Below, in pieces: positions 1-64,000 of a DNA stretch of 64,000 nt. The translations under genes and the position numbers were made by a program. The notes under the pieces are model-generated. The model was given only the letters and a program-made list of their open reading frames with translations, made no database searches and was not told the DNA's origin. How positions within the stretch are numbered: the stretch's first letter is position 1; each line of letters opens with the position of its first letter. Origin of the DNA: Geosiphon pyriformis uo1 (taxonomy: Eukaryota > Fungi > Glomeromycota). The stretch lies in assembly GCA_016748015.1 (NCBI GenBank), contig JAAOMT010000352.1, positions 62,001 to 126,000 on the forward strand, given 5' to 3'.

Positions 1-1626
1 ATAAAAGCAAATCTTTTCATTCTTCTTGTAGACTAGTACCACTGGTGATGACTATGGACTCATTGATGATTAAATTAATTTATTGTCTAACATCTGATTG
101 ATTTTCTGTTAGATGATTTTATGGCTTGCTAGTAGTATTTTGTATGCTCATTGTTTGATTAACATTGCATTTCCAGTTTTGATCTAATGCTGAATGATAT
201 CAGTTCTACCAAATTCATTTTCACTGGCAAAAATATCAGTAAAATTGTTAAGTAGTATCTTAAGTTACATCTGTTGCAATAAGTCTAAGTTTCTCAAGTT
301 CATTTGTTCTAATTGTTTAGATTAAAACAAATAACATTTTTCTTATCTATATATTGCATGTGATATAATATTTACATATTTGCACAGTTGTAAAAAATCT
401 GGAATAGTATTTGGTAATTGGTCTTTAATTTTAGTGCTTAAATATCCAATGGTTGTTCCTTTTGGTATTTTAATAAGGTCTCCAGTTATGTTATAGATAG
501 AAATTTTAATGTGTTTATGGTTTTTGGCTGGTATATAGAAATTGGTAATTCCAATCTCTTCTAATTCACAAATAGTTGGTTCTGCTTCAAAAATCTGGAG
601 CTGATCTCTTATTTTTTTTTCTATTACTAATATGTACTAGTCATATGGTGGAATTGAAACTGATTGATGAATGAAGATAATTTCTCTCTTGTTAATAACT
701 TTTTTTTCTGTCATATTAACTAGTATATCTATCCTATTCATGAATTCAAATTCATTTATTCCTCTTGCTGCCATCTCTAACTTTTTTTTTTTTCTATTGA
801 CACTAATTAAGCTATTTTAATTAGAGACAGAAATATTGCCTATGCTATCTTTTTATTTGGCTTGATAGTATAAGCTTTTCCAGAATTATTTTGTAGTATT
901 ACAATAATATTTTTTACATATCCTGTGTCAATTATTTTTTCTTTTATATTAATCCCTTTTTTCACTAAACTATTTCTAAATACTAGCTGAATTATGATTG
1001 TTGTTAGAATTTCCAGTGCTATTTTTAGATCAATGCAAATGCACAAATGTGATTTCAATTTGATGGCATTTTTTTCTGGATATTGCAGATCAAATTCTGC
1101 ATCAGTATTATACATGCATTCTGGCATAATACTTTTATTATTATCACTGAACCATTTGAGTTCCTGCTTCTTGGAAAGATCAGGAAGTGCAATATATTGT
1201 TTTGAGCTTAAATCAGAGTTTGAATTGTCTTTGTTGTTGTTGTCATTTTGAACTAAACTGGAACTATTGTTATTATTGTTATTATCAGAGTTTGAATTGG
1301 AATTCGATTCCAATTCTGCAGTGCACTTGCTGATTGGTTTTTTTTCTTCTGGAATTATATAAATTATGTGTGGTGGTGGATTGTAAATAAAGTCACAATT
1401 ATTACAATATTGAAAGTTACAGAGAATTAAACAGTGGTTACATAAACAGGTATTAAACTGTTCTAAACATTGCTCTTGCTCTTTTCTAATGAGTGCTAAT
1501 TCTTGGTAGTGTTTGTGAAATTGTTTGGAATCTATCATGTTGAAAATAATATTAAAGTTTGGGATCCAAATACTTTCTTTGGGTTTTGGCAGATTATTTT
1601 TGATTTTTTTGATTTTTTTGGAGATT
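1..1626 (-). pseudogene. Element A pol segment: Cys-rich spacer, dUTPase, RT N-terminus
   Basis: ORF 840-1724 contains decayed dUTPase motifs (DAEFDLQY, RNSLVKKG, IIDTGYVKNI, KIA). Positions 1-70 translate SSMSP*SSPVVLVYKKNEKICF (RT start). Confidence 0.88.
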
Positions 1627-1698
1627 ATGCTATTACTCATAAAAAAAAACAGATATAGAAAATAGTAGACCAATAAGAGAGTAATAGTTAGCATATGA

Positions 1699-1885
1699 AC
1701 ATATTGCTCAGCAATATGGAGCAATGTCAGAAATTACAGTATACTGCTCAGCAATATGGAGCAATGTCAGAAGTTACAGCACATTGCTCAGCAATGTGGA
1801 GCAATATTAGAAAATTAGAGCATATTGCTTAGCAATGTGAGCATTGTTTAAGAAATCATAATACATTGCTCGGGAATGTGAGTGA
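1699..1885 (+). repeat. ~40-bp tandem repeat (about 5 units) in U3 of solo LTR S1, each with an internal palindrome acattgc-tca-gcaatgt
   Basis: Directly visible units such as catattgctcagcaatatggagcaatgtcagaaattacag. Confidence 0.85.
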
Positions 1886-2124
1886 TTTTGTAGAACATTA
1901 ATTATGTATATATAGCAGTAGCATTAGAAAAAGAAAAGACAGACATTTAGTTTAGATTTGATCTAAGCAACCTTCCATATTATAAATATCAATAAATAAT
2001 TATTTAATATCTCAAATTCACTCTACACTATCAACACTTTATGTTGATAGTAATTAATACTTAACCACACTAGAACAATAGCTTTTAATCACGGCTATTG
2101 ACAAGATACTAACATACAAATCAC

Positions 2125-2905
2125 TGTTATTCATAGAATATAGGAAGTATATTAGCATATAAATTAGCCAATCAGAAGTAGCCATAGTAAATATGGAATT
2201 CCAGAATTCCAAGATTCCTCTCAAAGGAATTGCAGAAATCCAGGAATCCCAGAATTCTTGGTGTGAAGAATTGAGGAATTGAGGAATCTCAATTATGTAT
2301 ATATATTGGTAGCATTAGAAGTAGAAAAAGCAGACCTCCCAGTTTAGATTTGATCTAAGCAATCTCTTATATCACAAATATTGAATAAATAATTATTCAC
2401 TATATCAAATCTACTCTTTACTATCAATGCTTTATATTGATAGTAATTGATACTTAACTACACTAAAACAATAGCTCTTAATCATGGCTATTGACGGGAT
2501 ACTAACTTTCATTGTCTTGGCTTATTTCTTTATTTTTTTTTATTTTTTTTATTTTTTTTATTTCTTTTGTTGTGTATTAATTAATTAAAGAATTAAAAGT
2601 GCTGAGTTATTAACATCAAGAATTGCCTGGTAAAAGATCTCTGCGAATGGGTAGAGCATATAAAGGAATTACAGATTACTTACCAGAGGAGTATTGACTA
2701 TCAAGCTAAAGAAAAAAATTGACAAAATTATGATTCTGGGAAGCTATGGGTAAACAACTATTGAATCTCTGTCCATTATACAAAAGACTTAACCAAAACC
2801 TTCAGATAACAATACCTTTAGATCACTATCATTGCGAATAGCTTCTGAATACCAAGTTACAGATTTGTTATTTGATTTTAAGACCCCTAATAATTACTTG
2901 TAACA
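2125..2905 (+). repeat. Element B 5' LTR (781 bp)
   Basis: tgttattcat...tgtaaca; direct repeat of 20145-20937; U3 contains ggaattcc/agaattcc motif arrays. Confidence 0.95.
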
Positions 2906-2907
2906 TT

Positions 2908-2923
2908 TGGTGCTCCCTATGAG
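2908..2923 (+). promoter_or_regulatory. Primer-binding site of element B (tggtgctccctatgag)
   Basis: Two nt after the LTR; begins TGG (complement of tRNA CCA); near-identical to the PBS of A, C, D, E and F. Confidence 0.88.
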
Positions 2924-5900
2924 ATATAATCCTACAGAGAACCAGTACCAACAATCATCATCCAAAAGTGGCAGAATCAAAAATCATAGGAGCAAATCAT
3001 TTAGAATTTGCCAAATCCTTGTTTCAACAATACAGTCAACAGTTAGGATTAAACCATAACCATTTCTCAGCAGAATCAGCCTTTAACTTTTACATTAACA
3101 ATAAAATCACAGACTGCTTAGGAAGAACAATTAACATTAAATCTACAAGAGAAAATTTCTATACAGAATTGTTTCAACATATCAGCTTACCAAGAAATTA
3201 CAGTTTTACACCAATCATTAGAGAAATCAATCAAATCATTGAAAGGTACACCCAATAAAAATTCCCCATCACCTACACAGACAAAGGCAAAGGAAGATTG
3301 TAAATACCAGCAATAACATTTAAAAAGATACAACCACCCACTTGGAAAAAGACCAAATTTGAATTACTAACCAATCTATCATATTATTATATACTAGAAA
3401 GTGCCATCAATATTTCCTCAGTAGACACATTCATATCAAATATGACATCAACCTTTGAACAATTTCCATTTTAAAGTAAACAAAAAAGAGCAGAATTATT
3501 AGGACTATATGGTGAATATTTTGAAAGATTTAAATTGCAATTACCAATGCCATTAGGATTTTGATCACTATTACTTCAACCAAATTTTGGAACTGCAAGT
3601 TCATAGAAAGTAATGGAATCAGAAAAAGAAAGTAAAGATTAGGAATTTACTTACCAAAACCTGATTTTAGAAAATCCAGAAGTTAAAACTTTGAACATTT
3701 AAACCCAGCAAACTCAAAACAATCCAAACTCTGAAACAATTAATTAGCAAAACTTACCTTCAGTAATTGTTATCAATTAGCTACCAATTGAACTGATTAT
3801 TGAACCAATTCAACAGCAGCCACTTCAGCAACCTATTTAACAACTTTAACTACCACAACAACAACAACAAATGACATACATACCAATTGCAAAACTGGAA
3901 AAATTTTCTGGCGAAGAAGATAATGCCCAAGCATGGATCAATAATGTTGTCAAAGTCATTACCACCAATAACTGAGATGACATTAGGACAATGCAAATCA
4001 TCCCATATTTTCTCAAGGATACTACTAACTTATAGTATCATAGCCTAGTTCAGAAACCCCAAAACTTTGATGCATTTAAATTAGAATTCCTAAGATACTT
4101 CAGTAATAATAACAGCATCAACCATCTGGCAAGTATCTTTATCACCATCAAACAGAGAGATATTGAAGCAGTCACTACTTACTTGGGATGTTTCTATCAA
4201 AATCTGCACCAAATACAAGCCATCAATGCTGATTATTTTATTACAGCCCAGATCCTGAATCAGTTTATTCATGAATTATGGAGTAGCATCTTGCAATACA
4301 TATGGCTACTACATCCAGTTAATTTACAAGATGCAGTCACATGTGCCAGAGATTTTGAATCAGCTGAATTAGAAGCTAATCACGTTCAAGCCATAAATTT
4401 AGTAATGAATGGATCATCTGACTTGGATTCCAAACTAAAGCAATTCAGTAATTCGATCAATCAGAAAATTGAGAGATATTTAGCTAACAATTATGCAATT
4501 TATCAACCACCATAATAATGCAATAATTTAAGAAACACAAATTGTTTTCAAAATTAGTCACATCCATTGTCATCATCCAATCAGCTGTGGCAGTCAGAGA
4601 TGCATGTCTGCCATAACTGTGGTAAACAAGACCATATCTAAGTTAACTGCCATTTTTATAGCAACATATGATCGAAAAATCAATATAGAAATTCTGATTG
4701 CAGATTTCAAATGCTGAATTAGTATGCAAATCAAGATCAATATCAATCCACTTATCTGTTAATGATGTAGCAGCCTATTTATTAACCATCTGTATATCAA
4801 CCTCCAGTTTATTAATTGCAGCTACAAGTAATATATCAACCATAGCCACCAGTAATTTATCAACCACAGCAACTTCAAATACTGCCCCAAAACCCTATCC
4901 AGATGACATTAAGAAACCCCAGATCTAGAGTCATCCAAAACTGAAGATCAATGATGGTGGTTTACCAACCGATCCCGAGTTTATTAAATTACCCATCAGG
5001 ATCATGCCAGTGGAGTTCAGGAGCTGGGTACACCCAAAACCTGTATTCTCAGAACTATTTAAGTCTCCTGGTAACCCCAGAAGATGTCCCATTCAGCAAC
5101 CAGAAAACCAATCACACTCTAACACCTACTAACAATATTCCACCAGCTACCATCACTAAAAATAAATCATTGGACACCATCTTCTTGTTTGAACTCAAAG
5201 AACTGTCAGTCATGCCATTATTTAGTAAAGCTGCTCTTGAAGAAAAACCTATTACCACCATGTACACTGATGTCAAAGTTGATGGCCACTTCATTAAACT
5301 GATCTTAGACAGTGAATCAGCTGGCAGCATCATCACAAAATAACTTATGGACCAATTAAGTCACTGAGTTGATCGAACTGCTAGCACACAAATCATCACT
5401 GCTAATAGAGTGACCAAGACTCCGATTGGCGAGATTGATGACTTTCCTATAAAAGTCAACAGCATTATTATGCCAATCAAGATATTAATCATGAAAATCA
5501 CTCAATACCAAGCACTTGTTTATAACAATTGGCTGTTCAAAACCAACACAACACTTGATTAGAACACACAAGAGCTTCAACTTAGCCAGAACGGTCAACA
5601 CATATGTATACCAGCCACGTGTGGTCATTTCAAGACTACCAACTTGTCAGCACTACTCATCAAGTTTGAGAAAGAAGAGAAAAAACCTATCTGGAAAGCC
5701 TATTAAGTGTTATGGATTAAAAATGACCACAACAAGTTACCACCAATACTCTTCTGGGATAACAATGAAAAAGAAAAACAAAAGAAAAAACTTACCTGAA
5801 ATGCTGACCAAGCCTAAGGAACTGACAATAACTTAAACAAATCATTAACTTGAAAATAGGAAGAGATTGACAAAGGAAAAAGAAAAAAGAAGGAAAAAGA

Positions 5901-6879
5901 AACAACACCCATCAGCACCACCACTTATAATTTCTATGTCTACACTACATCACAACAATACACTTATCACTGACCAAAACTCATATGCATTGATTGTGAC
6001 AAGAAATTGTCATCAATGAGCACATGCTGTGGTAATAATGAGGAATACCACACAGCAACAAGATTCTACTATTACCCATACATCATAGAACATTTTGAAT
6101 GACCGAAACAGTAAAAAAAATGGGACAACAAATCTTGTCTTGCTTGTGGAGAAATCCTATTGGACAAAGGAATGTGAAATAACATTCCTGAATAAGGAGA
6201 AACCTGTGATGAATCATGTCAGTACATAATTCTTATAAGTGACTGGATTAGGAAAGGAACACTAATAGAGACTGCTTAGAGAAGAGCTGTAAAATGTTTA
6301 AATAGATGTTCACATGATGACGACAAAATTTGGTGAATGGTTCTTGCCAAAATTGAAAGAATGTTACCAGAAGAAATAAGGATGATCAAAAACAACTCAC
6401 CAGAATTCATAGAACTTGACTGAGGCTCAAACTCAGATATTGTTCTAAAGCCTATGGATTCAGAACAATTTCATGAGCACTACCAAGAGTTGGCACTCAC
6501 TTGAGAAGAACAAGAGCAATAGTTAAAAGAAATAAACGCATGACTATGTGATCATTGTTTGATTCCATATAACTTTCAATATTGTAATAAGTGTGACCTC
6601 ACTTACAATCCACTACCACACATGATCTACACAATCCCAGAAGAAGATAAGCCAATTAGCAGCTGTACATCAGAAGCAGAATTGAATTTCAACCCTAATT
6701 CAAACTCCAACAATGATGACAACAAGAATAATAGTTCCAGCTCTATTCAAAATGACAATGAAAACAGCAATAATTTGTACTCCAATTTAAACCCTGAAAT
6801 ATACATTGTCTTTTCTAATCTATTCAAGAAACAGTAACTCAAATGGTTCAATGATAACAATGAAAACATCATGTCAGAA

Positions 6880-8245
6880 CAAATGCATAATACAGATGCA
6901 AAATTTGATTTAAGATATCTAGAAAAAGATACCATTAAATTGGAACCACATTTACACACATGCTGTTACTGAAGGTTTTTGGTCTCTTTTCTTAAATGTT
7001 GTTGATGCTTGTTTGCTGTGAATTCACGTTTTTTGGATGTGGTTGAACCTTCAATAACTGAATTTATCTTCAAATTATCTCCTATAATTTGGATTGCTAA
7101 GCTTATAAGTGGAATGGCCAATTCCATGCCAGTTATTTTATGTAGTTACATTGTAGTAAATGTCAACTCTTTTCCAGAAATTGCTCATCTGGAAGCTCAC
7201 TAAAATGTATAGTTACTTTGCTGTGAAAGTCAACTCTTCTACAGAAATCTTGTCTGTAGGCTACCCTAATGATTATAGTAAGAAAATAAAAAGAAAATAA
7301 AAAGATGTAAAAGAAATAGAATTCTGTCAAGGGAAACGTTTTCAATCTAGGCCTGGAGTCACTAACAGATTATTGAAATTGGTAGCTAATCAATTTCAAA
7401 ACTTTAGTTGGGTTTTGAGGATTTTCCAAGTGCAATAATTAAAGAATTTGGTTTTTTCGAATCATTTGATATTTATTTCTTTTTGTGTGTGTAAGAATGG
7501 TTCTAAGTAATAAATCTAAAGTAAGATACATTTTCTCGAAGAGAGAAGCTCTTCTTTTATACAACCTGTCATAACACTATTCTATGAACTTGAACTTTGC
7601 TATTTTTCTACAATTTTACTGAACTAAAGATACATTTCAGTGAATTACAAGTTATTTCTGCAAACTATTAGATATTTCGGTGAACTATCAATTATTTCAG
7701 CAAATTTCTATAAATTTCAGCAAACTTTTGAATGTTACATAGTTCGGGGTATTGCATAATTGATCATTGCAATTAGGTTACATTTGTGTTGTGTACAATT
7801 TGGATTATTAATTAAATGATAATTTCAGACATTTTTGCTAATGTAATAAGTGATAATTTGAAATGATAATATATGCTAATTAATGATAGGAATTATAAGA
7901 TAGTTTCATGCTAAATGATATCTCTAATTTTGTCTGGTAACAATGCATTGATCTCAAAATAGCACTGGAAATCCCAGCAACAACAATGGTTCAACTAGTA
8001 TCTAGAAGTAGTTTAGCAAAAAAAGAAATTAACATCAGAGAAGGAATAATTAATGCAGGATATGTAGGAAACATCATTGCAATGTTACAGAATGACTCTA
8101 AAAAGGCCTATATCATAGAGCCAAATAAAAAAATAGCACAGACAATATTTCTATGTCTGGTAAAAATAGCTCAGTTAGTGTTAGTAAGAAACAGAAAAGA
8201 ATTAAGGATTATGGCTAGGAAAATACAGAGTTTCAAATCCACAGA
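6880..8245 (+). pseudogene. Retroelement-encoded dUTPase domain, split by solo LTR S2
   Basis: Decayed motifs 1-5: DAKFDL (AGFDL), RSSLAK, GIINAGYVGNI, KIAQ, RKIQSFKST (RGxxGFGST). Confidence 0.88.
6964..7942 (-). mobile_element. Solo LTR S2 (979 bp) of a family seen only once in the window
   Basis: tgttac...gtaaca termini; TSD atgc at 6960-6963 and 7943-7946; dUTPase reads HTC|IDLKIAL across it. Orientation is inferred from a minus-strand TATAAAA near 7555. Confidence 0.9.
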
Positions 8246-11009
8246 TAGAATAGATGTATCAGTTAATATGGCAGAAAAAAAAATTATTGGCAAGAGAAAA
8301 ATTATTTCCACCCATCAACCAATTTCCATTCTATCATATGACCAGTACATAATAGTTATAAAGAAAAAAGTAAAAAATCAAGTTCAGATTTTTGAGACAG
8401 AAGCAACACTTTGTGAATCAGAGAAGATTGGATTAGTTAATCTATACATACCAGCTAAGAGCCACAGTCACATCAAAATTTCCATTTACAATAACACGAG
8501 AAACATTATCAAGATATCAGAAGAAACCACCATTGGATACTTAACCACTGAACTTGAAAACCAATTGCCAAACACCATTCCAGACTTTTCACAACTGTGC
8601 AAATATGTAAATATCACATTTCAAACCATATATGGATGGGAAAAATATTATCTGTTTCAACCAGAACAATTAGAACAAATAAACTTGGAAAACTTAGATC
8701 CACTACAACATATACAGCTTAAGATATTACTCAACTATTTCAATAACATTTTTGCCAGCAAAAATGAAATTGGCAGAACTGACATTATTCAACATCAAAT
8801 TAAGACTGGAGATGCAATGCCAATTAAACAGAGAGCATACAGAGTACCACCAGTTAGCCATAAAATCATTTATCAAGAAATTAATCAAATACTTAACAAT
8901 AGGTTAATTCAGTCATCAATAAACCCATGGTTGTCACCAGTGGTATTAGTCCATAAAAAAAATGGAAAAATCCACTTTTGTGTAGATTACTGGAAACTGA
9001 ATAGAATAACAAAAAAAGATAACTACTCAATTCCAAAGATCCAAGAACTGTTTGATGCTTTTGAAGAAAAGAAATGGTTCTCAACTTTAGACTTGAACAG
9101 TGGTTATTGACAAGTAGCCATAAAACCAAAAAACAAAGAGAAAATAGCTTTTACAACTCAGGAAGAAAATTTCAAATTTGAAGTGATGCCATTTGGCTTA
9201 ATAAATACTCCTGCCATATTTCAATGGCTAATGAAAATTGTTTATACTGGACTACTATGGAAATTAGTAATCGTATACTTAGATGACACCAATGTGTTCT
9301 CAAGAACATTTGATGATCATCTGCACCATTTTCAACAAGTATTTGAAAGACTTAGACAAGCAGAATTGAAATTAAATGCAAACAAATGTTTCTTTGGCAA
9401 AACTGAACTCAAGTTTTTAGAATATGTTGTGAGCAAAGATGGTATCAAAATGGATCCAGATAAGATTGAGATTGTTAAGAACTTTTCAGTACCAAATAAT
9501 TTCACAGAATTAAGAGCATTTTTAGGATTTGCTAGATACTACTGCCACTTTATTAAAGACTTTTCCAAAATAGCTCAACCACTACACCAACTTCAAACAA
9601 AGAACACCAAATATGAATGGACCAAATCTTAACAAAAAACTTTTAATACATTAAAAAAAAAGCTTATTCAAGCCCCAGTATTGATCTATTCAGATTATAG
9701 CAAGCCATTTATAATCACAACTGATGCATTTGGTTAAGCATTGGGAGCAGTACTATTGCAGAAAGGACTAGATGGTAGAGAACATCCAATAGCTTACACC
9801 AGTAGAAGCTTAAGTCTAGCTGAAAAGAACTATAGAACTCCAGTACTGGAACACTTAGCTATCTATTGGGCTGTCATTAAATTGAAAGAATATTTAAGTC
9901 AAAAGTTTGACATGTACACTGATCACAAAGAATTGACTTTAATCTAGAAACAAAAATTTGGAGACAATCATTATACCAGATGAAAAATAGAACTTTTATC
10001 ATTTAATTATACAGTATATTGCAAAAAAGGAAAAAAAAAACAGAAATGCTGATGGATTGTTGTGAATAAAACAAATCTAAAAACATTTTCAACCCAAAAA
10101 TATAACAAAAAGATGAATATACAAAAATACTAACAACTCTAACATTATATAAATACCCAATTTTTCAAGGAAAAATTATCTTAAAAAGAACAAAACAAAA
10201 TAAAACAGCAATCAAAATATTTTATCAATCATCAAAATATACTTTACTGAAAGAACAAAAGAAATCCAAATCAACCAATTAGAGTAATTACAGAACTGGA
10301 GAAAGAGACAATATTATTTAACATGTACTCAGATCCAACAGCAAAACATTTTCACAAAGAAGCAACCATAAAAAGAACCAGAAAAAGATACTATTGGCCA
10401 TCAATATATCCAAACATTATTCAATATGTTCAAAATTGTGATGCTTGTCAAAGAAGAGGTGGAACAAAACCCAATGAACCATTGAGACCAATCAAAGTAG
10501 AACAACCATTTGATTGTATTAGAATTGACTTAGTTGGACTATTAACAATCACCAACAGAGGCAACAGATATATTGCAGTAGCCATAAATTATCTCACAAA
10601 ATGGCCAGAAGGAAAAGCCATTTAAAAAGCAGATGCAGAATCCATTGTTAAATTTGTTCATCAAGATTTGATTTGTTGACATGGATGTCCAAAAAAACTA
10701 TTATCAGATCAAGAAACTCATTTTGTAAATAGAACATTGGCAGAATTAAGTCAAAGATTTGGAATAAAAAAACCATTATCATTACTATACCATCTACAAA
10801 CAAATGGGTTGGTTGAAAGGTTTAACAGAATATTGTGTGAAGCCATTGCCAAAATCAGCCAAAAAAACCAGGATGAATAGAATTTAATTATATCATCAGT
10901 ATTATTTGCTTATCGAACAATAAAGCAAGACACTACACAAGTAACACCATTCAAATTAATATACAGTAGAACAGCAACATTACCAATTGAGATAGAAGTT
11001 AAAACATAT

Positions 11010-11688
11010 TGTTATGGTTAAAACACATAGTTTTTATTAATTATCACATGTATTAGCCAATGATATCATATAATTAGCCACCCTATTTTTAGATAGTGAT
11101 CGTTGACCTGATCAATGACCTGACTGTTGACCTAATCATTGATCTGATTGTTGACCTGGTCATTGACCACTTTAAATAGCTATATAAGTGATGATTCCCT
11201 TAGCTGTAGAAAAACATGATCAAAGTAATAAAAATAAACAATATTAATTACTTCCTCTCATAATCACTTATTCCCCTTTTCTTACCTTCAAGTATCTACT
11301 TGTTGGCATTCACATACCTTATCTTTTTCCCTTCTTGATTTGTATTTGTTAGAATTAGCCTGAGAAGCAATTGGCTTGCTCTTGTAATTCATTGAATAAA
11401 GAAATGATTGAAAAGTACAACAATATCTGTTATTGATTCTAAGAATCGCTGAGTTGAGACATAAAATAATAGCAGCGGTGTTATCTTGTTGACAATTATG
11501 GACTATTCCTCTACCTTCAGATTTAAGAAAAGATTAGTGACTGCGATTTTTATAAGACTGATCATGCACATTGAATTTTTACTTATTCAATTCGCTCCCT
11601 TATTGTAATTTCTTCTTTGTTTATTTCTATCACCATACAATACTGTTCTCCCTTGCTATTCGTTAGCTTGTTACTCCAACCCGTAACA
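11010..11688 (+). repeat. Element C 5' LTR (679 bp; six 12-bp units)
   Basis: tgttatgg...cgtaaca; direct repeat of 18283-18997. Confidence 0.95.
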
Positions 11689-11694
11689 TAAAAG

Positions 11695-11711
11695 TGGTGC
11701 TCTCTGTGAGG
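11695..11711 (+). promoter_or_regulatory. Primer-binding site of element C (tggtgctctctgtgagg)
   Basis: Six nt (taaaag) after the LTR end; the same spacer is seen in copy D at 48141-48146. Confidence 0.88.
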
Positions 11712-11740
11712 TTGTTAAAATTCACTTATTCCCTCATTAT

Positions 11741-13294
11741 ATGAGTGATTACTTATATCTGCCATAGCAATCAAAAGAACACTTTGCAGCACACAACAGA
11801 AATGACCAAAGTTTCATTGAACTTAATCCTCTGCCCTCCTGCTTGATCTGTTTCTCTCTTGAAGAACAATTCAGTAGACAATTCCAAGACTTTTGGAACT
11901 GGTTCCTGAATGAGCATTCAGCTGAAACCTATACAGCTTATACAACCTATTACTTTGACCAAGCTTATTTTGAAAACGACTTTGAAGAAAGAAACAGCAG
12001 TATCAATTAGCTCTTATATTCTGCAACCTTTGAACAACAGCCCCCTAATTTCGAATATCTGAATCATCAAATCCACATTTGGATTGCTGCCCATCAAGCA
12101 ACTGAAACTCCCTTTGAAACAGAAGAAGAAAGCTACCAAACTGCCTCTGTTTTTGATCTTTTATCAAGTGAATCAGACTTGTCTATACAAACAGTTACCC
12201 CTGAATCAATGGCTAATGACCCCATGCAAGCAAACATTTTGGCCACCCTCCAAGGTATACAAACTGCTTTAGGGCGAAGAAACAACACCCCAATACCATT
12301 ATTTAGAGGTGATGCACAAGATCTAATTGAATGGTTGGATGACTTTGAAAGAGCCACTACAACCAATCAATACGATGATAAGTACAAGTTCCAAATTGTT
12401 GGTGGCTACCTTCAAGGATCCCCTGCTACCTGGTTCTTACAAGAAACAGATGCCAATGCCCAGCAAAGAATTGTTAAATGAACACCAGCAAATGTGAGAG
12501 AAATCAACACTTCTTTCACTACCTGGTTTGAAAACAAGTTCAGAACCCCAATATTAATATCAAAATGGCGTATGGAATTGGAAAGAAGAACCCAAGGTCC
12601 CGGTGAAGTTGTAACTGAATACGCCAAAGCAATCAGAAAGTTAATCAAACGAGTAGACACTGGAAGAAATTGGACAGAAGAGCAGAAAATTCACTCCTTC
12701 ACAAAAAGATTGAGAACTGATCTATTGTATGCTCTTTGGCCCCTCTTGGCCCTGAAAAATAATCCCACCATGGATATGGCCATTGAATTAGCACAAAGAA
12801 TTGAAGACAACCAAAGAATGCATTTGGGATCTACACTACCAGTTTTTGCTCCTGTTCCTGTCATGGCTCCTGCCCCTCAAATGGCTGCTACTTCTTTTGC
12901 CACTCACACTTAAGATCCAAATGAACAGTTAATAGACAGACTTACAGCAAATCTTGCTTGGTTATTAGAACCCTTAGCCCAAGCAGTCAAAGAAAATCAG
13001 CAACCACAAAGACCCAGATTTGAACCACACTTCAATCAGCCCCAGCAACCACCTTATCAAAGACAACAAAATTGTGGCCCATCTGTATGCTATCACTGTG
13101 GATTAACTGGACACTTTTCAAGAGATTGCAACAATCCTCCACTGCCTCCACCAGTCCTCAGAAATAATGATGCTCAGAACAACAGGATTAACAACAACAA
13201 TGTGCCCAACCAAAGACCCAATCATGCCAACATCAATTTCTTTGGAGAGGATCTCCTAGTTGAAGCCACTGTTTATCAGCCTTTAAACTGGTAG
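11741..13294 (+). pseudogene. Element C Gag
   Basis: ATG at 11741; capsid-like PLFRGDAQDLIEWLDDFE and RTQGPGEVVTEYAKAI; zinc knuckle CYHCGLTGHFSRDC at ~13087; TAG at 13292-13294; a few premature stops. Confidence 0.9.
13282..13288 (+). promoter_or_regulatory. -1 ribosomal frameshift slippery heptamer T TTA AAC between gag and pol of element C
   Basis: Correctly phased X XXY YYZ in the gag frame, one codon before TAG. The -1 frame is open (FKLVGTLPKGESASQ...) into ORF 13378. Confidence 0.8.
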
Positions 13295-15975
13295 GCACAC
13301 TTCCAAAGGGTGAGAGTGCAAGCCAACCAGAAAAAAACCCCTTTTACACTTTTAACTTAACTGATGATGACCATAACATGGATGAATTAGCAATCAACCC
13401 CTCTGAATCCACAAGAAAGAAGAAGAAAGCCAAAGTTGATTTCGTTCTAGACCCCAATAAAGCTTCTACATCAATTGCTAACAACAATGAGCCCTCAAAA
13501 GCCAAAGTTTTCAAGAACCCTCCAAAGTTAGAACCCCCAAAAATAGTACAAAAATCCGGTCCCTATTCTGTTGTCAAAGATCTTATGGAAACCCCAGCAC
13601 ATATAACCTTTGGCCAATTGATGACCCATCCACAATTCAGAAAAGATCTTTGCAAATCCCTAATTCCAAAGAAAAAGACACCCAAAACCAACAAACGCCT
13701 TTGCCAAGCTGGACTAGCTGACAATAGCAATGTCACTCCTCTAATTTGTAAAGCCCAAGTGGCTGACTACTTTATCAATTTGATCCTAGACAGTAAATCA
13801 TCTGTTAGTGTTATTGCCAAACACTTTCTTGAAGCAATTGGCAGAAAAATTGATGAACCATCCATACGACCAATGACCAATGTGCATGGTGATAAGAAAA
13901 AAGGGCTTGGCATAGCCAAAGCTATTCCTGTCTGCATCAATGGCATCAGCATTAAAACTGATATAGAAGTGTCTAAAACAAAAGAATACACCATCATTGT
14001 TGGCAATGAATAGCTCAAGAAAGCAAAGACTTTGCTTGATTATGAACTCTGTGAACTAACCATCAGATGTGGTGAAAAACCCATTGTGGTTAAGTGTCAC
14101 CATTGGACAACTCCCCCAGTATTCAAGCAGAGCCCAGAAAAAAATGAATCAAATGAATCAGATGATGAAAAAAGTGAGGAAGAAGAAGAACAAGAAGAAC
14201 AAGAAGAAACTGCTGAACTTGCCTATACTATCTTCACTAGTAATGGCAAACCATTGGATAATGTTAAGGCAGATAAAGAAGGAATCATTGTCAATGACAA
14301 GCTGATCTGCTGGCCTTATTATGACATGCTCAGAAGAACCTTTGACAGAAAGCCAGGCAAGAAAGCCAAATACAGTTATTGGTGGCATGGTCCTTGTGCC
14401 TGGTGCTGGTGCGACAAACCATTGTATTCTCCTAGTGATGAATGCATGTCCTGCCTGATCTATTACAAAGATTGAAAACCAATCAGCTTGATACCCTGAG
14501 AAGAAATAAAAGAAGTCCAAAAGTTCTTTGAAAATAAACCACCTGAAATCCAATTATTGGTTGTAGAACAAAGAGAACCCTCTCCAGAAGAAAGAAAAGT
14601 AGACATTGAAAACCTGCTGGCTAGAAACAGCCCAGTTATCTTAAAAGAAGGTAAACCTTCTGGACGTACACATGTGATACAACACACCATCATCACCAGA
14701 GAAACTTGTCTCATCCATTTGAAGCCCTATCAATTCAACTGGTGCAATAATGAGTTTATCAAAAAGAAAATAACCTGAATGAAAACTCTTGGATTCATAC
14801 AGGAAACCAAGAGTGAATGGGCATTCATAGTTGTAGTGGTATCTAAGAAAGGAGGAACCCTACGCTTTTGTGTTAACTATTACCAATTAAATGCCATTAC
14901 TGAAAGAGACATGTACCCACTTCCCAAGATTAATGCAATGCTAGACCAATTCCATGGTGCTGCTTTCTTCTCAACCATTGACTTAACTACTGGATTCTGG
15001 CAAGTAGAGATGGATCCAGAAAGCAGAAAGAAAACTGCCTTTATCACCAAGTATGATATCTACGAGTTCACAGTCATGTCTTTTGGTCTCACAAATGCTC
15101 CTCCCACCTTTCAACACTTAATGGACAAAGTATTTGAATCAGTAAAAGAAAACTTTGTTCTAGTCTACTTGGACGACATAATGGTATACTCAAAAACCTG
15201 GGATGAACACCTTGAACATTTGCAAAAGGTTTTTGACCTCCTTAGAAATGCTGGTCTCAAGATCAATCCAATTAAATCATTTTTTGGACGTCAATCCACC
15301 CAGTTCTTTGGTTATCTTATTACAAAAGATGGAATCTTCCCTGATCCAGCCAAAATCGAAAAAGTTCAAAACATTAAACAACCAATGAATGTTTATGAAC
15401 TACGCTCTTTTCTTGGTTTGGCCTCTTATTATTGCAAGTTTGTTAAGAATTTCTCCAAAATCGCTGCTTCTCTCAATCAGCTACTTAAGAAAAACATCAA
15501 TTATTACTGGGGCACTCATCAGCAAAAAGCATTTGAAATTCTGAAGGAAAAACTGGTTACAAAACCCATCCTCATGCAACCTAATTTGGATTAACCTTTT
15601 ATCCTCCACACTGATGCATCTGGCTATGGACTTGGTGCTGTTCTTTCCCAAAAAGATGAAGATAACAGAGAACACGCCATAGCATATGCCAGTAGAACTC
15701 TCACACCAGCAGAAAGGAACTACTCAGTTACTGAGCAGGAATGCTTAGCAGTAGTTTGGGCTACCAGCTACTGGGACAAATATCTTAAGGGTGTGAAATT
15801 TTTGGTGGTAACAGATCACCAAGCTTTGGTTTGGCTACGCAACAAAAGAAACCTGGAACATAAACAGATAACTCGCTGGATACTCCACTTGGATGAATTC
15901 GACTATGACATTCAACACTACAAAGGAGCTAATCATCAAAACGCCAATGCTCTCTCCAGACTTATCATCCAATGA
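13282..15975 (+). pseudogene. Element C Pol: protease, Cys-rich spacer, RT, RNase H
   Basis: LILDSKSSVSVI; LRFCVNY; MSFGLTNAP; YLDD; TDASGYGLGAVL; TDHQAL; NANALSRL followed by TGA TAG TAA. Confidence 0.93.
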
Positions 15976-16040
15976 TAGTAAAACCCTCTCAAACCAAACC
16001 AACTTAATTATTTGTAACTCCCCCACAAACAAACACAATA

Positions 16041-17349
16041 ATAGACTTGGACAACTACTCTGCTTTAATAAAATTTTTGGGTAAAGGACAATACCCGCTG
16101 GACTATACTTGACAGCAAAGAGAACATTTGCGCAAACAATCAAATTTCTATTTGATTCACCAGAATCAGTTATATAAAAGAAATAGAAAAGATCCTGACC
16201 GCCCCCAGAGAGTCATTAGATTTAAAGAAAGAGAAATTGTGATCTACAATATGCACATTAATCCATTAGCTGGACACTTTGAAAAAACAAAAACAATTCA
16301 GAAAACTTTAGCTTGCTATTATTGGCCTACCTTGGGAAAAGACATTGCTGAATACATCAAAACCTGTGATACCTGCCAAAGAAGAGGAAAACCCAATTGC
16401 AAGGAAAATATCCATCCAATCTCTGTTGGTCAACCATTTGATAGAATTGGTATAGATGTTGTTAGACCTTTAACAGTAATTCCTGATGGCAACAGATACA
16501 TTATCACAGCTACCGACTATCTTACAAAGTGGGTAGAAGCAAAAGCCACCCCAGATCAAACAGCAGTCTCAATTGCCAATTTTATTTATAAAGATATTAT
16601 CTGTTGCCACAGCTGCTCCAAAGAACTTTTATCTGATAGAGGAAGAGCTTTTCTCAGTACACTGGTTGAAGAACTTTGCAGAAAAATGGGAATACATCAT
16701 AAACTCTCTTCCTCTTATCATCCCCAAACAAATGGTCTAGTGGAACATTTCAATAGAACACTATGTAAAACCCTAGCCAAAACCAGTGAAGAAACCAACC
16801 TATGGGACAAAGTATTGTCTTCAGCTTTGTTTGCCTACAGAACTGTGAATTATGACATAACAAGTTATAAACCCTTTTATCTGCTCTATGAATGAATGGC
16901 AACTCTACTAATAGAAACAGATATAGAAACAATACCTTTTGAAGAAATAACAATAGGAGATTACAAGGACATTTTGCAAAGAAGACTTGATACTATTCTT
17001 GACTCATTAGTAAAAGCACGGATAATTGCCTTTGAAAAGATAAAACAGTTCCAAGAGAAGCTCAAAAAGAAAAAGACCTATAAAATACTTTCCTTAAGTG
17101 TTGGTAACTTAGTTTTGAAATACCGTTCAGACAGAGACAATGTCTATGGTAATAAATTCTCTAGCTGGTGGAAAGGACCCTTTATAGTCAACAAAGTTTT
17201 GAACAATGGTTCTTATATCTTACAAGATCAATATGGAACAATATTCAGTGATCATCCTGTTTATGGCATGCGACTCAAGAAATATCACAAATGACTTGAT
17301 TGGTTACCTGTTGGGGTAATACTGACCCAAATGATTAGCAAAAATTAGA
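16041..17349 (+). pseudogene. Element C integrase (separate frame from RT-RH)
   Basis: H-x6-H...CDTCQ; GIDVV; LSDRG; SSYHPQTNGLVEHFNRT; WKGPF (GPY/F motif); no chromodomain. Confidence 0.9.
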
Positions 17350-17395
17350 TATAAATAAATGCACCATTCCCAAAACAGAGGTATCTTCAATCAAC

Positions 17396-18313
17396 ATGAA
17401 CAATTATTTCCTGGATCAAAACATTTAAAATGCTTTCTATACTCTCCATGAGTACTGGATCAAGAACTATCTAAATGCTACTCTGACTATCGGAAAACAA
17501 ACCACTATAACAGACAACAGTGGAACTCACACTGTTATTAGACCAAAGAAAACAACTACCAGAAGAGAAAGAATTGGTGGCAAAATGGATAAATACCTGC
17601 TGGAAAGTATAACAGCAGTGATACTTTCACCTTCCATCACAATTGGAAAAACAATACAAGAAATCTTGCCCATAGACAAAAACTTGTCATATGAAAGACA
17701 ACTAGAACTCTATGGTCGTCTTGGTGAAATCATAGAAGACATGAAGCTCATGAAGAAAACAACTTCAGAGATACAAGTGGAAATTTTGGGCATTATACAA
17801 TTAGATGTCCCAAGAGTTTTGACCATTGCTAGAAGAGCCAGAACTCTAATACAAAGATTTGGTCTCTTGAATACAAAGCTTATTTTGCCTCAAGTACTAT
17901 ATACTCTATCCACAAAAGACTTCAACAAACTAGTTAGTTTTGAGNNNNNNNNNNNNNNNNNNNNAGAACTCTATGGTCGTCTTGGTGAAATCATAGAAGA
18001 CATGAAGCTCATGAAGAAAACAACTTCAGAGATACAAGTGGAAATTTTGGGCATTATACAATTAGATGTCCCAAGAGTTTTGACCATTGCTAGAAGAGCC
18101 AGAACTCTAATACAAAGATTTGGTCTCTTGAATACAAAGCTTATTTTGCCTCAAGTACTATATACTCTATCCACAAAAGACTTCAACAAACTAGTTAGTT
18201 TTGAGTTAGACAAAACTCTTCACATAGACTATCCTATAAATAGTTTGATTTCGCCGGAGCTCAATCTCTTTGGAGAGGATGATGTTATGGTTGAAACACA
18301 TAGTTTTTATTAA
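17396..18313 (+). pseudogene. Element C ORF3: unknown ~218-aa protein reading through the PPT into the 3' LTR
   Basis: ATG 17396 is in frame with ORF 17585-18313, with one intervening TAA (probably mutated CAA). Length excludes the 261-nt gap-associated duplication. A homologous region is present in copy D (~33480-34022 + 42387-42500). Confidence 0.7.
17704..18205. other. Scaffold gap (20 N at 17945-17964) flanked by an identical 241-bp duplication; probable assembly artefact
   Basis: 17704-17944 matches 17965-18205 exactly by eye; only one copy exists in element D. Confidence 0.88.
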
Positions 18314-18997
18314 TTATCACATGTATTAGCCAATGATGTTATATAATTAGCCACCCTATTTTTAGATAGTGATCGTTGACCTAATCAATGACCTAACCAT
18401 TGACCTGATTATTAACCTGATCATTGACCTGATCAATGACCTGATCATTGACCTGATCGTTGACCTAGTTATTGACCACTTTAGATAGCTATATAAGCGA
18501 TGATTTCCTTAGCTGTAGAAAGACATGATCAAAGTAACGAAAATAAACAATATTAATTACTTCCTTTCATAATCGCTTATTCCCCTTTTCTTACCTTCAA
18601 GTATCTACTTGTTGGCATTTACATACCTTATCTTTTCCCTTTTTTGATTTGTATTTGTTAGAATTAGCCTGAGAAGCAATTGGCTTGCTCTTGTAATTCA
18701 TTGAATAAAGAAATGATTGAAAAGTACAACAATACCTGTTATTGATTCTAAGAATCGCTGAGTTGAGGCATAGAATAATAGCAGCGGTGTTATCTTGTTG
18801 ACAATTATGGACTATTCCTCTACCTTCAGATTTAAGAAAAGATTAGCGACTGTGATTTTTATGAGACTGATCACGCACATTGAATTCCTACTTATTCAAT
18901 TTGCTCCCTTATTATAATTCCTTCTTTGTTTATTTCCATCACCATACAATACTGTTCTCCATTGCTATCTGTTAGCTTGTTACTCTAACCCGTAACA
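18283..18997 (+). repeat. Element C 3' LTR (715 bp; nine 12-bp units)
   Basis: Follows the PPT; 36 bp longer than the 5' LTR, equal to three extra gatcattgacct-type units. Confidence 0.95.
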
Positions 18998-19520
18998 ATA
19001 TCCAACAAAACCAATAACAGAAGAGAATTTTCAAAGAACATTGTTAAGAAGAACATATAATTTAATGAAGACACTAGAAAACACATGGCAAAGAGCAGCT
19101 AATAATATTCAAAAGTCACAAGAAAAACAAAAAGAAAGACATAATAACCAACTACCAGAGAAACCAGTTGAATTCAAGATTGAAGACAAAGTACTTCTAC
19201 ATTGTACTAAAGCAGAAAAACAATGGAGTGGAAAATTTGACCCCAAATAGAACAGACCATTTCACATAGAAGAAATTCTTGGAAATAGAGCTTATAAATT
19301 AAGGTTGAACAACAAAATCTTAATCAAAGCAGCACATAGTGATTGACTGAAACAATATTACCATATAGTATTAGTATCTACCAGTAATATTCCACAATTA
19401 GGAGTACAGAGAATACTAATCAAACCAGATGAGATTCTATAAGATCTAAAACCAATTATAACTATTGAACCAAACACATAAAATTGAACAACTGAAAGAG
19501 TATATAAAGACACAGTATAT

Positions 19521-20130
19521 ATGACAAAAAACAACAGAAAAATGAAGATTACTGATGGCATTTACTCACTAGCACAACAACTTTTTCAACTAATACAACA
19601 ACAAAAGATGGAAATTATAATTAACCAATGAACTATCAGATATACAAACACCAAAAAAGAACCACAAGATAAAATATGAAGAAAAACAGAAAACACGGTA
19701 GACAAAATAATCACAAAAGTGAAATTGGCAATAGAAACACAACCAAAAGTCACCCAATATTAAAAATTGACTATAGAAACTTGGAATTGGTAGATACAAC
19801 AATTTTCAAAAAACTTTTGTTACTTTTATTTAGAACAACACTTAAACATTCAGAATTTGTATATGGATAAAACAAAATGATTATTTGACACAACAATACT
19901 GCAACAACTAGAACAATTTGTGGGAAAAAACAATTTGACCACACAAGCAAGAGCCATTTATCAGCTATACACTGGATTTCAAGATCGACCAGAAATCTTA
20001 CTCAATCTAGAAATGAACTCCATTACTATTAACCAAATAGGAAAAATAATCAATGCTCGAAAAAGAAGTTCAAAAAATACTCAAAAATAGAGAATTAGAA
20101 TTAGGAAATCTTGATGAAGCTCAATATTAA
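19521..20130 (+). pseudogene. Element B ORF3 (~200 aa, unknown function) ending at the PPT
   Basis: MTK(T)... start; ...ARAIYQLYTGFQDRPEILLNL...SITINQIGK...LGNLDEAQY*. Frameshifted here, with homologous segments in F (~34850-35520) and G (~54776-55460). Confidence 0.6.
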
Positions 20131-20144
20131 AGAGAAGGAAATAA

Positions 20145-20937
20145 TATTACTTATAGAATATAAGAAGTATATTAGCATATAAATTAACCAATCAAAAGTA
20201 GCTGTAGTAAATATGGAATTCCAGAATTCCTCTCAAAAGAAATTTCAGGATTCTTGTACAAAGAATTGCAGGATTCCAGAATTCCAGGATTCCTCTTAAA
20301 AAAATTGCAGAATTCTTGGTGTGAAAAATTAAGAAATTGAGAAATCTCAATTATGTATATATATTGGTAGCATTAGAAGTAAAAAAGGCAGACCTCCCAG
20401 TTTAGATTTGATCTAAGCAACCTTCTACATCACAAATATCAAATAAATAATTATTCACTATATCAAATCCATTCTTTACTATCAACACTTTATGTTGATA
20501 GTAATTGATACTTAATTATACTAGAACAATAGCTCTTGATCATGGCTATTGATAAAATACTAACTTTTATTGCCTTGGCTTATTTTTTTATTTTTTTTTA
20601 TTTTTTTTATTTCTTTTGTTGTATACTAATTGATTAAAAAATTAAAAGCACTGAGTTATTAACATCAAGGATTGTCTGATAAAAGACCCCTGCAAGTGGA
20701 TAGAGCACATAAAAGAATTACAGATTATTTATTAGAAGAGTACTGGCTATCAAGCTGAAGAAAAAAATTGACAGAATTATGATTCTAAGAAGCTACAGAT
20801 AAACAACTATTGAATCTCTGTTCATTATACAAAAAACTCAACCAAAACCTTCAGATTACTATCATCACAAATAGCTTCTGAGCACCAAGTTACAGGTTGT
20901 TATTTGATTTTGAGACCCCAAATAATCACTTGTAACA
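20145..20937 (+). repeat. Element B 3' LTR (793 bp), preceded by PPT aagagaaggaaataa
   Basis: Direct repeat of 2125-2905, followed by TSD tcac. Confidence 0.95.
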
Positions 20938-23900
20938 TCACCTTGGCTTATTTTTCTTATTTTTCTTTATTTTCTTTTTTCTTGTTTATTTTCTTTGTTG
21001 TTTGTTAACTTGATTAAAAAGAATTACATGTGGAGATACTGACGTCAGGATATAGCACTGGTAAAAAACCCAGAAATAAGAGTAAACACTTGGAATTAAA
21101 GATATCTTACCAGGAGGATCACCAGCCATTATGCTTAGAAAAAAATTAACGAAACTGCAGTTTCAGAAAGCTATGGATAAAACTATCAATTGAATTTCTG
21201 TCTATTGTACAAAAGACTCAACAAAAAACCTTCAGCAACTACACCTTCAGAAATTACTAACATCAACATATATTAACTAAGCACCAAGTTACAGATTTGT
21301 TATTTGATTTGAAACCTCAAATAAGTATTTGTAACAATGCTTTTAATTTTGGTAATTGCCATTCTCCATATTTTGTTATTATCATATAAACAACTATCCA
21401 AACATTTTACAGCTCTCCTCCAAGCAGGCATTTTTTTTTTATCTAATTACTTATGAGAATTATGTATTGACAAAATTTGTCACATGTTCCTCCATAACTA
21501 GAAATGTTGTTCTATATTCTTTTGTCTAAGAAAGTTTCTCTACAAGCAAGACATGATTTATTGTTCTATTTTTCTTGTCTTTTTGGTCATCTAAAGCATT
21601 CAAGGACATATAAGTGGCAGTAATATTTTGTGACCATTAGTCATTCCTTATTATTGCTATAACATGTACTCATTGTTGATGATTTCTTGCCATAATCAAT
21701 GCAAATTAATTTGGATCAATAATAGTTTGGGTGGTATTAAGTGGTAATGGTATATAATGTATATGTGAATGTGGTTGTTTGGGGTTTTTTTTCTTTTTTT
21801 TGCTTTCTCTTTTCCTTTTCTTTCTATATAAGTATTAGTAATAATTTATTGTATTCTTCTTTAGTCCATAATACCTAATATATTTTCCAGATAGGGTTTT
21901 TTTTTTCTCAAGCTTAATTAGTGGCTGTTTGTTAGTGGTGGTCTTAAAATGACCACAAATGGTTGGCACTCATATGTTCTGACTGTTTTGGCTTAGTTGT
22001 AATTCTTGGGTATTTCAGTTAAATACCATGTTGGTTTTAGACAACCAGTTATTACCAATAAGAGTTTGGTACTGGATAACTTCCATAATGAGAACTTTTA
22101 TGGATGTGATAATATTATTAACTTCAAACAGAAAGTTGTCAATCTCACCAATAGAAGTTTTAGTCGTTTCATTGGCTGTAATAATTTTGGTGCTAATAGT
22201 ACAATTAACTTAGCAACTTAATTAGTTTATGAGTTATTGTACAATAATGCTGCCAGTTAATCTACTGTCTAGAATCAGTTTAATGAACTGATTATCAACT
22301 TTGGCATTAGTATATATTGTAATAATGAATTTTGATTTAAGAATGACTTCACTAAATAGAGGCATTTTGACTGGTTTTTTTAATTTAAAAGAAAAAATTG
22401 CAGCTAATAATTCATTGTTAATAATAATTGCTGAAAGTATGTTGTTAGTAAGTATTTGTTTCTAATTAGTTTTTGGTTTGTTGAATTGAGTATTTTCTGG
22501 GGTAACTAAAAGACTTAAATAGTTCTGAAAGCTTGGATTTTGGTTGTATCTAGTTCTCAAACTTTACTAACATGATTCTAAAGGCTGTTGTAATAAGTTA
22601 AGGATCAGTTGGTGGATTACTATTGCTAATTGCCAGTTTTGTTGGGTGTAGGTAATTCTTAGTCTTGGATTTTCAAACATTTGAACTGAGTTTTATGGTG
22701 GTGTTTGGAAGGGTTGAGATTGATAGATAACCTGTGGCTGCAGTTAATAAATAACTGGGGCTAAAATTTGATAGATTAGAGATATATATATTGGTTGTTG
22801 TATTATTTGTAAGTAATAGAGTTGATATTAATCTTAATTTGGGAAATAATTTGGAATTTGAAATTAACAATTAGAATTTTGATATTGGTTTTCTGATTGT
22901 TAATTATTAACTCTAGTATGACAATTTATTTTTAAATGGCCTTGTTTACCATAATTATAGCAAATGCATGTTTTTAATTGCCATGATTAATTTGCTGCTG
23001 ATAATAGATGTGATGGATTCTAAAATTGATTTGGGTTTCTCTAATTTTCACAATGTTGTGGCAGCTGATAGATTGCTAGATTGTTGTTGTTAGCTAAGTA
23101 TCTCTCTATTTTCTGGTTGATTAACTTATTAAATTGTTTTAGTTTAAAATCTAGTTCAGATAATCTATTTATTACTAGATTTATGGCTTGGGTGTGATTG
23201 GCTTTTAATTCAGCTAATTCAAAGTTTTTGGTATGAGTAACTGTATTTTGGAGCATATTTAGGTGCATTAGGTGTATTTTTTGCAATAAACTGCTGTAAA
23301 GGCCTTGAATGAATTAATTTAAGATCTGTAGTGCTGTAAAATAGTCAGTTTTAATTGTCTGAATTTGGCATGGATTTCTGTGAAAATGTTCTAAGTAAAT
23401 AGTAATTGCTTCAGTAATAACTAAGTAATTAATACTATTATGATTGTTAAAATATTGTAAGAATGTGATTTTGAATGTGTTAAAATCTTGGAATTTGTTT
23501 ACAAAATTTTGGTATCATGAATTGGCTGTATTTTGGAGAAAATATGAGATTGTTTGAAGGACTTTGGCATTATCCCACCCATTAACTGTGATGGCTTTTT
23601 CTATATTGTTGAGTCATATTTGGACATCATTTTTTTTACTAGTAAATTTTTCGAGTTTTATAATTAGAGCATAGACTATTGGTGCTAGTAGTAGTTGTTG
23701 TTGTTGAAGTTGTTGCTAAAGTAGTGGTTGTAACTGTTGTTGTTGCTGTTCGGCAATTAGTGCAACTGGTGGTAAATCAATTACAATTACTGAAAATAAG
23801 TTTTGGAAAACAATAGGAGTAAAATTTGGATTGTTTTAATTTTATTGAGTTAAAACAATCAGGTTTTGAATTTCCAGGTTTTCTAAAATTGAGTTTTAAT

Positions 23901-24644
23901 AAGTAAATTTCTGATTTTTATTTCCTTTTCTTCCAAATCAGTTATTTCTCAAGGACTAGCAGCTCTGAAATTAGGTTAAGGTGGCAGTAATTAAAATTCA
24001 AATGGTGTTGGTGATCATGATTTAAATTTTTTAAAGTAATCATCATAAGTTTCCAATAAATTGGCTTTTTTTTGGTTGTTTTAAAATGTTATTTTTGCTA
24101 ATGGTATTTTCACAGTTAATGTGGATGCACCTACTGATGTTATGTTGATGGTACTTTTTGGTGTATAATAGTATAATAAGTGAATAGGGAAAACTATTCT
24201 TGGTTTTTTTTAAGTAAGTTGTTGTATCTTTTTTGGTGTTTTTGTTGGTGTTTGTAGTTTTTTTTTATTTGCAAAGATAATAGAAAATTTTTGTTATGTG
24301 TAATTTCCAATTTTTTTATTTATTTCTGTAATTGTTGGTACAACAAATGATTTGAGGGCAGTGTGGTGCTTTGGAATAATTTACTGTTAAAGTTGTTGAG
24401 AGCAGTTTTTAAATCTTCTTTAGCTCTTATATATAATTTAATTTTTTCATTGATGTAGAAATTGAAAGCTGATTCTGCTGGCCAGTTGTTACTTGTTAAT
24501 TCAAGATAATTTTTATAATGCTAAAATAAGAATTTCACGAATCCTAAATGGTTTTTTCCTATACTTTCTTGGTCTATTACTTTTCAAAATGATTGTTGTT
24601 AGTGCTGGTTTTCTATTAGATTATACTTCACAAGAAGCACCAAA

Positions 24645-25514
24645 TGTTACAAATAATTATTTAGAATGTAGATACAAATAACAAATACATAACTTGGTGC
24701 TTAATAAGTAATCTGAAAGTTTTTGTATCTAAAGATTTTTGTGAAGTTTTTTGTATAATAAACAGAGATTCAATAGTTGTTTTTAGTAGTTTTCTAGAAT
24801 TGCAATTTTGTTATTTTCTTTTTTAGCTTGGTAACTGGCAATTCTTTGATAAATAATGTTTTAAATTTAAGTGTTTACTTTCTTGTAAAGTTTTTTACCA
24901 GGCAATTTTTAATGTCAGTAACTTAGTGCTTAATCTATAATCAATTAATAAACAATAAACAAAACAAAAAAAAATAAAAAAAAATAAAAAAATAAGCAAA
25001 GACAAAAAAAAATTAATATTCTGTCAATAGCCATAATCAAGAGCTATTGGTTCAATGTATTTAAGTATCAATAACTATCAACATGAATTATTAATAAGGC
25101 AATAATAGATTGTAATTGTAATAAGTATTTTTATTAATATTTAATGTTTTCACTTCAAGTTATAGAATACTATTATATAAAGAGATGAATCTGAAATTAG
25201 AACTGGAAGTTCTAAAACTAAAATTCTGTCTTTTCTGCTTCTAATACTATCACTATATATACATAAATTTCATTGTATAAGATTTTTTGAATTTCTCAAT
25301 TCTTTAGTCAGAAATTCTGGAATTTTTGGAATCTTATAATTCCTTAAGAAGAATTCTGGAATTTTGAAATTCTGCAATTTCTTATATAAGAATTTTGTAA
25401 TTCTAGAATTCTGCAATTTCTTTAAAAAAAATCTTGGAATTTTATTTTTACTATGTTTATTCTAATTGGCTAATTTATGTACTAATATATAATTCCTATA
25501 TTCTATAAGTAATA
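24645..25514 (-). repeat. Element A 5' LTR
   Basis: Reverse complement is homologous to the B LTRs and is followed on the minus strand by tttggtgcttcttgtga (PBS). Confidence 0.88.
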
Positions 25515-27432
25515 CTATTATCTAAAAGACAAAAGATAGTTGATTTACTAATAATAAGAGATTTGGTGATAGTATATTATATTGTTCTTTAAGTACTAAT
25601 ATTAGTTGTTTCTCTTTGTTGGAACTAATAAGTGGCAAGATGGCTGTTTTTTCTATAGGAGTGATTGCTAACTTTGTTAGAAGCTGTGCTAGTGGTGGTG
25701 TCTAAAAAAACATGTTTTTGCCAAGTTGGCTGGCTATTGGAATAAAATTTCAAAATAACAATTTGTATTCTCCTAGAGATTTTGTCCAAAGATTATTGTT
25801 ATGACCTCAGAGATACAGAGTTCTTAGAGTTCTTAGAGTTTTTAGAGTTTTTGTTTGTGTTTCTGTGAATTGATTAAATAGGATTCTACTTTCTGGTGTT
25901 TAATAGTATAACAGAGTAATTAATAAGAGAAATCTTGATTTCTTGTTAATTGTGAATTGGGCTTGCTCTTGTACAGCTGTTGTATTATTGGATTTGAACT
26001 CAGATTCTGTGAAGTCGGGCTTTGCTATTTGTCTTTTTTTTTACTTAAGAGTACTATTGTGCCATGTATTTTTCAATTTCTCTATTAATTATTTAAAAGG
26101 TCTTAGCTATGGTTTGAGTGGTGGTTTCTGTTAAGTATGTCAATAATTTTTGGTGTATTTGTTCTTCAATTCTTTTTGTGTCTATTGTTCAGTCTAGTAA
26201 ACAGTCAATTTTTGCATGTAAATATTGACAAAAATTACTTTCAGTAATAATAGCTTTAAGTAGTATTCTCAAATCTTTCCTAAAGTATTAAAATAATGCT
26301 TTTTCATATAGTAAATAATCTTTTCTTACTGTTCTAATAATTGCTACTTTTGTGAATTTTTAAGATGTTCTGTCTTTGTGAATTTTATAATCTCACAGAA
26401 AGCACCAAATGTTATGAATAAACTAGGTAGAATATGGTGATAACATTTGGTGCTCAAGATTTGTGTTTTTAGAGAACTTTTGATGGTTTTTTTTCAATAG
26501 GCTTATTTGATGTATTAGTGTTATTAGTCTTTAAAAATCTGTTTGATTAATATGAATTTATCTGTAAAGTTCTTTGGTTATAAGTCACAGAAAGATGTTT
26601 TGTAGTATTACAACTTTTTGTATGTAAATGTAAACTATTTTCTTCAAGCTAATGAGTACAGTTATTAAGGTCTGGTGATGTCTTTTTGCTCTTTTGGTAA
26701 GCTACCAAGATAATGTTAATATTTAAAAAAAGCTTTACTTTTTTATTAAGCTATCATAAAGTCTATTCTTAGACAGTTAATTTTTCTATATTGCTGTTTT
26801 ACAAGAAAGAATAAAAGAAAATAAAATAAAATAATAAAAAAATAATAATAAAAAAATAATAAAAAAATAAAAAAAGATAAATTAGTATTATCAATCACTG
26901 TAATTAAGAACAATTGGTCCAGATTGTTAAGAGTTTAAGACATTTATGTTAAGAGCATCTGGCCCAGAACAAAAGTACAAAACAATGATTAATATGAAAG
27001 AAACATGGAATAGTTGATAATCATATATTAATGATTTCAGGTTTCAAATAGATCCTTTATTTTTCATAAGATATAATAGTTATATGGAAAGAAAATTGAT
27101 TTTTTTTCTGGCTGGCTTTCTAATTTTTACAACTACTTGTTTTTATATATTCTTTTTGGTTTTATAAGATTGCTTTTTTCATTTTTTCATTTTTGCTAAC
27201 TATTGCTTCACTATTTCTGTTATTATTTTGTTTTTCTATATTATTATTAGTTATCTTATATTTCAACTAGTTATTTTATGCTATAATATATTATTAAGTT
27301 TTGTATTATGTTATTCTAAGTTATTATATGTTATTTTGTATTTTTTCATATTATCCTGTGTTATTTTATGTTGTCATGTTTTTGGTCACATTTTTTCCAT
27401 AACTTTGAATTGGTTTTTTTACTCAAGTAACA
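25515..27432 (-). mobile_element. Element E: 5' LTR (26410-27432), PBS and gag N-terminal region of a third Gypsy family (G family), interrupted by A
   Basis: Minus strand reads ...cataaca tt tggtgctttctgtgaga; the LTR is homologous to 55474-56444. Only one junction is visible, so the TSD cannot be checked. Confidence 0.8.
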
Positions 27433-28740
27433 TCATCAACTTAAGAAATCATATTACTGATTTTAAAAACTGTACAGCCAGAAGGAAAATTAACCAACTT
27501 GGTCTTAAATTTATTATAAAATAAAATAGTTTTATTTTAATTAATCAAAGAGAGAATTCTAATACTATTCTTGTTTATTAACATTAACCAATAAATCAAA
27601 GCAAACACAGCAACATTTAGCTTCTTAAAATAAACAACAATATATTACTAAACATCAACAGATTTTAGTACAATACAAATAATTTCACCAAAAACATTAA
27701 ATGCTGTTTTAATATTAACAATAAACATATTTAAAAACATATTATGTAGTACAACAGCAGCAGAAAAAAAAACACTCTTAGAAACCATTAAATATTTGGC
27801 AATCTTAAGAATGGTCAAGTAAATAGAACTTATAAATTCAACCAAAAAAGCAGCTTCTAAAGACTCTTGAAAAGCAAACTTCACATAAAAGAGCTTTATA
27901 TTGTCTTTTAATACTGACTTTACACCTAAAAAACCATATATAAACTGGAAAATAGTTTTAACATAAGCCAATTTAATCTTGAAAGTAATACTAAACACTA
28001 AAGTAAAGGCCATTCTATCTAGCAAATCTTTAATGACTAGTAATGGTTTCTTAGACATTACTAGTGGCAACACTAAAAACCAAAGAAAAAATTAAGTTAA
28101 TTTCTATCTGATCAGTTCAGTTCTCAAAAACAGATAATTTAACAAAAGACTGTTGTTTTGCTTCTAAAACTGACAATAATTTGCCAAAGAAAACCACATT
28201 TAACAACATAGCCAATAATTAATTTTGGCCTATTTTAAATGACATGTCAGATAATATAATAAAAATTTCATTTAAGATCTTATTAAAAACTACAAAAGAG
28301 TTTAATATAACAATAATAGAGGCAAACAATTGCTTTTATTTTTTGAATTTTCAGTTTTTTTAATTATTTTTTTTAAAAAAAAAGTACTAACAGCATCTGA
28401 TATAAAAACTACAAAAGAAAAAACCAGCTTGTTAACTAGTTTGTTATTAAAAAATTTGAAGGTCTTTGAAGAAATAAAGGCAACACTAAGGCTAATTTAA
28501 GTGTATTTTTTAAGAGAACTTTAACTGGTAAAAAACCAGCCAAAAATAAAGAAAATGCTTTAACAGCTACCAAAAGCAGCTTTTTACTATTACTAACTAA
28601 AAAAAAAGCTTTTAAAATATTCTGTCTAATTGTTTTTACAACAGAAAAAATTTCTCTGGTTAAAACTTTGTAAGATACCAAAGAAAAAATACCAGTTGTA
28701 GCTTTTTTACTCTTTATTCTAATTGTGATTATAAAATTAA
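27433..28740 (-). mobile_element. Non-LTR retrotransposon (LINE) ORF1 5' fragment, degenerate; host of element E
   Basis: ORFs 28436-28681 and 27648-28073. The RRM-like 'HNMFLNMFIVNIKTAFNVFGEIICIVLK' pattern parallels ORF1 of the + strand LINE at ~29230. Confidence 0.65.
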
Positions 28741-30902
28741 AAAGACAAAGAGTTTTTCTAATTTTATTATATAATATTAACTATAATATTAAAAATAAAA
28801 GTAAAAAGTTTTTGAACTTTTATACTAATACTTTAAAGATAAAATAGTTTAATTTTGAAAAGATATGGTTTTTTTTTTATAAGAATAATAATGTTTTTAG
28901 TTTTTTACCACTTTTGTTAACTGGTTTTATTTTGCAATTAGATCTTATATTAAAGAAAAAAAAGTTTTGATTTGGTTAAATTATTTACATTAAACATTAA
29001 TTTTGTAACTGTATTTAATAAAAATTTAAATAAAAAAGTCAAGTCTATTAAAAAAATGTTTTATTAAATTAATAATTTTAGAAAAATATCAGTTTTTTTA
29101 AAATTTTAAGACATTATTTGGACTTTGTTTATATTTAAAGCTAGTTTAAAAGCTATTAAGCAGTTAACTATAAAAAAATTTTAGTTAATATTAATTTAAA
29201 AAAAATCAATATTAGATTAGATTAAAAAATTATAATTAAGAAAATTTCAGTAGATCTTCTTAAATTAGTGTTTAAATTAATATTATTTAAGTTTAACAAA
29301 ATTGTTTTTATTAAAATACAACTTATTAGTCTTTAACAAAAAGCTTTAATTAAATTTGAAAGTTTTAAAGTTACTAATTTAATTGTTTTTAAATAATTAA
29401 TTTTGTTAAAAAAAAATTTAGTACATGTTGTCAAAGCCAATATTAACAAACAAATATAGAATTTAAAAAACTACTATTATGCTCTCTTATATATTTTGTT
29501 AATAAGTATTACTATTTATAATGTTTTAAGTTTGGTTCTAATTTATAATAAAAAAACTTGCTTTATGTCTTATAACTCTATTTTTTATATATAAACATAC
29601 TATGCTGTTATGTGTTTTGAGTTTGTTGTAGATAAAAATATTGTTATTTATTTGATTTTTGTTTTTAAAAACATTAATTTAGTTTGGGCTGATTTATTAT
29701 TTCTTAAATATATTATATATAAAAACTTAAGTTATGTTTTAAATGTTTGCAAAAATAATTTCAAATTATTTAGTTGAAATTTAAAAATATGATAAAAAAT
29801 ATCTTGTTTTTATTTATGCTAAAAAACAAGTTTTTGTATCTTATTTAGTTTTTTTAGTAATACAATCTGGGTTTTTATAATAAGTAATAGTTTAAAAACT
29901 TTTCTATTTATATCATCTTTTAATGTTTTATTAATGAATATATTAGTTAACAATCTTAAAAATAATTTTGTTATTTTGGTTTTGGCTTTTTATTAAATAT
30001 AATAGAATACTTTCTGAAATTTTTTTTAACTGTATTACTAAAATTAACTAATTTTTTTCTCTTATTGTTGTTAAACCACATAAAAAAATTATTTGTTTCT
30101 ATTATTAACTTAATAATAAACATAACTGTTAATAAGCTATTATCTATTTTTTTTGTTTTATGTATTGATTTTAGTATTTTTTAAGATATGTTTTTTAATA
30201 GATCTAAAATTTTGACTGTTAAAATTAGTAATTTAAAAACTAATATATTAGTTTTTAAAGATTTAATTAAATTAATTATAAACAAATTAAAGTTTTTTAG
30301 TTTAGATAATAGTATAGTATCTTTTTTTTGCTTCTAATAAATAGCTTAACTTAGAAAATAGTTATATATAATATTAAAGATATAAATATTTTTATTAAGC
30401 AGAATAATATTGTTAGATAATATAAAAAATCAAAAAATAATATTTTAATTATTATTAAAACCAAGTTTTATTCTAGTGTTAAATCATAAATTATAAATAA
30501 GTTTACAAATATAAAAGTATTTATTTTTGGTTTAAATTTAGGTTATTTGAGTGTTAGTATTATTTTAATTATAAATAAATACTTAATTAAATATATTTTA
30601 AAAATTTCAAAAATTCTTAATAGACTTTTATTAATCTGTTTATTATTTAAAAACAAATAATTAGTTTTTATTTTAAGTTTATATATAAAAACATTTTTAG
30701 AAAAGTGTTTAGATCAAGCAACTATTATTAATTTCTTTGTTGTCAATGTATTTAATAAGAGCATTTTTATTATTTTAGAAAATAATTTTAATAAAAATGG
30801 TATTAAGTATTGTTTTAGTTTCAAAAAATGTGTAGATTTGAATTTAATTAATTTTTTGGTTAATAATTTATTTTTTAAATTTCTTATATAAAAAAATTCA
30901 AA

Positions 30903-31640
30903 CTTTTATTATTATTATTATTAATATTTAATGAGCAAGATCCAAACACTATTTAGTATAATACATCAAATAATCAATCTAAACTAGGCATGAATCATGC
31001 ATTTTTTATATGTGACCAGCCACTTAAGCCAATCAGGACAACACTAAACACTTATATAAACAGAAACAAGATCCCCAATATCCGAAAAAAACAAGTGAGA
31101 CTTGCAAAATCCAAAGCTAGTACCAAATGCTTCAGTAATACCAAACAATCTAACCATACCAACAAAAAGCACTGAGGACAGCCCAAAAACCGAAACCAGG
31201 GCCAAACCATCATGTAATATCAGTCCATTCTTTTCCATAAATGCATAATGCTTAGCATGGACAACTCAAATCTCATTCCTAAAAGCAAAGCAGAAGTTAC
31301 ACACAAAGTTCACAATCTTCTGACCTGCAATCTTTGCACTTTTAAAGATAGACACAGCTTCTTAGAGCCAATTATTAAAAACAAAGCCTTTGCAAAGAAC
31401 TATACACATTACCATATTTGAAACACAGAAGAATAGCAATTGAGACACACATAAAAAGGAGTGAAAAAGACCAGAAAGCACACTTTAAGCAACTGTATGA
31501 GCATTTAACAATCAGCAGCAAACAAAATCATCTACTATATAAGAAAAAGCATAATTTGAGATCTCAATATTACCACAATACAAACATAACACACTGGGAT
31601 AACTCCTGTTATACAAGTACTTTCAAACAGCAATCTCTAA
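30903..31640 (-). mobile_element. 5'-truncated LINE 3' end with (TAA)n tail, inserted in the APE domain of the + strand LINE
   Basis: ORF 31044-31238 is homologous to the C-terminus of ORF 59206-59874; (tta)n run at ~30903-30922; less decayed than its host. Confidence 0.75.
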
Positions 31641-34022
31641 AAATATTATAAAGATTATTGATTTTATTTTTATTTTATTTAACTTGATAAATACACTAAT
31701 TAACAAAAAAATTTTATGTATAGATAAATTTTTTAATATTAATTACAATATTGTTTATATTATTATTGATCTAAACAATTTTTTAAATACAGTTTTAAGA
31801 ACTTTTTATGTATAAACCAATAAAAATCAATGAAAATTTAATATAAAAAATATTAATAAAGTAAAATATAAATTTTTTAGAGTTTTAATATTCAATATTG
31901 CTATTATGTATATTAATAATTTTATTGTTATAAGAGGTTTTTAAATATAAATAGAATATAAAATATTGTTTATAAAGTAGTCTGTCTTTTAGCAAATAAG
32001 ATATTTTTCAAATTCTAATTTAAAGACTATAATAGTATTTTTATTAAATTTTTATCTTGTTTTCACAAATTAAAAACTTTGGTCTTTAAGTTAGTTAAAA
32101 CATTTTGCTTAGTTTCAAGTAATACATTAAATTTATTTTTGAAACTTTGGCTTTTTTTTAATGTTAACAATATTTTTAAAGTAATAATACTTTTTAATTC
32201 AAATATCTATTTTAATATTATTTAGTTTGCTTTATTAAAGACTAAAAAGTTATATTAAGTTTCAAAAATAACAGAATTTTAGTATGCTAAAAAAATACAT
32301 ATTAAGTCTTATATTAATAAAAAAACAAAAAATTTTAAGATAAACAAAAACCATATAATTTAAAATGTTTTAGATAATTTTTTTACAAAGTAGTATTAAA
32401 TTATTTAGTAATTAATAAAAAATTGGTATTAAAGCTTAAGTTACTTAGTCTAAGATAAATGTAATTATAGAGAGTTAAACAAGAAAGCATAAAATATTGA
32501 ATGTAGTTTTTAAAATATAACATCAATAATATTTTTTGCTGACTTATATAACTAATAAGACTTTTTTTGGTATTATGTATTTTATTAGTTTTAATAAATT
32601 GTTGAGTTTAATTTTGGATCTGTTTAATAGAAAAGCAGTTGGTTTTTCTGGTATTTCAAATAAATTATGAAAATATTACAACAAAATAATATTGAATATG
32701 CTTTTAGATTTTATAAACTTTTATTTGATACTATTATAGATAATTATTTTAGCATTGAAATAAATAAACTTATAACTTAATGCTTAATAACTAGTTATAT
32801 TGTTAATAATTTCTGGAGATTTTCGGATTTAAAAATTTTAGTTAAGTTTTTTATATTGTTATTAGTTGAAGTAACAAGATAATAAAAAAAAAAAAAATAG
32901 AATTGTATAATAATAGAATGAATCAAAAAGAATTTAACTTCAAAGAGTGAATTGAATAAGTAAGGATTTAATGTGTAAGATCAGTTTCATAAAATATCTT
33001 AATTACTATTTTTTTAAAGGATAACCAGAGAATCTAAAAGTAGAAAAATAGTTTGTATTATTAACAAATAATAACATATTGATATAATTCTATGTCTTAT
33101 GTCAGCACTTTTAGAATTCAATATTAAATATAAAATGTGCTTTTCAGTTATATTTTATTTAATAATCTTCAGCTACAATTATATAAGTTAAGAAAAAGAT
33201 ATATAAATGCCAACAAGTAATTTTTTATCCTAAGATATTTAAATACTTAAAAGTAAAAAAAGAGAAATTAGTAATAAAAAAAAATTAAAATAAAGTTGTT
33301 ATTTGATTTTTTTGATTTGTATATGCTTTTTTATAGCTAAAAAATTTATTGCTTATATAGCTATTAAAAATAGTTAATAATCAGATTAATAATCAAATTA
33401 TTAATCAGATCAATGATCACTATCTAAAAATAGGGTGGCTAATTATGTAATATCAGTAGTTAATATATATAATAATTAATAAAAACTATGAGTTTCAATC
33501 ATAATATTATTCTTTCCAAAGAAATTAAGTTCTGACAAAATCAAGTTATTTATAGAGTAGTTTAATGAAAAATTTTGTCTAATTCAAAGCTAATTAGTTT
33601 GTTAAAGTTTTTTGTAAATAAGATATATAATATCTGAAGTAAGCTAAGTTTTGTATTTAAAAGATCAAATCTTTGTATAAAAGTTTTGGCTTTTTTAGCA
33701 ATGGTCAAAACTTTTGAGATATCTAATCATATAATGCTCAGAATTTTTACTTGTATCTCTAAAGTTGTTTTCTTTATAAGCTTTATGTTTTCTATGATTT
33801 TACTAAAACAACCATAAAGTTTTAGTTGTCTTTTATATAATAGGTTTTTGTCTATGAGCAAAATTTCTTTAATCTTTTTCCAAGTATATTAGAAGATAAT
33901 AGTATATTTGCTGTTATGCTTTTAAGCATATATTTATCTATTTTACTGCCAATTTTTTTTTCTGATAGTGGTTTTCTTTGGTCTAATAACAGTATGTATT
34001 CTATTATTATTAGTTATAATGG

Positions 34023-37000
34023 TATTACAAATGATTATTTGGGATGTTAAAACAAATAACAAATCTGTAACTTGGTGTTTAATAGTTAGTAATATTAGTA
34101 ATTTCTGAAGGTTTTGAAGTCTAAAAATTTTGGTTGAGTTCTTTGTATAATAAACAGAGATTTAATTGATAGTTTTTTTCATAAATTTTTTTCTTCAGCA
34201 TAGTGGCTAGTTTATTTTAGCAGTTGTGCTCTTTTGATAAGCTATCTTTAAATTTCTACTCTTATTTTTAGGTTTTTTATTAGACTATTCTTAATGTCAA
34301 AATATTTAATGCTTAATTCCTTTAATCAATTAGTAAATAACAAAGAAACCAAACAAAAAAAAATAAAAAAAAATAAAAAATTAATATTTTATTAATAGTT
34401 GTAATCAAGAACTATTGGTTTAATGTAATTAAGTATTGAATTCTATCAATATAAAGTGTTAATAGTATAAAAGTGAGTAATATTTTTAATTAAATGACAA
34501 TAGATGTTTTATTAATATTAATGTGTTTCTATTTCAAGTTATAGAAAACTATCTTTTAAAAAAAGAATATTAAGATTTTAAACTTTATCAAATTCTGAAT
34601 ACTTTTCTACTTTTAACATTCTTATTATATATACATAATTTCTGTTATATAAGATTCCTGGAAATTCTGCAATTTCCAAAAAGAATCCTAAAATTCTGCA
34701 ATTTCTTAAAAAAAATTTTGGAATTCTGAAATTCTGCAATTCTTTAAAAAAATTCTGGAATTTTCTATTTTACTATGTTTATTTTTGATTGGCTATTTTA
34801 TTTATTATTATAATTCCTAATTTTTATAAGTAACATTATTCTTTCTTTTTAATATTGAATTTTATTAAGATTTCCTAAATCTCTTAAATTTTTTCTTAGA
34901 TTAGCTCTATTATTTCTTTCTTAAAAATTACTTAGACAATATTGGTCTGTAATTTTTCAAATTGAGTATTAATAATTTTTTCCAATTGGTTGATAGTTAC
35001 TATGTTTATTATTAGATATAATAATATTTCCAAACAGTCTTGAAACCTTGTTTGTAATTGGTATATTGCTTATATTTGTATAGATAGATTGTTTTTTCTT
35101 ACAAATTGTTTGAATTGTTGTAATATTATTATATTGAATATTTGTTTTGTTTTATTTGTATATAAGTTTTAAATATTGAGTTTTTGTCCCAAATAATAAT
35201 AACAAAACTTCTTTGAAAATTGTTGTGTCCACTATTTCCAATTTTTTTTGGTTAACTTCTTATATAGTACTATTGTCTTTAGTATTTCTATGGATATTTT
35301 TACTTTTGCTATTATATCCTCTACTATATTTTTATATTTTCTGTATATCTTATATTGTATTTCATACTGAGATTTCTATTTTGTTTCTGTATATTGAATG
35401 ATTTGTTAATTGATTGTGATTTTTATGTTCAGTTTTTAATATTTAATTAGTTAAAATAATTGTTGTATTAGTAAATAAATATTATTAGTAATTTTTATAT
35501 TTTTATTTGTTTTTAATATGTGTATTGGGTCTTTATATACTGTTTTTATTAATTATTTTAATGTGTTTGTGTCAATAATTATGATTGATTCTAGATTTCA
35601 TAGAATTTTATCTGATTAGACTAGTATTCATTATACTTCTAGTTGTAAAATATTACTAATAGATAATAATACTATGTTGTAATATGGTTTCAGTCAATCT
35701 CTATGTGCTGTTTTAGCTAAGATTTTGTTGTTTTATCTTAATTTATAAGCTCTATTTTCTAAAATTTTTCAATGTAAAATGGTTTATTCTATTCGAAATC
35801 AAATTTCTACTCTATTGTTTTTCTACTTTGGTATAATATAAGAATATTTTGTTTCCAATCCTAAATTCGATTGGTTTTTTTGGTAATTGATTATCATGTC
35901 ATTTTTTTTGTTTTGCTTGTGACTTTTAGATATTATTAATTGCTCTTTGTCTTTTGTTTTCTAAAGTTTCTATTAAATTGTATGTTCTTTTTAACAATGT
36001 TTTTTGAAAATTGGCTTTTATTATTGGTTTTATTGGATATGTATTGATATCTATCTTAACTGGTAATATTACTGTTCTATAAACAAGTTTAAATAGTGTT
36101 GCTTATATGGTATCTTGCTTTATTGTTTAATAAACAAATAATACTGATGATATAAACAAATCTTATTTGTTCTGGTTTTTTTGGATTTTGACTATTGCTT
36201 TACACAATGTTCTATTGAATTTTTCAACTAAGCTATTTGTTTATAGATAATATAATAATAATAATAGTCTCTTAATTCCAAATCTTTGACTTAATTCTGT
36301 TAATATTCTGTTCACAAAATGAGTTTTTTAATCTGATAACAATTTTTTGGACATTTATGTTAACAAATCAAATCTTGGTAAATAAATTCAGCTATAAATT
36401 TTGTATTTGTTTTTTGAATTGCTTTTGTTTTTGGCCATTTTGTAAGATAGTCTATGATTATTGCTATATATTGATTAACTTTGTTGGTTATTATTAATAG
36501 TTTGACTAAGTTAATTCTAATTTAATCAAATAGTTGTTTTACTTTAATTGGTTTTAGTGGTTTATTGAATCTTGTTTCTCTTTTTCTCTAATAAACATCA
36601 CAATTTTGAACATATTGAATAATTTTTAAATACATAAGTGGCCAATAGTATCTTTTTCTGGTTTTTTTTATGGTTGTTTTTTTATAAAAATGTCCTGCTG
36701 TTAGATCTGAATACATATTAAATAATATTGTTTTTTTCTTTAATTCTGTAATTACTTTGAATAACTGGTCTGAATTTTCTGTTTTTCTGATATAGTATAT
36801 TTTGATAAATAATAAAGTATTTTGATTGTTGTTTTATGTTGCTTTGTTTTTTTAAGATAATTTCTTCTTGAATTATTGAATATTAATATAATATTAGAGT
36901 TGTTAATATTTTTGTGTATTTATTTTTTATTATATTTTTGGATTAAAATGTTTAGATTTGTCTTATTTGTGACAAACTGTTAGTATTTCAGTTTTTTTTT

Positions 37001-40000
37001 TTTATAATGTACAGTATAATTAAATAGTAATAGTTTTATTTTTTATCTTGTATAGTAATTATTTCTAAATTCTTGTTTCTGAATTAATGTCAATCTTTTG
37101 TGATTAGTATACACATCAAACTTTTGATTCAAGTATTTTTTCTATTTGATAACAGTCCAATAGATAGCTAAATATTCTAATACTAAAGTTCTATAATTTT
37201 TTTTGGCTGAACTCAAACTTCTGTTGGCATATGCCACTAGATGTTCTTGTTTATTAGCTTCTTTTTATGACAATATGGCTTTCAATGCTTGACTGGATAC
37301 ATTAGTGATAATAATAAATGGCTTGTTATGATCTAGATAAATCAATCAATATTGAGGCTTGAATAAGCTTTCTTCTCAAGATGTTAAAAGCTTCTTGTTG
37401 GGTTTTAGTCTATTTATATTTAACATTTTTTGCTTGGAGCTAATGAAGTAATTGAACCAGTTTGAAGAAGTTTTGGATAAAACAGCAATAGTATTTAACA
37501 AATTCCAAAAATGCTTTTAATTCTGTAAGATTTGTTAATACTGGAAAGTTTTTAACTATTTTAATTTTATTTAAATTTGTTTTAATGTTATTTTTGTTTA
37601 TAACATGTTCCAAAAACTTGAATTCAGTTTTGTCAAAGAAGTATTTAGTTGTATTTAATTTCAATCTAGCTCTTTTTAATCTTTTGAATATTTGTTGAAA
37701 ATGATTAAGATAATTATCAAATGTTTTTGAGAACACATTAGTATTATCTAAGTAGATTACTACTAATTTTCATAATAATCTAGTGTAGACAATTTTCATA
37801 AGCTGTTAGAAAGTAGCTGAAGCATTAGTTAAGCCAAAAGGCATAATGTCAAATTCAAAATTCTTTTCTCTGGTTGTAAATACTGTTTTTTTCTTGTTAA
37901 CTGAATTCATAACTACTTGTCAATAACCATTATCTAAGTCTAATATTGAAAATCATTTCTTCTTTTTAAAAATATTGAATAATTCCTGGATCTATAAAAT
38001 TAGATAACTGTCTCCATAAGTAATACTATTGAGTTTTCTGTAATTTACACAAAAATAAATTTTTCTATTTTTTTTTAGACAAATATCATTAGTAATAATT
38101 ATAGACTTATTGATAATTGAATTAACTTATTGTTTAAAATTTTGTTGATTTCTTGTTAGATGATTTTATGACTGGCTGGTAGTATTTTGTATGCTTTTTT
38201 TTTGATTAATATTGCATTTTCAGTTTTGCCAAATTCATTTTTACTGGCAAAGATGTCAGTAAAGTTGTTGAATAGCATTTTGAATTGCATTTGTTAAAGT
38301 GGATCTAAATTTTCCAAGTTTATTTGTTCTAATTATTCTGGTTACAACAAATAATATTTTTCTTATCTGTATATAGTTTGTAATATAATATTCACATATT
38401 GACACAGTTGTAAAAGATCTGAAATAATGGTGGGTGTTTAATTCTCAACTTCAATACTTAAGTATCTAATGATAGATTTACTTGGTATTTCTATGAGATT
38501 TTTAGTTATGTTATATATTGGAATCTTAATGTGTCTATAATTCTTGGCTGGTATGTAGAAATTGGTAATGTCAATCTTTTTTGATTCACAAATGTTTGTT
38601 TTAGCTTCAAAAATCTGGGATTGATCTTTTACTTTCCTTTCTATAGCTAATATATACTGGTCATATGGTAAAATAGAAATTGATTAATGGATAAATATAA
38701 TTTTTCTCTTGTTAATTGTTTTTTTTTACTATATTGACTGGTATTTCTATTTTACTTATAGATATAAATCTTTTTATCTCTTTAACTGTAATTTTTAATT
38801 CTTTTCTTGTTCTTACTGATACTAACTGAGCTATTTTAATTAAAAACAAAAATATTGTCTGTGTTATTTTTTTGTTTGGTTTAATAATATCCTTTTTCTA
38901 AGTCATTTTGTAGTATTGCAATGATATTTCTTACATATTTTATATTAATTATTCTTTTTCTAATATTAATCCTTTTTTTTACTAAACTAGATTTAAAAGC
39001 TAATTGGATCATTGTTATTGTCAGAATTTTCAGTACTATTTTCAAATCTATATTAATGTGTAAATGAAGTTCTAATTAGATAACAGTTTTTCTGAATATT
39101 TAAGATTAAATTTTGTATTAGTATTATGTGAATGTTCTGGTTTAATATTTTTATTATTATTGCTAAACCATTTAAGTTTTTGTTTTATTGAAAGATTTGA
39201 AAGCACAATATATTGTTTGAAATTATAATTGGAATTTGAATTGTTATTGTTGTTATTGCCATTGTAGATAAAGTTGAAACTATTGTTGTTGTTATTGTCA
39301 GAGTCTGAATTGTAATTAATATTCAATTCTGATTCTGATATGCATTTACTAATTGGTTTTTCTTCTTTAAGAATTGAATAAATTATGTGTAATAATGAAT
39401 TATAAATAAAATCACAATTATCATAATATTTAAAGTTATTGGGAATTAGACAATATTTACAAAGTCTAGTATTTAGTTGTTCCAAATACTGTTCTTGCTC
39501 TTTTTTAGTAAATGCTAGATCTTGGTAGTGTTTATAAAATTGTTTTGGGTTATTCAAAATGTTGATAAATCTATCCGAATTGGGAATAAGAACAGTTTTA
39601 ACAGATTCTGGTAGATTATTCTTAATTGTAAGTATTTTATTAAGTAAAGTGTCTTTGACTTTGGCACTTATCATTTGCCAGATTTTATATTTATTGTGTA
39701 AGTAGTCATTCAAACATGAAAGTGCTTATTTCTATGTAATGTTAAAAAATGTTTTTTGGCTTATTCAGTTGCTTATTAAGATTGTATATTGGCATAATAC
39801 ATTACATATTTCTTCTTGACCAGAAATATCATTTTACATTCCTTTATTAAGCAATATTTTTTTACAAACAAGACATAATTCATTGTTCTATTTTTTTTGT
39901 TATTTTGGATATCTGAAACATTTTTAGTGGCACAGTTTACAGTAGTAATAAGTATGTATTCAGTAGTTTTTTTTAGACAAAATCCAAGCTTTTATAGAGA

Positions 40001-42386
40001 AAAGCTTTTTATTATAGTTTATATATCTAAGTAAAATATATAGTAGTTTTTTTTTTGTGTTTATAGAATATGATTTATTTTATTCACTGGTTATTTTTTC
40101 AGTAGTTGTGGTGGCTTTTAGTTTGTTTTTTTTTGTTTTTTTTTCTTTATTGTCCTAAAAGAGTATTAGCAATAATTTTTTTTTCCAGATAGGTTTTTTT
40201 TTTCTTTCAATTCAATCAATGATTGTTTTCTTAAAGAAGCTTTAAAGTGTCTACAAATGGCAGGTACTCAATTATGTTAACCATTAAATATTAACTGAAG
40301 CTTTTGAGTATTCCAGTCAAGTATGGCATTGGTTTTGAACAGCCAGTTATTATCAATAAAAGCTTGGTATTGTGTGGTTTTTATTACAAGAACTTTAATT
40401 AATACTATAATGCTATTAACTTCAAATAAAAAGTTATTGATTTTGTTAATGTAAGTCTTGATAGCTTCATTAGTAATAATAATTTTAATGTTAGCAGTAT
40501 AATTAACTTGACAATCTAATTGGTTTATGAGTTGTTATGTAATAATGCTGTTTACTAATCCACTATAAAAAATTAGCTTAATAGATTGATCATCAACTTT
40601 AGCATTAATATACATAGTAATAATTGGTTTAATATTAAGAGTGGCTCTATTGAATAAAAATAGTATTATTGATTCCTTTAATTTGAAAGGAAATATGGCT
40701 ATAAATAACTTGTTTTCAGTAATAGTTGCTAGTAGAATGTTGTTGATAAATGGTGTTTTTAGATTAGTTTTCAAGTTGTTGAATAGTGTTACAGATAATT
40801 ATTTGAGATGTTAATACAAATAACTTAGTACTTAATAAGTAATTTGTTGGGTGATATCTGAAGATTTTGGTTGAGTTTTTTGTATAATAAACAAAAATTC
40901 AATGTTGATATTTTGTTGTGATAGTTTTTTAATTTCCTCTCTAACTTTCAAGTTAGTATGCATTGTTGTTTATAGCCTCTCAAAATAATTATTCCATCAA
41001 TTTTTTTTTCAGCTTAATAGCCAGTTTTCTGGTAAGCTATTCTTTAATTTTAAGTATTTACTCTTATTTCTGGGTTTTTTATCAGTTCTTTTGATATTAA
41101 TAACTTCACATGTTAATTCTTAATCAATTAGTAAACTACAAAAAAAGAAAAAAAAAGAAAATAAAATAAAGAAAATAAAAGAAAATAAAAGAAATTAGTA
41201 TTATGTCAATAACTATAATTAAGAGCTATTGGTTCAATGTAGTTAAGTATTATATTTTTTTTGATGTTTCTGTTGGTGTTTGTAATATTCTTTTGTTTGC
41301 AAAGATAATAAAAAATCTTTGTTAGATGTATTTTTCAATTTTTTTATTAATGTAGAATTGAAAGTTGATTCTGTTGGCCAATAGTTACTTATTAGTTCAA
41401 AGTAAATTTGGTAATATTAAAATAAGGATTTTACAAATTCTAAATAATTTTCTTTTATAATTTTTTGGTCTGTTACTTTTCCAAATAGTTGATATTGATA
41501 CTGGTTTTCTGTTAAATTATATTTTATAGAAAGCACTAAATATTATAAGTAATTATTTGAAATGTTAAAACAAATAACAAACTTATAACTTGGTACTTAA
41601 TAGCTGGTAATATTGGTAATTTCTAAAGATTTTGAAGTTTAAAGGTTTTGGTTAAGTTTTTTGTATAATGAATATAAATTTAATTGATGATTTTTTCTAT
41701 GAATTTTTTTCTTTAGTATGTTAACTAGTTTATTTTAATAGTTGTGCCTTTTTGGTAAGCTATTCTTAAATTTTTACTCTTATTTTTGGGTCTTTTACCA
41801 GGCTATTTTTGACATCAAAATACTTAACACTTAATTCCTTTAATTAATTAATAAACAACAAAAAAACAAAACAAAAAAATAAATAAATAAATAAAAATAA
41901 AAATAAAAAATTAGTATTTTATTAATAGTCATGATTAAAATCTATTAGTCCAAAGTAGTTAAGTATTAAATTTTATTAACATAAAGTGTTAATAGTATGA
42001 AAGTGAGTAATATTTTTAATCAAGTAATAATAATATAGATTGAATAATAATTAGATGTTTTATTAATATTGATATGTTTCTATTTCAAGTTATAGAAAAC
42101 TATCTTTTAAAAAAAGGGTATTAAAATTCTAAACTTTATCAAATTCTGAATACTTTTCTGCTTTTAATACTCTCATTATATATATATTATTTGTGTTATA
42201 TAAGATTTCTGAAAATCCTGCAATTTTTAAAAAAAATCCTGGAATTTTACAATTCCTTAAAAAAAATCCTGGAATTTTGAAATCCTGTAATTTTCCAAGA
42301 AAATCTTAAAATTTTCTATTTTATTATGTTTATTTCTGATTGGTTATTTTATTTATTATTATAATTTTTGATTTTTATAAATAATA
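34023..42386 (-). mobile_element. Element F: decayed B-family element with most of gag deleted
   Basis: 3' LTR 34023-34835; 5' LTR 41541-42386; TSD atgg/gtga (both derivable from gtgg, the sequence in C). ORF3, IN, RH, RT (37440-37736), dUTPase and PR (40535-40774) are colinear with B. Confidence 0.88.
40787..41252 (-). repeat. Truncated B-type LTR (R/U5 half) inside F, at the edge of the gag deletion
   Basis: Starts tgttacagataattatttg; LTR homology stops at ~41252, where F gag N-terminal sequence resumes. Confidence 0.75.
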
Positions 42387-45300
42387 GTGATTTGTTTTTC
42401 AATGATCAAAATATTATTTAGATAATTTTTGATCCAATATTCATAAAGAATATAAAAAAGCATTTTAAATGTTTTAATTTAGGAAATAATTGTTTATGTT
42501 AATTGAAAATATCTCTGTTTTGAGAATAATACATTTATTTATATTTGATTTTTGTTGATTTTTTGGGCTGGTATTATTACAACAAATAACTAATTAAGTT
42601 ATTTGTGATATTTTTTAAGTTTTGTATCATAAACAGAACAAATATTAAAAATTGTTCTATATTGATCTTATAGAATATATAAATCATTGTTTAAAACATT
42701 GTTGACTATAAAGAGTCTTTTCTATTGGTTAAAATATTTATTACTATATACATTGTTTTTGTTTGAGTAATATTTTAAAACCAAGTTACCAATACTTAAG
42801 AAAAGTGTTTTATAGATTTTTTTCTTCTTAAGCTTTTTTTAAAACTGTTTTATCTTTTTAAAAGCAATTATTTATGCTTTTACTAATGATATTAAGTGTT
42901 CTTTGCAAAATGTCTTTATAATTTTTTATTGTTATTTTTTCAAAAAATATTGTTTTAATATCAGTTTTTATTGGTAGAGTTGCTATTTGTTTATAAAACA
43001 AATAAAAAAGTTCATAACTTGTTATGTTATGATTCATAGTTTTATAAGCAAATAAAACTGAAGACAGTACTTTGTTCTCTAAGTTTGTTTCTTTACTAGT
43101 TTTGGCTAGGGTTTTACATAGTGTTTTATTAAATCATTCTACTAAGCTATTTGTTTAAAGATAATAAAGAGAAGAGAGTTTATAATATATTCTCATTTTT
43201 CTGTAAAGTTTTTTAATCAGTATACTAAAAAAAGCTTTTTCTTTATTAGATAAAAGTTTTTTGGGCATCTGTAGTGACAAATTATATCTTTGTAAATAAA
43301 ATTGGCTATTAAAACTGCTGTTTAATCTGAAATAGCTCTTGTTTTTATCTACTTTGTAAGATAGTTAGTAGTTGTAATAATATATCTGTTGTTATTAAAA
43401 GTTATTATTAAAGATTCAACAATATTTATACCAATTCTGTCAAATAATTGACTAAAAAAGATTAAATAGATATCTTTCTTGTAATTTGGTTTTTTTTTCT
43501 TTGATAGGTATCACAAATTTTGATGTACTTAGCAATATTTTTTTCTAAGATAGACCAATAATAATAAACTAAAGTTTTCTAAATTTTTTTTGTTTTTTCA
43601 AAGTGTCTAGTTAATAGATCAGTATATATGTTATAAATTACAATTTTTTTTCTTCAAATTTAATAACTTTTTAGAAGTGGTTAGAATTTTTTTTATTTTT
43701 TTTATAAAATTGGTTCTAATAAATTAAATAGAAATTTAATTGTTTATACAAATTTTTTTTGCTGTTAAGTATAGTCTGATAGATATTGTTCTTTATCCAA
43801 AAATTTTATTAGTGCAGAATAGTTGTTTAAGTCTATTATTATGCTTGTTTAAGAGAAAATTACTATTATTTAAATTGGTTTGATTTGTGAAAGTTATACT
43901 ATTACTGGGTGGTAAGTCTGAAAAAACATTAGTGTTTTGATAATTTGCTTCTTTATAGTGTTGAATATCATAGTTAAATTCATCCAAGTAAAATATTCAG
44001 TGAGTTATCCATTTGTATTCCAGTTTTTTTTTGTTGTGCAGTCAAACCAAGGCTTAATAATCTGTTATCACTAGAAATTTTACACTAAAAAAATATTTAT
44101 TTCAGTAATTAGTAGCTCAAACTACTACTAAGCATTTTTGTTCAGTAATTAAATAGTTTTGTTTTGCTGGTGAAAATGTTTTACCAACATATACTATAAC
44201 ATGTTTTTTGCCTTTTTTATCTTTTTGTAAAAAAACAGCACCAAGTTTATAGCCAGATACATTAATATAAAGAATAAAAAGTTAATTTAGATTAAGTTAT
44301 ATAAGTATAGGTTCTGTAACCAATTTTTTTTTTAAAGTTTTAAAGGCTTTTTGTTAATATATATCTCAGTAGTAATTGACATTTTTCTGAATAATTAATT
44401 AAGAAAAAAGACAATTTTGGAGAAATTCTTGACAAATTTTTAATAATAAAAGGCTAAACCAAGAAAAAAACATAGTTTATAAACATTTATTGGTTGTTTA
44501 ATATTCTGAACTTTTTCAACCTTGGCTGGGTCAAAAAAATTTTCATTTTTTATAATAAAATGACCAAAAAACTGTGTAGATTGTTATTCAAAAAAAAGTT
44601 TAATTGGATTGATCTTGAAACCAGTATTTCTAAAGAAATCAAAAACTTTTTGTAAATGTTTAAGATATTTATCTTAGGTTTTTAAGTATACTATTATGTT
44701 ATTTAAATAAACTAAAATAAAATTTTTTTTAACTGATTCAAATACTTTGTTCATCAAGTATTAAAAAGTAAAAGAAATATTAGTAAGACCAAAAAGCATA
44801 ACTGTGAATTTATAGGTGTCATACTTAGTAATAAAAGCAGTTTTTTTTCTGCTTTTTGAATTCATTTTTATCTGCCAAAATCCAACAGTTAAGTCAATAG
44901 TTGAAAAAAAAGCAGCACTATTAAATTGGTTTAGCATTGTATCAATCTTAAAGAGTAAGTATATGTCTTTTTCAGTAATAATATTTAATTGTCAATAATT
45001 AATATAAAAGCATAAAGTTCTATCTTTTTTGGATATTATTATAACTGAAAATGCACATTTGCTTTTGGTTTTTTGTATGAATTCAAGATTTTTCATCCAG
45101 TTTATTTTTTTTTAATGAATTTATTATTGTATTAATTGAATTAATAAGGCTTCAAATAAATAAAGTGAATTTTTTTGGTGGTAATAGTATGTTGTATCAC
45201 ATAAGTATATCTAAGAGTATTATCTTCTTTTGAAATAACTAGATTGTTTCTAACCAACAGATTTTTAATGTTTATTTTTTTTTAAAAAAGATTTTTTTTG

Positions 45301-48300
45301 TTTTACTATTATTAATTGAATTTCTGGTGGTTCATTTTCAAAGAATTTTTGTACTTCTTTTATTTTTTTTCTAGGTATTAAGCTAATTAGTTTCCAATCT
45401 TTGTAATAAATTAAACAAAACTTGTATTTATTACTAGAAAAATACAATAGTTTATTGTACCAAAATCAGACACAAGAGCCATACTACTAATAGCTGTATT
45501 TGGCTTTTTTACTAGGCTTTTGGTCAAAGATTCTTCTAAGTATATTATAATAAAGTCAGTAGATTATCTTGTCATTTACAATGATTCTTTTTTTGTTTGC
45601 TTTAACATTATCCAATAGCTTGTTATTACTAGTAAAGATAATATAAGTAAGTTTAGCAGTTTTTTTTTTTTTTTTATTGCTTTTTTTATTATTTGATTTA
45701 TCTAATTGTTTTTCTTGGTTTTGCTTGAGGGCTAGAGAAATTGTTCAATAGTAATACTTAATCACAATAGGTTTCTTATTATATTTAATAATTAGCTTAT
45801 AAAGTTTATAATTTAATAAAACTTTTGCTTTTTTAAGCCATTCATTGCCAATAATGATAGTGTATTTTTTAACTTCAGAAACTTCTATGTCTGTTTCAAT
45901 ATTAATACTATTAATGTAAACAGAAACAGCTTTGGCAATACCTAAATCTTTCTTCTTATTACTGTGTATATTGGTTATTAATTAAGTAGAAAGTTCATTA
46001 ATCTTTCTGCCAATGACTTCTAAAAAGTGTTTGACAATAATATTAATAGATAATTCACTGTCCAAAATTAATAACCAGCCACTTAAGCTTTGCAAATTAG
46101 AAAATTGACATTGTTATTGTTAGTAAGTTCAGCTTGTTAAAAGTGTTTATTAGTTTTTGGTGTCTTTTTTTTGAAATCAAGGATTTGCAAAGATTTTTTC
46201 TGAACTGTGAATGGATCATTAGTTAGCCAAAAATAATGTGCTGAAGTTTTTATGAAATTTTTGATAACACAATAGAATTCAGATTTTTGTACAATTTCTG
46301 GGAGTTTTAACTTTGGAGAATTTTTAAAAACTTTAGTCTTTGATGGCTTATTGTTATTAACAGTTGATGTAAAAGCTTTATTGAATTCTATAATAAAATT
46401 AACTTTGGTTTTTTTTTTTTTTTTGTAGTTTCGGAGAAGTTAATAGTTAATTTATCCATGTTATGGTTATTATCAGTTAAATTAAAAGCATAAAAAGAGT
46501 TTTTTTTGGTTGGCTTGTACTTTTACTTTTTGAAGATGCACTTACCAATTTAAAGACTAATAAACAATGGCTTCAATTAAGAGATTTTTTCCAAAAAAAT
46601 TGATGTTAGTATAATTAGATCTTTAATTAGAAACATTATTGTTATTAGGTCTGTTGTTTTAATTATCATTATTTCTAGGAGCTGGTAAAAATAAAGAAGA
46701 TTTGTTGTAATTTCTTAAAAAATATTCAGTCAATCCACAATAATAGAACACAGAAGAATCATGATTTTGTTGTCTTTGATAAGAAGACTGCTAAAAATAG
46801 TTAAAACAGAGTTCAAATCTAGGCCTTTGAAATTGTTGAATTTCTTTAACAGCTTGGGCTAATAGTTTTAATAATTGTACAAAATTGGTTGTAAGTTTGT
46901 TTATTAATTGTTTATTTGGATCTTAAATCTAAGCAACAAAGAAAGTAGCAGCTATTTGGAAAGCAAAAGTCAAAATAAAAGTAAGAACAAAAACTGATAG
47001 TGTAAATTCCAAATACATTCTTTGATTATTTTTAATTTTTTGGACAAATTCAATGGCTATTTTTATGGTAAAATTGTTTTTTAGAGCTAAAAGAAGCCAA
47101 AAAATATAAGATAAATCAGTTTTTTATTTTTTTGTAAAAAAGTAAATCTTTTGCTCTTCTGTCCAATTTTTTTCAGAGTCTACTTATTTGATGAGCTTTC
47201 TTATTGCTTTAGCATATTTAATTACTACTTTTCCTAAGTTTTAGGTTCTTTTTTCTAGTTTCACACATTATTTGAATATTAAGATTAGAGTTCTAAATCT
47301 GTTTTCAAACTAAGTAGTAAAAAAAGTATTGTCTTCTTCAATATTTGCTAATATTTATTTAATAATTTTTTGCTAAATATTGGTATTGGTTTTTTGTAAA
47401 AACCAGATAGCAAAAGAGTCTTGAAAATATTTACCAATGATTTAAAACTTGTAATTAATATTATATTAATTGACTGTAACTGTTCTTTTAAAGTTATCTA
47501 ACTATTTAATTAGATCTTAAATATTGTCTCTAAATAATAGTAATGGGGTGTTGTTTCTTTGTCCTAAAGCAGTTTGTATATCTTGGAGAGTAACTAAGAT
47601 GTTTGCTTGCATGAAATCAGCAGTCATTGGTTCAAAAATAGTTGTTTGAGTAAAAAAGTTTGATTTACTTAAGAAAAAATCAAAAATAAAAGCAGTTTTG
47701 TAACTTTTTTTTTTGTTTCAAAAGAAGTTTTAGCTAATTGATAAGCAGCAATTCAAATGTGAATTTGGTAATTCAGATATTTAAAATCAGAAGGTTGTTG
47801 TTTAAAGATTGTTGAGTATAAAAGCTAATTAATATTGTTATTTTTTTCTTTAAAAGCTTTTTTAAAGTAAGCTTAATCAAAGAAATAAATTGTATAAATT
47901 ATATAAGTTTTAACTAAATGTTCATTTAGAAACCAGTTCCAAAAATTTTAAAATTGTCTACTGAATTGTTTTTTAACAAAAAAACAGATCAAGCAAGAGA
48001 ATAGAGAATTGAGTTCAATAAAATCTAAATTATTTTTGTTGTATGCTGCAAAATATTCTTCTAATTGTTATAACAAATATGAATAATCACTTATACAATA
48101 GAAAACAAGTAAATATTTGACAATCTCACAAAAAGCACCACTTTTATGTTACAAGTTAAAATAAAAAGCTAACACATAACAAAAAAGAACAGAATTGTAT
48201 AGTAATAGAATAGATTAAAGGGAATTCAATTTTAAAGAATAAATTGAATAAATAAGGATTCAATATGCAAGATTAGTCTTATAAAATATCTTAGTTGCTA

Positions 48301-50365
48301 TTTTTCTCAAAAGATAACCAAAGAATCTAAAAGTAGAGAAATAGTTTATACTGTTAATAAATAATAATACACTAATATAATTCTATGTCTTATGTTAGCA
48401 CTTTTAGAATTTAATATTAAATATTAAATGTGCTTTTTAATTATATCTTATTTAATAATTTTCAAATACTACAATTATATAAGTCAGGAAAAAGATATGT
48501 AAATGCCAACAAATAATTTTTTATTTTAAAATATTTAAATACTTAAAGATAAAAAAAGAGAAATTAGTAATAAGAAAAAAATTAAGATGAAATTATTATT
48601 TTATTTTTTTGATTTGTATATGCTTTTCTACAGCTAAAAGATTCATTATTTATATAACTATTAAAAATAGTCAATGATCAAGTCAATAATTAAATCAATA
48701 ATTACTATCTAAAAATAAGATGGCTAATTATATAATATTAGTGACTAATATATATAATAATTAATAAAAACCATGGATTTCAACTGTTATAATATAATAA
48801 ATAAAAATTTATTTAGTAGTTGTATTTTTCAAATTTTTTTATAGTGTAAAAACTAATTTAATCTAACAATTATGCTCTTTTAGGAAGCTATCTTTAAGTT
48901 TTTACTTTTGTTTTATAAATTTTTTATCAGTCCATCCTTGATATTAATATCTTAATACTTAATTTTTTAATTAATTAATACACAACACAAAACAAAATAA
49001 AATAAAATAAAAAAGAAATAAGAAATTAGTATTTTATCAATAACTATAATCAAAAACTATTGGTTTAATATAGTTAAATAACAAATACTATTAACATAAA
49101 TTGCTAATAAAATTAGAAAATAATAATATTAATTCAATAAAAAAAATAACATAAATTAAATAATTTCACTTTAAGATATAAAAAACTATCTTTTGAAAGA
49201 AAGTATATATTATAAATATTTATTGTTAACTAACTAAAAATTTGTTTAAATGTTTTTTTTCACTTTTAATATTATTGTTATATATACATAATTTTTGTTA
49301 TACAAGATCTTATATATTTTTATTTTTTTCTATACTACTTTTTAGAACTGTGTTTATTCTTAAACAATATGTCATAATTTTTTAAAAATGTGTTAATTTC
49401 TTACAAATGTATACTTTCTAAAAATTTGTTGTAATTTCTTAACAATGTGCTCATTTTTTGTAAATGTATACATTTCTGGAAATATTAAGTATTATTTTTC
49501 TATTGGCTTATTCTTATAATTTGTTTTTCTTATTTCTTTCTTGTATTTTTTTTTATAAATAACAGTACATAAATCTGTTTCTTAATCTTGAAAAAAAGCT
49601 TAAGTTTTAATAATTCTCAAACCATATAAATAGAAAAACATTTTGATAAATACATAGTCTATTGTTTTAATTGAAACAGTTTAAAAAGTTTTTTTCAAGA
49701 TTTTGTTTGACAAATTTTTTTGGTATACAATAAATTTAATGTTCTTTGTAATAATAATTTTTCAGTTTTAAAAAATATAACAACACAATTTTTCATATTA
49801 ATAATTCGATCAGTAATAGAAAATGTTTTAAAAAAAATCATAAATTTTGGCTGGTTTTGTAAAATATGCACAAAACATATAATTTTGTGAGTTGAAAACA
49901 TTTGAAATATAGCTTAAATAAAATTAAAATATGTGACAAATTTGTCAGATTCTTTAGTAATATTTACAACAATTGTATTAACTAAATTATAACTAATTTT
50001 GATCTAATAAATAAATACTGTGTTTATAATAAGCTAAATTAAGGTGAAATTTTTTCATCTTTTTTTTTGGCATATTTTTTATGATTTTTTTTTGTGCAAA
50101 ATTAAGACAAGAAAGTATTTGTAATTATAGGATTAATTTTAATTTTGTTGCTAAAACTACTTTTAAAATAATGGAAAATATAATCTTTTTTTATTGCAAT
50201 CCTTTGCTCCTTACCATTATAGTGTACATGGGCAAGCATTTTGAAAGCTTTGATGACAGCATTAAATGCAACATTGCCCAGTTTTGTATATGTTTGGATG
50301 ATAAATACGGAAGATTATAACTATCCAAAATCGAGAATCAAATTAGAACACTCTTATGGCAAGAG

Positions 50366-53160
50366 TTAATCCTGAAGATATTGCAATCGCAATATACTCT
50401 TCACTGCCTCTGTTGCATAGGCATCCCCTGATGCAAGTTGTGCAGGTTCAGGCCATGATTGGAGAATTTTGACCAGCAGCTTTGCAATTCCCCTGTTGTA
50501 GCTGTCATCTGCAATGCAGGGATAGACATTTGTGTTGAGACCAATGATCTTGAGGCCAAGTTGGGTTCTTTCTACTGGATGATGTACACCACAGCCACTT
50601 AACATCTCTTGGGCTGTGTTTTGCAATATTCCAAGCTCCATCCACAATGCACCATATGGAATAGTAGTTGAACTATCTATAAGTCCCAGTTTCTGGGGTG
50701 CCAGATGAGACCGTGATTGTTCACCAATTTTTTGTTTCTTGCGATTTTTCACCTGCACAAGTATGAATGAAATGCGTTCGAGTGGGATGGTGCTTTGTAC
50801 CGCGTAGGTTTAAGACGTGAAGTGTAAAAATAAGGTAAGTTATCAAAGAGGGGTCAAAACTCAATATGAATAGCATGACATGATGATACATACATAGTTT
50901 TATTTGGGCGAACTGTCAATGAGGACTCTGCAGTATCAGGCGGCAGCACAACAGGGATGATCAAGTCAACGGCTTCACTATAACGCTTGGAAAGGATACC
51001 TGCTCCACGAATCGCGAATTCATACAATGTTGCACGGTTCGGCTTTTTGTATGTTGGTCGCACGAAATGCGTCAGGAATATCTCTCCACGCATTAGTCGA
51101 TCCTTAGCTACTGTGTCCATAATGGTATCCAGGTTGGCGCAATTCACGCCTAGTAGCTCAGATAGGAATGCACTCACTGTGACCACTCGCGAATACGGCA
51201 TAGAACCTCGCCGTGTACTTACATGATCAATTGCCAGCAGAACGAGTAACTGTGCGACAAGCTCACCACGATATCCTGCATCTACAATGCCGTATCTTAG
51301 CGAGACAGCAAGAAAGCTCAATATGGATTCAAGATAGCCTTGGCGGTGCATCAGTTGGGCTGATGCTTCAGCCAGAATTGGCTCTGATGGAACAGCACTG
51401 AGTACGCTCTCACGTTCAGGCGTGATATGGATGCACACACGCATGTGATCTGCAATAAGGGCAGTGTTGATGCGGAGGGATGGATTCACATCCAATGCAA
51501 TCCGGGGTGACAAGATAGCCAGCGTTTGTTCCAACGTGAGTTTATCAGCCGTAAGCACCTCGTTTGTACACATGATCTTATATACGGCAAGAGCAATTGT
51601 GTCCGCTTGAGGAGCAGTAGCAGAATCATAAATGGTTTTCCAGAGAGGACGACCGAGAGAAATCAGGCGGTCTTCCTTCGTGGCAGTTGCAAGTGAGTTT
51701 ACAGGAGCTCTGTCAGCGAGGCTGTCAAAGGTGCTAACCAGATAAAACGGTGAAAATACGTCCAAGTTATTTTGAGCAATACGAGCTGATGGATCTTGGA
51801 GAGCCGGTGGAACAAAGTCACCAACTCGCGAAGAAGTGTCGAGAAAAACGGCCGCCGTGAACGTGTCCTCGCCATTCGCGCCGCTATTGTGGCTCGGAAG
51901 CATGCGCAATGCATAACGCAGCCAATAAAAATGGTTGTGAACATCTCCATTGCAACGCGGTGTATTGATGTTGCGAGCCTCATCAAAAACAAACACAATC
52001 CGTGCTTCAGGATCTTTTGACGCTTTGAGAACTCGCGCGAGTTTCCTAGCCATCACAAGCAGCTCCATCGGAAATTGCTCCACATTTGTTAGTCGGACCG
52101 TATGCTCATGAAGATATGTTCTAACGCGGATCCAGTAGTCATGTGAACTTGAGCTATTCTCATTGATCGGCGTGCCAAACACGTGCCAATCGAACCATGC
52201 AGCAGGTGAGATTAGCTGCGAGTGCTGTTGCATTATGTCCACAAACACCTGCATGCATGCAAGCAGGTATGCAACATAGGACTTGCAGTTGCGCGCTTCA
52301 TCACTTAAGAGTTCGTCGGCGATGGCTGAACGCGGGGGGAATCCAGTGCTCAAGCTTGGCCGTAGACAGCAGTAAAACACGTAACGTTCTTGCGCGACTT
52401 CACGTATGATGCGAGACTTGCCGACTCCGCTTGACTGCACGATGGCTGTCATCGGAGCATACTGTTCACGTGGATCCCATGTCCTTACAATCTCATCAAG
52501 CTTATCCATGAAATAGCGACGCATTTGGGTTGGATCACTATATGGGCGCTCAAATTGTCTCTTATGAGCCTGTGTGGATATTTCATTCTCAAATTTACGC
52601 TTGGACGGAGTAACTGTAAGAAAGAGATTACGTGAGCATCATTTCGGAGAAGCAATTTTGCCCGTCTGCCACGCCCCCACTCTTTCCTTTCTCAGCTGAT
52701 AACATTCCAAAGAGCTTTCAGATAATGAAGCCTGGCAGTCACTATTGAATATTGACAGCACAGCAACCACTTCTCCTACGACCCCAAACGTATCGTATCT
52801 TGCTTATTTGTCTTTCAAATGGGTTTACGTATAAACCTAGCTCTGCTACGATCCGGCTCTGCCCCAACTAACAACGTCCAACTGCCTCTCTTGCAATATA
52901 GCACAAAACCAGTAACAGTATTCAAACTCTTCTCCCCGTTGCTCCTCTATCCTCCCAAATGTGTGTTGCTTACCTTGCTTACCCTGTGCTATGAGAAATT
53001 CATCATAGCAATCTGTTGTCGCTTCAGGGTGGTCTTGATGGTATTCATGGTAGAAGTCTTTATATTTTTCGTGTGCTGCTCTGATGTCCGTGCCAGTTGC
53101 TTCTAGATAGTCTCGACCGTACTTAGTAACAAAATCCACTATGTCCAGTGAGTAGTCCAT
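50366..53160 (-). CDS. P-loop NTPase + restriction-endonuclease-fold protein (Crinkler/CR-type NTPase-REase family), predicted 3 exons (53160-52983, 52613-50894, 50792-50366), ~774 aa
   Basis: Walker A IVQSSGVGKSR, Walker B IVFVFDEAR, LGRPLW, SEPILAEAS; REase elements GYRGELV, VDLIIPV and SFILVQVKN. GT-AG introns (gtaagc...ttacag, phase 1; gtatgt...aaag, phase 2) keep the frame: 178+1720+427 = 2325 nt. The exon 1 link is the least certain part. Confidence 0.8.
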
Positions 53161-53240
53161 GGCTAGATGTTTTTCGTATGTTTAGTGAGTGATAGTGGTA
53201 AAAGAAGAGTCGCGATCTGCGTCCACCCAACTCAGCCCTG

Positions 53241-53246
53241 TTTATA
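53241..53246 (-). promoter_or_regulatory. Candidate TATA box (TATAAA) of the NTPase-REase gene
   Basis: About 80 nt upstream of ATG 53160, in otherwise GC-rich context. Confidence 0.4.
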
Positions 53247-53864
53247 CGTTTTACTTACACAAACATGTGATACTTCTCCGTATTGAAGCGCCGAATCAAC
53301 TATAGTTACCCGGATCCAGCACACTTGGCAAAGCAGATCGGGAACCCTCCATGCTCTTGTCAGGATAATGAAGACAAAGGGAAATCTCTTTTATACGCTT
53401 CTTTGCATATCACGTTATGGAGCAATTAACAAATGGTTTAATTTTTGTATTGTATTCTGCTACTACTACGTAATGCAATTCTGTTTTTGGAAGTGAAGCA
53501 ATTGTTTTTTACGTGTGTATTGTAACGAGTCGTATGATAATGGATAACTGAATTTGAATTGCAAAAAACAGTTACAACAATCGATTCTCTTTATTACTCT
53601 CTTAAACAAAGTATGTACAGTACTTTTGCATATTAGAGCGATTGCATGGAAGGAAATACTCGGACCCAAAGCCATTACTATGGTGCAAACCATTTATAAT
53701 CATCAAAAATATAGATCAGTCCGAAATTTTAAATGATGATCTTCACGTGTTTTTATTTATATAATTAAATTTTATTTGTTAATATACATGTGTTTTTAAT
53801 ATATTATTTATAATAAAAAATAAAATTTTATTAAATTTTATATAATATAAAACCAAATACAGTA

Positions 53865-54030
53865 TTACAAAGTTTGAATATTATTTAATTTGTCTAATTC
53901 TTCAAGAATATTATCTGGAATTCTTTTATAAAATTTATACTTTTTTATAGCATATTCTACTAATTTTCTACTAAGATCTTTTCTATAAAGATCCATATAA
54001 CACCAACATTTTCTTGAAAATCAATTCTTA
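53865..54030 (-). pseudogene. C-terminal remnant of a probable Tc1/IS630-like DNA transposase
   Basis: Translates FSRKCWCYMDLYRKDLSRKLVEYAIKKYKFYKRIPDNILEEL, resembling from memory the RYMDxYRxGL...AVKKYxSHRR tail of fungal DDE transposases. No catalytic core is visible. Confidence 0.45.
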
Positions 54031-54169
54031 TTATTACTATATTATTCATAAATAAATAGACTGGTAGAATAATTTAATTGAATATTGTGTAAAGTATTAG
54101 CAAAAATAAATTATAAAAATGCATAAGAATAGAACTTATTTATATTTTTTGTATTATTTGTATCTTAAA

Positions 54170-56444
54170 CATTAAAACAAAATACTATCTAGTTTATACT
54201 ATTTAAATTAGTTTATGGAAAAAAAGCCACCCTACTTATTAAATAAAAAATATCTTTCTTCCTTATAAAAACAATTACTAAAGAAAATTTTGAAGCTATC
54301 TTAAACCAAAAAACATATTAGTTTATAAAAACATTAGAAAACAATTATAAAACAACAGTTAACAATATTAATAATACTTAAAAATAACAGAAAAAAAGAT
54401 ATGATAATTGCCTATTTAACCAATCAATTGAATTTAAAATTGATAATTAAATATTATTATATTGTACAAAAGCTAAAAAACAGTAAAATAAAAAGTTTAA
54501 CCCAAAATAAAACAAATTTTTTTACATATATGAAGTTTTAGACAATAAAGTTTACAAATTAAGATTGGAAAAAAAAAATTTAAAGAAAATAATACATAAA
54601 ATTTATTTAAAAATTTATTATACTAACCAAAAGTTATTGTTATTTGTATCTCAACTAAAAACACAAATTCTATTAATTAGACCAGAAGATATATTACAAG
54701 ATTTAAAACCAATTATCATTATTAAAACATAATTAACATATGATAATTTAATTAAAAAAAATTTAAGTATATATAATGACTAAAACAACAAAAAAAAGAC
54801 AATAAAACTCTCAATATGGATCTTTTAAATCAAATTTTAAGACTTTTAAAACAATAATTTACAATACTAATAGAAATTACAATCAATAAAAAAGATATAT
54901 AATACAAAAATTTGCACAAAAAAGAGATATGCAAGAATTTAACTAGAACTGAATGTTTTTATCCTTACAAATAATTAAAAAAAAAAGAAAAATATGTGGT
55001 TAAACAAGCTTAATAAAATTAAAAAAGCTTTAAATAGACTAACCTTAAAACCAATAATAGAAAACTGGATACTGAAAATCTTTAAAGTGTAAAAAAAAGA
55101 CTATTACTAATATATTAATTCTTTAAAATTGGCAAAAAACTCAACTTATAAACACCATACTTAAATATTAATAAACAAATATTTAACAAAAAAGCTTTAA
55201 AACAAGTAATAGAATTTATTGGAAAAAATAATCTAATATTATATTACAAAACAATATACTAACTGTATTTAGTATTTAAATATTGTTTAGCAATACTGTT
55301 AGACAGTTTATTAAAGTTTATTACAATTAACAACATAAAACAAATAACAAATACACAGTTTAAAGACCTACAAAAAGCAATACTCAACACAACTATTAAA
55401 TATTATACTAAAAAAATAATTTTTATAGATACATATAATTTTGCAAAAGCTTAATTTTAAAAGAGAAGAATAATATTACTTGAATAAAAAAACCAATTTA
55501 AAAGATATTAAAAAAATGTGATTAAAAACATAATAACTTAAAAAAAACATAATAATATAAAATAATACAAAATAACATATAATAACTCAAAATAATATAA
55601 GATAATACACAATAACATAAAATAACTAGCCATAACATAAAATAACTAGTTATAGTATAAAAAAATAAAGCAACAACAGAAATAGTAAACAATAGCTAGT
55701 AATAATAAAGAATTAAAAACAATTTTATAAAACTAAAAATATGTATAAAAACAATAGTTTAGCAAAAAAAAAGACAGATAGAAAAAATTCAAATATATTT
55801 TTTTACTCATATTTCTTAGATCTATCTTACCTATATATTTATATTATCTTAAATAAAAAAAATATTTAAAACCAAAAATCACTTATATATAATCTACAAA
55901 TTTTGTGTTTAAACAAATTAATCATTTTTTTATCTTTATTTCTGGCCAGATGTTTTTAGCATAAAACTGCTTTAAACAATAATAACTTGGACCAATTACT
56001 TTTGATTATGGTAATTAATAATAATAATTTTTTTATTTTTTTTTTATTTTTTTATTTTTTATTTTTATTTTTTGTGAAACAGCAATATTGTAAAATCAAC
56101 TGTTTGAGAATAGACTTTATAATAGTTTGGTAAAGCTCTTTCTAAAATTAAATATTAACATTATGTTATTAATTTATTAAAAAAACAAAAAAACATTACC
56201 AGACTCTAACAACTGTACTCAATTAGCTCAGAAAAAATAGCTTATATACTTAAACCACAAACAACCAAAACATTTTTTTATGTCTTATAACCAAAGAACT
56301 CTACAGATAAAATTAGCAAAAATCTTTAAAAACTAATATTACTAACTTATTTCATATATTAAGAATAAAAATTTTTAAGCTTTTTTTATCTAAATTTAAA
56401 GCACCAAATATTACTACTATACTTTACTAAATTTACTCATAATA
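54170..56444 (+). mobile_element. Element G: 3' fragment (integrase C-terminus, ORF3, PPT, 3' LTR 55474-56444)
   Basis: FKLVYGKKATL integrase relic; PPT aagagaagaataa at 55461-55473; LTR homologous to 26410-27432, with ~20-bp tandem repeats at ~55520-55660. Confidence 0.8.
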
Positions 56445-58604
56445 ATACATATTCAATTTACTTTCTTATTATAATTTTTTTTGATTATTTTTATTACTCT
56501 ATAATTCTGTTCTTTTTTGCTATCTATTAACTTATTATTTTAACTTATAACAGTATATTTTATGTTTTATATTGGTGCTCTTAGAATTTGATATTAAATA
56601 TTAAATATACTTTTCAGTTATAATTTATTCAATAATCTTTAAATACTATAATTATACAGATTAGAAAAAAAGTAAATAAATGCTAACAAATAATCTTTTA
56701 TTTTAAAATATTTAAATACTTAAAAGTAAAAAAAAATAAGCAATATAAAAAAGATTAAAATAATAGTTGTTATTTTATTTTTTTTGATTATATTTTTATA
56801 CAATTAAGACTTTTATTACTTATATAGTTACTAAAAATAGTTAATAACTAGATTAACAACTAAATTAATAATTAAATTAATAATTAAGTTAATAATCAAG
56901 TTAATGATTAGATTAATAATCAAGTTATTAATCAGATTAATAATTATTATCTAAAAATAAGATACTAATATATATAATAACAGAGTTTTATTTATAACAA
57001 TAAGATATTTAAAGCTATAAACCAATAATTAACCATAGTATTATAAGTTAGAATAATAAGTTAATAGATAATAAGAAAAAACAAAATTGTAAAATAATAG
57101 AATTAATTAAAGAGAATTTAATTTCAAAGAATAAATTAAATAAGTATAGATTTAATATACAAAATTAATTTTATAAAATATCTTAATTGTTAATTTTTTC
57201 AAAAGATAATAAGAAAATCTGAAGATAGAAAAATAGTCTATACTGTTAACAAATAATAATATACTGGTATAATTCTATCCTTTATATTAACATTCTTAAG
57301 ATTTAATATCAAATATCAAATGTATTTTTTAGTTATTGTTACTCATAGAATATAAGAAATATATTAGTATATAATTAGTCAATCAAAAGTAGATGTAGTA
57401 AATGTGAAATTTCAGAATTTCTCTCAAAGGAATTGCAAGATTCCAGAAATTTCAGGATTCTCATATGAGGAATTGCAGAATTCCAAAATTCTAGGATTCC
57501 TCTTAAAAAAATTACAAGATTCCAGAAATTCCAGGATTTCTGGTGTAAAAAATTGAGGAATTGAGAAATTTCGATTATGTATATATAGCAGTAGTATTAG
57601 AAGTAAAAAAAACAGACCTCTCAGTTTAGATTTCATCTAAGCAACCTTCTAATTCACAAATATTAATAAATAAGTATTTGTTTTCTCAATTTATTCTTTC
57701 ACTATTAACATTCCATGTTGATAGTAATTGATACTTAAACCCACTAGAACAATAGCTTTTGATCATGGCTATTAATAAAATACTAACATTCATTGTCTTG
57801 GCTTATTTCTTTCTTTTCTTTTATTTTTTTTCCTTATTTTTCTTTATTTTATTTTCTGTCTTTGTTTATTTTTACTAACTTGATTAAAAAGATTAACACA
57901 CAAAAATACTGATACTAGGATATAAGTAACTGGTAAAAAATCCAGGAATAAGGATAGAACATTCGATTGAGGATAGCTTACTAGGAAGATTACTGGCCAT
58001 TATGCTGAAAAAGAAATTTAATGGAATTACAGTTCTGAGAAGCTATAGATAAAACAATAAATGAATCTCTGTCCATTATACAAAGAACTTAACCAAAACC
58101 TTTAAATACCAAAACTTTCAGATATTACCAATGAGATTAGTTATTAAACACCAAGTTACAGGTTTGTTATTTGATTGGAGACTTCAAATAATTACCAATA
58201 ACATCATGTTTTATTTAATAATCTTTAAATATTATAATTATACAAATTAAAAAAGGATAAGTAAATGCCAACAAATAATCTTTTATCTTAAAATATTTAA
58301 ATCCTTGAAGATAAAAAATAGAAAAAAGAAAACAAAAAAAAAAAAAAAAATTGAGTTAATAGATTTTATTTTATTTTTTTAATTTCTTATATATTTTTTT
58401 ATAGCTAAAAAACTTATTGCTTATATAATTATTTAAAATAGTTAATAATCAGATTAATAATTAGGTTAATAGTTAAGTTATTAATCAAATCAATAATTGA
58501 ATCATTGATTAAATCAATAATTAGATCAATAATCAAGTTAATAGTTAAGTTATTAATTAGATTAATAATCACTATCTAAAAATAGAATTGTTAATTATAT
58601 AACA
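56445..58604. repeat. Cluster of decayed C-family LTR pieces: + strand U5 56445-56552; - strand 56553-~56978; - strand 57039-58604
   Basis: Homology to the C/D LTRs, including expanded 12-bp arrays at ~56840-56945 and ~58440-58570. Confidence 0.7.
57337..58203 (+). mobile_element. Solo LTR S4 (867 bp, B type) inserted in a C-family LTR
   Basis: tgttactcat...taaca; TSD ttat (57333-57336) / tcat (58204-58207). Confidence 0.88.
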
Positions 58605-58930
58605 ATTTTTTTTATTTGCATTTACAAATAAGGCCCAATTACTATCTAATACAATACAACTGTTTAGAGTTCTAAATTAAATGTGAATTATGTACTTACT
58701 ATATGTGATCAGCCATCTGGCTGATCAAGACTATACTATGCAATTATATTGACAGAAACACTTCTAATAGCATTAGCATAAAACAAACAACCCATATCTA
58801 AGCCAAAATTAATTGAATAATTCTTCTCTATTTTAAGCAACCAAATGACATTGTCTAAAACTCTGATAAAAAGACCATAAATATGATTAAACACAAAATA
58901 ATCTTCATGTATACTTTTGAAGAAAGGGGT
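58605..58930 (-). mobile_element. Short LINE 3'-end fragment
   Basis: Shares the 3'-UTR motif (atatgtga(t/c)cagcca) and ORF2 tail with 30990-31240; T-run at the left end. Confidence 0.55.
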
Positions 58931-58949
58931 ATAAGATTATTAATTAATT

Positions 58950-60007
58950 ATAGATATTAGTTCTAAGCTAGATTTTATTTTTTTTGTTTTTAATACTTTT
59001 ATTATATATAATAATAAGTAAAAGGTTTTTTATAGCTGATGATCCTTATTGTCTTAAGTAATGCTTATTATTTTGTTTATAATATGTATTAAATTATAAA
59101 CCAGACTTTATGGAAAGCTGGCTCTGGTACAAATGTCTTAGACAGTTCATTATTAGGTTCATAGATTGGAAATGTACTGTCTTCATTTAACATTCAGATT
59201 TTCACATGTTGGTAAAGTTTACTAACAAAAAATTGGTTGTTTTCTATATATATTTAATGAAAGCTGTATATAGGAGATTGCCAGTAGCTGTTCACAAGAG
59301 ATTATATAACAGAAATTATTCAGATATTTTGTGTTTAATGTGTGGTAATGTTGAATTTTTCGACCATGCTTTTATTTGCTCTACAGATATCTTGGTGCAT
59401 TTTGAGGTTTTTTCTGATTGTACCAATTTGTGGAAATTTTTGGCAGACAATTACCTCTCTGCTTTATTTTTGGTATTACATACTCTCTTACAGGTCTCAG
59501 ATGTCAATATATATGCTGTGTTATGCAAAGACTTTGTTTTTAAGGATTGGATTAAGAAGACCATTTTTATTTTTAATAACAAAAGGAGAACTGTGTTGGT
59601 TGTGGTCAATTTTGTTTGCCATTTGGCTAATAACTATTGTAGTAGGTCGTGGTTATTAAGATTTAGGTTTAGAACTAATATAGAGAAGAGTAGTTTGGTT
59701 CATAATACAGATGGAGTTTTTGCTCCAGTGCATAGTTTGCTCAGACATTTGTTTAAAGATGTTATTTGCTTGCTCAGTATTATTGAATTTTTTGCAGTTA
59801 GCTTTGGTTTGTGGAGACATTGTGTGTTTTTTTTCAGCTTAGACAATAGTAGTAAGATTCTTGTAAATATGTAGTACTGTCTTAATAGGCCTGAGTGGCT
59901 GGTCATGTGTAGAAAGTACATGAGCCATATTTAGTTTAATTTAATTTGTTTTGTTTTTGTATATTAAATAATGATTAGGCTGCACTTATTAAAAATAAAA
60001 TAAAATA
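58950..60007 (+). mobile_element. LINE ORF2 3' end (CCHC zinc-finger region), 3' UTR and A-rich tail
   Basis: ORF 59206-59874 contains RLPV...CLMCGNVEFFDHAFIC; (aaaat)n tail at ~59991-60007. Confidence 0.8.
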
Positions 60008-60019
60008 ATTATATAATTA

Positions 60020-60247
60020 GTATTATATAAGATTTCTTGAATTCTTTTAATTTTTTTAGCCAGAAATCTTAGAATTCTTGGAATCTTGTAATTCTTTGAG
60101 AAAAATTCTAAAATTCATAGAATCCTGTGATTCTTTAAAAAGAATTTTGAAATTTTTAGAATTCTAAAATTCCTCTTTTTATTATGCTTAGTTCTAATTG
60201 GCTACTTTATTTTTTTATTAAAAATTCCTAAATTTCTATGAGTAACA
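60020..60247 (-). repeat. B-type LTR U3 fragment
   Basis: Ends ...ctatgagtaaca at 60247; contains the gaattc motif array. Confidence 0.7.
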
Positions 60248-63200
60248 ACACTTAAAAATAGATTGTAAAACCAAGTTATATAACCAATAATCAGAAAATT
60301 AATATCAAAACCTCAATTGTTAGTTTTAAACTCTAAATTACACTCTGAATTAAGAATAATATTAGTATCAGTCTTCTTATACTTTAATAATACAACAATC
60401 AATATACTTATCTCTAGTTTATCAAATTCCAGTACCAATAATATATTAACTACAGTCATAAATAATTTATAAACCCTAATAAATTTAAGTGCCACTCCAA
60501 AATACTATGCTAATATTAAATAGAAACCAAAAACCAAAAATCACCCACATATAACAGAACTAAAAATTAGCAATAATCATATACCAACCAATTTCCAGCT
60601 CATTAAACTAATCATCAGAATTATGTCCAAGAAATTTGGAAAGTGGGTATACCCAAAACCCGAATTTCCAGAACTATTTAAATCTTCTAGCCACTCCAGC
60701 AAACAACTCATTCAATAACTTAAAAATTCAAAAAATATTCACCAACAATATTTTACTTGTTATTATTATAGAAGACAAATTACTCATTACAATATTTTTT
60801 TTTGAATTAAAGGAACCAGTAACAACACCTCTGTTTAATAGAACTGTTTTTAACACAAAATTTATTATAGTTATATATACAAATGTCAAAGTTAATGGCC
60901 AATCTATTAAGTTAATTCTTAATAATAGTTCAGCAGACAGTATTATTATATAACAATTCATGAACCAATTAGAATGCCAAGTTGATTATGCTGTCAGTGC
61001 TAAAATTATTACTGCTAATAAAGTCATTAAGATTTTTATTGGCAAAATTAACAACTTTTCTTTTAAAATTAACAGTATTATCATATTTATCAAAGTTTTT
61101 GTTATAAAAGCCACATAGTATTAAGCTTTTGTTAGTAATAATTGGCTGTTTAAGACTAATACTATGCTTAATTAGACCATTCAAAAGTTTTAGCTCAGTC
61201 AAAATTATCAGCATACTTGAATACCAGCTATCTATAGCCACTTTAAAACAAATACTACCACCTAATTACCACTAATTAAGTTTAAAAAAAAAATCTATCT
61301 AAGAAGCTTACCAAGTTTTGTGAACTGAAAATGAGTACAACAAATTACTACCAATACTCTTTTGGGATAACAAGAGAAAAAAAAGAGAAAAATAAATTAC
61401 AAGCCACTATTGCTATTCAAAAATTATCTAATAGTTGACATGTATTCTACTTACTAGACACAAAAAAAAGAATTACTATATATCTCACTCAAATACAAAG
61501 ATTACAAGAAAAAGCTTTTTTCTATAAAAGCTTAAATCTTACCCAAAAAAAATTACTGGACATGTACTCATTATTACTGCAAGCTATATTACTGAAAAAA
61601 TTTTGAATATTCAAAATAACAAGAAAAATGAACAAAAAATTATGTTTTGCTTATGAAAAAACACTACTTGATAAAGAAATATAAAATAACATTTTTGGTT
61701 GAGAAAGAATATTCAATGTATTATGTTAATACACAATTTTTATTAATAACTGGATAAGCTAAAAAATGTCTTTTAACACTGTATGAAACTGAGCACTCTC
61801 ATATTTAAACAGTTATTTACACAATGAAAATAAGATTTGGAGAATGGCAAATACCAAAATTAAAAATATTTCACTTAGTAAAATACTTACAATTAAGAAT
61901 AATCTATCAAAATTTGTTAAAACTGTTCTTATTTCCAATTCAGATGTATTTATTAATATTTTAAACAATCTTGAACAATTCTATGAACATTATTAAGATC
62001 TAGTATTTACTTAAAAAAAACAAAAACAATATTTAAAACAATTAAATATTAGACTTTGTAAATATTGCCTAATTTTTAATAACTTTGAATATTGTACAAT
62101 TGTAATTTTATTTACAATTCACTATCAAGCATAATCTATTTGATTTCCAAAGAGAAAGAACCAATTAGCAGCTGCACTTCAGAATTAAAATCAAAATTCA
62201 ATTGTAATTTAGACTTTAATAATAACAACAATAACAGTTTTAATACTATTTATTATGGCAACAATAATAATAATAATTCAAACTTTAATTACAATTTTAA
62301 ACAATATATTATGCCCTCAGATTTTTTCAAGAAGCAGAAAATCAAATAGTTTAGCAAAAATAATGAAGATATTATGTTAGAACAAATACATAATACTGAT
62401 ACAAAGTTTAATTTTAAATATCTTAAAAAAACTGTCATTAAATTAAAACCTTACTTACATACCAGTATAGATTTAAGAGATTTAAAAAATTTCAATAGAG
62501 TTCAATATTAAAAGAAAAAAATAATATTACTTATAGAAATTAAGAATTATAATAAGTAGATAAAATAGCCAATTAAAAATAGGTGTAGTAAAAAGAAATT
62601 TCAAAATTTCTCTTAAGAAATTGCGAAATTCCAAAATTTCAGAATTTCAGAATTTTTCTTAAGGAATTGTAAAATTCCAAAATTGCAGAATTGCAGAATT
62701 TTTTTTAAAAAATTTAAAAATTTCAAGAAATCTCATATAATACAAATTATATATTTATAGTAAAAGTATTAAAAGCAGAAAAAAAGCATTGAATACAATT
62801 CAATTCAAGTTAAAAATAACAACTTATTCTATATCTCTCTCTTTAAAAGATAGTTTTCTATAACTTAAAATGAAATCACATTAATATCAATAAAAATATC
62901 TAATTATTATCTAAATTTATGTTATTATTATTTAATTAAGAATATTAATCACTTTCTTTACTATTAACAATTTATGTTAATAAATTTTAATACTTAATCA
63001 TACTAAACTAATAGCTCTTAATTATAGCTATTGACAAAATACTAATTTTTTATTTTCAATTTTTTATTTTTATTTATTTTTTTTTGTTTTATTTCTTTGT
63101 TGTTTACTAATTGATAAAAAAAATTAAGTGCTGAGCATTTAACATTAAGAATAGCTTAATAAAAAACCTGGAAACAAGAATAAAAATTTAAAAATAGCTT

Positions 63201-64000
63201 ATTAAAAAAATATAACTGTCAAAATAAACTGGTTATTATACTAAAAAAAAAATTCACAGAAGAAACTATCAATTAAATTTCTGTCTATTATACAAAAAAC
63301 TCAACCAAAATCTTTAAACTCCAAAACTTTTGGAAATTACCAATATTTTCAACTATTGAGCACCAAGTTACAAATTTGTTATTTGTTCTAATATTCCAAA
63401 TAATCACTTATAACAATAAACAAAAAGAGTATTATTTGCTATAACCAAAACAGTTGGAGCAAATAAACTTGGAAAATTTAGATTTACTTTAACATATACA
63501 ACTCAAAATACTACTTAATAATTTTACTGACATCTTTATAAGTAAAAATAAATTCAGTAGAATTGACATTATTCAGCACCAGATCAAAACTAGAAATGCA
63601 ATATCAATTAAACAAAGAACATACAAAGTACCACCTACCAGTCATAAAATTATCTGATAAAAAATCAATCATATGTTAGACAATGGGTTAATTCAACTAT
63701 CAATAAGTCTATGGTTATCACTAGTTGTACTTATCCAAAAAAAGAATAAAAAAATTCATTTTTGTATAGACTACTAAAAATTCAATAGTGTAATATATAG
63801 AGACAGCTACCCAACTCCATAAATTCAGAAATTATTTAATGCTTTTGGAAGAAAAAAATAATTCTTTACATTGAACTTAGACAGTAGTTATTGGCAAGTA
63901 GTTATAAATTTAAATAACAAAGAAAAAACAGTATTTACAACCAGAGAAAAGAATTTTGAATTTGATATTATGTCATTTAGCTTAACCAATGCTCTAATTA
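60248..64000 (+). mobile_element. Element H: decayed B-family internal region (gag end, PR, Cys-rich domain, partial dUTPase, RT start), running off the window
   Basis: ORFs 60636-60953 (protease) and 62092-62349; 63416-64000 is colinear with B ~8630-9215. Confidence 0.85.
62476..63415 (+). repeat. 3' remnant of a nested B-family element: end of ORF3, PPT and 3' LTR (62525-63415)
   Basis: The LTR is most similar to the F LTRs and is preceded by PPT aaaagaaaaaaataa and ~45 nt of ORF3 end. Confidence 0.8.

Follow-up and report, generated by a model that had tools for sequence, protein, structure and literature searches.

The window analysed here, a 64,000-nt stretch of the genome of Geosiphon pyriformis (Glomeromycota), contains nested LTR retrotransposons and a GC-rich island with one gene (Table 1). 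Element C lies within an older gypsy element, and its internal region carries 10 in-frame stop codons over the three frames, premature in most cases. The identical duplicate around the N gap in C is most likely a scaffolding artefact and was left out of the mutation spectra. A decayed relative of C, copy D, is probably split by another nested element. No tRNA genes were found in the window.

Table 1 Features of the window (positions are those of the whole 64,000-nt stretch).
Feature	Position	Strand	Description
Older gypsy element	2124-20936	+	C inserted in its integrase; target duplication TCAC
LTRs of older gypsy element	~2124-2904 and ~20140-20936	+	88% identical; 83 transitions, 8 transversions
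Element C	11010-18997	+	Ty3/gypsy; Pfam matches to RT, RNase H, integrase
5' LTR of C	11010-11688	+	TG...CA ends; short array of 12-bp units
Internal region of C	11689-18282	+	gag-like, protease-like, RT, RNase H, integrase
Domains of C	RT 14779-15594; RNase H 15595-15975; integrase 16113-16895	+	
241-bp duplicate in C	17704-18205	+	100% identical; flanks 20-N gap (17945-17964)
3' LTR of C	18283-18997	+	94% identity with 5' LTR; target duplication ATAT
Probable 3' end of D with its 3' LTR	32853-34023	-	Parted from D by nested element; served as outgroup
Nested element probably splitting D	~34024-42333		
Copy D	42334-48795	-	Decayed relative of C; 76% identity to C, GC 22%, 1 CpG
Island	50212-53700	-	Gene G9A89_018756 (spliced) and upstream region; weak AAA/P-loop match

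The two LTRs of C differed at 41 of 679 aligned columns, by 40 transitions and one transversion. CpG sites had changed at 10 of 26 places, and outside CpG the changes fell on 23 of 116 YpC sites against 5 of 91 RpC sites (p = 0.004; 20/104 against 5/84 in another count), on both strands. This is in agreement with the original prediction, in which the LTR differences were described as one transversion and otherwise transitions, mostly at CpG and YpC. The AT allele was in the 5' LTR at 24 of the transitions, and no strand runs were detected (runs test, P = 0.78 and 0.17 for 24 and 15 changes), although repeated rounds might mask them. In this LTR pair alone, the effect of a pyrimidine at +2 was not significant (17/105 against 11/102, p = 0.31). 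When the changes were polarised, an ancestral GC allele could be confirmed for no more than 15 of the 39 differing sites, because the outgroup copies have decayed too.

Copy D has 48 new stop codons in 1534 codons compared with C. Outside CpG, 435 of 717 YpC sites but 206 of 624 RpC sites had changed (p = 3e-24), again on both strands; the context-dependent excess of YpC over RpC that had been put forward as a check was thus found in D as well as in the LTR pair. As expected from the codon changes said to dominate decayed copies, GAA had become AAA at 54 of 83 places, GAT had become AAT at 22 of 48, TGG a stop codon at 18 of 27 and CAA a TAA at 14 of 54. None of the 38 CG of C was kept: 16 had become TA, the frequent end state that had been proposed, 12 TG, 7 CA and 3 other dinucleotides. 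An A-run reported near 45660 is present at ~45644-45694, but contains a 15-base deletion. The statement that AC, GC and GT survive did not hold, since they were unchanged at just 57%, 41% and 54% of sites, respectively, compared with 31% for TC and 17% for CC. AC and GC decay ~2.3-fold more slowly than YpC, yet ~30 times faster than C>A occurs.

The C>T load in D was flat over the three codon positions (0.47, 0.41 and 0.50), whereas transversions peaked at position 3 (37, 33 and 95). At codon positions 1 and 2, 549 of 1227 C sites showed C>T and 15 showed C>A; such an excess of non-CpG C>T over other changes in transposon DNA is what is looked for in DIM-2/Dim2 activity. No regional heterogeneity of the load was found along D, and the ratio (CA+TG)/(AC+GT) was 1.12. 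GC content of the elements has drifted from 37% down to 15-22% with loss of the reading frames, and decay continues among copies in the window that are 57-76% alike. The relics carry many A and T runs. The change is post-insertion, unselected, gradual and strand-symmetric.

Sequence context was graded, with CpG fastest, followed by Y-C-N-Y. A pyrimidine at +2 (odds ratio 1.8-1.9) had almost the same weight as one at -1, where T was the strongest flank (odds ratio 2.2). The +1 base was indifferent (A 0.47, C 0.50, T 0.47; p = 0.38, odds ratio 1.01), as was the strand (odds ratio 1.05), and no CHG effect was present, +2 G behaving in the same manner as +2 A. Corrected changes per C in D were 1.10 for YcHY, 0.69 for YcHR, 0.55 for RcHY and 0.35 for RcHR, compared with ~0.012 for C>A. 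The -1 pyrimidine odds ratio exceeded 1 in all seven window pairs (p < 0.05 in six) and the +2 odds ratio in six of seven; in pair F the +2 effect was not significant. All non-CpG classes were hypermutated, with 47% of 5105 non-CpG C sites mutated. The 5'-pyrimidine plus CpG signature of the original prediction is therefore real in its YpC excess, but the motif is wider, with the pyrimidine at +2, and "specificity" overstates a preference of just 2-3-fold.

Homopolymer slippage or misalignment of AT-rich DNA, which the A and T runs of the relics might suggest, is refuted and has a negligible probability: A>T and G>T beside T reached 1-6% against 61% for C>T after T, 12 context-free simulations gave odds ratios of ~1.0 (maxima 1.12 and 1.19; observed 2.58 and 1.94), and the 94%-identical LTR pair retains the -1 effect.

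We also examined wider samples. Among 120 gag-like proteins from the whole Geosiphon genome, 1308 amino-acid changes were of the C>T/G>A type, 288 were the reverse and 465 were others. In columns where CpG is impossible, the change was 0.21-0.23 with a pyrimidine at -1 (three columns) and 0.08-0.16 with a purine (six columns). When CpG was not controlled for, YpC and RpC were not separated (D>N 0.13, E>K 0.13, A>T 0.14, V>I/M 0.16), and P>L, which reports CpC, was not elevated in these proteins. The gypsy loci obtained by a metagenome scan were all distant (39-49% amino-acid identity), and serve as a null for the method rather than as Glomeromycota comparators. Both context effects together were found in 0 of 82 alignments among 35 such loci, with a median Ts/Tv of 1.8. 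One locus with an internal repeat (L037) showed the -1 effect and a Ts:Tv of 30:4 and lacked the +2 effect; ten clusters of related RTs gave mixed spectra with low counts. These results indicate that the signature of the Geosiphon elements is not generic. Taken together, the LTR pair, D, the window pairs and the gag-like proteins support the predicted both-strand mutator of YpC and CpG on integrated repeats.

We consider it somewhat more likely than not that the C>T changes on integrated Geosiphon retrotransposons result from heterochromatin-guided methylation by a putative DIM-2-like enzyme, followed by deamination. Such a methyltransferase would methylate cytosines in all contexts, and the methylated C would then be deaminated to T on both strands. 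The trigger would lie in the chromatin of transposons (H3K9me/HP1 or small RNA) and not in the pairing of duplicates, and the graded context may represent the flanking preference of the methyltransferase. A CpG maintenance activity would extend into the 3' exon of the neighbouring gene, beyond this by some hundreds of bases, and the elements would be permanently disabled. The expressed gene between the elements retains its GC and CpG.

That gene lies in the island, which has a GC content of 45%, a CpG observed/expected of 0.86 and a 4-fold-site GC of 0.42. The prediction that a single-copy island keeps its CpG stands for the CpG; however, the last exon is CpG-depleted (observed/expected 0.25) and the gene has two full-length, near-identical paralogs. 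These ~2-kb copies encode ~99% identical proteins (differing at 3 and 5 of 710 residues, at the protein level) with intact frames, and one is on the same contig. The non-TE duplicates of the gene include G9A89_018813 and G9A89_020410. A truncated paralog has 8 changes in 129 residues, 7 of them of the C>T/G>A type. It may be that the island paralogs arose too recently to carry the mutations. Splicing of G9A89_018756 was visible in contigs of X2 and X8, and no listed sequencing run was recorded as RNA; the comparison with these contigs covered 40 of 133 differing places.

The island bears on a rather unlikely explanation, in which mutation throughout the genome is biased to C>T, with a context preference of its own, and shows in full in repeats only because these escape selection, GC-biased conversion or repair. 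Beyond CpG methylation, it implies no dedicated repeat mutator. Among the 40 listed of 52 differing places in the island gene, 36 were transitions and 4 were transversions, a ratio not different from that of the C LTRs (p = 0.20). A +2 pyrimidine bias was also observed (18/468 against 6/485, p = 0.012), and 7 of 8 polarisable changes were GC>AT (p = 0.07). Part of the spectrum may therefore be genome-wide, and repeat restriction rests on composition rather than on a measured rate, because the island is transition-rich too. On the other hand, no YpC excess was found in the island (11/447 against 13/506 for RpC; rate ratio 0.96, 95% CI 0.43-2.14, from 24 changes in low-depth contigs), which differs from the C LTR pair (p = 0.04). 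Moreover, island introns and 4-fold sites have 36-45% GC with CpG near expectation, compared with 15-22% GC in relics beyond boundaries sharp to ~100 bp, and residual C is flat across contexts within the island, at 0.45-0.52, whereas the relics show a gradient (0.13-0.29).

True homology-triggered RIP of the RID type, with a new context and at a cryptic sexual stage, is improbable. The near-pure transitions on both strands of repeats are in its favour, and RID has been reported for AM fungi (PMC8298701, second-hand there). RIP of Neurospora and other Pezizomycotina, with its RID and DIM-2-dependent branches as outlined in PMC13297926 and PMC4352252, likewise gives C>T on both strands, AT-rich relics next to GC-rich genes and stop codons in elements. 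In Geosiphon, however, the CpA or CpT preference and strand-coordinated runs are absent, the load is uniform along D, and decay is ongoing in copies of low identity. The homology half of the predicted trigger is weakened because the ~2-kb near-identical duplicates remain intact, whereas the heterochromatin half fits.

Cytidine deaminases of the AID/APOBEC-like or DddA/SsdA-like type have a TC preference, and their action on silenced chromatin or element cDNA, suggested by T as the strongest -1 flank, is slightly more improbable still. RpC is strongly mutated, CpG is the fastest class, and neither strand bias nor clustering was found; APOBEC-type one-strand clustered hypermutation of cDNA was rejected on these grounds and because the twin-LTR differences post-date integration. 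UV damage at dipyrimidines in a surface-dwelling fungus with poor repair in heterochromatin would account for the 5'-pyrimidine preference on both strands, but is very unlikely and largely refuted: there was no CC>TT tandem excess (after A, G and T, double changes did not exceed what independence predicts), a 3' pyrimidine had no effect while +2 had a strong one, and RpC was heavily mutated.

Heterochromatin-guided methylation followed by deamination most resembles Zymoseptoria tritici, where Dim2 is described as causing C>T changes during mitosis in repeats that are methylated (PMC8016269). Both show non-CpG C>T largely in transposon DNA that disables elements with no demonstrated need for sex. 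In the results given there, by contrast, >98% of changes are at CpA and CpG is spared, whereas Geosiphon, of a different phylum and with an enzyme that is putative, favours -1/+2 pyrimidines with CpG fastest. The known DIM-2/Dim2 effects depend on the base 3' of the C, as CpT or CpA (PMC13297926, PMC4352252; PMC8016269), and the indifference at +1 in Geosiphon is a point against the DIM-2-like reading. DIM2 is also described as methylating CG and non-CG under H3K9me3/HP1 and contacting the -1 flank (PMC11315935). The TpCpG hypermutation of Pucciniomycotina shares transposon targets, a 5'-T preference and CpG loss, but partial TpCpG matches are reported as not elevated there (PMC3318451); a TpCpG-restricted process is excluded here by the hypermutation of every non-CpG class and by the +2 effect.

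Within the same fungal group, AM fungi other than Geosiphon are reported, second-hand, to keep DNMT1, DIM-2, RID and DNMT5, and 32.5-49.5% of cytosines are given as methylated in Rhizophagus (PMC8298701). Transposons of Rhizophagus and Gigaspora are described as methylated at CpG, the only context measured, and RIP signatures are said to have gone undetected in G. margarita (10.1101/2021.03.30.436303; 10.64898/2026.01.14.699541). CpG loss in the Geosiphon elements is attributable to similar CpG methylation of transposons.

It is unlikely, but worth keeping in view, that Geosiphon has an active mutator in which an enzyme, either of the RID/DIM-2 type or a recruited deaminase, attacks repeats with a Y-C-N-Y specificity that differs from every RIP described so far. 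RIP-like mutation is regarded as a trait of Dikarya. Such a mutator would place a RIP-like defence outside Dikarya, one that either predates the Dikarya-Mucoromycota split or evolved separately; if linked to meiosis, it would document cryptic sex in Glomeromycota at the level of sequence.

As predicted, no report of RIP in Glomeromycota was found in the literature searched, although an earlier mention is possible (Malar 2021, Geosiphon genome; Clutterbuck 2011/2017). A RIP survey of 1,239 genomes does not list Geosiphon among its species, as far as 12 of its 19 supplementary files extend (PMC12543289). The transposon-disabling signature of CpG followed by YCNY is, as far as we found, undescribed for the group to which this early-branching soil fungus belongs. 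RIP indices based on CpA, with their thresholds, would miss it because the 3' preference is absent. The YCNY motif provides a precise prediction for the Geosiphon methylome, and also for which flanking bases enzymes of the DIM-2 family prefer, a question described as open in PMC11315935. In a TE survey of AM fungi, whose main text leaves RIP unmentioned, the LTR expansion of Geosiphon makes up 41% of the genome, and with a mutator of this kind its divergence-based ages are likely inflated.

The two LTRs of the Ty3/gypsy element C (11010-11688 and 18283-18997) differed at 41 of 679 columns, namely by 40 transitions and one transversion. As originally observed, their alignment showed that both strands were hit and that cytosines with a 5' pyrimidine (YpC) were preferred over those with a 5' purine (RpC): at sites with both neighbours identical, 20/104 non-CpG YpC versus 5/84 RpC were changed (p=0.009). 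In the comparison of C with its decayed relative D, 636 C>T stood against 104 T>C and 495 G>A against 80 A>G, and the YpC preference was again observed (YpC 435/717, RpC 206/624; p=3e-24). Nine more window alignments, some overlapping, all gave first-direction odds ratios above 1 (p<0.05 in 5/9). None of the 38 CG of C was retained in D; the 16 TA outcomes among them fit the general non-CpG rate. Changes between C and D were flat by codon position (0.47, 0.41 and 0.50), while transversions peaked at position 3, indicating that the changes postdate insertion and accumulated free of selection. In the first two codon positions, C>T amounted to 549/1227 and C>A to 15.

A logistic model of 5105 non-CpG cytosines from seven pairs put the odds ratio of a pyrimidine at 2.0 (-1), 1.8 (+2), 1.2-1.3 (-3, -2 and +3) and 1.0 (+1); strand and local load had no effect. 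By base, the ratios were 2.2 for T and 1.6 for C at -1, and 1.9 for both C and T at +2. The proposed 5'-pyrimidine signature thus held at -1 but was incomplete as a motif, since it overlooked the +2 pyrimidine. The +2 effect stood out most at CA and CC, was weak at CT, and did not reach significance when the LTRs of C were taken by themselves. Corrected changes per site were 1.10 at YcHY (-1 base, non-CpG cytosine, +2 base), 0.69 at YcHR, 0.55 at RcHY and 0.35 at RcHR. These graded rates indicate that every cytosine is hypermutable, with a preference range of about three-fold; AC, GC and GT, said to survive, in fact mutate more slowly and are not spared.

The best 120 of 145 protein matches of a gag-like ORF at 4036-4515 were all from Geosiphon pyriformis, which together with a 99% match of the ORF in the GC-rich island (below) to Geosiphon proteins marks the window as Glomeromycota DNA. 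Genome-wide, these 120 proteins carried 1308 changes of C>T/G>A type, 288 reverse and 465 other; 76/103 eligible columns of the first class and 14/151 of the reverse class were changed by more than 5%. An amino-acid test without CpG control gave no difference between -1 Y and -1 R; among nine columns where CpG is impossible, all three -1 Y stood above all six -1 R. Taken together, the C>T mutation is gradual, strand-symmetric and post-insertion, follows the order CpG > YCNY > others, and is strongest in transposon DNA.

The window consists of nested gypsy elements, and GC drops as decay advances, from 37% in C to 22% in D and 18-19% in the oldest relics; the GC-rich island at 50212-53700, minus strand, has 45%.

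Repeat features of the window
Feature	Position	Remarks
dUTPase-bearing gypsy sequence	840-1733	PF00692 match
Older element enclosing C	about 2124-20936	target duplication TCAC
Copy matching 840-1733	7941-9110	window self-alignment
Element C	11010-18997	RT, RNase H, integrase; target duplication ATAT
12-bp unit array, LTRs of C	11100-11165; 18373-18475	differ by three units (36 bp)
Extra ORF in C	17429-18240	between integrase and 3' LTR; no Pfam match
Copy D, decayed relative of C	42334-48795	minus strand
Decayed fragment	58700-60000	CpG o/e 0.08; TC/AC 0.83; no Pfam match

The extra ORF of C is interrupted by an N gap, which is accompanied by an exact duplicate of 241 bp. The dUTPase domain, found in one gypsy family of the window, is noteworthy given the heavy cytosine deamination in this genome. 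The decayed fragment presumably resembles a non-LTR retrotransposon 3' end, and decay may extend beyond LTR elements.

A genome-wide mutation bias would also act outside repeats. The island, a spliced gene (G9A89_018756; splice joints in X2 and X8 contigs, weak AAA match, ORF matching Geosiphon proteins at 99%) and its upstream region, had been taken as single-copy, which proved wrong: over 710 residues its protein differs by 3 substitutions from G9A89_018813 on the same contig, and by 5 substitutions and a 2-residue gap from G9A89_020410. A 136-residue paralog fragment differs at 8/129, 7 of these being of C>T/G>A type. CpG is indeed kept outside the last exon (introns near expectation, main exon o/e 1.02), 4-fold sites have 42% and introns 36-45% GC, and the boundaries of the island are sharp, to about 100 bp. 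The last exon kept GC and TC and lost CpG (o/e 0.25), which suggests that CpG methylation reaches further than the non-CpG process.

The island was compared with X4, X5 and X8 contigs at a depth mostly below 5. Among the 40 of 52 differing places listed, 36 were transitions and 4 transversions (CpG 12/238, YpC 11/447, RpC 13/506); a YpC excess was absent (ratio 0.96, CI 0.43-2.14), differing from the LTR pair (p=0.04). Three points speak against the reading preferred here: Ts:Tv among these places was no different from that of the LTRs (p=0.20), there was an enrichment of +2 pyrimidines (18 vs 6, p=0.012), and 7/8 polarisable changes were GC>AT (p=0.07). Since these contigs could represent paralogs or other isolates, island rates are no true single-copy control. 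We consider a genome-wide bias unlikely.

Within the island, differences at 50212-50800 leaned to YpC (7 vs 3 RpC; core 4 vs 10, p=0.10), a hint of leakage from flanking relics. The part at 52800-53700, where differences mix transitions and transversions, is a CpG-retaining multi-copy upstream module (X4 and X5 depth up to about 70, vs 2-3 over the gene body). The gene family comprises few near-identical P-loop/AAA-like copies, with a common core and differing N-termini; more distantly related proteins occur in Gigaspora, Racocetra, Selaginella, a rotifer and Ceratocystis. We take this arrangement to be reminiscent of crinkler-like modular genes.

Homology-triggered RIP would produce a similar outcome in the elements. 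However, the signature lacks the 3' preference and strand runs of RIP, and near-identical gene copies stay intact at the protein level; we therefore do not class it as RIP, whose involvement seems improbable. Neither strand runs among the LTR changes nor regional heterogeneity along D was found. Fungal signatures in print are CpA, CpT and CpG (available text of PMC4352252), and TpCpG hypermutation (PMC3318451, likewise) differs from the Geosiphon process, which mutates non-CpG sites. One of two studies of CpG methylation in Rhizophagus and Gigaspora (10.1101/2021.03.30.436303 and 10.64898/2026.01.14.699541) states, in the text available, that no RIP signatures were detected in Gigaspora, and RIP is unmentioned in the main text of two AM fungal genome papers. 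No mutation of this kind in Geosiphon or other Glomeromycota is described in the titles and abstract openings searched, which did not include the genome paper of Geosiphon or the surveys by Clutterbuck; the accessible parts of PMC12344493 and PMC11258239 held no non-CG data on Glomeromycota. The YCNY plus CpG C>T signature is real, in an unexpected lineage, with a DIM-2-type methyltransferase as a candidate enzyme.

We lean towards heterochromatin-guided methylation of the DIM-2 type followed by deamination. A putative DNMT1-family enzyme would methylate C in all contexts, with a flanking preference expected to appear as the graded context; deamination of methylated C would fix C>T, and CpG maintenance would be superimposed. 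The process works like the DIM-2/Dim2 repeat mutators. As far as the available text of these sources goes, AM fungi are reported to retain DNMT1, DNMT5, DIM-2 and RID, and 32.5-49.5% of cytosines are methylated in Rhizophagus (PMC8298701), presumably a larger share than CpG sites by themselves would allow; in Zymoseptoria, Dim2 mutates methylated repeats in mitosis (PMC8016269), Trichoderma Dim2 causes C>T in sexual development (PMC11381340), and DIM2 methylates non-CG DNA under H3K9me3/HP1, its flanking preference being given as unsettled (PMC11315935).

A deaminase acting directly on repeat DNA could also prefer YpC; the strand symmetry speaks against it, and we regard it as slightly less probable than RIP. 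UV damage would likewise fall on pyrimidine contexts and is very improbable, tandem CC>TT showing no excess. An artefact of slippage or alignment is scarcely credible: 12 context-free simulations, realigned and scored identically, gave odds ratios near 1.0, and run-extending transversions showed no excess.

Among 82 alignments of 35 gypsy loci, a -1 Y effect appeared in 2 and a +2 Y effect in 3 (p<0.05), with both together in 0/82 and a median Ts/Tv of 1.8; these pairs mostly represent active-element divergence and serve as a method null, not a matched biological control. In one gypsy locus, L037, the two copies of an internal repeat (1-675 vs 7191-7831) differ by 30 transitions against 4 transversions; the changes favour a pyrimidine at -1 (20/146 vs 4/111) and show no +2 effect.
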